Of a stretch of DNA of 64,000 nucleotides, positions 1 to 64,000 are shown in pieces. Location: positions 1,616 to 65,615 of the forward strand of contig JANZYW010000001.1 in assembly GCA_026413325.1 (NCBI GenBank). The letters are read 5' to 3'. A program made the translations under genes and the position numbers. Positions within the stretch are counted from its first letter, which is position 1; every line of letters starts with the position of its first letter. This stretch comes from Bacteroidia bacterium (lineage in GTDB: Bacteria > Bacteroidota > Bacteroidia > SpSt-205). A model generated the notes under the pieces. That model had not been told where the DNA came from. It saw nothing but the letters and a program-made list of their open reading frames with translations, and ran no database searches.

Positions 1-1
1 G

Positions 2-2023
2 CTGAGTTGGGTAGCATACGAGATGGAAGGACCTGTGATTTGGCGATGGGAACCCTCTGAACGAAAATACTATCGGCTGTCTCCTGGACTGCGCGCTATA
101 CAGAGCATTTCCTGGCAAGACGAAAAGTCTCTCCTTCTCTCGGCTCTAAGTGACGAAGGGAAAGTAGCCGCCTACACGCTTACCTTCCCACAAGGAATTC
201 TACGCAAAATAGGTGAACTCGAAGGGGATATTCTCACCCCTCAGTTCCTTCATGGTGAGATATGGGCCTCTTGGCAGCCGGACACCAGTCAGACCCGTTC
301 TCTATCTGTCCTTTGGGAGCCCCCTCAACCAGTAGTTTATCGAGGTGGGAAGTGGGAACCCCTCTCTTTTTCTGCTTATTATGCGATAGGAGGAGGGTGG
401 ATAGAAGGGGACTCCGTCTGCATCTCGCTTTCAGATGCGACAGGGTACGGATGGCCGTGGATATTTCAGCGGGATACTTCCTTCCCCAGCGCTTGGGGGA
501 TTCCAGGGCTTCATCGATGGATAGGCCAAACGCAGGATAAAGCGTACTTCCTGTACTACCGAGGGGGGCGTCTTCGACTGGGCTCCGTCGCATTGGCATT
601 TCTCCAACAGCCAGGGGCTGTTTTTCCTTCTCTTTTCGCCGCTGAGGTGATCCAGTACCGATTACAGCGGAAAGCCTCTCATCAAGGAATGTACCGCATA
701 AAAGTTCCTTCTATCCCCTCTAAACGGGATAGTGTCCCAACCGATACGCCTCGTACTCAGCGCCAGCCCTTTTATCTATTTGATGAGGAGGTTTCTCGAC
801 CTATCCGTCGTCGTCGACCACGCCCCTCTTCCGAGTCGTTATCTGATCGACCTTCTTCATTTTCCCTGCCCGCCATACAGCCTCAGGGAGCCATCCCTTA
901 CCACTGGCTTCTGTGGGACATCCAGATGGAACCTATTCTGCACCCCCTCATGCGATTAGGATGGTCTATTCAAGCTACAGCTCGAGATATGCACGCAGAT
1001 CATGAATGGTATTTTCTGTGGACGCCTTATGTGGACCTTCGCAGCTCGGAACTAAGCCTTCGATATACTCGGTACCGGAATAGATGGCAGCCCACAGCAG
1101 AGCTCACGAAACAAAGTCACTTTTTTCCTAATCGCAGATATGGCCGCACCCTCCGGAACAATACCTGGTATGGAAAAGCCGGGATTCGATATGTCTTTTC
1201 CCAGCAGTTGTATGCAGAACTCGCTATGCAGGGCCTACAAGCCGATCGATATGACATGCAGGGTACAGATGACCGAGACCTATCGGCGTCAGCACACTGG
1301 CTCGGAGGGAGCTTTCAGCTGCGATATGCAAACCTCCTCTACAGAGAAAGGCTTCCCTGGATAGGCTGGAAAGCTCACCTTCGAGTAGAAGGATATCGAG
1401 CGGGTGCTACATGGGGATTCCCTCTCGTTTTTTTCCAAGCAGAACGATTCCAACCTGTAGGCAGGCTCTTTGTTCTTCACGTACGGGGGATCAGTGCGGG
1501 AGGAGGCAATAGGGGAAGGTATTTCTTCTTGGGTGGGATACCAGACTGGATTAACTACGATTTTCAGAATCGCTCTCAAGTACCTACCTTGGGGGAGACA
1601 GGGGGCTATTTCTTGAATCAGTACATTTCTTTTCCAGGATTTCCCTACCAAGCCCGCCGAGGGAAGAATCTGCTTTTAGGGTCCATCACCGCTCGGATTC
1701 CTCTTCTTGCTTGGCGAAAAGATACGGTTCTGCCCACTCGGCTGCTCTATGGCTTCGAATGGCAGGTTGGCTACTTCGTGGGAACAACCTGGACGACGGG
1801 AAACCCTTTTTCTCAAAAGAATCCCATCGATGCGGAATATATCTTCCGACCTCCCTTGGTTATCTCCGTACAGACCCTCAAAAGTCCTTTCCTTATGAGT
1901 ATAGGTACCGGCATCCGATTTTATATCATGCGGCTACCAATCGGTCTGGAGACTTACTGGCCCGTAGAAGAAGGACGTATCGGCTCTGCTCGCCTGCTGG
2001 TCAGCTTCAGAAAAGACTTGTAG
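2..2023 (+). CDS. Omp85/BamA-family outer-membrane beta-barrel protein, 5'-truncated at the window edge (the reading frame is open back to base 2).
   Basis: The C-terminal third has Gly/aromatic-rich alternating beta-strand motifs typical of the Omp85/D15 surface-antigen barrel (GGGNRGRYFFLGG, GTGIRFYIMRLPIGLETYWPV). The large N-terminal part has no motif I recognise. No in-frame stop occurs before position 23. Confidence 0.45.
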   Translation: MSWVAYEMEGPVIWRWEPSERKYYRLSPGLRAIQSISWQDEKSLLLSALSDEGKVAAYTLTFPQGILRKIGELEGDILTPQFLHGEIWASWQPDTSQTRSLSVLWEPPQPVVYRGGKWEPLSFSAYYAIGGGWIEGDSVCISLSDATGYGWPWIFQRDTSFPSAWGIPGLHRWIGQTQDKAYFLYYRGGRLRLGSVALAFLQQPGAVFPSLFAAEVIQYRLQRKASHQGMYRIKVPSIPSKRDSVPTDTPRTQRQPFYLFDEEVSRPIRRRRPRPSSESLSDRPSSFSLPAIQPQGAIPYHWLLWDIQMEPILHPLMRLGWSIQATARDMHADHEWYFLWTPYVDLRSSELSLRYTRYRNRWQPTAELTKQSHFFPNRRYGRTLRNNTWYGKAGIRYVFSQQLYAELAMQGLQADRYDMQGTDDRDLSASAHWLGGSFQLRYANLLYRERLPWIGWKAHLRVEGYRAGATWGFPLVFFQAERFQPVGRLFVLHVRGISAGGGNRGRYFFLGGIPDWINYDFQNRSQVPTLGETGGYFLNQYISFPGFPYQARRGKNLLLGSITARIPLLAWRKDTVLPTRLLYGFEWQVGYFVGTTWTTGNPFSQKNPIDAEYIFRPPLVISVQTLKSPFLMSIGTGIRFYIMRLPIGLETYWPVEEGRIGSARLLVSFRKDL

Positions 2024-2092
2024 AAAGCAGCCCTATTCCCCCATTTTATATCCAAAATACCGAAGTCCACCGTTTGCCGTACCTTAGTAGAG

Positions 2093-5000
2093 ATGTCTGG
2101 GACAAACCAACTTCGTGTGGTAAGCATCATCCTCTTGCTCTTACTGGGGGGAGGTGGAATCGTCTGGGGCATTTGGATCCATAGAAAATCGGAGGAGTTT
2201 TATGCGGCACGAGCCCGTCTTCGAGCCGCGGAAATGGCTCTCCTCCGATTAGAGATGGCAGTTTGGATACAGGAAGTCCGACTGCGCTCCGCTCTCTTAG
2301 AACGCATTTCTGGCCAGGCTCTACCCTCTCTTCTTCTCCGCCAATCAAACCTCAAAGAAGCTCTCAAAAATGTGGAAAGTAGCTCTCGTGCACTCGGACA
2401 TCCCCTACCCCCTTTACGTGAGCTGATAGAAAGAGTTCTTCTCTTAGAAAAACGCCACATAGGCTGGCGCAGAGCTTTAGAAAAAAGCGAACGAAAGGAA
2501 GAATATCTCCCAGTCTTCGAACAGTATTATGCCGAAGGACCTGGACTGCTTTCTGGCGTAGATGCTGAGATTCAACGATTTAGCCGACTATTACAAGAAA
2601 AGGTACAGGCCCAAGAGACTTCACACAAACAAAGTCTCCATACACTTCAGCTCATCGGTATAGGCAGCATCGGAGGCTATCTCCTCCTGTCTATCCTTCT
2701 CGTGCTACTCATAGGCAGGAAGGAAAAACATCTCTTGAGAGAAATAGGAAATGCTGCTGGAAAAGGAGAACCGCTCCCTCTCCAACCGGGACCTCTGTAC
2801 CCACTCATACAAGCTTACAATCAACTCCTCCATCGGTGGAACTCTCTCCTGGCTGTAACCGAAGCACTCGCTGAAAAAAGAAGCAACATCGCCTGGTCAG
2901 AGGTTCGAACCATTCTCGGTCCTCCTGCTTCTTATTTGGAACACCTCGCCCAGGAAAATACCCGACAAGAAGAGCTCTTACAGCAGCATGTGGAGGAGAA
3001 ACGTAAGTTACACCAGCAGCTCCAGGCGATGGAGAAGCTGTTCAGCGAGCAGATAGAAGCACTTCGTCTGGAAATAGGAGCCCTTCAAAATCTCATACCT
3101 CTCGCTGAAACAAACCCAGAGGGAGAGATCCTCTCCAAGAATGACCTCTTCGTAAAAATCCCCCACGCTCAAAACTGGAAGAATATCCGAGATATCAGTG
3201 GAGAGCTCCTTTCTCTGATACAATCCACCAAACCCAGCCAGGGAGTGTTACACACTCCGAATGGGTCTTTTCTCTATTTTTACCTTCCCTATCGAAAGGG
3301 GCGGGAGGAGAAAGGCCTTTTCTCCCTCATCTCGATCGGAGAACTAACCCAGAAGGTACACCAGCTGGAGAAAGCATTGGGAGCTGCCCAGCACCAGCTT
3401 GCGGAAACCGAGGCGACCCTCACTCGGCTCCGTCAGCAGTACAGTGGTCTGGGGGCTCAATACACCCAAGAAGTAGAACGGCTTCTCCGCCAGCGACAGA
3501 GTCTCCAAACACTTCTCAAGATTCCTGCCCTCCAGAAAGGAGATGTTATCGAGGGATTGGCAGCTATCTGCGAAGTCGCAGCTACTTTGGACGCCGATGC
3601 CCGCTACAGTTTCTGGGTATTTGGAGAAAACCAGGACACCTTACACTGCCTCGAAGCATACGACCCTACCCTACTCACCCACTCTAATAGCGTAGACCTT
3701 CCCTCTGAAGCGGCCCGCTGGGTGCGCGAACGCTTAGACCCTGCCACCCCTGGCCCACATGTACCAGAGCCCTCCGCCCTCCAAGCGTATTTAGCTGAGC
3801 GGCAAAGCCAGTCGCTTTGGATGTTTCCCCTTTATCTTGATGACGAAATAGCAGGGGCATTTTTCGTCGAGCGGCTTTCTCCTTTGCCCCTCTCAGATAC
3901 AGAGTACCCTGCCCTCCTGGGCAGGATCGCCTCTCTCCTTCTCCAACAAGGGCATCGCAAGCTAATAGAACAAGAACTGCTCTCCTACCTCGAACAAGCA
4001 CAAGCGCTGGAAGAAGAGCTGAGACAGAACATAGAAGAGCTCGAAGCCTCTGCGGAAGAAATGCGCCGAACGCAAGCAGAGCTTCGAGGGCAAATTACCG
4101 CCATCAATGCAGCCGCGCTCGTCGCAGAAATGAATCCGGAAGGACGCCTTATTTACGTCAATGAGGCTTTCCTACGTTTATTTGGTCACGCAGCAGAGGA
4201 ACTGATAGGAGCCCCCTATGCCAAGCTTCGCCGGCCAGAGGAAGCTTCTATAGTGGAGAAACTCTTCGAGCGACTCCGAGCTGGGGAGACCTGGCAAGAG
4301 GTCGTCTCCTATCTCAACCGCTACAATGAAGAGATATGGCTTCAGCAAACCATCACTCCCGTCCGACAGTCCGACGGAGACATCTACAAGTTCATTCTCG
4401 TAGCCTTCGATATAACCCTCCAGAAACAACAAGAGACAGAAATACAAAGCGCCCTTCTCCTGGCTCGAGAACAAGAGCAACTCCTCAGAGAAAACACAGA
4501 AGAGCTAAAACGAAGCAACGAAAACTATCGGGTATCTCAGCTTCAGCTCTCTGCTCAGCTTGAAGCCCTCAATAATGCAGCCTGGCTTTTCGAAACAGAC
4601 GGAGAAGGAAAGCTTACCTATGCAAGTCAGAGCCTCTTAGAAGCCCTGGGATATACCCACGAAAAGCTTCTGCACGCTCATTACGGCGCCCTCTTCTCGG
4701 AAAGACAACCCATTGCTGTCTTACAAGGTCACTGGCGCAGCATGCAGTCTGGACAAATCTGGAAATCTGAAGTAGAACTGCGCGGGAGCGTAGGACAAAC
4801 ATACTGGGCTATTATGTCCAGTACGCCCATCATCGATAAGTCACGCACTGAACGAAAGGGGCATATTCTCAAGACAGTGAATGTCCTTTTTGACATTACT
4901 GAGCAGAAAGAACAGGAATTCCGTCTTAAGGAACAGCAGAATGCCCTTTCGACCTTGGCAGCGCACCCCGCTCTCCGAGAGGGAGATACAGAGAAAGCCT

Positions 5001-6289
5001 TTCAAGTCATCGCCGAGGTGGCCTTACAAACCCTCAAAGCCTATCGCGTTAGCCTCTGGCTCTATCAAGAGCCAGACCAGGCTCGGTGTGTCGCAGTAGC
5101 AGAAAAAGAAGCACACTCTCATACAGTAGGCACCGTAACAAACCGTTCTCTCTATCCCCTTTACTTTCAAAGCCTGGAACGAGAACAGGTCATCGCCGTG
5201 GTAGACGCTCTCTCTGACCTCCGCACTCGAGAGCTGGCCCTCCCTCTCTTCAAACCCAACAATGTAACAAGCGTACTGGATGGCATCATTCGCGTGGGAG
5301 CTAAAACCGCAGGCTTGATCAGTGTGGAACATCGATATACCCGCAGGGAATGGCGGCTGGACGAAGTCAACTTCGTTCGAGCCCTCACCTCCTCCGCCGC
5401 TTCTGTAATCGAAGAGGAGCAGCAGGCTTACGCCCGTCGTCTTCAAGAAGCGTATAAACAGTTAGAGCAGCAAAAGCAGGAGCTGGAAGAGGCTATGCGA
5501 GACATTCGAGAGAGCATCCGATACGCCAAGCGAATGCAGAAAAACATTCTACCCACGGATAGCCTTCTGGAAAAATACCTCGGAAAAGACAACTACTTCA
5601 TTATCTGGCGCCCGAGAGATCGAAACGGGGTGGGAGGAGACTTTTACTGGTTTAGTGATGCAGGAGAAGCCTACTTCATCGTGGTAGCAGATGGCACCGG
5701 GCATGGCGTTCCCGGGGCTTTCATGACCCTTATTGGAAGCATCCTTCTTGATCAGATTATCAATAAAAGTCGTATCTACTCTCCAGCTCAGATACTCCAT
5801 GACCTCCATATCGGCGTACGTCAAGTGCTGCGACAGGACATCGAAGGCGATGAAACTCCTTCTCGCGATGGAATGGATATCGCTCTGGTGTGTTATTATC
5901 CCAAAACCTATCGACTCCTCTATGCAGGAGCGAACCTACCCCTCTACTACACCCAAGGTACAGAGCTCAAGGAAATAAAACCTGACAAAAAGGCCATCGG
6001 CGGCGAGCAGCTGGAAGAAGAACGCTTCTTCACAGAACACGAAGTGCAGTTAGAGCCAGGAGATACATTCTTTCTCTTTACCGATGGCGTGGTAGATCAA
6101 TCAGGCGGCCCGGCAGGGAAACGCTTCGGAACCAAGCAGTTGAAGGAATTCATTCTCGAGACCTTCCATGAGCCCTCCATGCCCCGTAGGAGAGCCTTAT
6201 TCAACATTCGATGGAAAGAATGGAAAGACTACGCAGGGGAGGGAGAACAAATAGATGATGTAACGATGTGGGGAATCCGGCTGTGGTAA
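2093..6289 (+). CDS. Membrane-anchored multi-sensor protein-serine phosphatase. Domain order is an N-terminal TM helix, long coiled coils, two or three PAS domains, a GAF domain, then a C-terminal SpoIIE/RsbU-type PP2C phosphatase.
   Basis: N-terminal hydrophobic helix (IILLLLLGGGGIVWGIWI). Heptad-rich Leu/Gln/Glu segments. PAS-like blocks (EGRLIYVNEAFLRLFGHAAEELIG; GKLTYASQSLLEALGYTHEKLL). The C-terminus carries PP2C/SpoIIE signatures (GGDFYWF, VVADGTGHGVPGAFMT, DGMDIALV, FLFTDGVVDQ). Confidence 0.8.
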   Translation: MSGTNQLRVVSIILLLLLGGGGIVWGIWIHRKSEEFYAARARLRAAEMALLRLEMAVWIQEVRLRSALLERISGQALPSLLLRQSNLKEALKNVESSSRALGHPLPPLRELIERVLLLEKRHIGWRRALEKSERKEEYLPVFEQYYAEGPGLLSGVDAEIQRFSRLLQEKVQAQETSHKQSLHTLQLIGIGSIGGYLLLSILLVLLIGRKEKHLLREIGNAAGKGEPLPLQPGPLYPLIQAYNQLLHRWNSLLAVTEALAEKRSNIAWSEVRTILGPPASYLEHLAQENTRQEELLQQHVEEKRKLHQQLQAMEKLFSEQIEALRLEIGALQNLIPLAETNPEGEILSKNDLFVKIPHAQNWKNIRDISGELLSLIQSTKPSQGVLHTPNGSFLYFYLPYRKGREEKGLFSLISIGELTQKVHQLEKALGAAQHQLAETEATLTRLRQQYSGLGAQYTQEVERLLRQRQSLQTLLKIPALQKGDVIEGLAAICEVAATLDADARYSFWVFGENQDTLHCLEAYDPTLLTHSNSVDLPSEAARWVRERLDPATPGPHVPEPSALQAYLAERQSQSLWMFPLYLDDEIAGAFFVERLSPLPLSDTEYPALLGRIASLLLQQGHRKLIEQELLSYLEQAQALEEELRQNIEELEASAEEMRRTQAELRGQITAINAAALVAEMNPEGRLIYVNEAFLRLFGHAAEELIGAPYAKLRRPEEASIVEKLFERLRAGETWQEVVSYLNRYNEEIWLQQTITPVRQSDGDIYKFILVAFDITLQKQQETEIQSALLLAREQEQLLRENTEELKRSNENYRVSQLQLSAQLEALNNAAWLFETDGEGKLTYASQSLLEALGYTHEKLLHAHYGALFSERQPIAVLQGHWRSMQSGQIWKSEVELRGSVGQTYWAIMSSTPIIDKSRTERKGHILKTVNVLFDITEQKEQEFRLKEQQNALSTLAAHPALREGDTEKAFQVIAEVALQTLKAYRVSLWLYQEPDQARCVAVAEKEAHSHTVGTVTNRSLYPLYFQSLEREQVIAVVDALSDLRTRELALPLFKPNNVTSVLDGIIRVGAKTAGLISVEHRYTRREWRLDEVNFVRALTSSAASVIEEEQQAYARRLQEAYKQLEQQKQELEEAMRDIRESIRYAKRMQKNILPTDSLLEKYLGKDNYFIIWRPRDRNGVGGDFYWFSDAGEAYFIVVADGTGHGVPGAFMTLIGSILLDQIINKSRIYSPAQILHDLHIGVRQVLRQDIEGDETPSRDGMDIALVCYYPKTYRLLYAGANLPLYYTQGTELKEIKPDKKAIGGEQLEEERFFTEHEVQLEPGDTFFLFTDGVVDQSGGPAGKRFGTKQLKEFILETFHEPSMPRRRALFNIRWKEWKDYAGEGEQIDDVTMWGIRLW

Positions 6290-6804
6290 TGCACTGGATA
6301 GGCATAGACATCGGCTCACAAGCCGTAGGCTGGGCGGTAGTCCAGCTAATGCCAGCCGGCCGCTTCTTTCTCCACTCTTGTGAAGCCATCGACCTGGGCA
6401 AGGCTCCTCTGGAAAATCGGCTGTCCACCCTTCATACCTGGCTCCTCGACCACCTCAAAAACTGGCCTACCGTCACCTCCGTTGCCATAGAAGAACCCTT
6501 TGTAGGAAAAAGCATTCGAAGTGCCCTCACCTTAGGTACTGTAAAAGGACTCGTGTGGAGCCTTCTCCTCTCTCAAGGCAAGCCCCCCCCTCATCGATTG
6601 GCAGCCGTCCAGGTAAAGAAAGCCATCACAGGCCGCCCTCACGCCGATAAAACACAAGTCGCCGCTATGCTCCAGCACTACCTTGTTTCAGCTGAGCTTC
6701 CCCAAAATCCCCACGCCACAGATGCCATCGCAATCGCTATCGCAGCCGCCCTTGCTCAGAACTCTCCTATCAGTCGGAGATTAAAAAGTCGCGCCGAGAG
6801 ATAG
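6289..6804 (+). CDS. ruvC: Holliday-junction resolvase RuvC.
   Basis: MHWIGIDIGSQAVGWAVV matches the RuvC N-terminus including the catalytic Asp. The acidic residues in VAIEEPF and HATDAIAIAIAAAL are conserved. The ORF track starts at GTG 6268, but the ATG at 6289 fits the family N-terminus. It overlaps the upstream stop codon by 1 nt. Confidence 0.85.
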   Translation: MHWIGIDIGSQAVGWAVVQLMPAGRFFLHSCEAIDLGKAPLENRLSTLHTWLLDHLKNWPTVTSVAIEEPFVGKSIRSALTLGTVKGLVWSLLLSQGKPPPHRLAAVQVKKAITGRPHADKTQVAAMLQHYLVSAELPQNPHATDAIAIAIAAALAQNSPISRRLKSRAER

Positions 6805-9218
6805 TTCGGAACTGCCCATCGAACTCCATACACATCCGCAATCCACTGATAACTTACCACATTATACCGCTGAAATAGATTGAAAACATCAACCCCCACC
6901 CACAAGGACCGACAATATCGCCACTCTATAGGAAAATACCGACTCAACCCCAAGTCAACTCGATTGTAAAAGGGCATTTGGAAAACAGTTCGCGCTTCTA
7001 ATCGACGAGGCACACCAAAAGGAGCCCCTGTCGCAAATACGAACTGCAAGGTGAGCTTATACAAGGGATTAGTAGGAAGTTCATCTTGAAGGTAAAAAGC
7101 GAAACTGAGACGCTGATCGCTCGGACGACGTACCCACCTTCCGCCAGGAAGCTGCTCCTGCGTCGATAACAAGCCCAAAGCAAACCAGGAGTCTACCCCC
7201 GCTAAAAATTCTCCATTCAGCCGCATATCTATACCATAGGCATAGCCTCGAGCCAGATTCGCTCCGTAATACCGAAGCCGCACATTTTCTATCTCATACG
7301 GAATAAGATCCCAGAGTGCCTTGTAATAGAGTTCAAAGAAGTAACGAAAGGGTCTGTTCCATAAAGAAAAACGATGGTCTACTCCACCCACCACCTGGAC
7401 ACTCTGCTGAGCTCGAAGGGTGGGAATCAACCGATAGTCAATCGCCCGCAGCTCCCGGTAAAAAGGCGGCTGCCCATAATGGCCAATCCCCACTCTGTAT
7501 TGGGTCCGCTCTGTTGGCTGATACAGCACTTGGAACCGAGGACTGATAAGCCACTGCCGATTCACAGCACTAAAATGAAAACGGACACCCCCCTCCACCC
7601 GCCACTGTCCCCATCGAAACCCTTGCTGAAAGAACCCCAATACTCTACGATTAGAAAGCCCCTGGTCCCAAAAATAGCGCTCATCCATCTTTACATAATC
7701 CGCAGAATCTAACGCACTCCATTCATAGACTCTGTCGGTAAAAGACTCTCCCTGGACACGTACCCCCCAAGAAAAACGGTGGCGAAATGTGCTGTCCCAA
7801 AACCAGTCCCCCCGCTGCTCCGCATACACAGCGTGGATGTCAAGGTAGTTGCGAATGCGGCGGATCTGACTTCCAGCCCCCCGAAGCACCGTGATTTCAT
7901 TATAGAGCGAACTGCCTAAACTGGTCTGTACCTCCCCCAGTAGGTAGGCACCCTCCACATCCACGACCTCATCCTCGAGACTACCAAAGTAGCTCATGAG
8001 GTGGGTTAGCCGAAAGTATGGAGAAGGACGCCACGTTACAGCGAATGCCTGCTGCCCCGTCCGATAGCGAAGCTCCTCCGCTCCCATGAAATACAGCTGT
8101 ACTCGAAAGGCGGCATTAATCAGCCCGAAGGTAGCCTCCCCCGTCTGAGGAAAAAGGCGGTACCGATTAATCAGCCCTGTAGCCAGTGCCTCTCCCCGCC
8201 ATCGCTCTCTACCGACGCTATCTTTACGACTCCAACTCAAGTACGCCTGCCCATCATAGAATATAGGCCGGTACTGCCCACGGACAGGTAAACTCTGCAG
8301 AAGGTATCCCATCGCAAAACGGCGTACTCCCACTGTATAATGCACGGCCCCTACCTTCCCACATGTCGCAAACCCTTGTGTAAGCAGCCCAGCTTCCACT
8401 GTAGTCTCGGGACGATCCCTCCGCTTATAGGTAACCTGCAATACAGAAGAAAGCTTATCCCCAAACCGAGCTTCAAACCCCCCCGTACTGAAATATACCT
8501 CTTCTACCAAAAGCGGATTGGTAAACCCAAGACCCTCTTGTTGCCCACTCCGAGCTGAAAAAGGACGATATATCTCGATTTCACCCGCATACACCAGATT
8601 CTCATCAAAGTTTCCACCTCGTACTCTGTACTGAGAAGAAAGCTCACTGGAAGAGAGTGCCCCCATCAAAACCAGTCGACTCTCTATATCAGGCTTGATA
8701 GACGGCATGAAGCGAAGAGCCTCCGTCCGGATCGGAATGGGCTGAAGAAAAGGAGCTCGGGGCAAGTCTGTCGGAGGAGGACGACTGTCTACTATCTGCA
8801 CAGAATCCGTTCGCACTTCTCGCTCAGGCAGCGCCAGAACAAGCGGTGTCGTCGATGCATTTTGAATCCACACTTCTGTTTCGACGGGAGCGGCGCTGAG
8901 ATGGGAGACTCGGATTCGATGCCGCCCCGGCACGAGAGATAAACGCAATTGGCCCAAAGAATCGGTGGTATACTTCTTCCCAGAAAACACAAACATTACT
9001 TGCGCATAGGGAAGAGGGCGATTTTGCGCTGACACCACTCGCAAGCTCAGCACCCCTTCTTGAGCCAAAATACCCCCTCCATAGATACAGAAGAAAATGC
9101 ATCTCCTCCAACTCCCTCCTATACCTCTTTCCCTTACTCCTTTTACCCGCTTTCCAATGAGTCTTTTGATAGGAGAACCATCCATCCCTGTCCCCTCTCC
9201 ATCAGACGCTGTTTTCAC
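6756..9218 (-). CDS. TonB-dependent-receptor-like outer-membrane beta-barrel protein with an N-terminal carboxypeptidase-regulatory-like (CarbopepD_reg) domain.
   Basis: The N-terminal segment (LSLRVVSAQNRPLPYAQVMFVFSGKKYTTDSLGQLRL) resembles the CarboxypepD_reg domain common in Bacteroidetes SusC/TBDR proteins. The body is long and rich in Gly, Tyr, Arg and Phe. The C-terminus ends in an aromatic residue (…LIGEF). Start codon uncertain. Confidence 0.5.
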   Translation of the reverse strand: MKTASDGEGTGMDGSPIKRLIGKRVKGVRERGIGGSWRRCIFFCIYGGGILAQEGVLSLRVVSAQNRPLPYAQVMFVFSGKKYTTDSLGQLRLSLVPGRHRIRVSHLSAAPVETEVWIQNASTTPLVLALPEREVRTDSVQIVDSRPPPTDLPRAPFLQPIPIRTEALRFMPSIKPDIESRLVLMGALSSSELSSQYRVRGGNFDENLVYAGEIEIYRPFSARSGQQEGLGFTNPLLVEEVYFSTGGFEARFGDKLSSVLQVTYKRRDRPETTVEAGLLTQGFATCGKVGAVHYTVGVRRFAMGYLLQSLPVRGQYRPIFYDGQAYLSWSRKDSVGRERWRGEALATGLINRYRLFPQTGEATFGLINAAFRVQLYFMGAEELRYRTGQQAFAVTWRPSPYFRLTHLMSYFGSLEDEVVDVEGAYLLGEVQTSLGSSLYNEITVLRGAGSQIRRIRNYLDIHAVYAEQRGDWFWDSTFRHRFSWGVRVQGESFTDRVYEWSALDSADYVKMDERYFWDQGLSNRRVLGFFQQGFRWGQWRVEGGVRFHFSAVNRQWLISPRFQVLYQPTERTQYRVGIGHYGQPPFYRELRAIDYRLIPTLRAQQSVQVVGGVDHRFSLWNRPFRYFFELYYKALWDLIPYEIENVRLRYYGANLARGYAYGIDMRLNGEFLAGVDSWFALGLLSTQEQLPGGRWVRRPSDQRLSFAFYLQDELPTNPLYKLTLQFVFATGAPFGVPRRLEARTVFQMPFYNRVDLGLSRYFPIEWRYCRSLWVGVDVFNLFQRYNVVSYQWIADVYGVRWAVPNYLSARLFNLRLIGEF

Positions 9219-9313
9219 TCAGTACAAATATGAGTACAGATAAGTAAAAACCCTCCGTGTATGAGGCATAGCTCCACGTAGAAGAAAGTGAATAAAAGCC
9301 ATTCGGGACGATA

Positions 9314-9338
9314 AGCGGAAACGAAGGAAGCTTCCGCT
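9314..9338 (-). terminator. Candidate hairpin downstream of the TauE-family gene: a 7-bp stem (AGCGGAA/TTCCGCT) around a palindromic GGAAGCTTCC core.
   Basis: Inverted repeat seen directly in the sequence. A T-rich stretch follows on the minus strand a few nucleotides later (ggcttttattcactttcttct). The match to a terminator is weak. Confidence 0.25.
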
Positions 9339-9420
9339 GAATGAACCTCACTTTCTGCGGGATGAAGCCTATGCGCTGGGTGGAAGAGAGGCTTCTTATC
9401 TCCTTTGTAATAGGGTTTGG

Positions 9421-10236
9421 TTACTTCCTGACCAGCAGGATAATGCCTATGATGAATATAACCGTAGAAAATAACCGAGCCAGATGAGCTCCGGCTATTT
9501 GTTGTGCGAAGCGGGAAGAGATCGCACTTCCTATCAAAAGCCCAGCAGCCACTGCTAAACCCGTCCATGGCTCTATATTGCCTTTCTCCCAGTAAGGTAT
9601 GACTGCCATGAAACTAACGGGAAGGGTCATTGTGAGCAAGCTGGTTCCTTGGGCAGTATGCTGATCCAGTCGTCCAAGCCATATCAAAAGAGGAACAATG
9701 ACTACTCCTCCTCCCAGTCCAGTCAATCCTTTTAGAGCACCTGCAATCATGCCGATAGCCAGCCCTAAGAAGACCTTCCCGAAACTTCCTCTTTCCCTCC
9801 CTGCAGAGGAAACCAGAGAAAAGGATCGCCCCGCACGCCAAAACTGCCAAATAGCTGTGCCAATCAGAAAAAAAGCAAATATCTGGGTCAGAAGATCATT
9901 GCGAAGAGCTTGTACCCATCTGGCTGCAAAGAAGCTCGCTATCCCTATCCCCCCAGCCACCCCTAATGCCAATCGCCAATCTACTCGTCCGTGCTTGTAA
10001 TAGTTCCAAGCTGCCCATCCAAAAACAGGAAAAGCAAATGCCAGCAGAGCCGTTCCTTGCGCCACATGCTGCGAATAGCCCAGCAGGAATACAAGCAGGG
10101 GAATTATGATCGTCCCCCCTCCGATACCCACGAGGCCACTCAATAGGCCAGATACCACTCCCAAAAGGAGCCCTACCCCAACATTCTCGATAGTCACCAT
10201 AACCGAAAGCGTTTTATTTATGCAACAATATAACAA
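9421..10236 (-). CDS. TSUP (TauE/SafE) family anion-exporter membrane protein.
   Basis: Two halves each carry the GxGGG motif (LSGLVGIGGGTIIIPLLVFLLG; LKGLTGLGGGVVIVPLLIWLG). The protein is hydrophobic throughout with about 8 TM segments. Confidence 0.75.
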   Translation of the reverse strand: MLYCCINKTLSVMVTIENVGVGLLLGVVSGLLSGLVGIGGGTIIIPLLVFLLGYSQHVAQGTALLAFAFPVFGWAAWNYYKHGRVDWRLALGVAGGIGIASFFAARWVQALRNDLLTQIFAFFLIGTAIWQFWRAGRSFSLVSSAGRERGSFGKVFLGLAIGMIAGALKGLTGLGGGVVIVPLLIWLGRLDQHTAQGTSLLTMTLPVSFMAVIPYWEKGNIEPWTGLAVAAGLLIGSAISSRFAQQIAGAHLARLFSTVIFIIGIILLVRK

Positions 10237-10294
10237 AAAGGAGGGGAGAATAGTCTTCTCCCCTCCTCAAAAACCCTGATGAAAGCAGGGGACC

Positions 10295-12274
10295 TTATGG
10301 AACAATCAGATGCTGCCCCTTCGTAAATCCTTCATAAGTAGCCCCCACCATATAGCTACCCGAAGCAAGCGGTACTGGAACGCGCACCTTGCATCCTGTG
10401 GACGGAACGCTACATTTATCTTCCCATATCACTCGCCCCATCAAATCCACGATTCGGAAGTGTACAATGCCTTCTTTGGGAACGCTCACACTGAGGAAAG
10501 GAGCTTCGGTCGCAGGATTCGGGAGGACTTGGAAGTTCCATTGGAGGGACGGAGAAGCAGCCACTGAGCTCGCTTGGGCCAGTTGAGCAACCAGTCCTAC
10601 CGCATAATCGACCCCCTCTAAATCTCGCGCAGGAGACCATATTCCTCCTATCCCTTCTAATGCCCGCCGAGAAATCGGGAAAGAAGCATCTGCCACTACA
10701 ACATTCCCAATTGTACCCGAAGGAGGATGTAAGACCTTGAATCCTACTGCGACACCTTGACCCGCGGAAAGAGTCAAAGGAGAGGACAACGGCACGGTGT
10801 ATCGACGCAAAGTCAGCGTACTACTCTGCCCTTGGAATCGATTGAGGGAGTCCCCATTTGCGAAGTCTACCACATCTATTCCCACTGAGTCAAGCAAGGC
10901 CCCCACCGCACCCGAAGCAGGATCATAGGCATATACCCACAGAGCCAATGGGTAGTTCCCTGCCCCACTATCATCATACAGCATATCCACAGACAGGGCA
11001 CTCACTATGATATCTTGAGGGGCAACGAAAGTCATCCCGTGGGCAAAACCGACTCCTCCATAATCTTCATTCTGGGGGTCCCATACTCCATCATCGAACC
11101 GCAGAAGATAGCGTCCCCGATTCCCACCAGTTGTTAGACTATCACAGATCACCAGCTCCGATACATATTGATTGTTGCCAGCGAAGCCATCTCCCCCTCC
11201 CACGATCGCCACGATGTGATTAGCCCGATAGCTGCCCGTTCTCAAAGAAGTAGGTGTACTCTGATTAGTATTGAACGGTTTAGAATAGGTAGAGACGAAA
11301 GCACCCCCGGAAGGAAAAGGAGGCTGAACGAAAACCGTGTCACGGAAGATATCCGTTACAGCAGAGCCAGGCCCTTGAATACGCAATACTGATCGCACTT
11401 GGTTTGTTATAGATTGATTACCCGTATTAAGAACTCCTGCCTGGAGAATCGGGGCTACCCCATTTTTCAGAACAAAGAGGCCCTCACCTCGATTCGTAAG
11501 CGACCAGTCCGCCTGCACATCCGTGGCAGAACAGGTGAAAGTCCGTGGATGCCAAATCTTGATCGCATAGCTTTGAAAAGGGACAGGCCAAGCAGCCGCT
11601 ATATTCAGCCCCGATTGCCCTGTGATATTTTCTATTCCGACCACGTTGAAGTTTCCATTTGCATATGAGCTATGGTAGCCAGCTGTGATCTCTTTGTATT
11701 GAAAAGTAATGGAGGAGTCCGCCGGGTCGAGGATGATCTGAAAAGAATTCCGTCCACTCCACTCGCCAGGAGCAGAACCGTTCCAATAGGGAACGCTATC
11801 CCAAGTAATGACAAATCGCCCCTGCCCATCTAAACCATAGATGAGCTTTGCACCTGGAACCCCACTCCCTGTATTCGTAGTGAAAGTAAGATCCGATAAA
11901 TATGGCGCCACCCACTCATTCGGTGAAGCTGTACTGGGAAAAGTAGGAAAATAAGGAGAGGGCCCAGATGATACATTGAACCCCCGTCCAAATGTAATGT
12001 ACCCATTTGAGCCTACGTACACTTTGGTATAACTATTCCAGTAATACACAAAAGAAAAGGGCAAGGAAATCGGGCCAGCAAAGTTGTCATCCCCTAAACC
12101 TGACAAAAGCTGCGGGTTGGTAAGCTCCGTCACATCTACCCAATCATACGTAGGGGTGGAATCAACCACACTCGCTAAATGAGTGTACCATCGATAACCG
12201 CAGGCATCCCCTCCTACATTGGCGGGCTGTGCATACAGCAGCCCGCATACAGTTAGTACAAATAGGTACCGCAT
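10295..12274 (-). CDS. Secreted protein with an N-terminal signal peptide and a C-terminal type IX secretion (Por) sorting domain. The N-terminal passenger domain has no function I can assign.
   Basis: Signal peptide MRYLFVLTVCGLLYAQ. The C-terminal ~80 aa (NFQVLPNPATEAPFLSVSVP…FRIVDLMGRVIWEDK…GSYMVGATYEGFTKGQHLIVP) matches the T9SS CTD pattern. An upstream ATG at 12304 is also possible. Confidence 0.7.
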   Translation of the reverse strand: MRYLFVLTVCGLLYAQPANVGGDACGYRWYTHLASVVDSTPTYDWVDVTELTNPQLLSGLGDDNFAGPISLPFSFVYYWNSYTKVYVGSNGYITFGRGFNVSSGPSPYFPTFPSTASPNEWVAPYLSDLTFTTNTGSGVPGAKLIYGLDGQGRFVITWDSVPYWNGSAPGEWSGRNSFQIILDPADSSITFQYKEITAGYHSSYANGNFNVVGIENITGQSGLNIAAAWPVPFQSYAIKIWHPRTFTCSATDVQADWSLTNRGEGLFVLKNGVAPILQAGVLNTGNQSITNQVRSVLRIQGPGSAVTDIFRDTVFVQPPFPSGGAFVSTYSKPFNTNQSTPTSLRTGSYRANHIVAIVGGGDGFAGNNQYVSELVICDSLTTGGNRGRYLLRFDDGVWDPQNEDYGGVGFAHGMTFVAPQDIIVSALSVDMLYDDSGAGNYPLALWVYAYDPASGAVGALLDSVGIDVVDFANGDSLNRFQGQSSTLTLRRYTVPLSSPLTLSAGQGVAVGFKVLHPPSGTIGNVVVADASFPISRRALEGIGGIWSPARDLEGVDYAVGLVAQLAQASSVAASPSLQWNFQVLPNPATEAPFLSVSVPKEGIVHFRIVDLMGRVIWEDKCSVPSTGCKVRVPVPLASGSYMVGATYEGFTKGQHLIVP

Positions 12275-12325
12275 GCAGCAAATATAACTCCTACCGACGA
12301 ACACTTCCCTCTCCTTTCAGATACA

Positions 12326-12333
12326 TACTTTTG
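12326..12333 (+). promoter_or_regulatory. Possible Bacteroidetes sigma-A -7 element (TACTTTTG, consensus TAnnTTTG) about 20 nt upstream of the Trx-NHL gene start, in a divergent intergenic region.
   Basis: Motif found by eye. No convincing -33 TTG partner was identified. Confidence 0.2.
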
Positions 12334-12356
12334 TTTTCTATCTATCTGAGAAACCT

Positions 12357-14255
12357 ATGCTACATCGCCGAGCACCCGAGTTTCCCAAAAACTTCCGCTG
12401 GCTCAATGTAAGCAGGCCTCTTTCCCTTCAAAAAGACCTAAGGGGAAGATTCGTTTTATTAGATTTCTGGACTTACTGCTGCATAAACTGCATTCATGTC
12501 CTCCCAGAACTGAAGAGAATAGAAAAAGAATTTCCCCATCTCGTCGTAATAGGAATACATTCGGCAAAGTTCGAGAATGAGAATGATGAAGAAAATGTCC
12601 GAGCAGCCATCCTTCGATACGATATAGAGCATCCTGTACTTCTGGATGAAGGATACCAGGTCTGGCAGATGTATGATTCCCATGCGTGGCCAACCTTTGT
12701 ACTCATCGGGCCAGAAGGGGAGATTCTGTGGCGCTCCTCGGGAGAAGGAATCTATGATGCGCTGACACCCTTGCTCAGGAAATGGTATGAAGCCCATACC
12801 CCCTCTCAGGCAGATAAGCCCTTGCCTCTTCGCTTAGAAAAACACGTTCGGGCTACGGGTCTCTTAGCCTTCCCGGGGAAGGTGACCGTAGCCTATCGTC
12901 CCTCTCACCCTGGCCCGATTCTGTACTTTACGGATTCAAACCATAATCGCATCGTGGGTACAACGCCGAGTGGTGTGATCCAGGAGATCATTGGAAGCGG
13001 CGATGAAGGATGGCAAGATGGAAAGTATGAAGAGGCTGCATTCTTCCGCCCGCAAGGACTGGCATACAACCCTGCAGAGGATGCTTTGTATGTCGCTGAT
13101 ACAGAAAACCATCTCATTCGTCGGATACGATTATCCGATAGAAGGGTAGAAACCCTCGCAGGCACAGGAAAACAGTCTCGAAGGCTTCTTCGGGAAGGAA
13201 GGGGCACCTCGATTGCGCTCAACTCCCCTTGGGACCTTGCGCTGAGCGGGCATACCCTCTACATCGCCATGGCTGGATCACATCAACTCTGGAAAATGAA
13301 CTTACTGGATGGCTCTCTCCACGTTGTGGCGGGGTCGGGATACGAGAATCTATCCGATGGTCCCTGCCTCCTTGCAGCTCTGGCTCAGCCCTCTGGCCTT
13401 GCACTGGGTCCAAGGGGAGAGCTCTACGTTGCAGATAGTGAGACCTCCTCTATCCGGGTCGTACAAAACGGAACCGTCCACACAATAGTGGGAAAAGGCC
13501 TCTTTGATTTCGGCTATCGAGACGGCTCCTTCGATGAAGCCCTCCTCCAACACCCAATAGGACTGTGCTACCACGAGGAATGCCTGTATGTTGCCGACAC
13601 CTATAACCATTCCATACGCAAAATAGACCTCCGTCAGAAGAAAGTCACTACCCTGATCGGGGCGGGGAAAAGAGGCTATCAGGACGGTCCCGCTCAAGAA
13701 GCGCTTCTAAATGAACCCAATGATCTCCTTTGGGTAAAAGATTCTCTATATATCGTGGATACAAATAACCATCTCCTGCGAAGGTTTGATCCACATACTG
13801 GCTTTGTTTCTACCTTGGAACTGTATCCTGTGGATAAAATAGCGGTGCCTCGTGCTCGCACACAAAGTCTGTTTACCAGGAGCGTCCCTCTTCCACCCAC
13901 TTCGGTCCCGCTAAGGAAGCCTTTCCGCATCGAGGTTAACCTCCCCTTCGGTTATGTCCTCAATACGGAGGCGCCATCAGGTATATCCCTTTCTGAGAAG
14001 CGCTATCCCCTCGGGGAGGAGCTCCCCCCTCTCGAAAAGCCTACTGAAATCTCCCTCGAAGTGTATGTGTGTAAGGGGAAGGCTTCCTTCGCACAATGTC
14101 TTTTCTGGTGCTATCAACTCATCTTGGTCCCAGAAAGTACCGCTTCTTCGGTGGTTTCTCTCACCCTGCCTCCGCTGGAAAAGGAAGGTATATCCTCTGA
14201 ATCGGAAGTATACCCATATTCTGAAGAAAAGCAGAACTGGAGGTCACCCAGTTAG
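12357..14255 (+). CDS. Thioredoxin-like (redoxin, CxxC) domain fused to NHL-repeat beta-propeller protein (NHLRC2-like architecture).
   Basis: Trx fold with FVLLDFWTYCCINCIHVLPEL. At least six NHL-type repeats follow (YFTDSNHNRIVG, LYVADTENHLIRRI, LYIAMAGSHQLWKM, LYVADSETSSIRVV, LYVADTYNHSIRKI, LYIVDTNNHLLRRF). Confidence 0.75.
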   Translation: MLHRRAPEFPKNFRWLNVSRPLSLQKDLRGRFVLLDFWTYCCINCIHVLPELKRIEKEFPHLVVIGIHSAKFENENDEENVRAAILRYDIEHPVLLDEGYQVWQMYDSHAWPTFVLIGPEGEILWRSSGEGIYDALTPLLRKWYEAHTPSQADKPLPLRLEKHVRATGLLAFPGKVTVAYRPSHPGPILYFTDSNHNRIVGTTPSGVIQEIIGSGDEGWQDGKYEEAAFFRPQGLAYNPAEDALYVADTENHLIRRIRLSDRRVETLAGTGKQSRRLLREGRGTSIALNSPWDLALSGHTLYIAMAGSHQLWKMNLLDGSLHVVAGSGYENLSDGPCLLAALAQPSGLALGPRGELYVADSETSSIRVVQNGTVHTIVGKGLFDFGYRDGSFDEALLQHPIGLCYHEECLYVADTYNHSIRKIDLRQKKVTTLIGAGKRGYQDGPAQEALLNEPNDLLWVKDSLYIVDTNNHLLRRFDPHTGFVSTLELYPVDKIAVPRARTQSLFTRSVPLPPTSVPLRKPFRIEVNLPFGYVLNTEAPSGISLSEKRYPLGEELPPLEKPTEISLEVYVCKGKASFAQCLFWCYQLILVPESTASSVVSLTLPPLEKEGISSESEVYPYSEEKQNWRSPS

Positions 14256-14328
14256 CTAAAGTTACCTACCTTTAAGGGGGCGAGAGCCGTCAGGGCCTTG
14301 CCGCAGGTGCGACTCCTGCGCTCGCCAC

Positions 14329-15348
14329 ATGACGACACTGACCGTGGAGGAGCTTGTAGGGCTACTAAGCCGAAAGGAGCTGCTTCAGGTCGCTCGAGAA
14401 GGTCGAGAAGTAGGGCTCTTCCGTCCTACTTACCCTCTCAATCACTATGACACAGCAGGGCTTCGTCGTATCCTCCGTCGACATATAGAGCGCCTGGCAC
14501 GGCTGCCCTCCGTGCAAGAACTGCTTCAACGCTACAGTCGCAGGGGGAAAGAACGCCTCTCTCCTTTCCCCGCTCCACAGCTCCCCCCTCTTTCAGTCTT
14601 GATAGAACAACTCTTCCCTGAAGTATGGGGAATGGAAGTAGAAAAGGAAAACCTCGTAGAATGGATATATCTCCCCCTGGCAGCTCCGAAAGAAGCGAGC
14701 AGATATGGGGTTTCCTCCTCGCCCTCGCTCCTCGTAGAAGGAGCCCCTGGTAACGGGAAAAGCTATCTCATCCGACGATTTGCTCGGGCCAGTGGATTTG
14801 CCCATCGGATCATTCACACCCCCGCTTTAGCGAACAAATGGTACGGAGAAACGGAAAGGCGCCTGAGAGCAGTGATCCAACATGCGCTTAGAAAATCTCC
14901 TTCCCTCCTCATATTTGAGGAAATAGACGCTATTTTCCCCGACCGAGAAAAAAATTTGGAATGGCTAAATGGTCCTACTCTCCAGTTTCTCCTTCTCTTG
15001 GATGAGATCAAAGAAAGAGGCGGAGTAGCCGTGATCGGTATCACCAATCGAGCGCAACGACTGGAGCCAGCCCTAATACGACACGGGCGCTTTGACCGCA
15101 GACTATATATTCCGCCTCCCGACTATACCGAACGGCTTCTTTTCCTCACTCACATGTCTCGTCCTCTTCCCTGTTCTCCTGACATCCGATGGGAGGAGTG
15201 GGCTGAAGTTACAGCAGGCTACACCCGAGCCGATCTCACCCATCTACTCCAGGAGGCAGGTTTTCGAGCTTTCCTACGCCACTGTCGAGATGGGACCCCT
15301 CAGCTCATCACCGAAGAGGACCTCCACTGTGCCCTTAGATCCGGGTAG
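14329..15348 (+). CDS. Stand-alone single-domain AAA+ ATPase (classic AAA clade) with a unique N-terminal region of about 130 aa.
   Basis: Walker A EGAPGNGKSY. Walker B LLIFEEIDAIF. Second region of homology and arginine finger ITNRAQRLEPALIRHGRFDRRLYIPPPD. Confidence 0.8.
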   Translation: MTTLTVEELVGLLSRKELLQVAREGREVGLFRPTYPLNHYDTAGLRRILRRHIERLARLPSVQELLQRYSRRGKERLSPFPAPQLPPLSVLIEQLFPEVWGMEVEKENLVEWIYLPLAAPKEASRYGVSSSPSLLVEGAPGNGKSYLIRRFARASGFAHRIIHTPALANKWYGETERRLRAVIQHALRKSPSLLIFEEIDAIFPDREKNLEWLNGPTLQFLLLLDEIKERGGVAVIGITNRAQRLEPALIRHGRFDRRLYIPPPDYTERLLFLTHMSRPLPCSPDIRWEEWAEVTAGYTRADLTHLLQEAGFRAFLRHCRDGTPQLITEEDLHCALRSG

Positions 15349-16360
15349 GTAAATTAGGGAACTTTATGGTGTAAGGCTCGATACTGGGGGGTTTTTGATT
15401 TTGGGCGTTCATCTGCATGATAGCTCGCACGGCATCCACTGAGAGACACACTTGTCCTCCCTCCCCTACCTTTTCAAACCAGAGCCTTTCTAAAAGGATC
15501 TCAGTGCGCAGATAACGCCATTCACCCTCGTCTGTATAGAGATATTTGACCTTAGGTATGCGAGAAAGAGCGTTCTTATACGCATCTAACTCATAATTCA
15601 AGCAACATTTAAGCTTTCCACACAGGCCTGTTATTTTAGTACTATTGAGCGAGAGTCCCTGGTATCGGGCTGCTTCGGTACCGACGGTAGGGAGGGACAC
15701 CATCCAACTGGAACAGCATAGCTCCCTTCCACAAGGTCCGATCCCGCCCAATCGAGCCGTATCCTCTCGAGCGCTGATTTGACGCATTTCCGGTCTGACT
15801 CGGAAGGTATCAGCGATGCAGCGTATCAACTCTCGGAAATCTACCCTCCCCTCTGCCGTAAAGTAGCAAATTAGGGTGCGGCTGTCAGCGGTAAGCTCTA
15901 CATCTGTGACCTTCATCTGATGGGCAGACCCCAAACCCAGCTCTTCTACCAAGCGCCGGACCCCTCGAAGCAGCTCAGGCTCTCGCAGACGCACTCCAGA
16001 AAGGGCCGCCAAATCTGCCTCTGAAGCCCGTCGAATCACCTTTTGTGCGGGTTCTACCGAGAGTTTCAGGGATTTCAAACGCGCATATGCCAAGTGCCCC
16101 GTAAGTTGAACGCACCCCACATCATACCCACGACCAATCTGGGGGGCACTTTCAGCACTGCGACGAACGATCTCTGGTACGACCACCCACTCCCCTGTGG
16201 CAAGTAAGGGATCCAACTCGGTCCAGAACAGCTCCCGTCGATTTCCCTTGAACCGAACCTCTACTAAGGGCGGCGCCTCACGTGAAGGTCGAACCCCCTC
16301 CAACCAGTCTCCCACAAAAAGACTGTTGTGACACCCACTACACCCGCCTTGACACCCCAT
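15335..16360 (-). CDS. PSP1 C-terminal domain protein (RicT/YaaT-like).
   Basis: Conserved Cys motifs GIGPCGRELCCSSW and GLCGKLKCCLNYE lie in a PSP1-type core. The ORF is open up to 16489 and overlaps the gltX 3' end; the ATG at 16360 was chosen as the more plausible start. The stop overlaps the stop of the convergent AAA gene by 14 nt. Confidence 0.65.
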   Translation of the reverse strand: MGCQGGCSGCHNSLFVGDWLEGVRPSREAPPLVEVRFKGNRRELFWTELDPLLATGEWVVVPEIVRRSAESAPQIGRGYDVGCVQLTGHLAYARLKSLKLSVEPAQKVIRRASEADLAALSGVRLREPELLRGVRRLVEELGLGSAHQMKVTDVELTADSRTLICYFTAEGRVDFRELIRCIADTFRVRPEMRQISAREDTARLGGIGPCGRELCCSSWMVSLPTVGTEAARYQGLSLNSTKITGLCGKLKCCLNYELDAYKNALSRIPKVKYLYTDEGEWRYLRTEILLERLWFEKVGEGGQVCLSVDAVRAIMQMNAQNQKPPSIEPYTIKFPNLPTRI

Positions 16361-17861
16361 AGACACTAATGAAGGCTTCCAGTCGGCGTTCAACCTCTTC
16401 TTTCCCCAAAACAGCCCAGATTGCATAGAGAGAAGGGCCCGCTTCCTGACCAGTCGAGACCAACCGAATCGTAGGAAGCAGCTTCCCAACCCCCATCCCC
16501 TGTGACTTTGCCCATTCTTTCAGCCACCCCTCCAGTGCAGCGGACTCCCAGACAGACAGCTGTCGAATCTCCGCTAAGAAATCGGGGAGTTTTTCAATCA
16601 ATATAGGATTAAGCTTGGCTTCAAGCGCCTCTGGCAGGGGCAGAGAAGGACGCATGTAAAAAAAGCGAACTGCCTCCAGGATTTCGGGCAGAAGGGTCGC
16701 TCTTTCCCTTGCAAGATCGATGAGCTGGCTCAGTTTATCGTCCGATATCGAGGGAAGCGCTCGCTCTTCCCACAGCTGTCGAACCAGCGGCAGTAATCGC
16801 TCTACTGGGAGGCGGCGCAGATGCTGTTGATTGATCCAGCGAGCCTTCTCATAGTCGAACCGAGCACCTGCTTTGCTGACGCGATCTAATGAAAATCTGG
16901 CTACCAGTTCTTCGAGAGTAAAAACCTCTTGTTCTCCCCCAGGGTGCCAACCAAGGAGGGCTAAATAATTGATAACCCCTTCTGGTAAGAAGCCTCGCTC
17001 TCGATACCCGAGAGAGACTTCTCCAGTGTGGGGGTCTTGCCACCGAAGAGGGAAAACGGGAAAACCTAACCTGTCCCCATCTCTTTTGCTAAGTTTCCCT
17101 CCTCCATCCGGTCGCAAAAGCAGAGGAAGATGGGCGAACTTCGGCATTTCCCAACCGAACGCCTCATACAAAAGTACGTGAAGGGGGGTCGAAGAAAGCC
17201 ACTCCTCCCCACGGATCACATGTGTAATCCCCATAAGGTGATCGTCCACCACATTCGCTAAGTGATAGGTGGGCATCCCATCGCTCTTCAGGAGAACCTT
17301 ATCATCTAACTCACGAGTGTGAAAGCTTACCCACCCCCGTATCTCATCAAAAAATCGCACCTCTCGCCCCCTCGGCATTAGAAAGCGAACGACATACGGC
17401 TCCGAACGCAGACGAGAACGCACTTCATCCGGAGGCAGGGTAAGGCTATTTTTCATGTAAGAGCGAGTGACTGCATTGTACTGGGGGGCTACCATACCAG
17501 CAGCCTCGAAGCGACTGCGCATCTCTTCTAACTCTTGTTCTGTATCGAAGGCATAGTAAGCTGCGCCTCGCTCGACCAAAAGGTGCGCATAGTCCGCATA
17601 GAGCTCCTTTCGCTCACTCTGGCGATAAGGCGCATGCGGACCTCCTACGTGGGGCCCCTCATCAAACTCAATCCCACACCAGGAAAGAGAGTCTATAATA
17701 TATGCCTCCGCACCAGGAACATACCGACTCTGATCCGTGTCTTCTATCCGCAAGATAAACTGGCCTCCCTTTTGTCTCGCAAGAAGAAAGTTATACAATG
17801 CAGTTCGCACTCCCCCAATATGCAAAGGCCCAGTGGGGCTGGGCGCAAATCGGACCCTCAT
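16338..17861 (-). CDS. gltX: Glutamyl-tRNA synthetase.
   Basis: Class I HIGH motif (PSPTGPLHIGGVRTALYN) and KMSKS-type KLSKRDG. Length 507 aa. Confidence 0.9.
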   Translation of the reverse strand: MRVRFAPSPTGPLHIGGVRTALYNFLLARQKGGQFILRIEDTDQSRYVPGAEAYIIDSLSWCGIEFDEGPHVGGPHAPYRQSERKELYADYAHLLVERGAAYYAFDTEQELEEMRSRFEAAGMVAPQYNAVTRSYMKNSLTLPPDEVRSRLRSEPYVVRFLMPRGREVRFFDEIRGWVSFHTRELDDKVLLKSDGMPTYHLANVVDDHLMGITHVIRGEEWLSSTPLHVLLYEAFGWEMPKFAHLPLLLRPDGGGKLSKRDGDRLGFPVFPLRWQDPHTGEVSLGYRERGFLPEGVINYLALLGWHPGGEQEVFTLEELVARFSLDRVSKAGARFDYEKARWINQQHLRRLPVERLLPLVRQLWEERALPSISDDKLSQLIDLARERATLLPEILEAVRFFYMRPSLPLPEALEAKLNPILIEKLPDFLAEIRQLSVWESAALEGWLKEWAKSQGMGVGKLLPTIRLVSTGQEAGPSLYAIWAVLGKEEVERRLEAFISVYGVSRRV

Positions 17862-17867
17862 CCTTTC

Positions 17868-18605
17868 TTATACTTCAGTAGGGGAAGAGGTCGTTTGCGC
17901 TAAAAGCTGCGCCAGATCTATCGTCTCTCCTATCTCTAAAAGATGAAGATGAACATCATTCTCTGAAAAGGCAGCTTGTGCCTTGGCTTTATCTATCTCG
18001 ATAGGAGGGAAGGTGTCGTAATGCATACCGATCACGTGGCTCACATCTAAGAGAAGCGCTGCCTCCACTGCATCTTCTATGTCCATGGTAAAAGTCCCAC
18101 CGATGGGGAGAAAGGCGAGGTCCAGCGCGTACCGCTCAGCCACTAACTCCATTTCTAATGTAAGAGCGGTGTCTCCTGCATAATATAAAGTGTGCTTCCC
18201 ATCCGAAAAAACAAAACCGACAGGAACCCCTCCATAGGCGCCTCCGGGGAAGCTGCTGGTGTGGACGGCAGGCACAAGCTTAACCCATAAATCACTTCCT
18301 TGTCGAGGAGAACGCCATGTACCCCCTACATTCATAGGATGGGTTCTACATTTTTTCTCTTCAAAGTGAGCATGAATCTCCCAGACTCCGATGATGGGGG
18401 CATCCGCTTGTTTAGCTATTACCTCCGCATCCGCAATATGGTCAAAGTGCGCATGCGATAGGAATATATAATCGGGTCGCAGGTCTGCTACAGCGACTTT
18501 GCCTTTAGCCCGCTCGTTAGGAGAAATAAAAGGGTCAAAAAGTATTTTCTCCCCTCCATGGCTGGAGACCAGGAAACAGGAGTGCCCCAAGTATTGGATG
18601 CGCAT
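17868..18605 (-). CDS. MBL-fold metallo-hydrolase.
   Basis: HxHxDH metal-binding motif (FLSHAHFDHIAD), about 245 aa. Confidence 0.75.
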   Translation of the reverse strand: MRIQYLGHSCFLVSSHGGEKILFDPFISPNERAKGKVAVADLRPDYIFLSHAHFDHIADAEVIAKQADAPIIGVWEIHAHFEEKKCRTHPMNVGGTWRSPRQGSDLWVKLVPAVHTSSFPGGAYGGVPVGFVFSDGKHTLYYAGDTALTLEMELVAERYALDLAFLPIGGTFTMDIEDAVEAALLLDVSHVIGMHYDTFPPIEIDKAKAQAAFSENDVHLHLLEIGETIDLAQLLAQTTSSPTEV

Positions 18606-18685
18606 GTAACAAAGGTAGATAAATCATCGCTTGTATAGAAAAGCACCTTCCCAACTCATTTTCTATGATATACTACCTTTGCCGT

Positions 18686-19990
18686 ATGAGCCGCAGAAAA
18701 GGAGATCAACTACCCGTAGCTGAACCTTCTTCTACTTCCAGCCTCCACTCTGACCCCTATGCATCCATGCTCAGCCGCTTTCATGCAGCTGCTGAAAGAT
18801 TGGGCATATCCACAGACGAAATACAGATTCTGAGTCGACCTGCAGAGATACATATCGCCTATCTCCCTGTGGCCATGGATGATGGGAGTATTAAGGTATT
18901 TGAGGCCTATCGAGTGATCCACTCTCGCGCATTAGGACCCGGCAAAGGTGGCATACGATATGCCCCAGAAGTCAATATGCGAGAAGTCATGGCCTTAGCC
19001 GCCTGGATGACGTGGAAATGCGCTGTGGTAAATATCCCATACGGAGGAGCAAAAGGAGGGATCACCTGCGAACCCAAAAAGATGTCTACAGGAGAACTCG
19101 AAAGACTCACCCGTGCATACACCCGCGCAATGTCAGAAGTCTTCGGCCCCGACAAAGACATCCCCGCTCCCGATATGGGAACAAGTGCCAGGGAAATGGC
19201 CTGGATCGTCGATGAGTACTCTCGCCTTCATGGAGGCAACTTTATCCCAGCAGTAGTGACTGGCAAGCCGCTGGAACTGGGCGGCTCCAAAGGACGCGTC
19301 GAAGCAACGGGAAGAGGCGTCACCACTGTCATCCTCCAGGCCCTACAACGCATGGGACGGCGCCCCGAAGGTCTGACGGCTGCCGTTCAGGGGTTCGGGA
19401 ATGTAGGCTCCATCACCGCAAAATATCTCTCCCAAAATGGTATCCGAGTCGTAGCCATCTCCGACAAAACCGGTGGATACTACAATGAAGGGGGCATCCT
19501 CATCCATCAAGCGATCCAATATCGAGATACCCACAGTGGGGTTTTAGATGGCTTCAAAGGAGGAGAACCTATCACGAACGATCAGCTGCTTACCCTGGAT
19601 GTCGATATTCTCGTCCCTGCCGCATTAGAAGACCAGATCACCCCGCACAACGCCGCAAATGTAAAAGCATGGCTCATAGCAGAAGGGGCAAACGGCCCTA
19701 CCATGGCGGAAGCCGATTCTATCCTCAATGAAAAAGGCGTAACCGTTATACCCGATATCCTCGCTAATGCAGGAGGGGTAATCGTTTCCTATTATGAATG
19801 GGTTCAAAATCGAAGAGGGCACTACTACACCGAAAGCGAGGTGCAAGAACGAGCCGACAATACCATCAAGCAAGCCTTCGATGATGTCTTTACCCGAGCT
19901 GCCGCTCAAAAAGTATCCCTAAGAGAGGCCGCCTATCTCATCGCAGTAGAAAAGGCAGCCCGAGCCCTCCGCATGCATGGAAAATACTAA
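18686..19990 (+). CDS. gdhA: NAD(P)-dependent glutamate dehydrogenase (Glu/Leu/Phe/Val dehydrogenase family).
   Basis: Catalytic Lys region GPGKGGIRYAPEV and NIPYGGAKGGI. Rossmann motif QGFGNVGS. Alignable by eye along RocG/GdhA. Start chosen at MSRRKGD; the ORF is open from 18665. Confidence 0.85.
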   Translation: MSRRKGDQLPVAEPSSTSSLHSDPYASMLSRFHAAAERLGISTDEIQILSRPAEIHIAYLPVAMDDGSIKVFEAYRVIHSRALGPGKGGIRYAPEVNMREVMALAAWMTWKCAVVNIPYGGAKGGITCEPKKMSTGELERLTRAYTRAMSEVFGPDKDIPAPDMGTSAREMAWIVDEYSRLHGGNFIPAVVTGKPLELGGSKGRVEATGRGVTTVILQALQRMGRRPEGLTAAVQGFGNVGSITAKYLSQNGIRVVAISDKTGGYYNEGGILIHQAIQYRDTHSGVLDGFKGGEPITNDQLLTLDVDILVPAALEDQITPHNAANVKAWLIAEGANGPTMAEADSILNEKGVTVIPDILANAGGVIVSYYEWVQNRRGHYYTESEVQERADNTIKQAFDDVFTRAAAQKVSLREAAYLIAVEKAARALRMHGKY

Positions 19991-20673
19991 ACCGAGGGAG
20001 ACTCTGCAGAAGGAGAGGAAATAGCGAGGCGCTCAACCTCCAGCCGAGCTTCCCATGTCATAAAAGCAGATATGATCCAGTCCTGAGCTTGGTGTACCCT
20101 CTCCCACGCTTGCTTTAGCGTATCGGGCGTGAGAACACCAAGAATAATAGGCACCCCAGAGGTAGCATTGAGATACGCCAGATTAGTTATCACTGCATCA
20201 GATAGGTACCTATGATGTTCTGTCGCTCCTCTCAGTATACATCCTACTGAGACTACCACGGGAAGCTCTCCCTCCGGACCGGGATCGTAAGGCTGAAAGT
20301 ACGCTATCGGCCCCGGAGATTCCAAAAGAAATTCTGAACGCAGTTGACTATCAAAATTTCCCTGAAAGAAAGGAGGCAGTCGGAGGTTACTCTGAATCTG
20401 GGTAGGCCCTTTTACGGATATCGCCTGAGCAAAGCCCTGTCGCCATACGTATCGCCGAACGATGGCTCCTGTTAAATGTACCAGCTCGAATGAACCAGGA
20501 ACTGTGAAAAGATGGAGGCGTTCGGGTGGAAAAGAATAGGATTCCAACTTCTTCTGAGCTTCTTGCCATAGCCGCTCCATGAGGTCCCCATGCCACGCTG
20601 TACGTAAAAAGAACAAGCGAACCCGCCGCAAAAGAGCCTCGGGAGGGGTATAGGCAAGCCCCTCAGTCCACAT
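19987..20673 (-). CDS. ribH: 6,7-dimethyl-8-ribityllumazine synthase homologue carrying an internal insertion of about 55 aa.
   Basis: N-terminal and C-terminal blocks align with RibH (FTVPGSFELV like VPGAYELP; VVVSVGCILRGATEHH like VIALGTVIRGGTAHFEYV; VPIILGVLTPDTLKQAWER like IPVAFGVLTTESIEQAIER). The protein is 228 aa against about 155 expected. Confidence 0.6.
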   Translation of the reverse strand: MWTEGLAYTPPEALLRRVRLFFLRTAWHGDLMERLWQEAQKKLESYSFPPERLHLFTVPGSFELVHLTGAIVRRYVWRQGFAQAISVKGPTQIQSNLRLPPFFQGNFDSQLRSEFLLESPGPIAYFQPYDPGPEGELPVVVSVGCILRGATEHHRYLSDAVITNLAYLNATSGVPIILGVLTPDTLKQAWERVHQAQDWIISAFMTWEARLEVERLAISSPSAESPSV

Positions 20674-21361
20674 GAGCAGCCTTTACTCGATACAAGTATT
20701 TCTGAGCAGTCGGCGCTTCTCCTGCCAGGGGATATTTCTTCAAGATACGTTCGTATACCCGAGCTGCTTCCTTCCAAGACTGCGCAAGTTCATAGCATTG
20801 CCCCGCTTGTAAGAGAAATATCGGACTCGTCTGGGTATTGTCGTGGATTTGGGCAGCCTTCTCATAACACTCAGCTGCTTTTTCAAATGATTTCGTCTCA
20901 GCATAAGCTCCCCCCAGTGCCGACCAAGCAACCCCTCCCAGATACGTATCTGGCGCATCATACGCGGACAGAGCATCTATAGCTGCTTGATACTGGCCTA
21001 CTTTGAGATAGCAAAGCACTAAATACAGGCGACACAGATTGCCAGCTTCGGTCTGCCCATACTCCTCCACCAGCTGTTCAAAACCTAAGGCTGTCGCAGT
21101 ACCCTTCAAGGCCTTTTCAAAAGAATCTTGACGAAAGTAACTCTCGGCAAAACGCATTTCGCGAATACACTCTTCGTTCTGGGTCGCAAGGTACTGCCGG
21201 TACGCCACCCATCCTATCACGAGTACCACCAAGAGAACGCTAACAATAGAGACTATGCGATTTTGTTGAAATCGCTTCCACAGGACTACCCAACGTCCCT
21301 CTTCAGAGGAGGCCGCCTCTACTTCCGATTTGGAGGTTTGCTCTTCTGCCATGCGTTGCAA
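20663..21361 (-). CDS. Membrane-anchored TPR-repeat protein (YfgM/UPF0070-like).
   Basis: Acidic N-terminus, single TM (IVSIVSVLLVVLVIGWVAY), then TPR-like Ala/Tyr/Leu-rich helices. Confidence 0.55.
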   Translation of the reverse strand: MQRMAEEQTSKSEVEAASSEEGRWVVLWKRFQQNRIVSIVSVLLVVLVIGWVAYRQYLATQNEECIREMRFAESYFRQDSFEKALKGTATALGFEQLVEEYGQTEAGNLCRLYLVLCYLKVGQYQAAIDALSAYDAPDTYLGGVAWSALGGAYAETKSFEKAAECYEKAAQIHDNTQTSPIFLLQAGQCYELAQSWKEAARVYERILKKYPLAGEAPTAQKYLYRVKAAHVD

Positions 21362-21408
21362 AGATACAGAACTCCAGATGGGGACGAGAAAAAATAATGC
21401 ACAGATCC

Positions 21409-21948
21409 TCAGAGCGTATCCCCTGCGATCACACGCCTCCAGCGCCGCTGACTCTGATCATAGAAGGTGTAAGGATCAGGGAACGCCACGTAGTGCTCAT
21501 TATAGTTACGCAAGTCTTCTCCTTTTCTCCACAAACGATAAAGCCCCTCAACCACCGCCCGCATCGTATCAGAAGGAAATCGATACGTCCAGAAAAGCTC
21601 CTCATAATGTCGCCACCCCGTATCACTGGGAATCACCCGTCCTACCACTGCCTCCCGCCGATTTGGAAAGCGACTTCGAGTGGGCCGACTCAGTCCGAAA
21701 TAGAGGGTTTCTCCCTGCTCGATCCAAAGCTCCCAGCGATAGGCCTCAACCGAGTCGCGAGCTGCATGAGCCCCCGCAACAAAGGGGTATAACTTCGCAC
21801 GCACAGAATCGCGCCGCTCAGCGGGAATCTTTTCAGGCGAGGAGAAAGAACCCTCAGAGCGGCAAGAAACCGCCCACCACAAAAGAAACAGGGGCAGGCA
21901 TATCCACCTGCCCCTGTTTTTCAAAAGATCCTGTTTAGTATTGAGCAT
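21409..21948 (-). CDS. Hypothetical lipoprotein.
   Basis: Lipobox-like LLWWAVSC after a basic N-terminus. Trp/Arg-rich, no recognised domain. Confidence 0.45.
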   Translation of the reverse strand: MLNTKQDLLKNRGRWICLPLFLLWWAVSCRSEGSFSSPEKIPAERRDSVRAKLYPFVAGAHAARDSVEAYRWELWIEQGETLYFGLSRPTRSRFPNRREAVVGRVIPSDTGWRHYEELFWTYRFPSDTMRAVVEGLYRLWRKGEDLRNYNEHYVAFPDPYTFYDQSQRRWRRVIAGDTL

Positions 21949-23341
21949 TTTGCGGGTCGAAATGAGCCCACCCATCCGTCCAATCACTGTTGGGATCGAG
22001 AGCTCCTCGATAGGGTACTTGCTGAAAGTAGGTATCCAGCTTAGGATTGCTAAAATCAGCTCCAGTAGCCCAAGGAGACCCAGAGGGGAGGCGAAGCGTA
22101 GGATTCGCTTGGCCTTGGATGAATACCCAGAAAGGCATCGGAGTAGTGGAAGAGAAACCTCCCAGCAAAGAGAGATTGGTATCCACCACAGTCACATTGC
22201 TAGTACCTACTGTCTCCCATATAGCCCGAGCAGTGCTGTCAGTCGCCCCCTGCCCTCCTCTATATCGCCCAGAAGTATTTCCAGAGTCAACCAGCAGAAC
22301 ATTATGAGAGACAAATGCTCGACCTGCACTGTAGTGCTCAGCAGTACTTCCACTGCCCCCATCTATGCGCAAACCAGTGGGGAAACCACCGATGATAGAA
22401 TTGAAGAGCGAGACAGCTGCATTTCGACGGAAGTGCAGCGTATTTTGATAGTTTGCACTTCGGCCCGCCCCCCGACGATGGATAGGACCCAAGACCGTCA
22501 CATTCGAAAAGACAGGTGCAGTATAAGGCTGATTGGCAGACCCAGAAGGATCATTATCCATCTCAAAACCATTCGAGCCAGATTGATCCGCTCCGAAAGG
22601 ATCTCGAATAGCTAAGGCAAACTGCACTCGACCAGACCACCCAAAATCTCCATCAAAATCATCATCCCATGTTCCCTGCGAGACGAGATATTTCCCATCC
22701 ACTGTCCCACCAAACCATTCAAATCCGTCATCACCCCCGAAGGAAACCTGGACATGGTCGATTTGCGTGCCTCTGCCAACCCCACCCATCGTCAAGCTGT
22801 TTACCTCATTATTGGGCGTCAAAGCCACCCCAGCAAACTCGATCCGTACATAGCGAAATACCCCAGAATTGTCATTCGGATCGGTTCCTCCATATTGAAT
22901 GGGCGGAGTTACCCCCTCGATAGTGAGATTAGCACCGTTTATGGGGGCTCTGCCCAAAATAATAATCCCTCCCCAATCTCCTCGATCCCGCTCACCAGGG
23001 GCAAACTTCGATGTGAAAACGATGGGCTTATCCGGTGTACCTTCAGCAAAGATACGCCCACCTCGATCGATTATGAGGGTACCCTTGGTGGCACGATCTC
23101 CGAAAATAATCGTACCTGCCGGGATTCGTAGAACTCCCCCTTGGCGTACGATGTACTGCCCTTTCAGCAAGTACTTTTTGGTGGCATCTAACGTCAGCTC
23201 ATTTGTAAGCTCTCCCTCCAAAGTAACGAGAGAAGCTCCCCCCTGGGGAGGTTGAGGAGTAGGTTCATCTTCTTTCTTCTTTTTGCAGGCAATAAAGGCT
23301 CCCAAGGAGAGCGCAACTACCCAGAAACGTGCGGTCTTCAT
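21935..23341 (-). CDS. Hypothetical lipoprotein of 468 aa. It is rich in Gly, Asp, Thr and Asn, with short Gly/Asp-rich sub-repeats that suggest a beta-helix-like fold.
   Basis: Signal peptide plus lipobox (LSLGAFIAC followed by KKKKEDEPTPQPPQGG linker). Short repeated motifs include GGDDGFEWFGG, DDDFDGDFGW, NGFEMDNDPSG and GIIILGRA. Confidence 0.5.
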   Translation of the reverse strand: MKTARFWVVALSLGAFIACKKKKEDEPTPQPPQGGASLVTLEGELTNELTLDATKKYLLKGQYIVRQGGVLRIPAGTIIFGDRATKGTLIIDRGGRIFAEGTPDKPIVFTSKFAPGERDRGDWGGIIILGRAPINGANLTIEGVTPPIQYGGTDPNDNSGVFRYVRIEFAGVALTPNNEVNSLTMGGVGRGTQIDHVQVSFGGDDGFEWFGGTVDGKYLVSQGTWDDDFDGDFGWSGRVQFALAIRDPFGADQSGSNGFEMDNDPSGSANQPYTAPVFSNVTVLGPIHRRGAGRSANYQNTLHFRRNAAVSLFNSIIGGFPTGLRIDGGSGSTAEHYSAGRAFVSHNVLLVDSGNTSGRYRGGQGATDSTARAIWETVGTSNVTVVDTNLSLLGGFSSTTPMPFWVFIQGQANPTLRLPSGSPWATGADFSNPKLDTYFQQVPYRGALDPNSDWTDGWAHFDPQNAQY

Positions 23342-23431
23342 ATCGCTCCAAAGGACACGAATGCATGCAAAGCAAAAATAGCCTGCATGTAAAGCAAAAG
23401 AGTAGATCGCGACTGAGCATCTTCTGTACCT

Positions 23432-24199
23432 TTGCTTATGCTAAAGAAAAATAACATTAGCCTGTTCTTCCTCGTTCTCCTGACCGCTTGCGATGGAGGA
23501 GGAGGTAGTAGTAGTGCATACAGTCCTCGCACAGAAAGCAATGGTAGCAAGCAAGTCCTAAGTGCTTATCTGGAGATCGTACCTCATCGCTGGGAAGGAA
23601 CGGCAGACTCTGTTGAAAAATGGACCTTCAAGAGAAGAGGACAGCTCCTGCGCAAAGAGAAAACGGAAGAACGCCTTCTCACTTATAGTATTCGCATACC
23701 CACCGCTCACGCAGGCGAGTTCATCCAAGAAGTACGGACTTTAGGCGAAATCATCAATGAGCATACCTCTCTAACCGACATCACTCGTGAATATGCCGAT
23801 ATAGAAGCCCGGCTAAAAGCAAAAGAAGAGGCCGTCGCTCGACTCAAAGAGCTCCTAAGACAGGCACGCACCGCAAGTGAGATCTTAGAGGCTGAGAAAG
23901 CTCTACAACAAGCCCTAAGCGAGCGAGACGAACTTCGTAGCCAGTACGAAACGGGAAAGGCCCTGTCAGAGTCTATCCAAATAGACCTCACCTTACGCAA
24001 TCGCCTGTATGTAGAATACAGCCAGGGAGGCTCTTACTGGAATCAACTTCTAAGAAGTATAAAATCAGGGTGGGAAGGATTTGTGTACTTCACCTTTGCT
24101 ATCGCCTACCTATGGTGGCTGTGGCTTATTACTGGTCTGCTTATTTTGACCCTGCGATGGATAGCTCGCCGAAGTAAAAAGAACGCAGCAGGCAATTAG
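23432..24199 (+). CDS. DUF4349-like lipoprotein: lipobox, coiled-coil region, C-terminal TM anchor.
   Basis: LLTACDGGGGSSSA lipobox. Central Ala/Glu/Leu/Lys/Arg-rich coiled coil. C-terminal hydrophobic helix (WWLWLITGLLILTL). Confidence 0.5.
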   Translation: MLMLKKNNISLFFLVLLTACDGGGGSSSAYSPRTESNGSKQVLSAYLEIVPHRWEGTADSVEKWTFKRRGQLLRKEKTEERLLTYSIRIPTAHAGEFIQEVRTLGEIINEHTSLTDITREYADIEARLKAKEEAVARLKELLRQARTASEILEAEKALQQALSERDELRSQYETGKALSESIQIDLTLRNRLYVEYSQGGSYWNQLLRSIKSGWEGFVYFTFAIAYLWWLWLITGLLILTLRWIARRSKKNAAGN

Positions 24200-25296
24200 C
24201 CTTCTTCTTCCACCTGGAAAGGAACGAGCACAGGAGGAAGGTTTCCTTCCACTATCCACTGGGCGACTCCCTCCCCGATGAGGGGAAGTAATAGAATACC
24301 GTTTCGGTAAAGGCCATTTATGTAATACAGGCGACTCTCAGGTTCTTTATGAAAAAGAGGGGTCCTGGTTTGCGTAGCAGGCCTCAACCCCGCCCAAATA
24401 CGGATCACCCGAGCTTCGTACAAGTCAGGAAACACATAATACGCCCGCCGCAAGATATCCAAAATGCCCCCCATCGTTACAGATGCATCCCAACCTTTTT
24501 CTTCGACTGTGCCCCCTAAAATGATATAGGTTCTTTTAGGCACAGCATATCCATACCCATACGCTTTGTTGAGATAGCGGACTGCCGACGGGAGCCATCC
24601 AGGCCGAGGCATCTCTACTGCCACCATTTGCCCTCGCACAGGATAGACGCGAAAAGGCAGTTCCAGGTCACCCACAGGAACTCCCACACAAACAATGACG
24701 ACTTCTGCCTGATAAAGTCCTCGGGGCGTATGGAGGAGGAAATTCCGCCCCGTTCGCTCTATCCGGGCAACAGGCGTCTCCGATAAGAACACCACGCCCT
24801 TTCTTTGTGCAGCCTCTACCAAACGGTCACGAAGCAGCTCTGGAGAAACATGCCCCTCATCTGGAGCATAGCTCCCACCTGGGATACGAGGAGAAAGGAT
24901 GGGAAGTCTCTCTCGAAGCTCTCTGCCTTCCATCCATTCTACCCGAAGTCCTTGAGACCGCTCAAACTCCATCCTCCGCTTTACATAAGGAATATCTTCA
25001 GGCATGAGAGCAAGCTCGTAGGTACCAGTCGCTTCATAGCCGATATCCCCTAACTCAGCTGCCCACTTCGGATAAAGGCGCCGACTCTCTATCATCGCCT
25101 GAAGAAGATGAAGCTCTCCGAACTCAGCTTCGTATGCAGGGGACAACATACCAGCGGAGGCAGTCATCGCTCCACTACCGGGCTGCTTCGCATCAAACAC
25201 AACAGGCACATGCCCCCGCAAAGCAAGCTGCCACGCAATAGCTAATCCCGCTGCCCCACCCCCTACCACCGCATATTCAACCTCCCTGCCGAGCAT
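24196..25296 (-). CDS. thiO: FAD-dependent glycine oxidase.
   Basis: GxGxxG dinucleotide fold (AVVGGGAAGLAIAW). Blocks shared with ThiO (ASAGMLSP, WAGLRPAT, LYRNGILLLP). Start taken at MLGREVEY. Gene order thiS then thiO. Confidence 0.7.
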   Translation of the reverse strand: MLGREVEYAVVGGGAAGLAIAWQLALRGHVPVVFDAKQPGSGAMTASAGMLSPAYEAEFGELHLLQAMIESRRLYPKWAAELGDIGYEATGTYELALMPEDIPYVKRRMEFERSQGLRVEWMEGRELRERLPILSPRIPGGSYAPDEGHVSPELLRDRLVEAAQRKGVVFLSETPVARIERTGRNFLLHTPRGLYQAEVVIVCVGVPVGDLELPFRVYPVRGQMVAVEMPRPGWLPSAVRYLNKAYGYGYAVPKRTYIILGGTVEEKGWDASVTMGGILDILRRAYYVFPDLYEARVIRIWAGLRPATQTRTPLFHKEPESRLYYINGLYRNGILLLPLIGEGVAQWIVEGNLPPVLVPFQVEEEG

Positions 25297-25489
25297 ACAC
25301 CAGTTCCACTTGATCTCCCTCCGCAAGCAGAGTAGTAGACCACTCCGCTCGAGGGATAATACGGCGATTGATGGCGACAGCGATACCAACCTGAGTAGGG
25401 TCAACCTTGAGGTGAAACAGGAGCTTCTCTACCGTCAATGCCTGGGGAAGGGAAACGGCTTCACCGTTTAGACGAACTTGCATATGCAC
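25277..25489 (-). CDS. thiS: Sulfur-carrier protein ThiS (ubiquitin-like, C-terminal GG).
   Basis: 70 aa ending in …VELVYARQGG. A ThiS-like AVAINRRIIPRAEW block. Sits immediately upstream of thiO and overlaps it. Confidence 0.7.
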   Translation of the reverse strand: MHMQVRLNGEAVSLPQALTVEKLLFHLKVDPTQVGIAVAINRRIIPRAEWSTTLLAEGDQVELVYARQGG

Positions 25490-26474
25490 TTAAGAACACT
25501 TTAGCGGTATCTTGTATAACCCTCTCAAGGGGTGTATAGGAAAAAGGGTATACCCTAGTAATACGTGTGCCATCATACAGGAAATCTGCGCTTGAGGTAC
25601 GCGTCGTCTCTCGAGTAGCAGCCTCTGGTATTCCAAGGTACTTCCCCAAGAGTTCCATAACCCAGCCAGCAGAAACAGCCAGCTGCTTGGGTAAAGGGAA
25701 CAGAGGGGGACGCTTGCCCAAAGCACGGGCTATTTCTGTGAATAGGCGACGATACTTCCAGTTCTCCGCCACAAGGATGTAACGCTGACCCCATCCTACA
25801 GGATAGTGCTCCAAGCCAGTAAAAATAGCCCTTACTACATCTTCTACTCCCACAAAACCATTTGTACCCACGGGGTAAGCCATCAAGCCTTTCCACACCA
25901 TTCGAAAAAAGACAGGAGATCCTTTGGTCCAACTGACGTAAGGCCCCAGGATGATGCCAGGATTCAAAACCAGCGCAGAAAGCCCCTCTTCTTTACCCCT
26001 CCAGACTTCTTTCTCAGCCAAATATTTGGTATACCCATAGTACGTATTGTACGGGGAGTCTTCCCATATAGCCTCTTCTGTAATAGGGGCTTTCGGATCA
26101 GATGGACGTCCTAAAGCTGCTATTGAACTTACATAAATCAAACGAGAGACTCCCGCCTCTAAACTCGCATTCACCAAGTGTCGAGTCCCCTCTACATTGG
26201 TTTTATACATCCATTGGCGACTCCGGGAGGAGAAACTGATGGTAGCCGCCAGATGAACCACTGTCTCTACCCCCTGACAAGCTTCTATGAGGGCGACAGG
26301 GTCCTGAAGATTTCCTTCTACAAGCTCTACATGGCCCAAGTAAGGTTTGAGTACGGGATGCTGGGGGTCTCGTACGAACAATCGCAGTGGGGCGGGCTTA
26401 CCCCTCCGCTCCCATTCCGCCAGAAACGTATAGCCTACAAACCCCGTAGCCCCAGTTATTAACCACATGGCCAA
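25461..26474 (-). CDS. NAD-dependent epimerase/dehydratase (extended SDR) family protein.
   Basis: N-terminal Rossmann ITGATGFVGYTF. YxxxK-type catalytic region (YGYTKYLAEK). Confidence 0.75.
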   Translation of the reverse strand: MAMWLITGATGFVGYTFLAEWERRGKPAPLRLFVRDPQHPVLKPYLGHVELVEGNLQDPVALIEACQGVETVVHLAATISFSSRSRQWMYKTNVEGTRHLVNASLEAGVSRLIYVSSIAALGRPSDPKAPITEEAIWEDSPYNTYYGYTKYLAEKEVWRGKEEGLSALVLNPGIILGPYVSWTKGSPVFFRMVWKGLMAYPVGTNGFVGVEDVVRAIFTGLEHYPVGWGQRYILVAENWKYRRLFTEIARALGKRPPLFPLPKQLAVSAGWVMELLGKYLGIPEAATRETTRTSSADFLYDGTRITRVYPFSYTPLERVIQDTAKVFLSAYASSSKR

Positions 26475-26729
26475 AAGTACGTAAAAGGCTCATTTGAGGC
26501 CGTCTCACCAAAAGATTTCCTTCAGAAGGGTTCCCTTCCGAGCATAAGAGGATGCGAGAAAAAGGGGTATGTACTGCGGAAGAAGACCGAAAGAAATCCA
26601 CCCGCCCTGGTCAGAGAGAATGGGCTGCTCTTGAAGAGGAACGCTAAGGAAGCGGGCATCGTTCTACTCAAGAATGCAGTTTCTGCCCACCATTAGTACC
26701 ATTGCTGGCACGTATCGCACGCAGTGGTA

Positions 26730-27734
26730 TTACCCACGAGAAAAGCTCCTACGAAAAATCGATGCCCCCACACCAACTGCCTGTCTCACCCGAGACAAAG
26801 TCCTTTCAGCTTCTTCACGAGCTTTCTGCGCCCCCATCCACAGAACTTTCTCCATCTCGTCGGGAGCACTCCACCACCGCTCATAGGCTTCCCTCTGGGC
26901 AGCAAAACGCTCTTTCAGAACTTCGAACAGAGCCTCCTTAGCTTGGCCATACCCATATCCCCCGGAAAGATACTTCTCTCGCAGCTCTGCAGTCCTCTCT
27001 GGAGAAGCAACGGCGGCAAACAACTGAAACACCGTACATCGCTCCGGGTCCTTTGGAGCATGAAGCGGGGTAGCATCTGTAACGATCCGCTTCACCCGTT
27101 TGTGGAGCTCCTGCAAGTCTCCCAGTACATCGAGAGTATTGCCATAGCTTTTGCTCATTTTACGCCCATCTATGCCAGGGAGAACCATAACCTCTTCTCG
27201 AAACACAGGCTCGGGCAGCTTAAAAATCTCCCCATACACACGATTGAAAGCCCCAGCCAAATCCCGAGTGATTTCTATGTGTTGTTTCTGGTCCTTTCCG
27301 ACGGGAATCCAATCTGCCTGATAGAGTAGAATATCTGCCGCCATCAGCACAGGATAGGTAAACAGACCGGCGGACACTTCAGCGAGATGAGCGGATTTCT
27401 CCTTGAAAGAATGGGCATTCGCCAGCATTGGGTACGGGGTGAGACAGCTGAGATACCAGGCTAACTCCGTGACTTCAGGAACATCTGACTGGCGAAAAAA
27501 TACATGTCTCTTCGGGTCCAAACCACAGGCCAGCCACGTAGCCGCCACTGCATAGGTATTTTCACGAAGAAGGCGTGCATCCCTCACTGTCGTGAGGGCA
27601 TGGAGGTCAGCTATAAATAAATAAGCGGGTTCCGCTTGCGCATCTGCTAACTCTATGGCGGGGAATATGGCCCCCAACAGATTACCTAAGTGCGGTTTAC
27701 CAGAACTCTGGATACCCGTGAGAATCCGACTCAT
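26730..27734 (-). CDS. trpS: Tryptophanyl-tRNA synthetase.
   Basis: [20 protein letters not shown] class-I motif and KMSKS. The ORF is open to 27824; the start was taken at MSRILTGIQ. Confidence 0.85.
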
Positions 27735-27926
27735 GCCTGCACACCGGCCTCTGAGCGAAGACCGGGTAGCGGTTGTTTGTTCTTGGGCTTGCGAGGACGA
27801 AACTTCCCGTATGTGCCTCGCCATATTTTCCCTCGGCGGGTGCGCCTATCTCCTTTTCCCATGGTGGCAAAGGTATGCATTTCTCCTGAGTGTTTTCTCT
27901 ATGAAGGGGCCAGCTTGAGAGGCCAA

Positions 27927-27951
27927 GGAGAAGGGAAAATCTCCTTTCTCC
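27927..27951 (-). terminator. Candidate hairpin (GGAGAA…TTCTCC) 3' of clpX.
   Basis: Inverted repeat in the clpX-trpS intergenic region. The downstream T-tract is weak. Confidence 0.25.
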
Positions 27952-27968
27952 GCCAAAACTCTTTTAAG

Positions 27969-29192
27969 TTAGCTAACAGCCCGCAGAGGGGCTAACTTCG
28001 ACCGCACAGTGGCCTCATCTATCTCTATTTCTTCCTGAGAGGGACGAGCAAATAGAACGTCTTCTAAAACAGTCTCTAAGAGACTGCGGAGAGCCCGCGC
28101 TCCCGTGCCCATTGAGAAAGCTTCCTCTGCTATCGCACGCAAAGCCCCTTCAGTGAAGCGAAGGCGAATGCCATCCCAGGCCAAGAGCTGTTGGTATTGC
28201 TTCACTAAGGCGTTCCGAGGCTCTGTAAGTATTCTCAAAAGAGCCTCTTGATCTAAGGGCTCCATAGCGGCTATCACTGGGAGCCGCCCGATAAACTCAG
28301 GAATGAGCCCATATCGCCTCAGATCAGCCGGCTGGACATACCGATACCACCCCGAAGAATGGGAATCACGAATCTGTTCTCGACGAAATCCGATAGTCTG
28401 ACGGGAAAGACGCCGAGCAACAATCGCATCTAATCCCTCAAATGCTCCCCCACAAATGAAAAGGATATTCTGTGTATTTACAGAGATAAAATTCTGCTCC
28501 GGATGTTTGCGCCCCCCTTTGGGAGGGACATTGGCGATTGTACCCTCAAGAAGCTTAAGGAGCGCTTGCTGTACACCCTCCCCCCCCACATCACGAGTAA
28601 GAGATGGGTTTTCAGATTTTCGGGCAATTTTATCTATTTCGTCGATGTAAACGATACCGATCTGAGCAGATTCTACATCATAGTCTGCAGCTTGCAACAG
28701 GCGCACCAGCACATTCTCGACATCTTCTCCTACATATCCCGCTTCCGTAAGCGTAGTAGCGTCCGCGATAGCAAAAGGCACTTGGAGTAAGTCTGCTATA
28801 GTCCTTGCCAGAAGGGTTTTCCCAGTACCGGTGGGACCCAGCAAAAGCACGTTGCTTTTTTCTACCTGGACGGACGGAGGAGACTCCTGAGACAAAAGAG
28901 CGGCCACCCGTCGGTAATGATTGTACACAGCAACCGCTATCTTTCGCTTCGCAGCCTCCTGCCCTACAATGTAGGCATCGAGGTGAGCTTTGATTTCGGC
29001 AGGAGAGGTCTTAGGCATTTGCCATCCCCTGAGCCTGCGGCTCCGACGCAACTCTTTCTGTGCGACTTCTTGTATGTGCGCAGTACAGTCAAGGCAAATG
29101 TATACAGGACGCAAGGGAGATTCTACCAATGCAGCAGGGGGGGAGGGGCGCCCGCAGAAATCACACTGAACTCCCTTAGCGGGCTGAGCCAT
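27969..29192 (-). CDS. clpX: ATP-dependent Clp protease ATP-binding subunit ClpX.
   Basis: N-terminal C4 zinc finger (CDFCGR…CLDC). Walker [15 protein letters not shown]. ClpX-typical LID and GYVGEDVE. Confidence 0.92.
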
Positions 29193-29886
29193 CTGTGGGA
29201 ACCAGCTTAGTCGGACGCAAAACTTCGTCTACCAACCCATACGCCTGGGCTTCATCCGCCCGCATCCAGTAATCTCGGTCCGAATCTTTCCATATTTTTT
29301 CATAGGACTGTCCAGTGTGAAATGCCAAAATCTCATAGAGCTCTCGCTTTATCTTCTGTATTTCTGCATGAACGATCTCAATATCAGAGGCCTGTCCTTG
29401 CACTCCCCCAAGCGGCTGATGTATCATCACTCGAGCATGAGGGAGGGCAGCCCGCTTGCCTTTCGATCCTGCCGCCAAGAGTACAGCAGCCATAGAAGCA
29501 GCCATACCCGTACAAATAGTATTTACATCAGGCCGCACATACTGCATCACATCATAGATACTCAAGCCATCATAGACAGACCCTCCCGGAGAGTTTATGT
29601 AGATAAAGATATCGCGTTTGGGATCGGCTGATTCCAAAAAAAGCAATTGCGCATTGATGATGTTGGCTATCTGCCCATCGATAGGATACCCCATGAAGAT
29701 TATCCTATCCATCATCAATCGAGAAAAAACATCCATCACAGCGATATTGAGCTGGCGCTCCTCGATAATATTCGGGGTAAGCCCATAGATGCCTTGACGT
29801 AACCGAGCTTCATACTGATCCAATCGAAGGCTTTCTATATGAAGGTGACGGGTCGCATATCGGCGAAACTCTTCTCCCAGATTCAT
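29176..29886 (-). CDS. clpP: ATP-dependent Clp protease proteolytic subunit ClpP.
   Basis: Active-site region [18 protein letters not shown]…[12 protein letters not shown]…[10 protein letters not shown] (Ser-His-Asp triad context). Start set at MNLGEEF; the ORF is open to 29958. Confidence 0.9.
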
Positions 29887-31217
29887 AGTAGTCGCAAGGA
29901 TAACACATTTAGGGGCAAATACTGTTCTTGAGCAGGACCAAACCGAGTGGTCAACCACTCATCGAAACGCACCAGCTGCATAGAACGGCGCAAACTTTCT
30001 CCTTGCTTCCCAATAAAAGTTTCTAAGAAGCCCTTACGCTCATCTTCGGAGCTTTCGAGGCGGAGAAGCAACTCTTGCGCCTCAGGAGAAAGATCCGGAG
30101 CCGTTTTGAGACGATCCCACACTTCATTTTGCACCTCTTCATCAGATATAGCAAGAGCAGGCTCATGGAAAGCATAACTGGCAAAGAAAATCTGCCAGGC
30201 AAGGTCCAGTCGATATTCCTCATAACTGCGAAGGTGACCGTTATTGCCACTTCGCTCCCTTAGGTACAAGAGGTAGTTATATTGAACCAGGTCTTCGGGA
30301 ATGCGTACGCCCGCTGCATGCAAAAAATGGATTTGATGCGAACGGGTATTGAGCCCCTGGAGAAGCCGATTGACCTGTCGGTCCAAAAGGGCTTTCCAGA
30401 TCTCTTCTTGAGACATCCCTTCGAAAGAGGACAGATCTAACTGCTGAACAAGCTCTTCCAAAGAAAGAGGGGAGACCTGCGCAGCCGAAACTACGGTAAC
30501 TGAGACATCCTCTACCGTGAGGGGAGAAAAATCGGGAAGCTCCGCACGGATGAGGTCGACATACGACAAAAGTGCCTGTGGCGGGAGCTGAAGTTTTTCA
30601 CCTACCTTTCTTTCAGCGATATACGTCCAAGGAAAGGGTTGCGATAAGGTCGTCCAAGAAAGGCGGATAGGTTCAAAAGCGGAAGGAGCCTCCCAACGCA
30701 AACGGACGATCACTTCCTTGTCCACCGGGAGTACTGCAGGCAGGGTGTCCAAAGGTTCCAACTGACCAAAAGCTACCCTCAGATAGCGCTGATAAAGAGC
30801 TACATCGCCTTCCTGTGCCTGATACAGATAACGAATAGGCCGAATCCCCTCAACTGACAATGCTTCGGAGGGTACTACCAAAGCGCGCACCTCATACCGA
30901 TAAGAGGGGAAAGGAGGCTGTACCCTTAACTCTTCAGGACGTCGGATGTAGTAAGGAAACCCTACCAGTCGACGTCCTCCCAAACCCTCATCCAGTGCTT
31001 GTAAGAAATACTGGGTAAGCAGCTCTGTGAGAAGGGCCTCTCCATGCTTGGCCATTACAACCTCCGCTGGCACCTGCCCTGGCCGAAAACCGGGGAGAAC
31101 TAGCTCTCGCCTTAGCTCGCGTATACGCTGCCGATACGGCTGTTCGTATACCTCTGTCGGTATCTCTATCTCCCCCTCTGCCAAATAGGGGCGAGGGAAT
31201 CGCAACTGGATACTCAA
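29883..31217 (-). CDS. tig: Trigger factor.
   Basis: The N-terminal ribosome-binding signature GFRPGQVP lies at the same position as E. coli GFRKGKVP. 444 aa, positioned upstream of clpP-clpX. Confidence 0.88.
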   Translation of the reverse strand: MSIQLRFPRPYLAEGEIEIPTEVYEQPYRQRIRELRRELVLPGFRPGQVPAEVVMAKHGEALLTELLTQYFLQALDEGLGGRRLVGFPYYIRRPEELRVQPPFPSYRYEVRALVVPSEALSVEGIRPIRYLYQAQEGDVALYQRYLRVAFGQLEPLDTLPAVLPVDKEVIVRLRWEAPSAFEPIRLSWTTLSQPFPWTYIAERKVGEKLQLPPQALLSYVDLIRAELPDFSPLTVEDVSVTVVSAAQVSPLSLEELVQQLDLSSFEGMSQEEIWKALLDRQVNRLLQGLNTRSHQIHFLHAAGVRIPEDLVQYNYLLYLRERSGNNGHLRSYEEYRLDLAWQIFFASYAFHEPALAISDEEVQNEVWDRLKTAPDLSPEAQELLLRLESSEDERKGFLETFIGKQGESLRRSMQLVRFDEWLTTRFGPAQEQYLPLNVLSLRLL

Positions 31218-31218
31218 G

Positions 31219-31301
31219 TGCGGATGGAGGGACTCGAACCCTCAACCCCTCACGGGACCAGATCCTAAGTCTGGCGCGTCTGCCAATTCCGCCACATCCG
31301 C
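31219..31301 (-). tRNA. tRNA-Leu (anticodon UAG) with a long variable arm.
   Basis: Cloverleaf folded by hand. Acceptor GCGGATG/CATCCGC, anticodon loop CUUAGGA, variable arm CCCGTGAGGGGTTGAG, T-loop GGTTCGAGTCC. No encoded CCA. Confidence 0.85.
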
Positions 31302-31304
31302 ATA

Positions 31305-31377
31305 TGGCACCGGCGGGACTCGAACCCACATCTGGAGTTTAGGAAACTCCCATTCTATCCTGTTGAACTACGGCGCC
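31305..31377 (-). tRNA. tRNA-Arg (anticodon CCU).
   Basis: Acceptor GGCGCCG/CGGTGCC, anticodon stem-loop GGAGT-TTCCTAA-ACTCC, T-arm GTGGG-TTCGAGT-CCCGC. 73 nt. No encoded CCA. Confidence 0.8.
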
Positions 31378-31401
31378 AAATATACTTACCTTCGCAAAGG
31401 T

Positions 31402-32361
31402 ATGGAAAACCTTGCCGTCGTAGACTTGCGGCACTTTCGAGAGGGAAATCCATCCCTCCAAGAGAGATTTGTAGAAACTCTTGGAAAGGCTTTCAATGAA
31501 ATCGGTTTTGTAATCGTCGAAAATCACTCAGTTACCCCCTCTCTCCAAAAGGCTTTATACGAAAAAGTAGAGGCTTTTTTTGCCTTACCCCCAGAAATCA
31601 AACAGCGCTATATCGTTCCCGGGACTGCAGGGCAACGAGGCTACACGCCTCCTAACCAGGAACATGCCAAAAACCGGACTGTACCTGACCTGAAAGAGTT
31701 CTTTCACGTGGGGCCTGAAATCACCGACTCGAAAGACCCCCTTTATTATCGTCTTCCTAAAAATGTATGGCCTGAAGAAGTGCCCGGATTTCGAGAAACA
31801 GTGCTCCTCGCCTACGAAAAGTTCTTGGAAACGGGGCGAGAACTTCTAAGAGCCATCGCACTGTACTTGGATTTAGAGGAAACCTACTTCGAAGCTCGTA
31901 TCCAGAACGCTCCCAGCCTTCTACGCCTTTTGCACTATTACCCCTTGTCTCCCACCACTCCGATTCCAGAAGGAGCCACGCGTGCAGCCGAGCATGAGGA
32001 TATCAATCTCATCACCCTTCTCATCGGCGCCAGTGCAGAGGGCCTCGAAGTGCTTACACGAGAGGGGAAGTGGCTCTCTCCCATCGTAGCCCCGAATCAG
32101 ATGGTCATAAATGTGGGAGATATGCTACAACGTCTCACGAACAATCGCCTGCGCAGCACTACCCATCGAGTGGTGCTACCCCCTCCTGAAAAGCGCCACC
32201 TACCCCGTTTTTCAGTACCTTTCTTCCTCCATCCTCGCCCTGAAGTAAGTTTGGCTTGTCTACCCTCCTGCATCGATGACCATCACCCTAAAGCCTACCC
32301 CGATACAACCGCTGAAGCATACTTAGAGGAGCGACTCGTAGAAATGGGCCTGCGGAAATAA
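31402..32361 (+). CDS. 2-oxoglutarate/Fe(II)-dependent oxygenase (isopenicillin-N-synthase-like family).
   Basis: HxD…H iron-binding context (AAEHEDINLITLL … STTHRVV). Overall similarity to the 2OG-Fe(II) oxygenase superfamily. The ORF is open from 31363, where it would overlap the tRNA; the start was taken at MENLAV. Confidence 0.65.
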   Translation: MENLAVVDLRHFREGNPSLQERFVETLGKAFNEIGFVIVENHSVTPSLQKALYEKVEAFFALPPEIKQRYIVPGTAGQRGYTPPNQEHAKNRTVPDLKEFFHVGPEITDSKDPLYYRLPKNVWPEEVPGFRETVLLAYEKFLETGRELLRAIALYLDLEETYFEARIQNAPSLLRLLHYYPLSPTTPIPEGATRAAEHEDINLITLLIGASAEGLEVLTREGKWLSPIVAPNQMVINVGDMLQRLTNNRLRSTTHRVVLPPPEKRHLPRFSVPFFLHPRPEVSLACLPSCIDDHHPKAYPDTTAEAYLEERLVEMGLRK

Positions 32362-33064
32362 CGCAGGGACACCTAACCAGTAGCCTGCAAAAATTCTTCT
32401 TTAAGCCTTTCGATTGCCTTTCAAGAGGTAAGAAACATTATCTGATGATAGCTTCACTTGTCTAAAAAATGAGTCGCAGAAACCCCGTCCCCTCTTCCTC
32501 CCAGACATATAACAACCGCCTCCTATCGAGAGCCATCCCTACGAACCTTCCCTTGCTTCAAGCGTCCAACGAGGGAGATAACGTCTCAAGAGGCCCATAC
32601 CTCTAACACCGAAGTTTCCTCTGGCCCCATCTCTACCTCCCCATCCATGATCGTGAGGACGTACTCCTCGTCGCCTTCAAGGAGTGTCCAGGACAGGCTC
32701 TGAGTGAATGCGTACCAAGGGCCGTGAAGGTGTAGCCCCCTCCCCAAAGCCTTAAGGGGACAAGGCAGAATCTACTGCCCAGCTCCCCCAAAGAGCCCAT
32801 CCGGCCGAGGATTCGAGTAGCGGTTGTGCGTCTGGGCTTTGTTTCCTCGAAAATTATGGCGGGGAAGGAAAGGGGGAGCCTTTTCCTCCGTCCATATGCC
32901 ACTGCGAGCCAAAACAAGCCATTGAGACAGAGTGCTTCCGGTCGCATTCGGCTACAGGGGTACGTTATACTGAAACTCTGATGGAGCTTTCAGAGTAAAT
33001 ATATCCGAACCTTGGGAAGGCTTCAGCTCCCTTTTGAGCCCTCCGCAGAGGATACCTTTGACCC

Positions 33065-34321
33065 ATGCCTATCTGGCGACCCTCGACCAGTCATCACGAC
33101 AAAACCCCTCTTCCCATCAGGGTTACTCGTGCACAAGGTTCCTACCTCTACACAGCCGATGGCCGTGCGATCTGGGATGGTACGTGTGCCTGGTGGGTAA
33201 CTGTCCATGGCCACTGCCACCCCCACATCGCAGCAGCGATAGCTCATCAGGCTCACACCTTAGACCAGGTGCTCTTCGCTGATTTTACCCATCCCCTGGC
33301 CGAACATCTTATTCAAAGGCTATCTACCCTCACAGGACTTCCATGGGGATTCTTTTCAGATGACGGCTCTACTGCCGTAGAGGTAGCTCTCAAGATAGCG
33401 ATCCAGTACTTTCGAAATCGGGGAGAACGTCGCACCCGCCTTTTAGCCCTGGAGGGGGCCTACCATGGAGATACCTTCGGTGCTATGAGCGTATCCGCTC
33501 GAGGTCTATTCACTTTACCTTTCGAGGATTGGCTCTTCGAAGTGGAATGGCTTCCCTTTCCCTCCCCCGAGAATGAAGCTGCCCTGCGCCAGTCGTTGGA
33601 AAAGCTTCAAGAAAGACGGGATATCATCGCCTTCATTGGAGAACCTCTTCTTCAAGGCACTGCTGGCATGCGTACCTACGCTCCTTCCTATTGGGACCTT
33701 ATAGCCACCACCGTGAGACAGACAGGAGGCCTCGTGATCGCAGACGAGGTCTTCACTGGCTTCGGCAGAACAGGTACTCTCTTTGCCACTCAGCAGTGTC
33801 AGCAAAAACCCGACATCCTCTGCCTCTCCAAAGGCATAACAGGTGGATTTATGCCTTTGGGAGTCACTCTGGTGAGTGAGCAGGTATTCCACGGTTTCTA
33901 TACCTCCGATCCCCTCAAGGCTTTTTACCATGGCCATTCCTACACAGGTAATCCTCTCGCCTGTGCCGCTGCCATAGCCAACTTAGAGCTGTGGGAGGAA
34001 TCTCATACCTGGACTCAACTCCAGACCCTGTGTGATACCCAAAAACAGCTGGCAGAAAAATGGCGAGAAATGTTCCCCGACCTCCCCGTACGTACTTTGG
34101 GGCTGGTATTAGCGGTAGAACTCCCCGGAGCTGAGAGAGGGTATCTTGCTCCTCATAGACACACTTTCAAGGCATATGCCTTAGAACGCAATATCTTTTT
34201 GCGCCCACTGGGTGCTGTAGTATATATTCTTCCCGCTCTGTCGAGCCAGCCACATGAGTTAGAGCGAGCATTTTACCTCATCCAAGATTATTTAGAAACA
34301 GTAGGGGTGAGCTCAGCATAA
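33065..34321 (+). CDS. bioA: Adenosylmethionine-8-amino-7-oxononanoate aminotransferase (class III PLP aminotransferase).
   Basis: BioA-type WW…HGH motif (CAWWVTVHGHCHP). PLP-lysine region LCLSKGITGGFMPLG. Confidence 0.8.
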   Translation: MPIWRPSTSHHDKTPLPIRVTRAQGSYLYTADGRAIWDGTCAWWVTVHGHCHPHIAAAIAHQAHTLDQVLFADFTHPLAEHLIQRLSTLTGLPWGFFSDDGSTAVEVALKIAIQYFRNRGERRTRLLALEGAYHGDTFGAMSVSARGLFTLPFEDWLFEVEWLPFPSPENEAALRQSLEKLQERRDIIAFIGEPLLQGTAGMRTYAPSYWDLIATTVRQTGGLVIADEVFTGFGRTGTLFATQQCQQKPDILCLSKGITGGFMPLGVTLVSEQVFHGFYTSDPLKAFYHGHSYTGNPLACAAAIANLELWEESHTWTQLQTLCDTQKQLAEKWREMFPDLPVRTLGLVLAVELPGAERGYLAPHRHTFKAYALERNIFLRPLGAVVYILPALSSQPHELERAFYLIQDYLETVGVSSA

Positions 34322-37149
34322 GCTTCGACAGGTGGGCAGACACATACGAGATGGCGATCGCCGTAGGCATGGTCTACCCGTGCTACAGAAGGCCAAAATT
34401 TATACTCCCATAACCAGGGGGCAGGAAAAGCCCCTTGCTCCCGAGAGTAAGGACGGTCCCAGTGCTCTACCAGAACCGCTCGCTGGGTATGGGGCGCACG
34501 TCGAAGAGGACTCTCTCCCAGTGGGATCTCTCCAGCTTCGATCTGGGCTATTTCTCCACGAATCTGCGTCATCGCCTGAACAAATCGCTCGAGCTCCGCT
34601 AAATCCTCGCTTTCTGTAGGCTCGATCATTATCGTGCCCGGTACAGGAAAGGATACCGTCGGTGCATGAAAACCGAAATCCATGAGGCGCTTAGCAATAT
34701 CCTCCACCTCCACTCCCAATCGATTTTTGAAACCGCGTAAATCCAGTATAAATTCATGCGCCACGAATCCTTCTTCTCCCGTATAGAGAACGGGAAAGTA
34801 CGGTTCCAACCGAGCCTTGAGATAATTCGCATTTAGAAGCGCTACCTGCGTAGCATACCGAAGGCCGTCTGGCCCCATCATGCGGATATATGCATACGAA
34901 ATCCACAGAATGAGCGCACTTCCATAAGGCGCAGCAGCTACAGGACCGATACCCTCAGGACCACCCGTTTCCACGACAGGATGGGTAGGAAGGTAGGGAA
35001 CTAAATGAGCGGCTACCCCTATTGGGCCCATTCCCGGCCCTCCCCCCCCATGGGGAATAGCAAAGGTTTTGTGCAGGTTGAGATGGCAAACATCCGCTCC
35101 GATCCGAGCTGGACTGGTCAAGCCTACCTGGGCATTTAGATTAGCTCCATCCATGTAGACCTGCCCCCCTACCGCATGTACCTTTTCGCATATAGTACGG
35201 ATAGAACGCTCATACACCCCATGGGTAGAGGGATAAGTAATCATGATGGCTGCGATCCGAGAGCCATAACGATTAAGGTGCTGGTCCAGGTCTGCAAGGT
35301 CGATATTCCCCCGTTCGTCAGCTTGCACTACTACCACCTGGTATCCAGCAAGCACCGCACTTGCAGGGTTCGTACCATGCGCCGAAGAGGGCACGAGAAC
35401 TACATCTCGATGGCCTTCCCCTCGAGCTTGATGGTATCTCCGGATCACCAGCAGTCCCGTATATTCTCCTTGAGCTCCAGAGTTTGGTTGAAAGCTTATC
35501 CGAGCAAAACCAGTAATGGCACACAGATACCGCTCTAACCGGTCTATCATGGTCTGATACCCCCTTGCCTGTTCTCGCGGGACAAAAGGGTGGAGGCTAT
35601 TCAGCTCCGGCCAGCTCAAGGGCATGAGAGCGGCTACTGGATTGAGCTTCATCGTGCAAGAGCCCAGCGGTATCATAGAATGTACCAGAGAGACGTCTCT
35701 GCTCATCAACTGATGGAGATACCGAGTAAGCTGATGCTCTCCACGATAGCGATGAAATGCTGGATGTGTAAGATAAGGAGTGGTTCTTACAACTTCTGCG
35801 GGTATCTTCGAAGGTGCAGTAGAAGGTAGAGCAATCGGAATAGATAGAGCTTGCGAAAAGACACTCGTGATGTCTTGAAGGTCCTTCTCTTGTACCGTCT
35901 CATCTAAGCTGATCCCGATACTCCCATCCGAGAAGTATCGGAAGTTGATCTGATGGCGCTCCGCTGCTTGCCGTATCGATGTGAGATTATCAAGAGAAGC
36001 CTTCAATCGCAGCGTGTCAAAAAACTGGGCATACATGGGAGGAAAGGGGGTAGTTTCCAAGGCTTGGGCGAGGCGGCTGGTCTGGCTGTGAATACGGGTG
36101 GCAAGTGCCCGCAATCCTTCTGGACCGTGATACAGTGCGTATAACGTGGCCATGTGTGCGAGAAGCACCTGAGCCGTACATATGTTGCTCGTCGCTCGCT
36201 CTCGCTTAATGTGCTGCTCCCGTGTCTGAAGGGCTAACCGATATGCAGGACGGCCTTCTGCATCTACCGTCAAGCCGACGATCCGTCCTGGTACATACCG
36301 CTTGTAAGATTCCGCAGCGGCAAAAAAAGCCGCGTGAGGCCCCCCGTATCCCAACGGCACACCAAATCGCTGACTGGACCCAAAAGCTACATCGGCCCCA
36401 AGCTTGCCAGGTGCCTCTACCAACGTAAGCATCAGAAGGTCTGTAGCCACTCCGACCTGAGCACCAGCTTTCTTAGCCGAAGAGATGAGCTCCGACGTAT
36501 AAGGGCGAATCCATCCATCCGTCGTAGGATACGCTAAAATTGCGCCCCAGTAGGCTTCCCATTTTGCTTCCTCCGGAAAGCCCAGTTCAATGACGATACC
36601 CAACGCTTCGGCACGGGTACGAACGACCCCGATCACTTGAGGATGTAACAGTGCATCCAGAAAAAACCTCCCCCTCTTCTCTCGGGCAGTAGAATAAAAC
36701 ATGAAAAGCGTCTCCGCAGCTGCCGTGGCTTCATCTAAAAGAGAAGCATTTGCAATAGGAAGGCCCGTCAGATCACTCACCATGGTCTGAAACAAGAGCA
36801 ATAGCTCCAACCTCCCCTGTGCGATTTCAGGCTGATACGGCGTATACGCCGTGTACCAACCAGGGTTCTCCAACACGAGACGCTGAATGACAGGGGGGGT
36901 GTAGGTACCATAATACCCCATTCCGATGTAAGAGCGCCAGCAGACGTTCTGGGCGGCTAACTGACGCATCTCCTCTAAAATCTCTGCTTCCGTAGCTGCA
37001 GGAGGAATCTCTAAAGAACCTTCCGTTTGAATATCGGGAGGAATTATCCTTTCTACCAGTTCTTCTAATGTCTGGACTCCTACTGTCTGAAGCATATGCC
37101 GAAGCTCCTCTTCCCGATGTGGTACATGCCTTCGCACAAAGGGTATCAT
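34288..37149 (-). CDS. gcvP: Glycine dehydrogenase (decarboxylating), glycine cleavage system P protein.
   Basis: 953 aa, single-chain GcvP architecture. Conserved N-terminus (FVRRH…EEL…ML…G…LEEL…IP..I). PLP-lysine context NLHKTFAIPHGGGGPG. Confidence 0.92.
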   Translation of the reverse strand: MIPFVRRHVPHREEELRHMLQTVGVQTLEELVERIIPPDIQTEGSLEIPPAATEAEILEEMRQLAAQNVCWRSYIGMGYYGTYTPPVIQRLVLENPGWYTAYTPYQPEIAQGRLELLLLFQTMVSDLTGLPIANASLLDEATAAAETLFMFYSTAREKRGRFFLDALLHPQVIGVVRTRAEALGIVIELGFPEEAKWEAYWGAILAYPTTDGWIRPYTSELISSAKKAGAQVGVATDLLMLTLVEAPGKLGADVAFGSSQRFGVPLGYGGPHAAFFAAAESYKRYVPGRIVGLTVDAEGRPAYRLALQTREQHIKRERATSNICTAQVLLAHMATLYALYHGPEGLRALATRIHSQTSRLAQALETTPFPPMYAQFFDTLRLKASLDNLTSIRQAAERHQINFRYFSDGSIGISLDETVQEKDLQDITSVFSQALSIPIALPSTAPSKIPAEVVRTTPYLTHPAFHRYRGEHQLTRYLHQLMSRDVSLVHSMIPLGSCTMKLNPVAALMPLSWPELNSLHPFVPREQARGYQTMIDRLERYLCAITGFARISFQPNSGAQGEYTGLLVIRRYHQARGEGHRDVVLVPSSAHGTNPASAVLAGYQVVVVQADERGNIDLADLDQHLNRYGSRIAAIMITYPSTHGVYERSIRTICEKVHAVGGQVYMDGANLNAQVGLTSPARIGADVCHLNLHKTFAIPHGGGGPGMGPIGVAAHLVPYLPTHPVVETGGPEGIGPVAAAPYGSALILWISYAYIRMMGPDGLRYATQVALLNANYLKARLEPYFPVLYTGEEGFVAHEFILDLRGFKNRLGVEVEDIAKRLMDFGFHAPTVSFPVPGTIMIEPTESEDLAELERFVQAMTQIRGEIAQIEAGEIPLGESPLRRAPHTQRAVLVEHWDRPYSREQGAFPAPWLWEYKFWPSVARVDHAYGDRHLVCVCPPVEAYAELTPTVSK

Positions 37150-37225
37150 GGCACAAAGCTAAACAGATTAGAGCGGCCACCTCGTTTGCAACTTCTACTG
37201 AGAAAAATCGTTTTACTTTGATGAT

Positions 37226-38500
37226 ATGGACTGGCGCAGCTATAAGCCCCTTCTGCTCCCTCGTGTTCCAAACCTTCACCAAATCGATGTTTATGAAGCA
37301 CAAGGGGGGTATCAGCAGCTTAGACGGGTCTTGACAGAACTCACTCCCGCACAAGTGATCGAAGAAATCAAGGCAGCGAATATCCGGGGCAGGGGAGGAG
37401 CCGGTTTCAATGCGGGGCTCAAGTGGAGCTTCATGCCACCTAAGAAAGAAGGAGTTCCTCGCTACTTAGCAGCTAACGGAGATGAGTCTGAACCTGGAAC
37501 CTGTAAAGATCGTCGCATCTTCGAGTTCAATCCCCACCTTTTCATAGAAGGGGCCATCATCGCCGCATACGCGATGCAGATCGATGCGGTCTATGTATAC
37601 ATTCGAGGTGAATATGCAGACTGGATCGATCGCTTACAAGCAGCAGTGGATCAGGCTTACGAACGAAGGTATATAGGAGAAAATATCTTAGGGAAGGGCT
37701 TCTCTACCCATTTGTATTTGCATAAAGGAGCAGGGGCCTATATATGCGGAGAAGAGACAGGGTTGATGGAGTCTTTAGAAGGGAAACGAGCCTATCCTCG
37801 CTATAAACCCCCATTCCCCGCCCAAAAAGGGCTCTGGGGCTGCCCGACTACCATCAACAATGTCGAAACATTGGCGCACGTGCCTATTGTACTCCGGATA
37901 GGAGCTCAGGCTTATACTCAGATCGGGGCACCCGAGCATCCCGGGCCCCTCCTTTACGGCATTTCTGGTCATATCAATCGTCCAGGCGTGTACGAATACC
38001 CCAGCGGAATGCTCCTCTCCGACCTGATATACGAAGTAGGCGGCGGCATACGGAACGGGAAGCGACTCAAAGGGGTCGTCCCTGGGGGCTCTTCGACCCC
38101 TATCCTCACACCCGAGGAGATCGAGGGAGTGCGAATGAGTGCAGACGCCTTACGAAAAGTGGGATCCATGTTAGGCACAGCAGGAATGCTCGTCTTAGAT
38201 GAAGACACAGACATGGTTCGTTTTGCCTACCGAATAGCAGCTTTCTACAAACACGAATCCTGCGGACAGTGTACCCCTTGTCGAGAGGGTACGGGTTGGA
38301 TGAAACAGATTCTCCACCGATTCTTGGACAGAACTGCCACATATGCGGACATCGATAGACTCCTCTCTGTGGCCAATCAAATAGAAGGCAGAACCATCTG
38401 TGCTCTGGCAGATGCCGCTGTCTGGCCAGTGCGGGCTATCATCCAGAAATACAGAGAAGAGTTTGAGCGGGTAGCACGACCCGCCTTAGTGGCTATCTAA
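37226..38500 (+). CDS. nuoF: NADH:quinone oxidoreductase subunit F (51-kDa NADH/FMN/4Fe-4S subunit).
   Basis: FMN/NADH region GRGGAGFNAGLKW. Four-Cys cluster motif ESCGQCTPCREG. Confidence 0.88.
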   Translation: MDWRSYKPLLLPRVPNLHQIDVYEAQGGYQQLRRVLTELTPAQVIEEIKAANIRGRGGAGFNAGLKWSFMPPKKEGVPRYLAANGDESEPGTCKDRRIFEFNPHLFIEGAIIAAYAMQIDAVYVYIRGEYADWIDRLQAAVDQAYERRYIGENILGKGFSTHLYLHKGAGAYICGEETGLMESLEGKRAYPRYKPPFPAQKGLWGCPTTINNVETLAHVPIVLRIGAQAYTQIGAPEHPGPLLYGISGHINRPGVYEYPSGMLLSDLIYEVGGGIRNGKRLKGVVPGGSSTPILTPEEIEGVRMSADALRKVGSMLGTAGMLVLDEDTDMVRFAYRIAAFYKHESCGQCTPCREGTGWMKQILHRFLDRTATYADIDRLLSVANQIEGRTICALADAAVWPVRAIIQKYREEFERVARPALVAI

Positions 38501-38517
38501 CGATTAGGGCACAGTTT

Positions 38518-39087
38518 TTGGTACCTTTGTTGATAGCGGATATGCTAACCCCCATAGATATTCAAAATCAAACCTTCAATCGCACCTTACGTGGCTACGA
38601 TCCCGAGGAAGTCCGCACATTTTTACGTCAGGTTGCCCAAGAATGGGGCTCAGTCTTGGAAGAAAAACACTCTTTGCTCCAAAAAGTCGAGCAGCTCTCC
38701 TCTGAACTAAAACGCTACAAGGAGATGGAATCCCTTCTCCAACGCACCCTCCTCCAAGCAGAAGAAAATAGCCGTCTCACCCTCCAGAATGCAGAGAAGA
38801 ACGCCAATCTCATCCTTCAAGAAGCTCGACAAAAAGCAGAGGAAACACTGGCCGCTCTCAACCGCCAGAAAGAACATATCGAACAGGCCATCCAGCATCT
38901 CCAGCAGCGACGCCAGGATATTTTACTGGAGCTCCGGTCCTTCCTCACGCTCCAACTCGAGAGACTTGAACAGCTGGCCGGGAACCCCACCCCGGTAGAG
39001 AAAAAGAACCCTACTCCTCCCCCCTCTTCCTCAGCCACCTCCTCCCCTACTATTTCCTGGGCCGCTAAAATCGCCGATAAACTATGA
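38518..39087 (+). CDS. DivIVA-domain coiled-coil protein.
   Basis: N-terminal DivIVA signature (LTPIDIQNQTFNRTLRGYDPEEVRTFL) followed by coiled coil. Confidence 0.75.
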   Translation: MVPLLIADMLTPIDIQNQTFNRTLRGYDPEEVRTFLRQVAQEWGSVLEEKHSLLQKVEQLSSELKRYKEMESLLQRTLLQAEENSRLTLQNAEKNANLILQEARQKAEETLAALNRQKEHIEQAIQHLQQRRQDILLELRSFLTLQLERLEQLAGNPTPVEKKNPTPPPSSSATSSPTISWAAKIADKL

Positions 39088-39626
39088 TACTTTCCGACAG
39101 TCAAATCTTAGAAGCTTTGGAACAAGGAACGCTTCGTATCGAGCCTTTCCGTCGAGAAGCTCTCGGTAGCAATAGCTATGATGTCCATTTAGGCCCCTAC
39201 CTTCGTGTGTATGCCTCTTCCGTATTAGATGCTCGCCATCCTATGCCCTCTTCGCTCTTGAAGATACCCCCGAAGGGACTTTACCTGATACCAGGTGTTC
39301 TGTATTTAGGTGCCACTGAAGAGTATACAGAGAGCCATACGTACGTACCCTTTCTGGAAGGAAAAAGCAGTATAGGACGCCTTGGGATTCAAATCCATTC
39401 TACCGCCAGCAAAGGGGATGTCGGCTTTTGCAATCACTGGACACTCGAGATATCTGTCATCCACCCCATTCGGGTTTATGCAGGGATGCCTATTGGACAG
39501 CTCATTTTCTTCACATTGCAAGGCTCGCCTCCTCTTCCCTACACAGCTCGAAACAGTGCGAAGTATACCGAGAAGACCCCGCTACCCATGCCATCTCTTT
39601 ACTGGAAAAACTTCGAACCTGTATGA
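39084..39626 (+). CDS. dcd: dCTP deaminase.
   Basis: N-terminus MILSDSQILEALEQGTLRIEPF…NSYDVHLG matches Dcd. About 180 aa. Confidence 0.8.
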   Translation: MILSDSQILEALEQGTLRIEPFRREALGSNSYDVHLGPYLRVYASSVLDARHPMPSSLLKIPPKGLYLIPGVLYLGATEEYTESHTYVPFLEGKSSIGRLGIQIHSTASKGDVGFCNHWTLEISVIHPIRVYAGMPIGQLIFFTLQGSPPLPYTARNSAKYTEKTPLPMPSLYWKNFEPV

Positions 39627-40645
39627 AAATACCTATTCATACTGCGAGTCAAATAGCTGATATCTTAGGGTGCTCTTTGATGGGTGATCCTGCTGTGCCC
39701 GTATCAGGCATCAATGAGATCCATCGCGTCGGACCAGGCGACCTCACCTTTACAGATGTGCCAAAGTATCTGCGGCGTGCCATCGAGAGTCCTGCTTCCG
39801 TCATACTGGTCAACCAAGAAATCGACCCTCCTCCTGGGAAAGCGTTGCTTCTCACTCCCTTCCCCTTTCGAGATTTCAATCGCCTTTTAGAACACTTTCA
39901 ACCAACTTTACCCCCAAGCTTCACCCATACTTCCACTTCTTTTGAAGGAGTCCGAATAGGAGAAAATGTAGTCATCGGAGAAGGAACTTATATCGAGCCC
40001 GGCTGTAGCATTGGACACAATGTAGTCATTGGGCCCCATTGCTACATTGGCCGTAATACCCTTATCTATCCGAACGTAACCATCGGAGCCTACACCTATA
40101 TCGGCAGTCAGGTGGTAATCCAGTCAGGATGTGTGATTGGAGGAGAAGCGTTTTACTATAAACGCAACCCAGCTGGATCAGAAAGGCTTCTAAGCAAGGG
40201 AAGGGTCGTCATTGGAGACTTTGTAGAAATAGGGGCAAATACGACCATAGACCGGGGAGTCACTTCAGATACGTATATAGGCGACCACACTAAGATCGAT
40301 AATCTCGTCCAGATCGGGCATGACACTTTTATCGGTCGAAACTGCCAGATCGCCGCTCAAGTAGGCATAGCCGGTGCTTGCGTTATAGAAGATGGGGTTA
40401 TCCTTTGGGGGCAGGTGGGGATACCCAGTGGCATCCGCATCGGAGCGAAAGCCACCGTGCTCGCTAAATCAGGCGTTCTTACCTCCTTAGAGGGAGGTAA
40501 AGTCTACTTCGGTTTTATTGCCAAGGAAGTCAAGAAGGCCTGGCGGGAAATAGCCTCTATGGGACGGCTCCCACGGTTGCTTCGGGCGTTAGAACCTCCC
40601 AGCGTAAATGGGCACTCGCATGACGAGCTTCCCTTCCCGTCTTAG
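39623..40645 (+). CDS. lpxD: UDP-3-O-acylglucosamine N-acyltransferase.
   Basis: N-terminal LpxD-like domain, then a long left-handed beta-helix of hexapeptide repeats (VVIGEGTYIEPGCSIGHNVVIGPHCYIG…). Start set at MKIPIHT; the ATGA overlap with dcd fits. The ORF is open from 39428. Confidence 0.85.
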   Translation: MKIPIHTASQIADILGCSLMGDPAVPVSGINEIHRVGPGDLTFTDVPKYLRRAIESPASVILVNQEIDPPPGKALLLTPFPFRDFNRLLEHFQPTLPPSFTHTSTSFEGVRIGENVVIGEGTYIEPGCSIGHNVVIGPHCYIGRNTLIYPNVTIGAYTYIGSQVVIQSGCVIGGEAFYYKRNPAGSERLLSKGRVVIGDFVEIGANTTIDRGVTSDTYIGDHTKIDNLVQIGHDTFIGRNCQIAAQVGIAGACVIEDGVILWGQVGIPSGIRIGAKATVLAKSGVLTSLEGGKVYFGFIAKEVKKAWREIASMGRLPRLLRALEPPSVNGHSHDELPFPS

Positions 40646-41231
40646 GGCCCTCTTCGGGGTATTCTTTCGCTATTTTCTCCGCGGCGTTTTTCTCTTCCTA
40701 CCCGCTCTGGCTACATTCTATGTACTGTGGCTTATCCTGAGCTGGTTAGACAACATCCTCCCCACGGGATTTCCGGGGCTTGGTATAGTCCTTCTCGTGG
40801 TGTGCCTTACCCTACTGGGCTATATTGGAACCCACTGGTTGGGTCCGACTCTCATCGTCGCTGTAGAAGAGCGCATTCGGAAAGTACCCTTTATCGGATT
40901 TATCTACAGCTCCGTACGCGAGCTGGTAGAAAGCTCTCAGCGGTCTTTTCGATTTGACCGACCCGTGCTGGTCCGGACCAATCCTGCGACTCAGACTTAC
41001 CAGATTGGCTTCCTCACTCATGAGCAGCCCCTCACAGACCGCCCTCTCGTCGCTGTATATATTCCCTACTCCTTTGGATTCATGGGCGACCTGGTCTTCG
41101 TCCCAGCCGATCAAGTGGAGCATTTACCCCTGAAAAGCTCAGAGGCTCTCCGCTTTGTAATCGCCGGAGGGCTGATTTCGGGTCGGAATTCAGGAGAGAA
41201 AAAAGAGGCATCCGCCCCAGATGACAGGTGA
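40620..41231 (+). CDS. DUF502-family small membrane protein.
   Basis: Two N-terminal TM helices (LFLPALATFYVLWLILSWL; GLGIVLLVVCLTLLGYIG) then a soluble domain, the typical DUF502 layout. Confidence 0.5.
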   Translation: MTSFPSRLRALFGVFFRYFLRGVFLFLPALATFYVLWLILSWLDNILPTGFPGLGIVLLVVCLTLLGYIGTHWLGPTLIVAVEERIRKVPFIGFIYSSVRELVESSQRSFRFDRPVLVRTNPATQTYQIGFLTHEQPLTDRPLVAVYIPYSFGFMGDLVFVPADQVEHLPLKSSEALRFVIAGGLISGRNSGEKKEASAPDDR

Positions 41232-41796
41232 GCCCCAGTGGATTTGGGAGCATCCGCTTCTACGCATTGAGGAGTTGTACACGTCAGAGGGGGAAAAACG
41301 CCTCATCGTTCATCGAGGGAGCTTCGCAGCAGTTTGCCTCCACCTTGTTACCCCCTCTGGAGAAGACGCTTTTCTACTTATTCGCCAACGACGCCCCACT
41401 GCGGAAACGGAGTTCTATGAGCACCCTGCCGGGATGCTGGAGCCCAACGAGGCTCCTGTGGAAGCCGCTTTGCGCGAGATAGCCGAGGAAACGGGCTGGC
41501 TTCTAAGTGCAGAGGATCTAATAGCCCTTTTTCCCCATCCTCTGTACCCTTCCCCTGCTTTCTGGAAGGAGAAAGGATATTTTTACGCTGCTCGATTGCA
41601 GGTACCTCCGGCCGTACTCACCGCCTACAAACATCCCGTAGAGCGGCTTGCCGATCAAGAACGCCTGCACCTGGTAGCCATCCCCCCCCAGCGAGTCTGG
41701 ATTCTCACTCAAAACCTCCAAACGATAGCTCATACCCTTCTTTACTATGCCTATCTCGGTACTCCTTACCGAATCTTATCATCCGACTCTCCTTGA
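41221..41796 (+). CDS. NUDIX hydrolase.
   Basis: Nudix box GMLEPNEAPVEAALREIAEETG. Confidence 0.8.
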   Translation: MTGEPQWIWEHPLLRIEELYTSEGEKRLIVHRGSFAAVCLHLVTPSGEDAFLLIRQRRPTAETEFYEHPAGMLEPNEAPVEAALREIAEETGWLLSAEDLIALFPHPLYPSPAFWKEKGYFYAARLQVPPAVLTAYKHPVERLADQERLHLVAIPPQRVWILTQNLQTIAHTLLYYAYLGTPYRILSSDSP

Positions 41797-42703
41797 GTCA
41801 CTTCGGCAGTGGACTGACATTTCGTTCATACACCTCCCTCATCCGACCCTCGAAGAACTGCAAGCTCACCTTCGCCACACAACGGCATGGATCCTACGAG
41901 GACAGTTCCCCGTGACCCCTTCCCTTTTAGAGTATGCGCCGCATCTTCAAGTTATCATTCGAGCTGGCTCAGGGACAGAACACATCGATAAGGAGGCCCT
42001 CGCACAAAGAAAAATCACTCTCCTCAGTACTCCCCATGCCAATGCCGCCTCCGTGGCAGAATACGTAGTGGGGGCTCTGCTTGCCCTTGCTCATCGTATG
42101 CTCCCTGCTCATCATTTCCTCAGAGAACAGGATGCATGGTTGCGGAAAGAGCACATCGGCCGAGAAATCGCCTCCCTTACAATCGGTCTCATTGGTTTTG
42201 GGCATACGGGCAGTCGAACTGCTTTCCTTCTCAAGCAGTTAGGAGCAGAGGTGCTGGTGTATGACAAGTATAAATCTGGTTTCGGCGGACAGGGCATCGT
42301 AGAAGTTCCACTCGAGACTCTCTGGGAGAGAGTAGACGTGCTCTCACTCCATATTCCCCTCACACAGGAAACGCAAAAGTGGATAGATCAGACATTCCTC
42401 TCCCGGTTCCGGCGTCGGATCGCGCTTATCAATACCTCACGGGGGGGTATTATTTCCCTACCAGCCTTGGCCTCCGCTCTACAAGAGGGCACTATCTGGG
42501 GAGCCGCATTAGATACCTTTCCTGTCGAGCCCCCTTATACTCTCTCGGCCGCAGAAAGGGAAGCCTGGACATACCTCCGAAACCATCCAGCTGTACTCCT
42601 CACCCCTCATATCGCAGGTCTGACAGAAGAGAGTGAACTACGCCTCGCTCAAAGCGTATTGGGTGCGCTGCACAGCTTTTTGCACCGCTATCCCCACCCC
42701 TAA
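41747..42703 (+). CDS. D-isomer-specific 2-hydroxyacid dehydrogenase family protein.
   Basis: NAD-binding GxGxxG (IGLIGFGHTGSRTA). Catalytic-domain blocks (NTSRGGII…ALDTFPVEP…LLTPHIAG). Confidence 0.8.
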   Translation: MPISVLLTESYHPTLLESLRQWTDISFIHLPHPTLEELQAHLRHTTAWILRGQFPVTPSLLEYAPHLQVIIRAGSGTEHIDKEALAQRKITLLSTPHANAASVAEYVVGALLALAHRMLPAHHFLREQDAWLRKEHIGREIASLTIGLIGFGHTGSRTAFLLKQLGAEVLVYDKYKSGFGGQGIVEVPLETLWERVDVLSLHIPLTQETQKWIDQTFLSRFRRRIALINTSRGGIISLPALASALQEGTIWGAALDTFPVEPPYTLSAAEREAWTYLRNHPAVLLTPHIAGLTEESELRLAQSVLGALHSFLHRYPHP

Positions 42704-43894
42704 CGCTACCCAGTACATCCCGTACAACCGATGTCGAGCCAAAGTACCCCAATAAGGCATGGCCATCGCCGCTACACCCACGATATAGAGCCCCACCGCC
42801 ACCAAAACAAGGGAAACAAAGGACCACCCCTCTCGACGAAACGACCATCGGCTCCAGTAGCCGAATAAACCCACTCCGGTCCACACTTCGACAGCATACA
42901 GAAGGAGAAGCCCCTTATCTATTTGCCAAGGAAGAGGCCCAGCAAAACCATACAAAAGCGCTTCTATCCATCCAAGCCAACCCTTATCAGGGGCTGAAAA
43001 AAGCTTCAGTTGAAAATAACTACTCGTTTGCAGCTCAGGGTGCATACCCACATCCAATGCTTCTAACCGATACTGATACGCCCACGGACCTAAAAAGAAC
43101 TGCAGCGCAAGCAGTCCAGCCAGACTGGCAACCCCTGCTACCCACACAGAAGCCCATCTGCAAACCAAACCTACCCCTATTCCTACCCCCAAAGCTTCTT
43201 CCCGTAAAACTAACAGCAGCAACCCAGCCCCTATTCCGCCCCATACATCCCGCCTCTCTCGAAAAGACGCCACCCAGCCAGCTAAATATAAAGTCGCTGG
43301 TAAAGCAAACGTATCCCGGATGGCACCTGAAAGCCACAAAAGAGCACTAGGCCAGAGAAACCAAAAAATCCAAAAGATGGAAGGGAGCGAATAAATCTTT
43401 TCCCAACGACGATAGGCTGCGTAACTCAGCAATCCACCCAAAACACCACAAAGCCCCTGTAAGCCATAATAACTTCCCCCTGCAGCGATATAGAGAGGCA
43501 CTAAAAGGCGATAGAAATGATAATTACTCGGCTCACTCCATTCATAGTCATAGCCATAGAACTGCATATCTCTGAAAAATACCTGCCACCCCAACGCCTC
43601 CCATTGAGGAGAAAATTCTCGAAAAAGGAGCGCAAGCCCAGTCAAAGGGTCCTCCCACATATAAGAGACCAGCCGATGTGCAGTAAGATAGGCTTTCAAG
43701 GTATCTCCATGACAATAGTACCTTGCATATAACCATCCAAAAGCCCAGGCCGCTCCTATCTTCGCCACTAATACCCCGTAAACCCAAATCGGTTTTCTGT
43801 GCCATTCGAGCCAATAAGCAACAAACCCCAACCAGACACCCACCAATCCAAATCCCCACAGCTCGCGCTCGGGGTTTAGCACTAGCATGGCCAA
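42638..43894 (-). CDS. Polytopic integral membrane protein of unknown function, possibly glycosyltransferase-like (GT39/DUF2029 type).
   Basis: More than 10 hydrophobic segments, rich in Trp and Tyr. The family assignment is a guess. Confidence 0.35.
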   Translation of the reverse strand: MAMLVLNPERELWGFGLVGVWLGFVAYWLEWHRKPIWVYGVLVAKIGAAWAFGWLYARYYCHGDTLKAYLTAHRLVSYMWEDPLTGLALLFREFSPQWEALGWQVFFRDMQFYGYDYEWSEPSNYHFYRLLVPLYIAAGGSYYGLQGLCGVLGGLLSYAAYRRWEKIYSLPSIFWIFWFLWPSALLWLSGAIRDTFALPATLYLAGWVASFRERRDVWGGIGAGLLLLVLREEALGVGIGVGLVCRWASVWVAGVASLAGLLALQFFLGPWAYQYRLEALDVGMHPELQTSSYFQLKLFSAPDKGWLGWIEALLYGFAGPLPWQIDKGLLLLYAVEVWTGVGLFGYWSRWSFRREGWSFVSLVLVAVGLYIVGVAAMAMPYWGTLARHRLYGMYWVALGVGIAVQKAVQRTQYALSEA

Positions 43895-43917
43895 AGTTAT
43901 CTATCTTTTATGCGTTT

Positions 43918-45456
43918 ATGCTCATAAAAGTACCTGCTGCAGCCCTGTATGGGGTATATGCATACCCTGTAACCGTGGAGGTCAATCTCTCACCGGGTCT
44001 GGGATATGCCATCGTAGGCCTGCCAGATAATGCCGTAAAAGAAAGCAGAGAGCGGGTGGAAACAGCTATTCGTAACTGTGGATTTCAGTTTCCTCGGGGG
44101 AAAATCATTATCAATCTTTCTCCTGCGGATCTTCGGAAAGAGGGAACAGCCTATGACCTTCCTATCGCCGTGGGCATCTTAGCGGCATCATATCAAATAC
44201 AAGGAGAAGAATGGGGAAGCACTCTTATCATGGGCGAGCTTTCATTGGACGGAAGCCTCATGCCGATTCGTGGAGCTCTCCCCATCGCTATAGCTGCTCG
44301 AAAGCAAGGCATCCCCCGACTCATCCTCCCTCCCTCTAATGCAGGAGAAGCAGGAGTCGTTCGAGACATTCAAATATATGCTCCTCAGAATCTCCGACAA
44401 ACTGTGGCATTCCTCAACAGAGAAATAGAACTGCCAGCGATCTTCGTGGATGCCCGCTCTCTCTTCCAGAAGGGGCCTCGAAGCGCAGAAGTAGACATGA
44501 GTGAAGTACGCGGACAGATGCAAGCCAAAAGAGCATTGGAAATCGCTGCAGCAGGAGGCCATAATATCTTGCTAATAGGCCCTCCAGGAGCAGGGAAAAC
44601 CATGTTAGCCCAACGACTGCCAACTATCCTCCCCTCCCTCACTTTAGAGGAAGCACTCGAGACAACACGCATCCACTCGGTCGCAGGATTACTGAGAGAC
44701 CACCGAGGCCTGGTTACCCAGCGACCCTTTCGGGCCCCCCACCACACCATTAGCGACATCGCTCTGGTGGGGGGAGGCACCTACCCCATGCCAGGAGAGA
44801 TAAGCTTGGCCCATAATGGAGTCCTCTTCTTAGACGAACTACCCGAATTCAAACGACAGGTTCTGGAGGTCCTGCGGCAGCCTCTCGAGGAGCATAAGAT
44901 TACCATCGCTCGAGCCCGATTTCGAGTAGAATATCCTGCTCGATTTATGCTGGTCGCTGCCATGAATCCCTGTCCATGCGGGTATTATACCCATCCCACC
45001 CGAAGTTGTTCCTGCCCTCCCGGTGCCGTACAGCGATATACAGCCCGGATCTCGGGGCCCCTTTTGGATAGAATCGACCTGCACATCGCCATAAGTCCCG
45101 TCGAAAGCCAAACCCTTATGGACACCGCTCCTCGAGAAAGCAGCGAAACTATCCGTAATCGCATCGAAGAAGCAAGAAAAAGACAAGAGCACCGATTCGG
45201 AGAAATCCCTACCGTCCATACCAATGCACAGATGCCCCCTAAACTCGTGGAGCAGGTTTGTCAGCTCACCGAACCGGGCCGTCGACTGTTAGAACAGGCG
45301 ATGAACCGGCTTCAGCTCTCCGCCCGTGCCTATGATCGAATCCTCAAGGTTGCTCGCACCATCGCAGACTTAGCAGGAAGCGATAGCATCCGCCCCGAGC
45401 ACCTGGCTGAGGCCCTTACCTATCGTACATTAGACCGAGGAAACTGGGGACTCTGA
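43918..45456 (+). CDS. comM: YifB/ComM-family Mg-chelatase-like AAA+ ATPase.
   Basis: N-terminal Lon-like domain (ALYGVYAYPVTVEVNLSPGLGYAIVGLPDNAVKESRERV). Walker A ILLIGPPGAGKTMLA. Walker B GVLFLDELPEF. Start taken at the internal ATG 43918; the ORF is open from 43723. Confidence 0.85.
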   Translation: MLIKVPAAALYGVYAYPVTVEVNLSPGLGYAIVGLPDNAVKESRERVETAIRNCGFQFPRGKIIINLSPADLRKEGTAYDLPIAVGILAASYQIQGEEWGSTLIMGELSLDGSLMPIRGALPIAIAARKQGIPRLILPPSNAGEAGVVRDIQIYAPQNLRQTVAFLNREIELPAIFVDARSLFQKGPRSAEVDMSEVRGQMQAKRALEIAAAGGHNILLIGPPGAGKTMLAQRLPTILPSLTLEEALETTRIHSVAGLLRDHRGLVTQRPFRAPHHTISDIALVGGGTYPMPGEISLAHNGVLFLDELPEFKRQVLEVLRQPLEEHKITIARARFRVEYPARFMLVAAMNPCPCGYYTHPTRSCSCPPGAVQRYTARISGPLLDRIDLHIAISPVESQTLMDTAPRESSETIRNRIEEARKRQEHRFGEIPTVHTNAQMPPKLVEQVCQLTEPGRRLLEQAMNRLQLSARAYDRILKVARTIADLAGSDSIRPEHLAEALTYRTLDRGNWGL

Positions 45457-46005
45457 CCCCCACCGAGCCGAGGGTACCTCTAAACCCAGCAGGTCCAAAA
45501 CTCGCACTACCACAGTATCCACCAAACCCAAAATATCTGAAGGACGCCCATAAAAAGAGGGCATCGCTGGCAAAACAATCGCTCCTAATCTCGTAAGAGC
45601 CAGCAGATTCTCTAAATGCCCTGCATGCAAAGGGGTTTCACGCGGTACAAGGATAAGCCTTCGGCGTTCCTTTAGCATCACATCCGCAGCTCGAGTTATC
45701 AAATCATCCGAAATCCCTCCGGCGATCCTTCCCACCGTGCCCATTGAACAAGGAATAATAACCATCGCTTCATAGCGAGACGAACCGGAAGCAAATGGAG
45801 CGAAGTAGTCTTTCGCAGCGTAACAAGGAAAGTCCCGTGGCATTGGCTGCTGAAGCTCCCATTCCCACACAGTGGGGGCATTTTCAGAGAAAACCACCCC
45901 CACCTCCAAGGGCTGCTTCTCCCGAAGGGAACGAAACCAGTCTAGCAAGCGAGCTGCATAGAGACTGCCACTGGCGCCCGTGACTGCCACGACCAACCGC
46001 TTCAT
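45430..46005 (-). CDS. ubiX: Flavin prenyltransferase UbiX/Pad1.
   Basis: MKRLVVAVTGASGSLYAARLL N-terminus and overall flavoprotein pattern, about 190 aa. Confidence 0.8.
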   Translation of the reverse strand: MKRLVVAVTGASGSLYAARLLDWFRSLREKQPLEVGVVFSENAPTVWEWELQQPMPRDFPCYAAKDYFAPFASGSSRYEAMVIIPCSMGTVGRIAGGISDDLITRAADVMLKERRRLILVPRETPLHAGHLENLLALTRLGAIVLPAMPSFYGRPSDILGLVDTVVVRVLDLLGLEVPSARWGSESPVSSV

Positions 46006-46691
46006 AGAGCAAGGAGAAAACCTACTTCCCAAGAAGGGGGACGAGGATATAGGCGCCCTGTGGGTTCATATATTTCTTTAGGGACAAGAGATAAAAGGTG
46101 GTAATACACACTCGCCCCTATCCACTGCCTACCTACTCCCACATATACCCCCCCTTGCCAAGGACTGAAAAGAGAAAGGCCTTCCCATCGAACTTTTTCC
46201 GTACGTCCTTCTCGAACTGCGACATATTTTAGGCTGCTACCGAGTCGCCGTTGAATCCACCCCCCAGCCTCTATCCAATAACGAGGAAATAGCTCTCCTG
46301 GACGCTCCTGCTGCCATCGGACTCCTCCCTGCAAAGACACAGCTCCTAACCGATATTTCAACCATCGATACCCCTCAGGCACCCGCTCTACATAGGGGAC
46401 CGTACTGGCGTTTGTCGCTCGCATCACTTGCCGATACCAGCTCAGGCCCGGTTGGAGGGTGATACCTATCCCTCTTCGAAACCGCCAATACCACGAAACC
46501 CCTAAACGGACATGCCCCGATAGCAATGGAACCAGGGGAAACGTATCGGTAAGGACAGGCTGCACGGGGAAGGTACGGCAAAAAACGACATCAAAGTTAA
46601 AATCCCTTTGAAAAAGGCGCTGCAAAGAATCCGATGGAAGAGACTGTCCCTTCGCCCAAATGCAAAATACGCCTACAAAAAGGTATCTCAC
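46002..46691 (-). CDS. Hypothetical secreted protein, possibly a small outer-membrane beta-barrel.
   Basis: Signal peptide [18 protein letters not shown]. Alternating aromatic/polar segments. No recognised domain. Confidence 0.35.
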   Translation of the reverse strand: MRYLFVGVFCIWAKGQSLPSDSLQRLFQRDFNFDVVFCRTFPVQPVLTDTFPLVPLLSGHVRLGVSWYWRFRRGIGITLQPGLSWYRQVMRATNASTVPYVERVPEGYRWLKYRLGAVSLQGGVRWQQERPGELFPRYWIEAGGWIQRRLGSSLKYVAVREGRTEKVRWEGLSLFSPWQGGVYVGVGRQWIGASVYYHLLSLVPKEIYEPTGRLYPRPPSWEVGFLLAL

Positions 46692-49195
46692 GAGGAAGGC
46701 GTCAGTTCGACAAGGGAGATCTCGATCGTAGAACCATCTTCTGACAGGTCCGCACGGAAGTTCGCTGGCCCTTGCACCTGATGAGCTATGACGGCATCCG
46801 CGAGCTTATCGGCGAGAAACCGTTGGATCGCTCGCTGCAACGGACGAGCCCCAAACTGCTCATCAAATCCTCTTTCGACGAGAAAGGTCTTGGCTCCTTC
46901 GCTTATCTCGAGCGTCCATCCATTCTCAGCTATTTGCTTTGCCAAGTCTCGAAGCTGTAGCTCCAAAATCTGGTGTGCATGCTCTCGAGTAAGCGGATTG
47001 AAGACGATAATATCATCGATTCGGTTGAGAAACTCCGGACGAAATACCTTTCGTAGGGCACCTTCCAGCACCTGCCGGGCAGCTTCCTGGCTCTTCTCTC
47101 GTCGAGCCGCAGTCATGAAACCAACCCCAGTACCGAACTCGCGCAGCTCACGAGCTCCTACGTTCGAGGTCATGATGATAACCGTATTCCTAAAGTCTAC
47201 TCGACGACCCAGCCCATCTGTAAGAGAACCATCATCCAGTACCTGCAGGAGAATATTGAATACGTCGGGGTGGGCTTTTTCTATCTCATCCAAAAGAACG
47301 ACACTATACGGTTTGCGCCGAACTTTTTCTGTGAGCTGTCCCCCTTCTTCATACCCTACATACCCGGGAGGAGCCCCAATCAGACGCGACACAGAAAATT
47401 TCTCCATGTACTCGGACATATCGATGCGAATAAGAGCATCGGGACCTTCGAACAAATACTCCGCCAGGGCACGTGCCAGCTCGGTCTTTCCTACCCCTGT
47501 CTGCCCCAAAAAGACAAATGAAGCTATTGGCTTGCGAGGATTTTTCAGACCCGCCCGAGCTCTCCGAATCGCACGGGTAACGCGCTCCACCGCCTCATCT
47601 TGCCCGATAATCCGAGATTTCAATACCTCTTGCATCTGGGCAAGCCGCTGCATGTCTCCTTCCCCAATTTTCTGGACTGGAATACCTGTCATGGAAGCGA
47701 CCACGACCGCAATGTCCTCCTCATCCACTTTAAATCGTTTATGCTTCAGTTCTTCTTCCCATCGGAGTTTCTCCGCCTCTAACTGCTCCTGCAATCGCTT
47801 CTCCGTATCTCGAAGCTGCGCCGCTTCCTCATAGCGTTGACTGCGCACCACCTGTGCTTTTCGCTCCCGCACTTCTTCGATCTTCGCCTCCAGCTCCGCG
47901 ATGCGAGGAGGGACTTGGATATTTGCCATATACACACGAGCCCCTGCCTCATCCAACACATCTAATGCCTTATCAGGAAACTGCCTATCGGTAATGTAGC
48001 GGCCACTGAGACGAACACACGCTTGGATGGCTTCATCCGTATAGTACACATGATGGTGTTCCTCGTACCTGTCTTTCAACTGATGAAGTATTTGTAAGGT
48101 TTCCTCTTCCGTGGGAGGATCTACCATGATTTTTTGGAAACGCCTTTCCAAAGCACCGTCTTTCTCGATATATTGACGATACTCATCGAGCGTAGTGGCT
48201 CCAATACATTGAATCTCCCCTCGAGCAAGGGCAGGCTTAAAGATGTTAGAGGCGTCGAGAGAGCCCGAAGCTCCCCCCGCTCCTACGATGGTATGTAACT
48301 CATCTATAAATAAGATTACGTCGGGCGCTTTTTCCAGCTCGGAAAGGACACTTTTCATACGCTCTTCGAACTGCCCTCTGTATTTCGTACCCGCTACGAG
48401 GGCAGTAAGATCCAACGCAATAATCCGCTTGCCAAAAAGAACCCGACTGACTTTTCTCTGGACGATTCGGAGGGCTAATCCTTCTACGATGGCGGTCTTC
48501 CCTACGCCAGGCTCCCCTATGAGAACCGGATTATTCTTTTTTCGGCGACTGAGAACTTGAGCCACTCGTTCGATCTCGCGCTCCCGCCCAATGACGGGGT
48601 CTAACTTTCCTTCTTCAGCTAACCGCGTTAGGTCCCTTCCAAAATTATCCAGGATAGGGGTACGAGAGCGCGACGCAGCTTTACCTGAGGAACTGCTGCT
48701 TCGACCTCCTCGAAGCGGGGGTTCCCCAGGCTCCAATGGCTCTGAAGTAGACATCCCAACTATCGGAGTCTGCTCCAGCTCTGCCTGTACGACCGAATAG
48801 GAAACGCTGTATTTCTCCAATAGTTGGGTAACTGGAGAATCAGCCTGTCGCAAAATAGCCAGGAGCAAATGCTCAGGTAACACTTCAGCAGACCGGAATC
48901 GATGAGCTTCCAAAGAGGCCTGGCGCAATACTTTTTCGACTTGCTTAGAGAGAGCGATACGCCCGGTGGTGACACGTGCTTGTGGGGGACGTACCCATTC
49001 CTCCAAAGACCGGCGGACCTCTCGGACAGGCACACCTAATGTGACGAGAAGCTGATGCACGGAGTTATCCTCCTCTTCTCGAAAAAGAGCCAGAGCGAGA
49101 TGCTCCACCCCCACATAATCGTTCCCCAGCCGTATCGCCTCTTCGCGACTCTGAGAAACGACTTCTCGAGCCCGTTGGGAAAACTCGGATTCCAT
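46688..49195 (-). CDS. clpC: Clp/Hsp100 AAA+ chaperone, ClpC-type (two AAA modules, short UVR-like middle domain).
   Basis: Clp_N repeats. First Walker [16 protein letters not shown]. Second Walker [16 protein letters not shown]. Middle domain of about 70 aa containing YEEAAQLRD (UVR-like), shorter than the ClpB coiled coil. Confidence 0.85.
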
Positions 49196-49198
49196 AAG

Positions 49199-50212
49199 CT
49201 ATGAGATAAGTAACAATATTCCTGCCAAAGTAGCCAAGTTGGCAATCCCTAAAGGTAGGAGCACTTTCCAGCCTATCCGCATGAGCTGGTCATACCGGAA
49301 ACGCGGGAGAGTCCACCGCACCCAAATGAATACAAAGGCCCAAAAAAGCGTTTTCAAGAGCAACCAGCTTACTCCCCAGACATTCTGCCACACAATCGGC
49401 CACCCTGACACACCCACCCAGCTTTCAAAAGGTCCTAAGTACCCTCCCCAAAAAAAGGTGGCAATAAGTGCAGAGGCAGTGATCATATTCATATATTCAG
49501 CTACGAAAAACGCCCCAAAACGAATAGCAGAATACTCTGTATGGTACCCTCCTACCAGCTCCTGTTCTGCCTCTACCAAGTCAAAGGGAGCTCGATTCGT
49601 CTCCGCAAACGCAGCTACGACATAAACAAGAAAACCAATGGGATTCAAAAAAACAAACCAGCCTTGCCGTTGTGCTTCTACGATGGCTTGCGGAGCAAGC
49701 GGATTCGCATCGGGAAGGAGAAAAGAAGTCAACAGAAGTACACTCAAGAGGGCTAAGCCCAAGGCAAGCTCATAAGAGATCATTTGTGCCCCACTGCGCA
49801 AGCCTCCCAATAGAGAATATTTACTCCCAGTAGCCCAACCCGCCAACGAAATACCATAGACACCCATGGAAAGAACTCCCAGCAGGTACAGTAGCCCTAT
49901 GCTCCCATCAAACAATCGTAGGTGAGGAGAAAGCGGCAAAATCGCAACAGCTCCCATAGCCAAAGCTACCATGAGAACAGGAGCAGCTATCTGCAAAAGC
50001 CGATAAGTGGAGGATGGTTGGAAGGCTTCCTTGAAAACCAGCTTAAGTACATCTGCAAGTGGCTGTAAAAGACCCTTGGGTCCCACCCGATTAGGGCCAA
50101 CCCGATCCTGTATGTAGGCAGATATTTTCCGTTCTGCCAGCGTAGCGTAAGCCGCTAACGTAAAGAAAACGGCTAATAAACCACCCAGTGTAAGCCAGAA
50201 GACAATGGGCAC
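49199..50212 (-). CDS. nuoH: NADH:quinone oxidoreductase subunit H (membrane, quinone-binding).
   Basis: [33 protein letters not shown] and [26 protein letters not shown] are signature NuoH/ND1 blocks. Confidence 0.88.
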
Positions 50213-50281
50213 GCAGCAAAGGTAAAAGAAAAAGCCCCTCTACTCAGGAGTAGAGGGGCACACCTCAGGAGTTACCTACGC

Positions 50282-51178
50282 TCAGAAGGTCCAAAGATGG
50301 TGCTCGAATTCTATCATCTGCTGCCTTCGAAGCTCCGCTTCGTTCAAAGTACGGGATTCCTCACCCGAGACCACGGTGACATACCCATAAAAGCGCCTCA
50401 ACTCGATTATTTCGCGTAAAGACCTATCTTCTGCGTCATTTGCACGATTGCGCCACTGACTATCGTCCATCACATCCATTACATCTTTGTATCGGAAGCA
50501 GACAGCGTCTTCATCTGCGAGAGCTCCCTTCGGATCGACTTGAACAAGGCAAATGTATTGCATATCATAGTACATGTCAGATCGGTTTTTATCAAAAATC
50601 CGATCCTCGATGATACGAAGCTTAGTACGGTAGTATTTGAGATAAGGGAAGCCCTGATCAGAAGAAGGAGTAGTAGCAGCGTCGGTGGTGGGGGCAGCAT
50701 CTATACCACCTCCCAGATCATCTCCTGCAAACTCATCTCCACCAAAATCATCTCCCCCAAAATCCTCTTCTCCACCGAATCCCCCTTCCTCTCCTTCCGT
50801 TCCACCAGTCTCGCCACCTGCCTCGATGCGACGAGAACGGGAATCAAACTCTTCGAAAGAAACTTGCCGGCTGAGATTCTTGGGACTATAACCTACGAAC
50901 TTTCCATCCTTGAACCCTTTTAGGAGGGCGACGATTATCCCCTCTCGATTGGCATAAGGAGATTTATCTGTAATGGGGTCCGTACTATAGTTGGTGTACA
51001 AACGGTACCCTTCTTGCCCAGACTCGATGGAGGCATTAAACTTCTCCCGAAGGTCTATGGTAAGAACGACTTTCTTTCGCCAAAAATGATCCTCTACCCT
51101 CGGAGGAAATTGTGCATAGGCGAGAGAGGTCAGTAAAAGTCCGAACAGTGTATACGTGCGATTCATTTGCATACTCAT
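50282..51178 (-). CDS. gldN: Gliding-motility/T9SS protein GldN, with a low-complexity insertion.
   Basis: Last gene of the gldK-L-M-N order. Signal peptide. About 300 aa. Called mainly by synteny. Confidence 0.65.
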   Translation of the reverse strand: MSMQMNRTYTLFGLLLTSLAYAQFPPRVEDHFWRKKVVLTIDLREKFNASIESGQEGYRLYTNYSTDPITDKSPYANREGIIVALLKGFKDGKFVGYSPKNLSRQVSFEEFDSRSRRIEAGGETGGTEGEEGGFGGEEDFGGDDFGGDEFAGDDLGGGIDAAPTTDAATTPSSDQGFPYLKYYRTKLRIIEDRIFDKNRSDMYYDMQYICLVQVDPKGALADEDAVCFRYKDVMDVMDDSQWRNRANDAEDRSLREIIELRRFYGYVTVVSGEESRTLNEAELRRQQMIEFEHHLWTF

Positions 51179-52884
51179 TTTCCGATTGTGATAGCAAAAG
51201 TTAGCTCGGTTATCGAGAAGTTCTCCTTGACCTGCTTATTCTGGAAGTTGACCCGGAACACATCGGAGAACTGTACGTAGAGAACATTTCCTGGTTGTAA
51301 TCCTCTCGAGTAGTCAGTTAGGTCGACAGCCACTGCTGGAGAGGTGGCGACCCGGCTGGAAGGAAGTGTACCGATCGTGGTGGCACCAGCCAAGCCCTTG
51401 ACTACCTTGATCTCCGGCTTTTCGATCACATAGCGAGCGTCTTCAGGTAGGGACTTCGCAAAATCATTATCGGGAACCACCTGGATCTTAACAGTTGCAG
51501 TGCGGGGCACAGGAGAAACGCCATTATACAGCTCGTTATTGACGAACACACGAAGGAAGGGACGGGGAGGAGGCACAACCTTATAATCCAGTGTACCGAG
51601 GTCTACTAACTGACCGGCTGTATTCGTTTGGACTGTCAGTCGACAGGTTTTCGCACCCCCTCTCGGAACAATCCGAAACTTTTTCTTACTCTGTTTGGAC
51701 TGGAGAACCTGGGCATTATCCGCTGTTACGCGAGGATCATACAACTCCCCTAAAGCAGGCACATCGATATTTAGGTCATTGCCACACTCAGCATAGAGGA
51801 GCTGGACAGCCGCAGAAGTTACAACAATCTCGGGCTTGACCACCTCGAAGGTTTTCCGAAGTCGAAGCTCTTGAAATGAGCCGTCCGCTTTGGGGACACG
51901 AGCAGTGATACTGTATTCCTGCTTCCCTTTTCGCTGGTTAGCAGGTATTGCACGAGCAGAAGCTGGGATGGTGAACACAGCAGAGTATCCTCCTCCTTCC
52001 AGCTTCATGTTTCCTGTCCCAGAGAAGGTGGGCTTGGCTTCAGATGAAGTCGCTGCTACGAAAACTCGAGTTTCGAAGCGCATACCCGCCACTACGATTT
52101 CAGAGCGTGGAGCATCTACCAGCACCAGGGAGTCTATCTTGAAGGTTACCTGACCAAGCTTAGACTTGAGCAAGTTGAGTATCTCCGTCTCAATGACATA
52201 CACATCATTGATGTATTTGTATAGAACGGCAAGATTCGCAACAGCGGGAGTCATATGGAAGGTAAAATACTCCCAGGTTTTCTCTTTGGATTCTTTCTCC
52301 TTGACATAAGGATTGTCCTTGGGATCCACTACGAGGCGCTGGAATCCCTTACCCGCGTTAGGAAGCCGCCCATTGGAGTGATAGGCATAAAAACGATTGG
52401 CCCAATCTACAAAGCTGTCCAAAAGCCGATGCATTTCAAGGGCCTTTCCTTCTCCACGACCCTGATTGGCAACATCATTTTTCCCCATCCAGTAGCGGTA
52501 ATTATTTTCCCGCTCGTCCAATCTTTTGAGGCGACCTGTCTCAGGGTCCTTCCCTGCGATACGCTCCTCATAAAGGGCCATGGCATACTCCCGAAGAATC
52601 CCTGTAGTACTATCGGCCTTCGCTCGAACACGATCCACTTCTGCAAGCAGAGGCTCATTTTTACGGCTACCCTGTTCAATTTCTTTTTGGATCGCAGATT
52701 TTATGCCCTGGGCGAGGTCCTGATTGTTTTTCTGAAACTGCTCGGCTGTATTTTGGAGAGAGTCTGCGAGATTTTGAAAAGCCTGAAGCACCTCAGCACT
52801 CACGTTCAGCGCAAGAAGCGCTGTGAGCACGAGGTACATCAGGTTAATCATTTTTTGACGGGGAGTAAGCTTGCCCGACGCCAT
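51175..52884 (-). CDS. gldM: Gliding-motility/T9SS protein GldM.
   Basis: N-terminus MASGKLTPRQKMINLMYLVLTALLALNVS is the GldM signature TM region. 569 aa periplasmic body. Confidence 0.85.
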   Translation of the reverse strand: MASGKLTPRQKMINLMYLVLTALLALNVSAEVLQAFQNLADSLQNTAEQFQKNNQDLAQGIKSAIQKEIEQGSRKNEPLLAEVDRVRAKADSTTGILREYAMALYEERIAGKDPETGRLKRLDERENNYRYWMGKNDVANQGRGEGKALEMHRLLDSFVDWANRFYAYHSNGRLPNAGKGFQRLVVDPKDNPYVKEKESKEKTWEYFTFHMTPAVANLAVLYKYINDVYVIETEILNLLKSKLGQVTFKIDSLVLVDAPRSEIVVAGMRFETRVFVAATSSEAKPTFSGTGNMKLEGGGYSAVFTIPASARAIPANQRKGKQEYSITARVPKADGSFQELRLRKTFEVVKPEIVVTSAAVQLLYAECGNDLNIDVPALGELYDPRVTADNAQVLQSKQSKKKFRIVPRGGAKTCRLTVQTNTAGQLVDLGTLDYKVVPPPRPFLRVFVNNELYNGVSPVPRTATVKIQVVPDNDFAKSLPEDARYVIEKPEIKVVKGLAGATTIGTLPSSRVATSPAVAVDLTDYSRGLQPGNVLYVQFSDVFRVNFQNKQVKENFSITELTFAITIGK

Positions 52885-52890
52885 ACGGAT

Positions 52891-53742
52891 CTATCGTTGA
52901 AATGCAGAGGTAATACCAGAAAGCATGCCTCCATAGACAGCATTGAGGCCACGAAGATTGGTATTGAGACCCACCAATTCTTGGCGAAGCTGCTCGGCAT
53001 CTTGGGCGGTAGCTTCGATATTGGATAGAACACGTCCCAACCCTCCATAGAAACGGCCGATAGCGGCTATATGCTTCTGCATCTCTTGTAGCTCATTCTC
53101 ATAGACGGAGTTGAGCTGGGAGATTGTGTGGGACAGTGTTTTTATTTGAGCCTGATAGCTTTGGATATCCCCGAAAGAAGCAGCGATCTTGGACATTGCG
53201 TCTGCCGTGACCGCATAGCTTTGGGAGAGCTGTTCCACACGGGAAGAAGCCTCTCGGACCTTCTCAGCAAACTCGTTCGTTGCCACGGCAGCATCCGTGA
53301 TATCGGAGAGGTTCGTCACACTCACACGAAGGCCTTCGATAGAAGAGGCTAACTGCTCCAATAAATCAGGGGTAAGACTGCTTTCTTGGAGAGACTTGAT
53401 ACCGGGGCCCAACCCAGGCATGAAACCTCCTGGACCTCCCATGCCCAAGCCTACGTCAATAGGCTCTTCTTCCTCCTCTTCTTTGAGTTGAGGAAAAACT
53501 TTAGACCAGTCCCAATGCCGCTCGTCCTCAGGCAGGGGCTCCAAGCCAGAGACGAAAAATACCGCAGCTTCCGTTCCGAGTCCCACGATGAGCATCTCAT
53601 TTGCACCAGGGAGGTGGAGAATCTTAAACAAAGCCCCGATAATCACTACAGAAGCTCCCCATGCATAGAGATACTTCATCGCAATACGATACCCCCGAGA
53701 GCGGAGGAGAGCGTCAAAAGCACCTTGATTCTTTGCAGCCAT
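52891..53742 (-). CDS. gldL: Gliding-motility/T9SS protein GldL.
   Basis: Two N-terminal TM helices (YAWGASVVIIGALFKILHLPGANEMLIVGLGTEAAVFFVSG) then a cytoplasmic coiled-coil region, located upstream of gldM. Confidence 0.8.
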   Translation of the reverse strand: MAAKNQGAFDALLRSRGYRIAMKYLYAWGASVVIIGALFKILHLPGANEMLIVGLGTEAAVFFVSGLEPLPEDERHWDWSKVFPQLKEEEEEEPIDVGLGMGGPGGFMPGLGPGIKSLQESSLTPDLLEQLASSIEGLRVSVTNLSDITDAAVATNEFAEKVREASSRVEQLSQSYAVTADAMSKIAASFGDIQSYQAQIKTLSHTISQLNSVYENELQEMQKHIAAIGRFYGGLGRVLSNIEATAQDAEQLRQELVGLNTNLRGLNAVYGGMLSGITSAFQR

Positions 53743-53774
53743 AGTTCGTAGTATTTAGTAAGGTTCGTTTCCTT

Positions 53775-54854
53775 TTAGCGCATAGCTCCGGAGCGACCAA
53801 TCACCGAGAGTACACAGCGAAAGCCGATGTGGGATTTGGTCGTATCGGCATACTCATAATCGCGAGTACCCACCGATAGGAAGTATGCCACATCATTCCA
53901 GCCACCACCTCGCACCACACGTCGGCGATTCTGCTTACGAGGGTCCCGATAAACAGGGTTGAGGTCGTGGGCATAGGCAATGGGGCCAGTTTCTTCGAAG
54001 TCATCTTCACACCATTCTGCTACATTCCCCACAGTATGGTAGAGACCATAATCGTTGGGGAAGTATGACTTTACCGGAGCAGTATATTCGAAGCCATCAG
54101 CAATATAATCGCCTCTTCCGGGCTTGAAGTTAGCCAATGGACACCCCTTGGAGTTCCGCGTGTAAGGGCCCAGCCAGGGGTATATCTTATGCTCATATCC
54201 ACCACGGGCTGCATATTCCCACTCTGCCTCGGTGGGCAGACGGAAGCGGGGGACGGGCGGAAGCTCCCGCGTAGCCCGATAGCTATTATAGAACATCGTA
54301 CGCCAGTAGCAGAAAGCTTGAGCTGCATACCAGTTCACCCCTACGAGCGGGTAATCATCAAAGGCAGGATGCCAGTAATAGTTCTCTACTAATGGCTCGT
54401 TGTAGACAAAGTTTCCAAAATCTCGATTCCACACCTGCGTGTCCGGATATACAAGTCGCAAGTACTCCTCTTGATTGTTTATCTTCTTGCCGTAGTAACG
54501 CTCCATAAAGGAAAAGACACTGTCAGCGAAGGCATTCTCAGAGCCAGCTACTACTTCATCGACAAATTGCCTGTATTCATTGTTAGATATTTCTGTGTCA
54601 TCGATATGAAAAGAACTCAATGTAATCTGACGAATGCGAGCATTCTGGGAGTAGTTCACATCCTGCTCATTATTGCCCATATGGAAGGTCCCTGCCGGGA
54701 TGGTAACCATACCATACGGAAGAGGATTGTCCCATTTCGGACGGTTTTTTACACCTGTCAGCTCACCTCGAGCTCCAGTACCACCCCCGCCGCAACCAGA
54801 AAGGGCGAAGGCACCGACCGCAATACTGAAGAATAGCTGTTTGCCTATACGCAT
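53775..54854 (-). CDS. gldK: Gliding-motility/T9SS lipoprotein GldK (FGE-sulfatase/SUMF1-like fold).
   Basis: Lipobox FALSGCGGGG. Formylglycine-generating-enzyme-like domain (RGGGWND…, GFRCV). First gene of the gldKLMN block. The ORF is open to 54893. Confidence 0.8.
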   Translation of the reverse strand: MRIGKQLFFSIAVGAFALSGCGGGGTGARGELTGVKNRPKWDNPLPYGMVTIPAGTFHMGNNEQDVNYSQNARIRQITLSSFHIDDTEISNNEYRQFVDEVVAGSENAFADSVFSFMERYYGKKINNQEEYLRLVYPDTQVWNRDFGNFVYNEPLVENYYWHPAFDDYPLVGVNWYAAQAFCYWRTMFYNSYRATRELPPVPRFRLPTEAEWEYAARGGYEHKIYPWLGPYTRNSKGCPLANFKPGRGDYIADGFEYTAPVKSYFPNDYGLYHTVGNVAEWCEDDFEETGPIAYAHDLNPVYRDPRKQNRRRVVRGGGWNDVAYFLSVGTRDYEYADTTKSHIGFRCVLSVIGRSGAMR

Positions 54855-54911
54855 AGCTTCTGATGATTGCGGCAAATATACGGCTCTTCTCATATCTGCA
54901 AACGAATTTGG

Positions 54912-55847
54912 TTATCGAAAATCTTTTTTATCCCGCACTCCGAGGTCCGGAGGGATAAGGCGAAAAGCAGGAGCCAGTGTATACACAATCACTAACTCAT
55001 GAGAGCCCGTGGTCACAGCACCCAGTCGAGAAAGGGTATAATCGTACGAATACCCCACAAAAAGCCCTTCCGTAGCCTGGAGCCCCAATAGAGCACAGAC
55101 AGCATCTCCTAAACGATAAGAGGCCCCGATCACCACTGGCTGGACCCGCAAGGCTAAGTTACCCTCCACCATATACTGAGAACGAGCTAACTTGAAGAAC
55201 ATTGAAGGGATCAGTTCCACTGTCTCAGACAAGCGAGCGGTGTAGCCCGCCGTGGCATAAAAGTGGCGAGGTACCCGACTGCGCCCTGTGGAAGTAAAAT
55301 CCTTGAGCGCAGGCTCTGTGAGATGCATAGCAGCAAGCCCCACATAGAAGCGGTCCTCCGGTAAAGTAAAGTAAAGCCCCGCTCCGACATCTGGGAGTAT
55401 CATGGAAGAGGCCCTATTAAATAGCGTAGGGTCGGGTATCTGCTCAGGTCGAAGCGAAGCCCCATCTAAAGACTTATTAATAATACCGCCCGAGACCCCT
55501 ATTTGGAGAGCCGATCCTCCTCCCCCAATCGGCAAACGAAAGGCATACGCTGCCTTGATATCCGTAGTCCGAAAAGGGCCGATTTGATCACCCAACACCT
55601 GGAGGCCTACCCCTCCACGCAAAAAAGTAACGGGGGTATGCGCATTGACCGCAAATGTGGTAGGATGCCCATCTATCCCTATCCATTGAAGGCGTCCCAA
55701 ACCCACAAACTGCCAGGCGCCTGCATAGCCAGCCGCAGCGGGATTAAGCCCGAAGCGATTGTACATGTACTGGGTAAACTGCGGATCCTGCTGGGCCCAC
55801 AAGCCAAAAACCCAGCTCCCTAATACGAGTAGCCACCGAAGCCGCAC
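54912..55847 (-). CDS. porP: Type IX secretion system membrane protein PorP/SprF family.
   Basis: N-terminal signature AQQDPQFTQYMYNRFGLNPAAAGY after the signal peptide. Beta-barrel-like body. Located immediately upstream of gldK. Confidence 0.8.
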   Translation of the reverse strand: MRLRWLLVLGSWVFGLWAQQDPQFTQYMYNRFGLNPAAAGYAGAWQFVGLGRLQWIGIDGHPTTFAVNAHTPVTFLRGGVGLQVLGDQIGPFRTTDIKAAYAFRLPIGGGGSALQIGVSGGIINKSLDGASLRPEQIPDPTLFNRASSMILPDVGAGLYFTLPEDRFYVGLAAMHLTEPALKDFTSTGRSRVPRHFYATAGYTARLSETVELIPSMFFKLARSQYMVEGNLALRVQPVVIGASYRLGDAVCALLGLQATEGLFVGYSYDYTLSRLGAVTTGSHELVIVYTLAPAFRLIPPDLGVRDKKDFR

Positions 55848-55877
55848 GGTGCAAATATAGGACTTCTTACTAAATGT

Positions 55878-56651
55878 TTAGTCTGTCGAAAGAGAAGCCT
55901 TTCGGTTCCCTTGTGTACGCAAAAAATGCGAGAGCAGTCCTAAGAGAGAGGTTATCTCCCCGCGAGGCGCATAATCTGTCACTCGAAATCCCTCCGCTTC
56001 TGCTATGCGTAGGGTATCCTGACCAAAAACCAAGATGGCTGTATCTCCCTGCTGATAGGTAGGATGGAGGTGTTTCCATGCAAGTACACTCGTCACTGAA
56101 GGAAAACACAAAACCGAAAAGCGCTTTCGTCGCAGTGCCTCTGGCAAAGGAAGATACCGAACATGATAGACCCGAACCGTCGCAACAGGGATCTGGAACT
56201 TCCCCGCCTCCGCAAAGAACTGCAAAGGTGCTACTCCTCCTCCTACGTAAAGATACCTGCTCTGCGCATGCTTCCGCATATACGGAACGAGATCATCCAA
56301 AGTCCGAGCCTGTGCATACGTACGACGACGAAGCGCACCCGGGATGTACTGAAATAAATGTTGAGCCACCGCTTCCCCCACACATAAAAACCGGCTGTCT
56401 GCAGGAATATCCAGACGCATTTCCTGCATCAAGCGAAAGAAATGATCTACTGCTTGTTTCCCAGCGAAAATATACGCATTATAATCTAACGGGCTAATCC
56501 CCTGCTCTCGAAACTCCGCCAGGCTCATCCCCTGTGTCTCTACGAGATTAGCAAAAAAGATCTCCACCTTGCGAGAACGAGCCAAGTCATAGTAGGGCGA
56601 ATCCGGAGGCTGAGGAGGGAGTGCGATAAATATATTCCGAACCCGCTTCAT
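55878..56651 (-). CDS. hemD: Uroporphyrinogen-III synthase-like protein (Bacteroidetes HemD-like family).
   Basis: The block VDHFFRLMQEMRLDIPADSRFLCVGEAVAQHLFQYI closely resembles the flavobacterial HemD-like family. Adjacent to a DUF4271-type membrane protein, as commonly seen. Confidence 0.55.
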   Translation of the reverse strand: MKRVRNIFIALPPQPPDSPYYDLARSRKVEIFFANLVETQGMSLAEFREQGISPLDYNAYIFAGKQAVDHFFRLMQEMRLDIPADSRFLCVGEAVAQHLFQYIPGALRRRTYAQARTLDDLVPYMRKHAQSRYLYVGGGVAPLQFFAEAGKFQIPVATVRVYHVRYLPLPEALRRKRFSVLCFPSVTSVLAWKHLHPTYQQGDTAILVFGQDTLRIAEAEGFRVTDYAPRGEITSLLGLLSHFLRTQGNRKASLSTD

Positions 56652-57721
56652 GTATCAAAAACAAATAGAAAAACAAAATATTCGGCAGCACAAAGGTAGG
56701 CAAAATGAGGCAAATAAAGGGCTAAGCGGACCGCTCGCAAGAGCCAGGACAGGGCTACTGAAGCTTCAAACGCCTCCGGCCAAAGAAAACGCATACAGAC
56801 CCACAGGCATACAAAAGGAAACCAACTCTGCCAAACCCACCGCATCGGTCGATCTCGAAAATAAAAGTACAGACCTTCTACAATCATCGTGCCTGCAAGG
56901 CATAAAGGACCCCCTATCACGTTGTCTTGCAGAAGCAACGCGGTCATCATAGACAGCAATAAAAGCGCTCCCAAAGTTTCTAATGGATTCACCGGCAGTG
57001 GTTGCATCAATCCCCGCCATAAGATGACCCGAAGAATCGGTATAAGCCAACTTCCTCCTGCCAGAGCAACCATCAAGAGCACAAATTCAGAAAGAGAGAG
57101 AGGCCTGACTCGACTTTCTGAGATGCTTATAGAAGCGATACAGCCTCTATACCCCTTACTCTGGAGAGCTGCTGTGACTCGTGCAGGAGGAGGAAAAGGA
57201 AAAGCCCAACACAGAAAGGGCTTGGCTAGCAAGCTTTCGACACAAAAAACCTGATCTGTCGGAATAGACGCACAAATAGAATCACAAGCAGGAAAGGTAT
57301 AGGTGGGCAGAGGCTCAGTGGGCCATGCCAGCGTATCGGAACGGGCAACAAGATATACCCCTCCACCAATACCTCCTTTTTCTCCCTTAATTCTGACTTC
57401 CGCTCTTCCCTGCCCTATAAGCGGAATCCATGCCGTAGCCTGCTTCGTACGTGCGAGCAACCTTTCTCCCTGAAACACGGAAACCAACCCCACCTGCCCC
57501 TCTATGTAAAGAACGGCTCCGGATGGAAAATCAACAAGTCGAAGAAGCTCCCATTCTGACTCCATCCAAAAAGGAATCACTGGCCCTTGCCAGCCTCGAC
57601 TCAGCTCTGCAATGACCCTATACCCCACCCGAAGAGACTCGGGAGGAAGATACGCAACTGGAGAAACCACGCTCTGCGCCCAGAGCCCGTAGATTTGTAG
57701 CAATATGCCCCAGCTGCGCAT
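56648..57721 (-). CDS. DUF4271-like membrane protein (soluble N-terminal domain plus C-terminal multi-TM region).
   Basis: C-terminal half has multiple hydrophobic helices. Conserved neighbour of hemD-like genes in Bacteroidetes. Start uncertain (the ORF is open to 57787 and would overlap ispF). Confidence 0.4.
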   Translation of the reverse strand: MRSWGILLQIYGLWAQSVVSPVAYLPPESLRVGYRVIAELSRGWQGPVIPFWMESEWELLRLVDFPSGAVLYIEGQVGLVSVFQGERLLARTKQATAWIPLIGQGRAEVRIKGEKGGIGGGVYLVARSDTLAWPTEPLPTYTFPACDSICASIPTDQVFCVESLLAKPFLCWAFPFPPPARVTAALQSKGYRGCIASISISESRVRPLSLSEFVLLMVALAGGSWLIPILRVILWRGLMQPLPVNPLETLGALLLLSMMTALLLQDNVIGGPLCLAGTMIVEGLYFYFRDRPMRWVWQSWFPFVCLWVCMRFLWPEAFEASVALSWLLRAVRLALYLPHFAYLCAAEYFVFLFVFDT

Positions 57722-58196
57722 TGGATTAGGGTATGATGTCCACAAATTTACCGAGGGAAAGCCCCTTCGTTTAGGGGGAATAACCATCCCACACGAAAAA
57801 GGGTTAGAAGGTCATTCTGACGCCGATGTTCTACTCCATGCCATATGTGACGCCTTGCTGGGAGCCGCTGGCTTGCCAGATATTGGATACTTTTTCCCTC
57901 CCTCAGACCCCGCTTACAAAGGCATAGACTCTCGAGAGCTGCTTAGAGAGGTAAAATCTCATATAGACCAAGCCGGATGGCACATTGTCAACATAGACAC
58001 GGTGCTTATCGCTCAGAAACCTCGACTAAGTGCGTTCTATACACCTATACGAGAGGAGATAGGGCGCATTCTCGGTATTGAATCAGAAAGAATCGGGTTG
58101 AAATCGACCACCCCAGAAAGAATGGGAGCTTTAGGACGGGAAGAAGGGATAGCCGCCTATGCAGTAGCATTATTGGAGCGCACCTCTCTCCAGTAG
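57705..58196 (+). CDS. ispF: 2-C-methyl-D-erythritol 2,4-cyclodiphosphate synthase.
   Basis: RIGLGYDVHKF…GHSDADVLLHAICDALLGAAGLPDIGYFFPPSDP are the IspF metal and substrate motifs. 163 aa. Confidence 0.9.
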   Translation: MPQLRIGLGYDVHKFTEGKPLRLGGITIPHEKGLEGHSDADVLLHAICDALLGAAGLPDIGYFFPPSDPAYKGIDSRELLREVKSHIDQAGWHIVNIDTVLIAQKPRLSAFYTPIREEIGRILGIESERIGLKSTTPERMGALGREEGIAAYAVALLERTSLQ

Positions 58197-59134
58197 GCCT
58201 CTACTTCCCTGGAAAAGCGCTCCAAAAAGCCGGCTTTCCCCCAATCTGCCTTCTCTTGGTCAGACCATACACTGGGGAAAAACTGGATGAGCTGATGGTG
58301 AGGGGGGAGATACTGCTGCCAGTTGGTGCCTCCCGTAGAAGGAATGGCCCCTTCTCCTCGCCTGAGATAATAGGCTGCCGTACGCAGGTGAACCAATCGC
58401 CAGTGGATATTGACTTGAACGTCCACCTCTCGAAACGCTTGTATGAGGGCATCTGTCACCTGCCCTCGAGTAAGAGCCTCTTCTAAGCGACAGTTCAAGT
58501 TACAATCCCGCCACTGGTGAGCGAGCCGGCGGAGGTACTCATCGTACTTCTGCTCAAAAAGCCTAAGCGTCAACGTCTTTTCTCCCGTGCGACTATCGAG
58601 GTTGCCAAACTTCCAGTAGATCGATTCATATAACTCGTCTGCGTTATCGGTACGCAAATCCCGCTTGTGAGGAGCTAATAACTGGCGAAGACCAGTGCTC
58701 ATGAGCTCTATCTCCCGAAATTGTACCGACTGGAAGCCACTTGCAGGTAAAAGTGCCGTACGGAAACGAAGAAAATTCTCCGAATCCATCCCAAAAAGCA
58801 TGATCTCAAAACTATGCGTAAGGTGCCGGAAATAACTCTCTATTCTGCGCAGGCGCTTTAGAATAGCACTCTCCTCTTGCCAGCTTTCTTTGGATAAGAG
58901 GTTCAGCTCTACCTTGATGAGTTTGAAGTAAAGCTCAGTTATCTGATGATAAACAATGAAAATGAGCTCATCCGGGAAATCTGTACGAGGCTTTTGGAGA
59001 GTCAGGAGTGTGTCTACCTCTATATAGTCCCAGTAGGTGAGAGAACGACTATACAGGAGGCCCTCGAGATAAGTCTCCATATCTTGTCCGAGGAGACGGT
59101 ATTTCCTGCGCAGAGCATCTAACTTATCTTGCAT
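58157..59134 (-). CDS. kynA: Tryptophan 2,3-dioxygenase.
   Basis: YWDYIEVDTLLTLQKP…DELIFIVYHQITELYFKL matches the TDO N-terminal helices and haem pocket. Confidence 0.75.
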   Translation of the reverse strand: MQDKLDALRRKYRLLGQDMETYLEGLLYSRSLTYWDYIEVDTLLTLQKPRTDFPDELIFIVYHQITELYFKLIKVELNLLSKESWQEESAILKRLRRIESYFRHLTHSFEIMLFGMDSENFLRFRTALLPASGFQSVQFREIELMSTGLRQLLAPHKRDLRTDNADELYESIYWKFGNLDSRTGEKTLTLRLFEQKYDEYLRRLAHQWRDCNLNCRLEEALTRGQVTDALIQAFREVDVQVNIHWRLVHLRTAAYYLRRGEGAIPSTGGTNWQQYLPPHHQLIQFFPSVWSDQEKADWGKAGFLERFSREVEAYWREVRSNNATA

Positions 59135-59169
59135 AAAACGAATATAGAAAGAAAAACTTTCGAGCGTAA

Positions 59170-60627
59170 TTATTCCCTTCCATTCTGCCAGGACCCATAC
59201 CAGCTATGCGCTATCCAGTCTATGAGGGCTTGGAGAGCTTCCCTCTCTTCTGGACTGAGGGGGCGATTATCTAATAACTCTGGTCGGAAATGCTCCTCTA
59301 CAAAGTGGGTATGCGTCAACCCTGCCTGAAAGACAGGATGAGCAAGAACAAATCGAACAAAATCGATGGTAGTCTGAACCCCAACTACAGCGAAATTGGC
59401 CAGAGCTTGATCTAATCTTTGAATAGCAGAAATGCGATCGGGTCCCCATGCGATTACTTTCGCTAACATGGGGTCATAAAAAAGGGGCACCAGCTGGCCC
59501 TCCTCATAGCCATTATCGATTCGCACGCCTTCCAACCGAGGAAGTTCGTATGAGTAAAGCACGCCTGTACTGGGAAGGAAACCTGCTCGGGGATCCTCCG
59601 CATAGACTCTTGCCTCTATAGCATGCCCTCGACAGCTTATTTCCTCTTGAGAAAGAGGAAGTCGCTCGCCCTGTGCCACACGAAGCTGCCACTCCACTAA
59701 ATCTACTCCTGTAATCGCTTCTGTCACGGGATGCTCTACCTGGAGGCGAGTGTTTACTTCGAGGAAGTAAAAGTTTTCTTCCGCATCCACGATGAACTCC
59801 ACAGTGCCTGCTTGTGTATATCCTGCGGCCCGTATCAGGCGTAAGGCGGCTTCTCCCATGGCTTTCCGGGTTTCTTCCTTGAGATGAGGGGCAGGAGCTT
59901 CCTCGATTACCTTCTGATGGCGACGCTGGATAGAGCATTCTCTCTCATACAGATATACAGCATTCCCGTGGAGGTCGGAAAATACCTGGATTTCAATGTG
60001 ACGGGGCTTATCGATATATCTTTCTAAGAAAACGCTGTCATCTCCAAAGGCTGCCAAGGCTTCGCTGCGGGCCCGAGCCATAGCTTCTTGTAGGTCTGCT
60101 TCGGAGAACACCTTGCGCATTCCCTTTCCTCCTCCTCCCGCAGCTGCCTTAATCAACAGTGGGAAGCCGATGCGTTTTGCTTCTACGAGGGCCTCTCCCT
60201 CTCTGACCGCATGTGCTGTCCCAGGGACAAGTGGAACCGCCACCTCTCGAGCGATCTGTTTAGCTGTCACTTTGTTACCCAGCTTTTCCATCGCCTCAGG
60301 CGTAGGCCCCACGAAACAGAGCCCCGCCTCCCGCACTGCTCGAGCAAAGGCAGGATTCTCAGAAAGGAAACCATATCCAGGATGAACCGCATCCGCACCA
60401 GTAGCCCGCGCTGCCTCCAGAATCTTGGGTATGTTGAGGTAGCTTTCGGCAGGCAGATTGCCTCCGAGAAAATAGCGTTCATCTGCCATTTCCACGTGAG
60501 GAGCATATCGGTCTGCCTCGCTGTATATCGCTACAGTACGGATACCCATTCGCTGAGCCGTACGTTGGACGCGACAGGCGATTTCACCCCGATTGGCAAC
60601 CAGAAGCTTTTGAATCTTAGGCATCAC
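59170..60627 (-). CDS. accC: Biotin carboxylase (AccC-like, ATP-grasp). No BCCP domain is present.
   Basis: N-terminal biotin-carboxylase domain (KLLVANRGEIACRV), ATP-grasp core, and biotin-carboxylase C-terminal domain. 485 aa. Confidence 0.8.
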   Translation of the reverse strand: MMPKIQKLLVANRGEIACRVQRTAQRMGIRTVAIYSEADRYAPHVEMADERYFLGGNLPAESYLNIPKILEAARATGADAVHPGYGFLSENPAFARAVREAGLCFVGPTPEAMEKLGNKVTAKQIAREVAVPLVPGTAHAVREGEALVEAKRIGFPLLIKAAAGGGGKGMRKVFSEADLQEAMARARSEALAAFGDDSVFLERYIDKPRHIEIQVFSDLHGNAVYLYERECSIQRRHQKVIEEAPAPHLKEETRKAMGEAALRLIRAAGYTQAGTVEFIVDAEENFYFLEVNTRLQVEHPVTEAITGVDLVEWQLRVAQGERLPLSQEEISCRGHAIEARVYAEDPRAGFLPSTGVLYSYELPRLEGVRIDNGYEEGQLVPLFYDPMLAKVIAWGPDRISAIQRLDQALANFAVVGVQTTIDFVRFVLAHPVFQAGLTHTHFVEEHFRPELLDNRPLSPEEREALQALIDWIAHSWYGSWQNGRE

Positions 60628-61961
60628 TTCCTACGGAAAAGCGGATGGGCTTGACGGGGGTCCCTCCCCTGCGCATGAAGCTTCCCTAAGCTCTTAATGA
60701 GCTTCCGCATTTGCTCAAACTCACGCAGTAGCTGATTTACCTGCTGGACAGAAGTACCACTGCCTGATGCGATGCGACGCCGCCGAGAGCCGTTGATAAT
60801 AAGAGGGTTTCTGCGCTCTTCTGGCGTCATAGAAAGGATAATGGCTTCGATGTGCTTGAATGTCTTCTCATCGATGTCTACCTCTTTCATCTGTGAGAAG
60901 CCAGGGATCATCGCCAGCAGGTCTTTGATATTTCCCATTTTCCGAAGGGTACGGAGCTGGTCCAGCATATCCTCCAGATCAAACTTGTTCTTTCGAAGTT
61001 TCTCCTGAAGCTTTTGAGCTTTTTCTGCATCGTACTGGGCCTGTGCTCTTTCTACGAAGGAAACGATGTCCCCCATGCCGAGGATCCGACTGGCTATCCG
61101 GTCGGGATAGAAAGGGTCCAGGTCCTCTGGCTTCTCCCCAACACCGATAAACTTAATAGGAAGATGGGTAGCCGCCCGGAGAGAAAGCGCAGCCCCCCCT
61201 CGTGCATCCCCATCCATCTTGGAAAGTACAAAGCCCGAAAGCGAAACCGCTTCCCGAAAGGCCTGAGCTGTCGTCACGGCGTCTTGCCCCGTCATCGCAT
61301 CAAGGACGAGCAATACTTCCGTGGGCTTGAGCACTGCCTCCATATGGCGCAGCTCCTCCATCAGATCCTTGTCAGGCGTCTGTCGCCCCGCCGTATCCAC
61401 GATCACGACTTCCCGAGCCTGCTGCTTAGCAGCTACCAAGCCTCTTTGTACCAGAGCTATAGCATCCGTAGCTCCCTCCTCCCGGTAGTACGGTACTTCG
61501 ATTTTCTCAGCTAAAACCGCCAACTGCTCCGCAGCAGCAGGTCTATAGATATCCGCCGCGATGAGAAAGGGCGCCCGCCCTTGCTTTTTGAGGTACAAAG
61601 CTAACTTCGCTGTAAAGGTGGTCTTCCCCGCTCCATTCAAGCCAACTACCATATAGAGGGTGGGGGGAAGGGAAGCAAATCGCAGTGGCTCTTGCCGCTC
61701 CCCCAGTAGCTTTACCAGCTCATCATAAAGAATCTTCACAAAGAGTTGGGAGGGGGTAACAGACTTAATAACTTCCTGGCCGATCGCTTGCTCCCTAACT
61801 CGTTCTGTAAAGTCTTTTGCTATTTTGTAGTTTACATCTGCTTCTACAAGAGCACGGCGAACCTCTTTCACCGCATCTGCGATATTCGCTTCTGTGAGCC
61901 GAGCCCTGCCTGCCAACGTGCGGAACGTTTGTGTCAATCGCTCCGTTATGGCTTCAAACAT
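60624..61961 (-). CDS. ffh: Signal recognition particle protein Ffh.
   Basis: N-terminus MFEAITERLTQTFRTLAGRARLTEANIADAVKEVRRALVEADV parallels E. coli Ffh. GTPase motifs GLNGAGKTT, DTAGR. Met-rich C-terminal M-domain. Confidence 0.92.
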   Translation of the reverse strand: MFEAITERLTQTFRTLAGRARLTEANIADAVKEVRRALVEADVNYKIAKDFTERVREQAIGQEVIKSVTPSQLFVKILYDELVKLLGERQEPLRFASLPPTLYMVVGLNGAGKTTFTAKLALYLKKQGRAPFLIAADIYRPAAAEQLAVLAEKIEVPYYREEGATDAIALVQRGLVAAKQQAREVVIVDTAGRQTPDKDLMEELRHMEAVLKPTEVLLVLDAMTGQDAVTTAQAFREAVSLSGFVLSKMDGDARGGAALSLRAATHLPIKFIGVGEKPEDLDPFYPDRIASRILGMGDIVSFVERAQAQYDAEKAQKLQEKLRKNKFDLEDMLDQLRTLRKMGNIKDLLAMIPGFSQMKEVDIDEKTFKHIEAIILSMTPEERRNPLIINGSRRRRIASGSGTSVQQVNQLLREFEQMRKLIKSLGKLHAQGRDPRQAHPLFRRK

Positions 61962-62121
61962 AGGCGACAAAGATACCATCTTTCAGGGGTCTCCTTAATA
62001 AAATTGCAAAATGATGGCCCAACTCGATGTCCCCCCTACTGTATCTATTCGCTTGGTCTCTTAGGAAAGTACGGGAGCCTAGACCCTTCCGCTGCGGCCT
62101 CAGTTCCCCCAACTTTGTCAT

Positions 62122-62823
62122 ATGTCTCCCTCTCCAGCCCAAAAAGCGGCATACATCCTGCCAATCCTGGAAACCCGCTATGGTACTGTTACGACCGAGC
62201 TTCACTACCAAAACCCCTATCAACTCACTGTGGCGGTCGTTCTATCCGCCCAATGTACCGATGTACGAGTCAATCAAACAACTCCTGCTTTTTTCGAACG
62301 GTTTCCAGATTTCAAGACACTTGCCCAAGCCACTCCCGAAGAGGTCTTTCCTTACATCCGAAGCATTTCGTATCCCAATAGCAAAGCCAACCGCTTAGTG
62401 GAACTGGCTCAAGCAGTGATGAATAGATACAAAGGGGAACTACCCAAAGCCCCCGAAGAACTTCAGAAGCTGCCGGGGATAGGCCGCAAAAGCGCAAATG
62501 TAATCAGCTCTGTATTGTGGGAAGCTCCAGTCATAGCTGTAGACACCCATGTGTTTCGAGTGAGCCGCCGCTTAGGTTTGGCTAAGGGCAATAGTCCCGA
62601 AAAGGTAGAAGAGGAGCTACAAGCCATTATCCCCTCACCCTACTTGGGGAGAGCCCATCATTGGCTGATCTTATTCGGGCGGTATCACTGCACTGCGCGA
62701 AATCCGCAGTGTGGGAGCTGCCCATTTACGGAAATCTGCGAGTACTATGCCCTCCAGCAGTCCTCTCCCCCCACATCGCCTCTTCGACGAAAGCCAAATA
62801 CTGGTACAAGGAAGAAAAAGTAA
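62122..62823 (+). CDS. nth: Endonuclease III (DNA glycosylase/AP lyase).
   Basis: HhH-GPD region LPGIGRKSANVI. C-terminal 4Fe-4S Cys cluster (CTARNPQCGSCPF…IC). Confidence 0.88.
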   Translation: MSPSPAQKAAYILPILETRYGTVTTELHYQNPYQLTVAVVLSAQCTDVRVNQTTPAFFERFPDFKTLAQATPEEVFPYIRSISYPNSKANRLVELAQAVMNRYKGELPKAPEELQKLPGIGRKSANVISSVLWEAPVIAVDTHVFRVSRRLGLAKGNSPEKVEEELQAIIPSPYLGRAHHWLILFGRYHCTARNPQCGSCPFTEICEYYALQQSSPPTSPLRRKPNTGTRKKK

Positions 62824-62868
62824 CCTATCACGCCTACACTCTTACAAGCAATCCCCTACATTCGCTAC

Positions 62869-63522
62869 ATGGCTATAGTCTTGTTAAGTGGAGGGCAAGA
62901 CTCTACCACTGCTCTACTATGGGCGCTCGAGAATCTGCCCGGCCCTTTGCACTCATTGACTTTTTTATATGGGCAGCGACACGCTACGGAGATAGCACAA
63001 GCCCAGCGGATCGCCGCCAAGCTGAGGGTTCCTCACAGCTGCCTCGACCTGGGAAGATTGTGGGAAGCCCTCTCGGTAGGGACGGCTCTCACGGCTGAAG
63101 AGCCTATCACTACAGCGGCCACAGGTCTCCCAACGACTTTCGTCCCGGGGAGAAATCTCGTCTTCCTTACCGCTGCGGCAGCGTGGGGTTACCCACGAGG
63201 CGAACGAGAGCTGATTATCGGAGTCAGTCAAGTAGATTATAGTGGCTACCCTGATTGTAGAGAGGCCTTCCTTCAATCGGCACAAGTGACGCTAAGCTAC
63301 GCATTAGACCAGCCGATACAGATTCACGCTCCTTTCCTTCAGTGGGATAAATCCGAAATATGGCGCTATGCGGACAGACTGGGTTATCGAGAATTTATCG
63401 CAGAAGAAACGCATACTTGTTACAGAGGGGACCGTAGTCATCGATATCCTTGGGGGTATGGCTGCGGCACCTGTCCAGCTTGCCAACTGCGCCGAATGGG
63501 ATACGAGAAAGCTTTTGGCTAA
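62869..63522 (+). CDS. queC: 7-cyano-7-deazaguanine synthase.
   Basis: PP-loop VLLSGGQDSTT. C-terminal Zn-binding CxxC…CxxC (CYRGDRS…CGTCPACQLR). Confidence 0.88.
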   Translation: MAIVLLSGGQDSTTALLWALENLPGPLHSLTFLYGQRHATEIAQAQRIAAKLRVPHSCLDLGRLWEALSVGTALTAEEPITTAATGLPTTFVPGRNLVFLTAAAAWGYPRGERELIIGVSQVDYSGYPDCREAFLQSAQVTLSYALDQPIQIHAPFLQWDKSEIWRYADRLGYREFIAEETHTCYRGDRSHRYPWGYGCGTCPACQLRRMGYEKAFG

Positions 63523-63531
63523 CTTTGCGCT

Positions 63532-64000
63532 ATGACCCCCGAGATTCAACATCTCCTCAAGGCAGCCGAGGAGCACATGAAAAAATCTCTTTCCCACTAT
63601 GATGAACTGTTTGGCAAAATCCGAGCGGGCAAAGCCACCCCAGCCCTCATCGAACATCTTAAAGTCGACTATTACGGAGCTCCGACTCCCATTAAGCATG
63701 TGGCCACCTTCAGCATACAAGATGCCCGGACATTGCTCGTACAACCCTATGAGCCCAACCTAACGAAAGCTATCGAAAAATCCATAGCGGAGGCGAATCT
63801 GGGACTCTCGGTCGCCACCGATGGCAAAGCTGTCCGAGTAGCCTTCCCCTCCCTCACGGAGGAGCAGCGAAAGCGATTCGTGAAGCAAGTCAAAGATTTG
63901 GCAGAGGAAGGGAGGGTCGCTATCCGAAATATCCGCCGAGATAGCTTAGAAGACCTGCGGAAACTTACAAAAAACGGCATACCAGAGGATCTGGTTCGAA
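63532..64000 (+). CDS. frr: Ribosome recycling factor, 3'-truncated at the window edge.
   Basis: Manual translation (MTPEIQHLLKAAEEHMKKSLSHYDELFGKIRAGKATPALIEHLKVDYYGAPTPIKHVATF…) aligns with Frr. No stop occurs before the window ends. Confidence 0.8.
   Translation, partial: MTPEIQHLLKAAEEHMKKSLSHYDELFGKIRAGKATPALIEHLKVDYYGAPTPIKHVATFSIQDARTLLVQPYEPNLTKAIEKSIAEANLGLSVATDGKAVRVAFPSLTEEQRKRFVKQVKDLAEEGRVAIRNIRRDSLEDLRKLTKNGIPEDLVR

What the first reader, a model, noticed from the sequence alone, without database searches (positions are those of the whole stretch)
2093..6289. 1398-aa membrane-anchored coiled-coil/PAS/GAF sensor fused to a SpoIIE/RsbU PP2C phosphatase, with no partner-switching genes nearby
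This is an unusually large one-polypeptide signalling protein. It has a single N-terminal TM helix, about 900 aa of coiled coil interleaved with PAS and GAF sensor domains, and a C-terminal PP2C phosphatase with all metal-binding Asp motifs intact. RsbU/SpoIIE phosphatases normally act on STAS-domain anti-sigma-factor antagonists, but no STAS, anti-sigma or sigma gene is visible nearby. The nearest neighbours are an Omp85-like gene and ruvC, whose ATG overlaps this gene's stop codon by 1 nt. Its substrate is therefore not suggested by context. The length of the coiled-coil region hints at a structural or scaffolding role as well as sensing.
Basis: partly seen in the sequence, partly recalled or inferred. 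Interest (0 to 1): 0.5.

Follow-up and report, generated by a model that had tools for sequence, protein, structure and literature searches.

The report
Membrane multi-sensor SiaA-like protein phosphatase
This gene encodes a large but conventional membrane-bound signalling enzyme, with many sensor domains feeding one protein phosphatase, and its likely targets (SiaC-type switch proteins) are encoded elsewhere in the genome, as they are in its close relatives.

Summary
The ORF 2093..6289 (+), 1398 aa, is real. PAS, GAF and SpoIIE/PP2C domains are confirmed, every metal-binding residue is conserved, and the ruvC ATG overlaps the stop codon by 1 nt.

Three details in the finding are wrong or overstated.
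- There are two transmembrane helices (aa 9-27 and 187-205) flanking a ~160-aa periplasmic helical bundle, not one helix.
- Long linker helices total ~324 aa (23%), not ~900 aa.
- The "Omp85-like" neighbour has no family hit and is cut by the window edge.

By both sequence and fold, the closest solved structure to the phosphatase domain is Pseudomonas SiaA, whose substrate is SiaC (DUF1987), not a classical STAS protein.

No partner gene lies in the 64-kb window. Among the 80 closest PP2C loci in reference genomes, 17 carry a SiaB kinase gene and 16 a SiaC gene, usually directly downstream. Only 2-3 carry STAS.

Genomes with orthologues of this protein carry a conserved cluster: CheR-CheB-PEBP-PAS/GAF-PP2C-SiaB-SiaC-SiaB-SiaC, followed 3 kb on by a STAS gene. 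In two of them it starts ~10 kb from the orthologue, which in this window would be beyond the left edge.

Verdict: a new member of a known kind, an orphan sensor phosphatase probably feeding a SiaB/SiaC partner switch. Interest is low to moderate.

The parts
2093..6289 (+). Whole gene: 1398-aa membrane multi-domain sensor PP2C phosphatase (= NCBI MCX7605639.1, annotated 'PAS domain S-box protein', Bacteroidia MAG)
2117..2173 (+). TM helix 1 (aa 9-27)
   Evidence: Kyte-Doolittle 19-aa window score 2.42; helical in the AF2 model
2174..2650 (+). Periplasmic all-helical sensor domain (aa 28-186). It has no family hit and is clade-specific.
   Evidence: AF2 helices 2-73, 87-99, 106-131 and 135-205, pLDDT mostly 84-93. 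No Pfam hit at E<=5. Only 3 full-length relatives of aa 1-488 among 1.84 billion representatives.
2651..2707 (+). TM helix 2 (aa 187-205)
   Evidence: Kyte-Doolittle score 2.33; hydrophobic block kept in orthologues
2714..2878 (+). HAMP-like helix-loop-helix just after TM2 (aa 208-262). The assignment rests on position and secondary structure only.
   Evidence: AF2 helices 212-223 and 236-260. Pfam HAMP not detected.
2924..3094 (+). Linker helix L1 (aa 278-334)
3101..3334 (+). Cryptic PAS-like alpha/beta module (aa 337-414)
   Evidence: AF2 strand/helix pattern. With the following GAF it matches phytochrome PAS-GAF bidomains in Foldseek. No Pfam hit.
3335..3520 (+). Linker helix L2 (aa 415-476)
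3545..3901 (+). GAF-1 (aa 485-603)
   Evidence: Pfam GAF_2, E 5.9e-4, below the gathering score; AF2 fold and Foldseek
3902..4111 (+). Linker helix L3 (aa 604-673), 91% identical among orthologues
4115..4411 (+). PAS-A (aa 675-773). The position of the LOV flavin-binding cysteine motif reads YAKLRR, so it is not a LOV photoreceptor.
   Evidence: Pfam PAS_9 95 bits; AF2; sequence
4415..4573 (+). Linker helix L4 (aa 775-827)
4580..4894 (+). PAS-B (aa 830-934)
   Evidence: second PAS stretch in Pfam and NCBIfam; AF2
4898..4963 (+). Linker helix L5 (aa 936-957)
4988..5356 (+). GAF-2 (aa 966-1088)
   Evidence: Pfam GAF 41.9 bits; AF2
5357..5536 (+). Linker helix L6 (aa 1089-1148) leading into the phosphatase domain
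   Evidence: covered by the SiaA model and 6K4E alignments
5594..6280 (+). PP2C/SpoIIE phosphatase domain (aa 1168-1396), SiaA-like. Metal ligands D1183, D1200, G1203, D1331, G1332, D1388; auxiliary D1262, D1335.
6289..6804 (+). ruvC. Its ATG overlaps the sensor's TAA by 1 nt. Tight adjacency is kept in four related genomes.
2..2023 (+). 3' two thirds of a ~1000-aa gene of unknown family that runs off the window's left edge. It lies 69 nt upstream of the sensor and is probably co-transcribed.

Best explanation
The gene encodes an inner-membrane, probably dimeric, multi-input sensor serine/threonine phosphatase of the PPM/PP2C (SpoIIE-type) family, with a SiaA-like catalytic domain.

Shown:
- Two TM helices flank a ~160-aa periplasmic helical domain.
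- The cytoplasmic chain runs HAMP-like hairpin, helix, PAS-like, helix, GAF, helix, PAS, helix, PAS, GAF, helix, PP2C.
- All metal-binding residues are intact.

Inferred from established work on this enzyme class:
- Signals from the periplasmic domain and the cytoplasmic PAS/GAF modules travel along a continuous coiled-coil spine to the alpha1/alpha2 switch of the phosphatase.
- That switch sets metal binding and activity.

Inferred from homology and from relatives' genomes:
- The substrate is the phospho-threonine of a SiaC-type (DUF1987) partner-switch protein, which a SiaB-type kinase re-phosphorylates.
- Both are encoded elsewhere in the genome, in a cluster headed by a second PAS/GAF-PP2C phosphatase.
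- This protein is therefore an 'orphan' extra input into a SiaB/SiaC switch, much as RsbU and RsbP both act on RsbV in Bacillus subtilis.
For: Architecture:
- Pfam and NCBIfam domains.
- Two TM segments.
- AF2 models with pLDDT 78.5 and 70.1.
- Foldseek matches to PAS-GAF bidomains and tandem PAS proteins.

Active enzyme:
- The SiaA ligands D457, D474, G477, D600, G601 and D653 (PMC7647112) align to D1183, D1200, G1203, D1331, G1332 and D1388, all invariant.

SiaA-like domain:
- 6K4E is the only PDB sequence hit (E 2e-43).
- BLASTP identity is 35.7% over 283 aa.
- 6K4E is the top Foldseek hit, with TM-score 0.83 normalised to the target.
- The NCBIfam SiaA model scores 214 bits over its PP2C half.

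Partner type:
- Of the 80 best GTDB loci, 17 have a SiaB-family kinase (NF038262, 168-180 bits against a cutoff of 85) and 16 have SiaC. In 13 of these loci SiaB and SiaC lie just downstream of the PP2C gene on the same strand. Only 2-3 loci have STAS.
- In Ekhidna, the PP2C gene is followed directly by SiaC.

This clade:
- L089, L090 and L091 show CheR-CheB-PEBP-PP2C (907-912 aa)-DUF6272/SiaB-SiaC-SiaB-SiaC. STAS follows in L091 and L090.
- In L089 and L091 the cluster is ~10 kb from the sensor orthologue.
- In L090 the cluster is on the same 244,472-bp contig as the sensor orthologue P0006.
- Protein accession adjacency indicates the same gene order in at least 8 MAGs.
- Both SiaC copies keep the YFNTSS phospho-site motif (SiaC T68 peptide LLYLNTSSIK).
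- The paralogue P0166 (MCX7606571.1) is 932 accession numbers from this protein (MCX7605639.1), so it is very probably in the same MAG.

Linker mechanism:
- PMC12143880.
- Linkers L3-L5 are 87-93% identical among orthologues, against 68% for the PAS domains.
Against: - No SiaB, SiaC or STAS gene is in the 64-kb window, nor within +-10 kb of the orthologues in L001, L088 and L002, nor within ~8 kb in L008.
- About 75% of the closest PP2C homologues are also orphans.
- In a crude NJ tree, this PP2C domain groups with small orphan PAS-PP2C proteins (L003, L005). SiaBC-linked domains are scattered, so the phylogeny does not assign a partner.
- The PP2C domain is only 36% identical to that of the cluster's own phosphatase.
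- The SiaB/SiaC genes of the window's own MAG could not be seen directly.
- Dimerisation and the linker mechanism are taken from the literature, not tested here.
Confidence: 0.6

Rival explanations
1. This is a classical RsbU/RsbP-type phosphatase. Its substrate is a phosphorylated STAS-domain anti-anti-sigma factor, and its output is release of an alternative sigma factor.
For: - SpoIIE-family domain.
- A 182-aa STAS-domain protein sits in the relatives' cluster (L091 17731-18279; NCBI name 'STAS domain-containing protein').
- 2-3 of the 80 homologue loci carry a STAS ORF.
- SiaC itself is structurally STAS-related (PMC8457831).
Against: - No RsbW/SpoIIAB-type kinase or sigma factor was found in the window or in the relatives' clusters.
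- phmmer against the PDB finds SiaA but not RsbU, SpoIIE or Rv1364c.
- SiaB/SiaC partners are about 6 times more frequent than STAS near the closest homologues.
Confidence: 0.2
2. The long helical regions give the protein a mainly structural or scaffolding role, with sensing and phosphatase activity secondary.
For: Six long helices totalling 324 aa.
Against: - Each helix is 22-70 aa and connects two signalling modules. This is the standard layout of dimeric sensor kinases, cyclases and PPM phosphatases (PMC12143880).
- There is no extended uninterrupted coiled coil.
- The catalytic site is strictly conserved.
- The linker sequences are more conserved than the PAS domains, as expected for signal transmission.
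Confidence: 0.05
3. The phosphatase is functionally tied to RuvC and recombinational repair. The conserved, translationally coupled sensor-ruvC pair would then be a unit in which the phosphatase regulates, or is co-regulated with, Holliday-junction resolution.
For: - Stop/start overlap or a <=4-nt gap between the sensor gene and ruvC in the window, L001, L008 and L089.
- No + strand terminator-like site, and no Bacteroidota -7 promoter motif, between the genes.
Against: - The adjacency is lost in orthologue P0010 (L088, 67% identity), where a TonB-dependent receptor follows, and in the distant P0015 (L002).
- No link between PP2C partner switches and RuvC is known (own knowledge).
- Shared transcription of unrelated genes is common.
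Confidence: 0.05

Closest known systems
SiaA of Pseudomonas aeruginosa (PA0172; SiaABCD system; PDB 6K4E)
   Same: - The PP2C domain is the closest solved relative by sequence (E 2e-43, 35.7% identity) and by fold (TM-score 0.83).
- All metal ligands are identical.
- Both are membrane-anchored, with a helical linker into the phosphatase.
- Relatives of this protein's clade encode SiaB- and SiaC-family proteins that keep the phospho-Thr motif.
   Different: - SiaA is 663 aa, with only TM and HAMP upstream of PP2C. This protein is 1398 aa, with a periplasmic bundle and five PAS/GAF modules.
- It scores 214 bits against the 700-bit equivalog cutoff.
- It is not in a siaABCD operon.
- No SiaD-type diguanylate cyclase was seen in the relatives' clusters.
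RsbP / RsbU of Bacillus subtilis, RsbZ of C. difficile and OsaC of Streptomyces (PAS/GAF-linked PPM phosphatases of partner-switching pathways)
   Same: - Sensor domains joined to a SpoIIE-type PPM domain through a coiled-coil linker.
- Several phosphatases can converge on one switch protein.
- The phosphatase gene can be unlinked from its substrate.
   Different: - Those enzymes act on STAS (RsbV) and control sigma-B, and they are soluble.
- Here the catalytic domain is SiaA-like, the protein is membrane-integral, and no sigma or anti-sigma genes were found.
The 907-912-aa PAS/GAF-PP2C paralogue of the same clade (P0160-P0178), heading the PP2C-SiaB-SiaC-SiaB-SiaC cluster
   Same: - Same genomes, an N-terminal hydrophobic anchor, PAS/GAF modules and a SiaA-like PP2C domain.
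- In two genomes it lies ~7 kb from the orthologue of this protein.
   Different: - Only 36% identity in the PP2C domain.
- Shorter, with a different N-terminal region.
- Directly followed by its kinase and phosphoprotein genes and preceded by CheR-CheB-PEBP.

Membership tests
PPM/PP2C phosphatase, SpoIIE type (Pfam PF07228) | Profile match above the curated threshold | tested here: met
   80 bits against a cutoff of 25, aa 1192-1396
PPM/PP2C phosphatase, SpoIIE type (Pfam PF07228) | Conserved Asp/Gly residues that bind metals M1 and M2 (and M3) | tested here: met
   D1183, D1200, G1203, D1331, G1332 and D1388, plus D1262 and D1335, align to the SiaA ligands and are invariant in 11 sequences
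PPM/PP2C phosphatase, SpoIIE type (Pfam PF07228) | PP2C beta-sandwich fold | tested here: met
   The AF2 model's top Foldseek hit is 6K4E, target-normalised TM-score 0.83, rmsd 4.7 A. Local pLDDT is mixed (40-90).
PPM/PP2C phosphatase, SpoIIE type (Pfam PF07228) | Mn2+/Mg2+-dependent phospho-Ser/Thr phosphatase activity | not testable with these tools
   Needs an enzyme assay
SiaA (NCBIfam NF038263 equivalog) | Full-length score at or above the equivalog cutoff (700 bits) | tested here: not met
   213.8 bits, covering only model positions 361-656
SiaA (NCBIfam NF038263 equivalog) | Gene in a siaA-siaB-siaC(-siaD) operon | tested here: not met
   No SiaB or SiaC in the window or beside the orthologues in L001, L008 and L088. 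Such genes occur elsewhere in relatives' genomes.
SiaA (NCBIfam NF038263 equivalog) | Dephosphorylates SiaC phospho-Thr | not testable with these tools
   Inferred only
RsbU/RsbP-type sigma-factor partner-switch phosphatase | STAS antagonist, anti-sigma kinase and sigma factor genes in the neighbourhood or regulon | tested here: not met
   None in the 64 kb. A STAS gene, but no RsbW-type kinase or sigma factor, is in the relatives' cluster.
HAMP domain (PF00672) | Profile match after the last TM helix | tested here: not met
   No hit even at E<=5. Only a helix-loop-helix in the AF2 model.
PAS and GAF sensor domains | Profile matches above threshold | tested here: met
   PAS_9 95 bits with two stretches; GAF 41.9 bits. 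GAF_2 at 489-604 is below threshold but is supported by fold.
LOV blue-light PAS | Flavin-binding Cys in the NCRFLQ motif | tested here: not met
   Weak YtvA/LOV-family hits only. The equivalent stretch reads PYAKLRR, without Cys.

The most novel reading that the evidence does not exclude
This Bacteroidia clade may run a two-channel SiaB/SiaC partner switch.
- Two divergent SiaA-like sensor phosphatases would each control one of two tandem SiaB-SiaC pairs. One is this 1398-aa periplasm-sensing orphan. The other is the 907-aa paralogue in the cluster.
- The first SiaB copy looks like a pseudokinase.
- CheR/CheB/PEBP genes would add a methylation-type adaptation layer.
- The output would be something other than c-di-GMP, because no SiaD-type cyclase is present.

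This would be a new wiring of the Sia-type switch in a phylum where it has not been studied.
Probability: 0.15. Interest if true: 0.5.

Novelty: new member of a known kind. Interest (0 to 1): 0.22.

Why it matters
Taken alone, the gene is an ordinary if large example of the modular 'sensor domains - coiled-coil - PPM phosphatase' design. Public annotation already calls it a PAS-domain protein.

The useful results are a corrected anatomy (two TM helices and a periplasmic sensor) and a concrete, testable substrate hypothesis. Its catalytic domain belongs to a large, mostly Bacteroidota subfamily related to SiaA. Members of that subfamily are often followed by SiaB/SiaC genes, and the clade that carries this protein has a conserved double SiaB/SiaC cluster.

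Sia-type partner switches have been characterised only in Pseudomonas. Their abundance and different wiring in Bacteroidota is a modest open area.

Tried and rejected
- An exact look-up of the window protein in the contig index found nothing, so the MAG's own flanks could not be fetched.
- tblastn of an Ekhidna SiaC, and local SiaB/SiaC/STAS/RsbW searches, found nothing in the window, L001, L002, L008 or L088.
- An NJ tree of PP2C domains was meant to assign a partner by phylogeny. It was inconclusive: this domain groups with orphan PAS-PP2C proteins, and SiaBC-linked domains are scattered.
- I considered that the E-rich linkers might be CheR/CheB methylation sites, because CheR/CheB sit in the relatives' cluster. 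There is a single EELEAS match at aa 648 and none in the paralogue next to CheR/CheB, so I treat it as chance.
- LOV photoreceptor rejected: no Cys.
- HAMP, and any known periplasmic sensor family, not detected by profile.
- Omp85 identity of the upstream gene: no Pfam, NCBIfam or PDB support. The only hit is a weak TolB-like one, E 0.023.
- Sigma-70 promoter and terminator scans gave counts no higher than in shuffles.
- The 90% clusters of SiaC1 and SiaB2 did not list a member with an accession next to MCX7606571.1. SiaB/SiaC in the window's own MAG therefore remains unproven.

Full report
**Observation**

The ORF 2093..6289 on the + strand starts with ATG at the first possible start and encodes 1398 aa.

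It is 100% identical to a public MAG protein, MCX7605639.1, annotated 'PAS domain S-box protein [Bacteroidia bacterium]', on a 67,044-bp contig.

About a dozen full-length orthologues (63-71% identity) exist in other Bacteroidia MAGs, several of them from hot-spring data sets such as KatS3mg025. There is one distant relative of 1453 aa at 38% identity. The window carries gldK/L/M/N and porP/sprF, which fits Bacteroidota.

**Domains**

Pfam finds the following:
- two PAS domains (aa 675-778 and ~830-955);
- a GAF domain (965-1105);
- a weaker GAF_2 (489-604);
- SpoIIE (1192-1396; 80 bits against a cutoff of 25).

Hydropathy shows two segments, not one, with Kyte-Doolittle score >=2.3: aa 9-27 and 187-205. 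The second is retained in the orthologue alignment.

AlphaFold2 models were built on a 13-sequence alignment. Residues 1-660 gave pLDDT 78.5 and residues 640-1398 gave pLDDT 70.1. They give this layout:

| Region (aa) | Element |
|---|---|
| 9-27 | TM1 |
| 28-186 | all-helical periplasmic domain |
| 187-205 | TM2 |
| 208-262 | helix-loop-helix (HAMP-like in position; no HAMP profile hit) |
| 278-334 | linker helix L1 |
| 337-414 | small PAS-like alpha/beta module |
| 415-476 | linker helix L2 |
| 485-603 | GAF-1 |
| 604-673 | linker helix L3 |
| 675-773 | PAS-A |
| 775-827 | linker helix L4 |
| 830-934 | PAS-B |
| 936-957 | linker helix L5 |
| 966-1088 | GAF-2 |
| 1089-1148 | linker helix L6 |
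| 1168-1396 | PP2C |

Foldseek matches the 337-603 region to phytochrome PAS-GAF bidomains, and the C-terminal half to tandem-PAS proteins and to SiaA.

The six long linker helices total 324 aa (23%) and the five globular sensor modules ~524 aa. The finding's 'single TM helix' is therefore wrong, and '900 aa of coiled coil' is overstated.

Linkers L3-L5 are 87-93% identical among orthologues, while the PAS domains they join are 68% identical. The periplasmic domain is 46% identical. This pattern fits signal-transmitting helices and a fast-evolving external sensor.

The N-terminal 488 aa has only three full-length relatives among 1.84 billion representative proteins.

**Catalytic domain**

phmmer against all PDB sequences finds a single hit, the SiaA PP2C domain of Pseudomonas aeruginosa (6K4E, E 2e-43). 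BLASTP identity is 35.7% over 283 aa. Foldseek also ranks 6K4E first, with a target-normalised TM-score of 0.83. The NCBIfam SiaA equivalog model matches only through its phosphatase half, at 214 bits against a cutoff of 700.

The SiaA paper (PMC7647112) lists the metal-coordinating residues D457, D474, G477, D600, G601 and D653, and the auxiliary residues D534 and D604.
- In the alignment the ligands correspond to D1183, D1200, G1203, D1331, G1332 and D1388.
- The auxiliary residues correspond to D1262 and D1335.
- All are invariant in the 11-sequence family alignment.

The enzyme is therefore predicted to be active. It is SiaA-like in its catalytic domain but is not a SiaA equivalog.

**Local context**

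ruvC (6289..6804; Pfam RuvC 81 bits) starts with an ATG that shares its A with the sensor's TAA.

The upstream ORF continues in frame to base 2 of the window. It corresponds to residues 339-1000 of a 1000-aa orthologue in L001, at 57% identity. It has no Pfam, NCBIfam or meaningful PDB hit, so 'Omp85-like' is unsupported.

The 69-nt gap before the sensor gene has no + strand terminator-like site. It also lacks the Bacteroidota TAnnTTTG motif, which is otherwise enriched in the window and sits before many genes (46 matches against 26.6 expected). A three-gene transcript is plausible but inferred.

Sensor-ruvC adjacency is kept in L001, L008 and L089. It is lost in L088 and L002.

I scanned essentially all plausible ORFs of the 64 kb against Pfam. 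None is a STAS, HATPase_c_2, sigma, SiaB or SiaC protein. Local HMM and tblastn searches agree.

**What the closest phosphatase domains are linked to**

A search with the PP2C domain alone finds more than 1,264 proteins at E<=1e-20. Most are from Bacteroidota, and they carry many different N-terminal modules: PAS, cNMP-binding, receiver, HAMP, GAF and Y_Y_Y.

I fetched the 80 best loci from GTDB species representatives and searched their ORFs with locally built profiles.
- 17 of the 80 have a ~190-aa gene that NCBIfam identifies as a SiaB-family kinase (168-180 bits against a cutoff of 85).
- 16 of the 80 have a SiaC/DUF1987 gene.
- In 13 of these loci the order is PP2C, SiaB, SiaC on one strand.
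- Only 2-3 have a STAS ORF.
- The remaining ~75% are orphans like this gene.

In Ekhidna sp. To15 a 40%-identical PP2C gene is followed after 4 nt by SiaC. One MAG (JAYVZC01) has three paralogues, of which only one is next to SiaB/SiaC.

A crude NJ tree places this domain with small orphan PAS-PP2C proteins. It does not separate SiaBC-linked from orphan enzymes, so phylogeny alone does not assign the partner.

**Relatives of this very protein**

In GCA_025059535.1 (L089) and GCA_039630245.1 (L091) the unit [995-aa unknown]-[1393-aa orthologue]-[ruvC, seen in L089] is divergently adjacent to a cluster with this gene order:
- TPR, Metallophos, CheR, CheB, PEBP;
- a PAS/GAF-SpoIIE protein of 907 aa;
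- DUF6272 (SiaB-like), SiaC, DUF6272 (SiaB), SiaC;
- three small unknown genes, 3HCDH and a metallo-beta-lactamase;
- a STAS protein (L091).

The first SiaB-like gene starts ~9.7 kb from the sensor's start codon.

GCA_026418435.1 (L090) has the same CheR-CheB-PEBP-PP2C-SiaB-SiaC-SiaB-SiaC cluster, on the same 244,472-bp contig as the sensor orthologue P0006.

My SiaB and SiaC profiles hit all eight genes. NCBI names them 'SiaB family protein kinase', 'DUF6272 family protein' and 'DUF1987 domain-containing protein'.

Both SiaC copies carry EYFNTSSSK. This matches the phosphorylated peptide LLYLNTSSIK (T68) of Pseudomonas SiaC.

Consecutive protein accession numbers indicate the same paralogue-SiaB-SiaC-SiaB-SiaC order in at least eight MAGs.

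KatS3mg025 has the paralogue as locus tag _1467 and the sensor orthologue as _1156, so there the two are ~300 genes apart.

One paralogue, P0166 (MCX7606571.1, on a 28,465-bp contig), lies 932 accession numbers from the window's protein. As a control, a known same-genome pair differs by 84-531 across three assemblies. It is therefore very probably from the same MAG.

**Interpretation**

The protein is a membrane-integral, multi-input sensor phosphatase of a well-known modular design.

Work on RsbU, RsbP and related enzymes (PMC12143880) shows that PAS, GAF, HAMP and receiver domains control PPM phosphatase dimers through crossing coiled-coil linkers acting on the alpha1/alpha2 switch. The conserved linker helices here fit that mechanism. 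This is inferred, not tested.

The most likely substrate is a SiaC-type phosphoprotein controlled by a SiaB-type kinase encoded elsewhere, probably in the cluster headed by the 907-aa paralogue. I put this at roughly 55-60%. A STAS-type substrate is the main rival, at about 20%. A scaffolding role or a functional tie to RuvC is unlikely.

His own refutation test, a partner-switch module just outside the window, is met in two related genomes, although the module there is Sia-type.

**Novelty and score**

This is a new member of a known kind. The length and number of sensor modules are at the high end but not exceptional for bacterial signalling proteins. The public annotation is uninformative rather than wrong.

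The one mildly interesting aspect is the conserved double SiaB/SiaC cluster with CheR/CheB/PEBP, and with no SiaD-type cyclase, in this clade. It lies outside the window. Interest 0.22.

Noticed in passing
L091:8101-18279 and L090:8114-18336 (relatives; not in the window): Conserved cluster CheR-CheB-PEBP-PAS/GAF-PP2C-SiaB-SiaC-SiaB-SiaC, then three small unknown genes, 3HCDH, a metallo-beta-lactamase and STAS. No MCP, CheA or diguanylate cyclase is visible. The first SiaB copy (DUF6272) is only ~30-34% identical to the second. It lacks the GTAGLG/GGAGLG glycine motif seen in the second copy and in other SiaB-family proteins, so it may be a pseudokinase.
   Followed up: partly
L091:17731-18279: The STAS-domain protein of the cluster carries a ~70-aa extremely acidic C-terminal tail (E/D/W repeats).
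   Followed up: no
window 2-2023 (+): The gene upstream of the sensor is the 3' part of a ~1000-aa protein with no Pfam, NCBIfam or PDB relative. It is conserved next to the sensor in L001, L089 and L091, but tblastn did not find it in L008.
   Followed up: partly
window 50282-55847 (-): Type IX secretion / gliding core genes in a row: porP/sprF (54912-55847), gldK-like FGE-sulfatase (53775-54893), gldL (52891-53742), gldM (51175-52884) and gldN (50282-51178).
   Followed up: no
whole window: The Bacteroidota -7 promoter motif TAnnTTTG occurs 46 times against 26.6 +- 4.6 expected. Many copies sit just upstream of start codons (e.g. 12326, 18674, 23427, 33053, 38522). None lies before the sensor gene or ruvC.
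   Followed up: partly
L008:4026-8058: The sensor orthologue in MAG SKYG92 aligns as two tblastn segments in different reading frames (break near 6641-6670). This suggests a frameshift or an assembly error.
   Followed up: no
L027, L028, L036 (MAG JAYVZC01): One genome holds at least three paralogues of this PP2C subfamily, and only one of them is next to SiaB/SiaC. This fits several sensor phosphatases sharing one switch.
   Followed up: partly
window 6756-6804: The 3' end of ruvC overlaps by 49 nt the 3' end of the convergent 820-aa CarboxypepD_reg-domain gene (6756..9218, -). The same convergent overlap is seen in L001 and L089.
   Followed up: no
window 4034-4051 (aa 648-653): The linker helix L3 contains EELEAS, which fits the chemoreceptor methylation consensus EExxA(S/T). 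It is a single occurrence and is absent from the paralogue that sits beside CheR/CheB, so it is probably chance.
   Followed up: yes

What the first reader, a model, noticed from the sequence alone, without database searches (positions are those of the whole stretch)
32362..33064. Gene-free, GC-rich ~700-bp gap between the 2OG-oxygenase gene and bioA: possible structured ncRNA or long leader
Almost every other intergenic spacer in this window is under 100 bp and many genes overlap, so a 700-bp gap stands out. The only ORF of 60 aa or more here (32633-32947, minus) is Arg/Ser/Leu-rich antisense-looking junk. The region does not look like spacer DNA: it has G-runs paired with C-runs (ggggaaggaaagggggagcc…ttttcctcc; ccccctccccaaagccttaagggga) and several short inverted repeats. 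It lies directly 5' of bioA on the same strand, so it could be a leader or regulatory RNA for biotin synthesis, an independent sRNA, or a decayed gene remnant. I looked for tmRNA (GGUUCGA-type T-loop plus a tag ORF), RNase P RNA (GGAAAGUCCGG, GGUAAGAGCGCACC) and SRP RNA motifs and found none.
Basis: seen in the sequence. Interest (0 to 1): 0.55.

Follow-up and report, generated by a model that had tools for sequence, protein, structure and literature searches.

The report
Orphan insert splitting oxygenase–bioA pair
The 703-base gene-free stretch is real. It is DNA found only in this lineage, wedged between two genes that touch in related bacteria, and it looks like a decaying gene remnant that carries bioA's own promoter, not a structured RNA or a bioA leader.

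Summary
The gap (32362-33064) is real and is the longest non-coding stretch in the window.

- **Insertion:** in four related Bacteroidia contigs the oxygenase stop and the bioA start are 1-5 nt apart, with the same protein ends. The 703 bp is therefore an insertion specific to this lineage.
- **No relatives:** it matches nothing in Rfam, Pfam or NCBIfam (six frames), two billion-scale protein libraries, plasmids, phages, one metagenome pattern scan, or 20 related loci.
- **No unusual fold:** its folding energy is no better than the window's background.
- **Not a leader:** a Bacteroidetes sigma-A -7 box (TACCTTTG, 33053-33060) ends 4 nt before the bioA ATG. At least 13 other genes in the window have the same geometry. 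bioA is therefore predicted to be leaderless, with its transcription start at 33065.
- **Coding-like core:** the core (about 32560-32950) is 57% GC, has period-3 signal, and holds two coding-like islands in one minus-strand frame, which is broken by stop codons. The flanks look like spacer DNA.

Best reading: a relic of a minus-strand orphan gene and its old spacers, where the right-hand spacer now drives bioA. This is ordinary and of low interest. A live small gene or sRNA is not excluded.

The parts
32362..33064 (.). The whole 703-bp lineage-specific insert between the oxygenase stop codon and the bioA start codon.
   Evidence: In L003, L005, L006 and L010 the homologous stop and ATG are 1-5 nt apart, with the same protein ends (...LGLRK(A)* / MPIWRP...). 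The insert has no similarity to any relative, to the rest of the window or to any library searched.
33053..33060 (+). Sigma-A -7 box TACCTTTG (consensus TAnnTTTG), ending 4 nt before the bioA ATG. The predicted transcription start is 33065, which would make the bioA mRNA leaderless.
   Evidence: It is the only exact match in the gap. The box is enriched in the window (46 matches against 26.6 expected). At least 13 other long ORFs have a box 3-7 nt before their start codon. The box occupies -12 to -5 in Flavobacterium psychrophilum (PMC9723704). Relatives whose bioA is not behind the oxygenase have a box, or a one-mismatch box, 4-5 nt before the start.
33033..33036 (+). TTTG, a possible -33 element, 16 nt upstream of the -7 box.
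   Evidence: Read directly from the sequence. The -33 TTTG consensus is described in PMC7366714. The 16-nt spacing is shorter than I recall as usual, so this assignment is tentative.
32589..32747 (-). Coding-like island 1. It covers ORF 32586-32747 (53 aa, TTG start, TGA stop) and has strong GNN periodicity.
   Evidence: Markov posterior of 0.85-0.89 for this minus frame. Codon log-odds up to 0.32. No credible homologue among 1.84 billion representatives. The AlphaFold2 model has pLDDT 57.
32775..32931 (-). Coding-like island 2, in the same minus frame as island 1 and separated from it by an in-frame TAG at 32772-32774. It covers ORF 32772-32912 (46 aa).
   Evidence: Markov posterior of 0.85 at 32812-32931. 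Codon log-odds of 0.13-0.19. In-frame stops are listed.
32855..32896 (.). On the minus strand it is followed by AUUUUC.
   Evidence: Minimum-free-energy structure. The terminator scan does not call it. The surrounding window's z-score is ordinary.
32965..32998 (.). Imperfect palindrome TTATACTGAAA-N12-TTTCAGAGTAA, which contains the perfect inverted repeat ACTCTGA-N8-TCAGAGT. It lies 55-90 nt upstream of the bioA -7 box and could be a protein-binding site or a chance hairpin.
   Evidence: No BirA-type operator is present in the gap.
32362..32560 (.). Left flank of the insert. It looks like spacer DNA and includes a weak 5-bp hairpin (GCAGG...CCTGC, 32363-32388) just after the oxygenase stop codon.
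   Evidence: The first 200 nt of the gap (32362-32561) are 46% GC. Lowest period-3 power in the region. Non-coding posterior of about 1.0. The hairpin appears in the structure. No terminator is called.
31402..32361 (+). 2OG/Fe(II) oxygenase gene (isopenicillin N synthase family), the left neighbour of the gap.
   Evidence: P0001 = MCX7605662.1, 100% identical, 319 aa.
33065..34321 (+). bioA (adenosylmethionine-8-amino-7-oxononanoate transaminase), the right neighbour of the gap.
   Evidence: P0130 is 100% identical over 418 aa, with the same start codon.

Best explanation
The gap is a 703-bp piece of DNA specific to this lineage. It was inserted exactly into the 1-5-nt junction of an ancestral, tightly coupled oxygenase-bioA gene pair.

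I read its layout as the relic of a small minus-strand gene of unknown origin, together with that gene's former spacers:
- **Left flank (32362 to about 32560):** AT-richer and spacer-like.
- **Core (about 32560-32950):** 57% GC and still showing codon periodicity in one minus-strand frame. That frame is now broken by TAG and TGA stop codons and has no recognisable start or promoter.
- **Right flank (about 32950-33064):** AT-richer and spacer-like.

The only part with a predictable present-day function is the right flank. It carries a Bacteroidetes sigma-A promoter (TTTG at 33033, TACCTTTG at 33053-33060) that should start transcription on the A of the bioA ATG. bioA would then be made as a leaderless mRNA from its own promoter, not co-transcribed with the oxygenase as in relatives.

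What is shown: the insertion, the lack of homology, the lack of unusual structure, the promoter motif and its geometry, and the coding-like statistics. What is inferred: the transcription start, the gene-relic origin, and that the rest of the insert is functionless.
For: 1. Insertion. L003, L005, L006 and L010 have the oxygenase stop and the bioA ATG 1-5 nt apart, with conserved protein ends and no -7 box in between. The upstream ClpX-ClpP-trigger factor-oxygenase context is conserved.
2. Breakpoint. The 3' side of the oxygenase gene is a recurrent synteny breakpoint. Downstream genes in relatives are bioA, an AAA ATPase, TauE, a 155-aa gene or an enoyl-CoA hydratase/3-hydroxyacyl-CoA dehydrogenase (ECH/3HCDH) gene.
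3. Promoter. TACCTTTG ends 4 nt before the ATG. The same geometry recurs at 13 or more genes in the window. The motif is enriched, with 0 of 100 shuffles reaching 46 matches. The box lies at -12 to -5 in the literature. L004 bioA has TAGCTTTG followed by 4 nt and the ATG.
4. Relic.
- The core is in the top 1.3% of windows for GC, while its flanks are 46% and 50% GC, within the 29-50% range of most genuine spacers in the window.
- Period-3 power in the core (1.1-1.5) equals that of bioA itself, while the flanks give 0.2-0.6.
- Codon log-odds for the minus frame over 32589-32951 is 0.124, which only 0.5% of non-coding frames reach.
- There are two posterior islands of 0.85 or more in the same frame, against a 7% per-window rate in shuffles.
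- That frame carries seven in-frame stops within the gap.
5. Not an RNA. There are no Rfam matches, and fold z-scores lie within the background.
Against: - No parent gene was found. Pfam and NCBIfam six-frame scans gave nothing. A six-frame composite against 5.8 billion proteins gave nothing at E<=10. The exhaustive HMMER search returned only spurious hits to tandem-repeat proteins. Neighbour genes of relatives leave no trace in the gap.
- The coding-like signal is modest, with a rough p of 0.02-0.05 after allowing for frames and windows. G-rich periodic runs could mimic it.
- Seven nonsense codons with no apparent frameshift is an odd decay pattern.
- No relative closer than 87% oxygenase identity or 72% BioA identity exists in the collections. 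The history of the insert therefore cannot be traced, and conservation cannot be tested.
- The transcription start is predicted, not measured.
- The -33 spacing of 16 nt is short.
Confidence: 0.5

Rival explanations
1. One or two live small orphan genes lie on the minus strand: ORF 32586-32747 (53 aa) and/or ORF 32772-32912 (46 aa), or a single protein of about 108 aa if the TAG at 32772 is a sequencing error or is read through.
For: Both ORFs coincide with the two coding-like islands and share one frame. Island 1 shows clear GNN periodicity. AlphaFold2 predicts an all-beta arrangement for the 61-aa stretch.
Against: - No homologue appears in 5.8 billion or 1.84 billion proteins.
- Neither ORF has a -7 box in front of it, and the only start codons are TTG.
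- The six-frame search against a library that holds this contig's NCBI proteins found no protein from the gap, so none seems to be annotated there.
- The model has pLDDT 57 and pTM 0.36, which is uninformative.
- Shuffled sequence gives coding-like windows at a 7% rate.
Confidence: 0.13
2. An independent non-coding RNA of a family not yet described is transcribed from the gap. One candidate is a minus-strand sRNA of about 145 nt. It would run from a -7-like box TATATTTA (33003-32996) to the hairpin at 32896-32855 followed by AUUUUC. The GC-rich core would give it thermostability.
For: The core GC content is in the top 1.3% of windows, and the tRNA region is similarly GC-rich. A hairpin of about 20 bp followed by U4 lies on the minus strand. 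A one-mismatch -7 box lies upstream on the same strand. Windows 32851-33000 give z = -2.85 (+) and -2.48 (-).
Against: - No Rfam match even at E<=10.
- Those z-scores are reached by 2-4% of all windows in mostly coding DNA.
- With 200 shuffles the region gives z = -1.74.
- Sites with at most one mismatch to the box occur at the chance rate: 6 seen, and about 6.5 expected by my calculation.
- The terminator scan finds none, although this genome does use strong canonical terminators.
- The element is absent from all relatives.
- Period-3 signal points to coding ancestry, not RNA.
Confidence: 0.12
3. The gap is a long 5' leader of bioA, a riboswitch-like or attenuator element that senses biotin status, or it is read through from the oxygenase gene.
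For: The gap lies directly 5' of bioA on the same strand. No intrinsic terminator is predicted after the oxygenase gene, so read-through transcripts may exist. Window 33001-33150, which spans the bioA start, gives z = -3.3.
Against: - The exact -7 box ending 4 nt before the ATG predicts a leaderless bioA mRNA, as at 13 or more other genes in the window.
- Relatives have no leader: their bioA either abuts the oxygenase gene or has its own box 4-5 nt upstream of the start.
- No structure signal and no Rfam match.
- No BirA-type operator in the gap.
- No biotin riboswitch class is known (my own knowledge).
Confidence: 0.04
4. The gap is the remnant of a mobile element, such as an insertion sequence (IS) fragment, a miniature inverted-repeat element (MITE) or an IS200/IS605-type element. 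In this reading the element landed in the junction and brought an outward-facing promoter.
For: The insertion is precise, falls between two coupled genes, and has a promoter at its edge. The locus is a recombination hot spot.
Against: - No terminal inverted repeats or target-site duplication.
- No second copy in the 64 kb window.
- No transposase-like frame in Pfam or NCBIfam.
- No match in plasmids, phages, viral contigs or Rfam.
Confidence: 0.08

Closest known systems
Bacteroidetes sigma-A (sigma-ABfr) promoters: a -7 box TAnnTTTG with a -33 TTTG (Bacteroides fragilis, B. thetaiotaomicron, Flavobacterium; PMC7366714, PMC9723704)
   Same: There is an exact TAnnTTTG box at 33053-33060 and a TTTG 16 nt upstream. 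The box is enriched in the window and sits in front of many genes.
   Different: Here the box ends 3-7 nt before the start codon at about 14 genes, which implies leaderless mRNAs. In the model species only 3.7-5.5% of mRNAs are leaderless. The transcription start is not measured.
Bacterial pseudogenes and gene relics in intergenic DNA
   Same: The core keeps residual codon periodicity and codon usage in one frame, broken by several stop codons. It is flanked by spacer-like DNA and is absent from relatives.
   Different: No parent family can be named. There is no evident frameshift, and the coding signal is only modest.
Operon splitting by insertion, with promoter gain for the downstream gene
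   Same: The ancestral oxygenase-bioA pair, 1-5 nt apart and with no internal promoter, is now separated. bioA has a promoter inside the inserted DNA.
   Different: The inserted DNA is not a recognisable IS element or gene cassette.
Large structured ncRNAs of bacteria (for example OLE, GOLLD, HEARO, ROOL, raiA) and riboswitch leaders
   Same: Only the size range, the intergenic position and a locally GC-rich core.
   Different: No covariance-model match, no excess folding stability and no conservation. The predicted bioA transcription start leaves no leader.

Membership tests
Any Rfam 15 RNA family | A covariance-model score at or above the family's gathering threshold | tested here: not met
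   At gathering score the whole window yields only two tRNAs, at 31218-31378. The permissive search of 32250-33150 gives three eukaryotic snoRNA/SmY matches at E of 4.4-6.3, far below gathering score.
Structured ncRNA (generic) | Folding free energy clearly below that of shuffled sequence and of the genomic background | tested here: not met
   The whole gap gives z = -1.31 and -0.38. The best 150-nt window gives -2.85, against a background with mean -0.25, sd 1.13 and 2.2% of windows at or below -2.85.
Structured ncRNA (generic) | Conservation with compensatory base changes in homologues | not testable with these tools
   No homologous sequence was found in any collection, so no alignment could be built.
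5' leader or riboswitch of bioA | The element lies between the transcription start and the start codon of the regulated gene | tested here: not met
   The -7 box ends 4 nt before the ATG, so the predicted start is 33065. This is a prediction from motif geometry, not a mapped 5' end.
5' leader or riboswitch of bioA | The element is present upstream of the orthologous gene in related genomes | tested here: not met
   bioA in L001-L006, L010 and L023 has 1-156 nt upstream of it, with no similarity to the gap.
Pseudogene or gene relic | Detectable homology to a functional gene family | tested here: not met
   Pfam, NCBIfam, the 5.8-billion and 1.84-billion protein libraries, and neighbour genes of relatives all gave nothing credible.
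Pseudogene or gene relic | Residual coding statistics in one frame, interrupted by disabling mutations | tested here: inconclusive
   There are two posterior islands of 0.85 or more in one minus frame. Codon log-odds lie above 99.5% of non-coding frames. Period-3 power is at coding level. The frame carries seven in-frame stops within the gap. The shuffle false-positive rate is 7% per window.
Insertion sequence or MITE | Terminal inverted repeats, a target-site duplication and multiple copies | tested here: not met
   Repeat search, junction comparison and self-BLAST of the window found none. Only 64 kb of the genome could be searched.
Bacteroidetes sigma-A promoter | A TAnnTTTG box at about -12 to -5 | tested here: met
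   An exact box lies at 33053-33060. The same box-to-start spacing of 3-7 nt recurs at 13 or more genes.
Bacteroidetes sigma-A promoter | An experimentally mapped transcription start | not testable with these tools
   No transcriptome data are available for this MAG.
Intrinsic terminator after the oxygenase gene | A GC-rich hairpin followed by a U tract | tested here: not met
   None was found in 32000-33400 on either strand. This genome does have canonical terminators elsewhere, for example at 21884-21921.

The most novel reading that the evidence does not exclude
The GC-rich core of the insert is a functional gene unique to this thermophile-associated Bacteroidia lineage. It would be either a thermostable sRNA of an undescribed class or a newly arisen or captured micro-protein gene on the minus strand, placed divergently from a leaderless bioA and possibly sharing its control region (the palindrome at 32965-32998).
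Probability: 0.1. Interest if true: 0.4.

Novelty: new member of a known kind. Interest (0 to 1): 0.15.

Why it matters
It matters little in itself. It is one more case of a lineage-specific insertion or gene relic splitting a gene pair, with the downstream gene now served by a promoter inside the inserted DNA.

Two points are of modest use:
- The position of the sigma-A -7 box can be used in this lineage to separate true leaders from spacers, and to fix start codons.
- This uncultured Bacteroidia lineage seems to use leaderless mRNAs far more often than the model Bacteroidetes do. That would be worth testing across the genome.

Tried and rejected
- **Rfam:** gathering and permissive searches found nothing relevant.
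- **Folding:** the whole gap, sub-regions and sliding windows were folded and calibrated against 640 background windows. The gap is ordinary.
- **Repeats:** no terminal repeats and no second copy in the window.
- **Relatives:** BLASTN and TBLASTX against the related loci held at the time (L001-L009) found nothing. The proteins next to the oxygenase or bioA genes in relatives were also searched against the gap, with no hit. These were a photolyase, an AAA ATPase, PSP1, TauE and the 155-, 216-, 448- and 484-aa genes.
- **Protein family scans:** six-frame Pfam and NCBIfam scans gave zero families.
- **Large protein libraries:** a six-frame composite against 5.8 billion proteins gave nothing at E<=10. 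The stop-free 61-aa frame gave only repeat-driven spurious hits.
- **Other DNA collections:** plasmids and phages in distant mode gave no match. A wobble-tolerant pattern against metagenome contigs gave six chance hits with no extended similarity. Two viral scans gave none.
- **BirA operator:** none in the gap.
- **Recoding:** the in-frame stops are a mix of TAG and TGA, so reassignment of a single stop codon is rejected.
- **Structure prediction:** the AlphaFold2 single-sequence model had low confidence and was not used for fold search.
- **Source contig:** exact-protein look-ups of the window's own genes found no contig on record, so the rest of the MAG could not be examined.

Full report

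The 2OG/Fe(II) oxygenase ORF ends at 32361 and bioA begins at 33065. Both ends agree with NCBI proteins from the same 67,044-bp MAG contig. The oxygenase MCX7605662.1 is 100% identical from its annotated start at 31402, and BioA is 100% identical over all 418 aa.

The gap is 703 bp. The other true spacers in the window are 255 bp or less. A 3-periodic Markov scan of the whole 64 kb puts its longest non-coding runs here. The only ORF of 60 aa or more lying wholly inside the gap is 32633-32947 (-), and its frame has no coding-like codon usage.

The 'GC-rich' description is only partly right. The gap as a whole is 52.5% GC against 51.3% for the window. The 350-nt core 32562-32911 is 57.4% GC, in the top 1.3% of windows, whereas most genuine spacers here are 29-50% GC. 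The quoted G-run and C-run form a hairpin of about 20 bp at 32855-32896.

**2. Is it a structured RNA?**

- Rfam 15 finds only the two tRNAs at 31218-31378 in the whole window. Nothing credible appears in 32250-33150 even at E<=10.
- The whole gap folds with z = -1.31 (+) and -0.38 (-).
- The best 150-nt window inside the gap has z = -2.85.
- I calibrated this against 640 windows spread over the 64 kb. They have mean z of -0.25 and sd 1.13, and 2.2% of them reach -2.85. The gap is therefore no more structured than ordinary, mostly coding DNA from the same contig.

**3. Comparative evidence: an insertion**

Relatives were found through BioA and through the oxygenase. They share 62-72% BioA identity and 72-87% oxygenase identity with the window, and all are uncultured Bacteroidia.

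In L003, L005, L006 and L010 the oxygenase stop and the bioA ATG are 1-5 nt apart. The protein ends match the window's (...LGLRK(A)* and MPIWRP...). The window keeps exactly those ends, with 703 bp in between.

The upstream block ClpX-ClpP-trigger factor-oxygenase is conserved. The gene downstream of the oxygenase varies from one relative to another:
- bioA;
- an AAA ATPase with PSP1 (L008, L009, L017-L019);
- TauE (L022);
- a 155-aa membrane-like gene (L007);
- an ECH/3HCDH gene (L020, L021).

This junction is therefore a recurrent breakpoint. The gap shows no similarity to any of these loci by BLASTN or TBLASTX, nor to the rest of the window. It has no terminal repeats and no target-site duplication.

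**4. The bioA promoter and the leader question**

The Bacteroidetes sigma-A -7 box TAnnTTTG occurs 46 times in the window against 26.6 expected, and 0 of 100 shuffles reach 46. About 14 of these boxes end 3-7 nt, most often 4 nt, before the start codon of a long ORF. Among those ORFs are gcvP, bioA and the genes starting at 12304, 18605, 18665, 26474, 43894, 50212 and 55847.

In Flavobacterium psychrophilum the box occupies -12 to -5 (PMC9723704). The box at 33053-33060 therefore predicts a transcription start at 33065, the A of the bioA ATG. That is a leaderless mRNA. A TTTG lies 16 nt upstream of the box.

Relatives fit this picture. Where bioA abuts the oxygenase there is no box. Where bioA stands apart (L004, L001, L002) there is a box, or a one-mismatch box, 4-5 nt before the start.

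The insert is therefore not a bioA leader. Its 3' edge supplies the bioA promoter. No BirA-type operator is present in the gap. An imperfect palindrome at 32965-32998 lies 55-90 nt upstream of the box, and its role is unknown.

**5. What is the rest of the insert?**

Every homology search failed:
- six-frame Pfam and NCBIfam scans;
- a six-frame composite against 5.8 billion proteins at E<=10;
- plasmids and phages;
- a metagenome pattern scan, which gave only chance hits;
- two viral scans;
- the neighbour proteins from relatives.

The internal statistics are not those of spacer DNA.
- **Period-3 signal:** power in the core is 1.1-1.5, the same as inside bioA. The shuffled median is 0.63, and the flanks give 0.2-0.6.
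- **Codon usage:** one minus-strand frame over 32589-32951 has a codon log-odds of 0.124. Only 0.5% of out-of-frame windows in real genes reach that value, and it lies at the 8th percentile of true reading frames.
- **Markov model:** a GeneMark-style posterior shows two islands of 0.85 or more in that same frame, at 32572-32739 and 32812-32931, with everything else non-coding.
- **Model calibration:** the model calls the right frame in 86% of windows inside genes and a wrong frame in 1.2%. Shuffled gap sequence produces a coding-like window 7% of the time.
- **Significance:** two islands in one frame is a modest signal. I put it at roughly p = 0.02-0.05.
- **Stop codons:** the frame carries seven in-frame stops within the gap, a mix of TAG and TGA, so recoding of one stop codon is excluded.

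The stop-free 61-aa stretch has no credible relative among 1.84 billion representatives. Its nine hits are unrelated tandem-repeat proteins that score through many weak repeats. Its single-sequence AlphaFold2 model is all-beta but of low confidence, with pLDDT 57.

**6. Interpretation**

The layout is an AT-richer flank, then a GC-rich core with a broken minus-strand frame, then an AT-richer flank carrying a promoter. It fits the relic of a small minus-strand gene of unknown origin that entered the oxygenase-bioA junction with its own spacers and has since decayed. The right-hand spacer now drives a leaderless bioA. I give this a probability of about 0.5.

The rivals are:
- a live orphan micro-gene, about 0.13;
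- an undescribed sRNA, about 0.12. The candidate is a minus-strand transcript from about 32991 to 32848. It rests on a one-mismatch box that occurs at the chance rate and on a weak terminator-like hairpin;
- a mobile-element remnant, about 0.08;
- a bioA leader, about 0.04.

**7. Limits**

- No relative closer than 87% oxygenase identity or 72% BioA identity exists in the collections.
- The remaining contigs of the MAG could not be searched.
- There are no transcript data.
- The transcription start, the relic origin and the lack of function are inferences.

**8. Verdict**

The feature is real but ordinary. Interest is low.

Noticed in passing
window-wide; for example 12279-12286(-), 18610-18617(-), 18674-18681(+), 26472-26479(-), 37154-37161(-), 43892-43899(-), 50217-50224(-), 55852-55859(-), 63520-63527(+): About 14 genes have a TAnnTTTG -7 box ending 3-7 nt (mostly 4 nt) before their start codon, which implies leaderless mRNAs. 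In B. thetaiotaomicron and F. psychrophilum only 3.7-5.5% of mRNAs are leaderless. This lineage may use leaderless initiation as a rule. The box also fixes several start codons downstream of the longest-ORF starts.
   Followed up: partly
window 21884-21921: A perfect 15-bp GC-rich hairpin flanked by an A tract and a U tract. It folds with z = -5.8 (+) and -5.1 (-), the strongest structure signal in the window. It lies just past the stop codon of the minus-strand gene 21935-23341, so it is most simply a (bidirectional) intrinsic terminator.
   Followed up: partly
window 21362-21934: This is the second-largest stretch without a clear gene (573 bp). It is covered only by overlapping ORFs on both strands (202 aa on +, 192 aa on -), and their coding status was not checked.
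   Followed up: no
window 31395-31402(-) and 31377-31384(-), next to tRNA-Arg/tRNA-Leu at 31218-31378: Two -7 boxes lie upstream of the tRNA pair. The distal one (TACCTTTG) would start transcription about 12 nt before tRNA-Arg. It overlaps the annotated ATG of the divergent oxygenase gene at 31402. The longest-ORF TTG start at 31363 would overlap the tRNA, so 31402 is the more likely start.
   Followed up: partly
L007, L008, L009, L017-L022 compared with window 32361: The 3' side of the oxygenase gene is a recurrent synteny breakpoint in this clade. At least five different downstream neighbours occur among relatives with 62-87% oxygenase identity. The AAA ATPase-PSP1 pair that follows the oxygenase in the closest relatives lies at 14329-16489 in the window.
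   Followed up: partly
window 29601-29750(+): This 150-nt window folds with z = -4.5, inside the region where the ClpP and trigger-factor genes overlap. It was not examined.
   Followed up: no
window 14256-14328: This 73-bp spacer is 63% GC, unlike the other spacers (29-50% GC). It was not examined.
   Followed up: no
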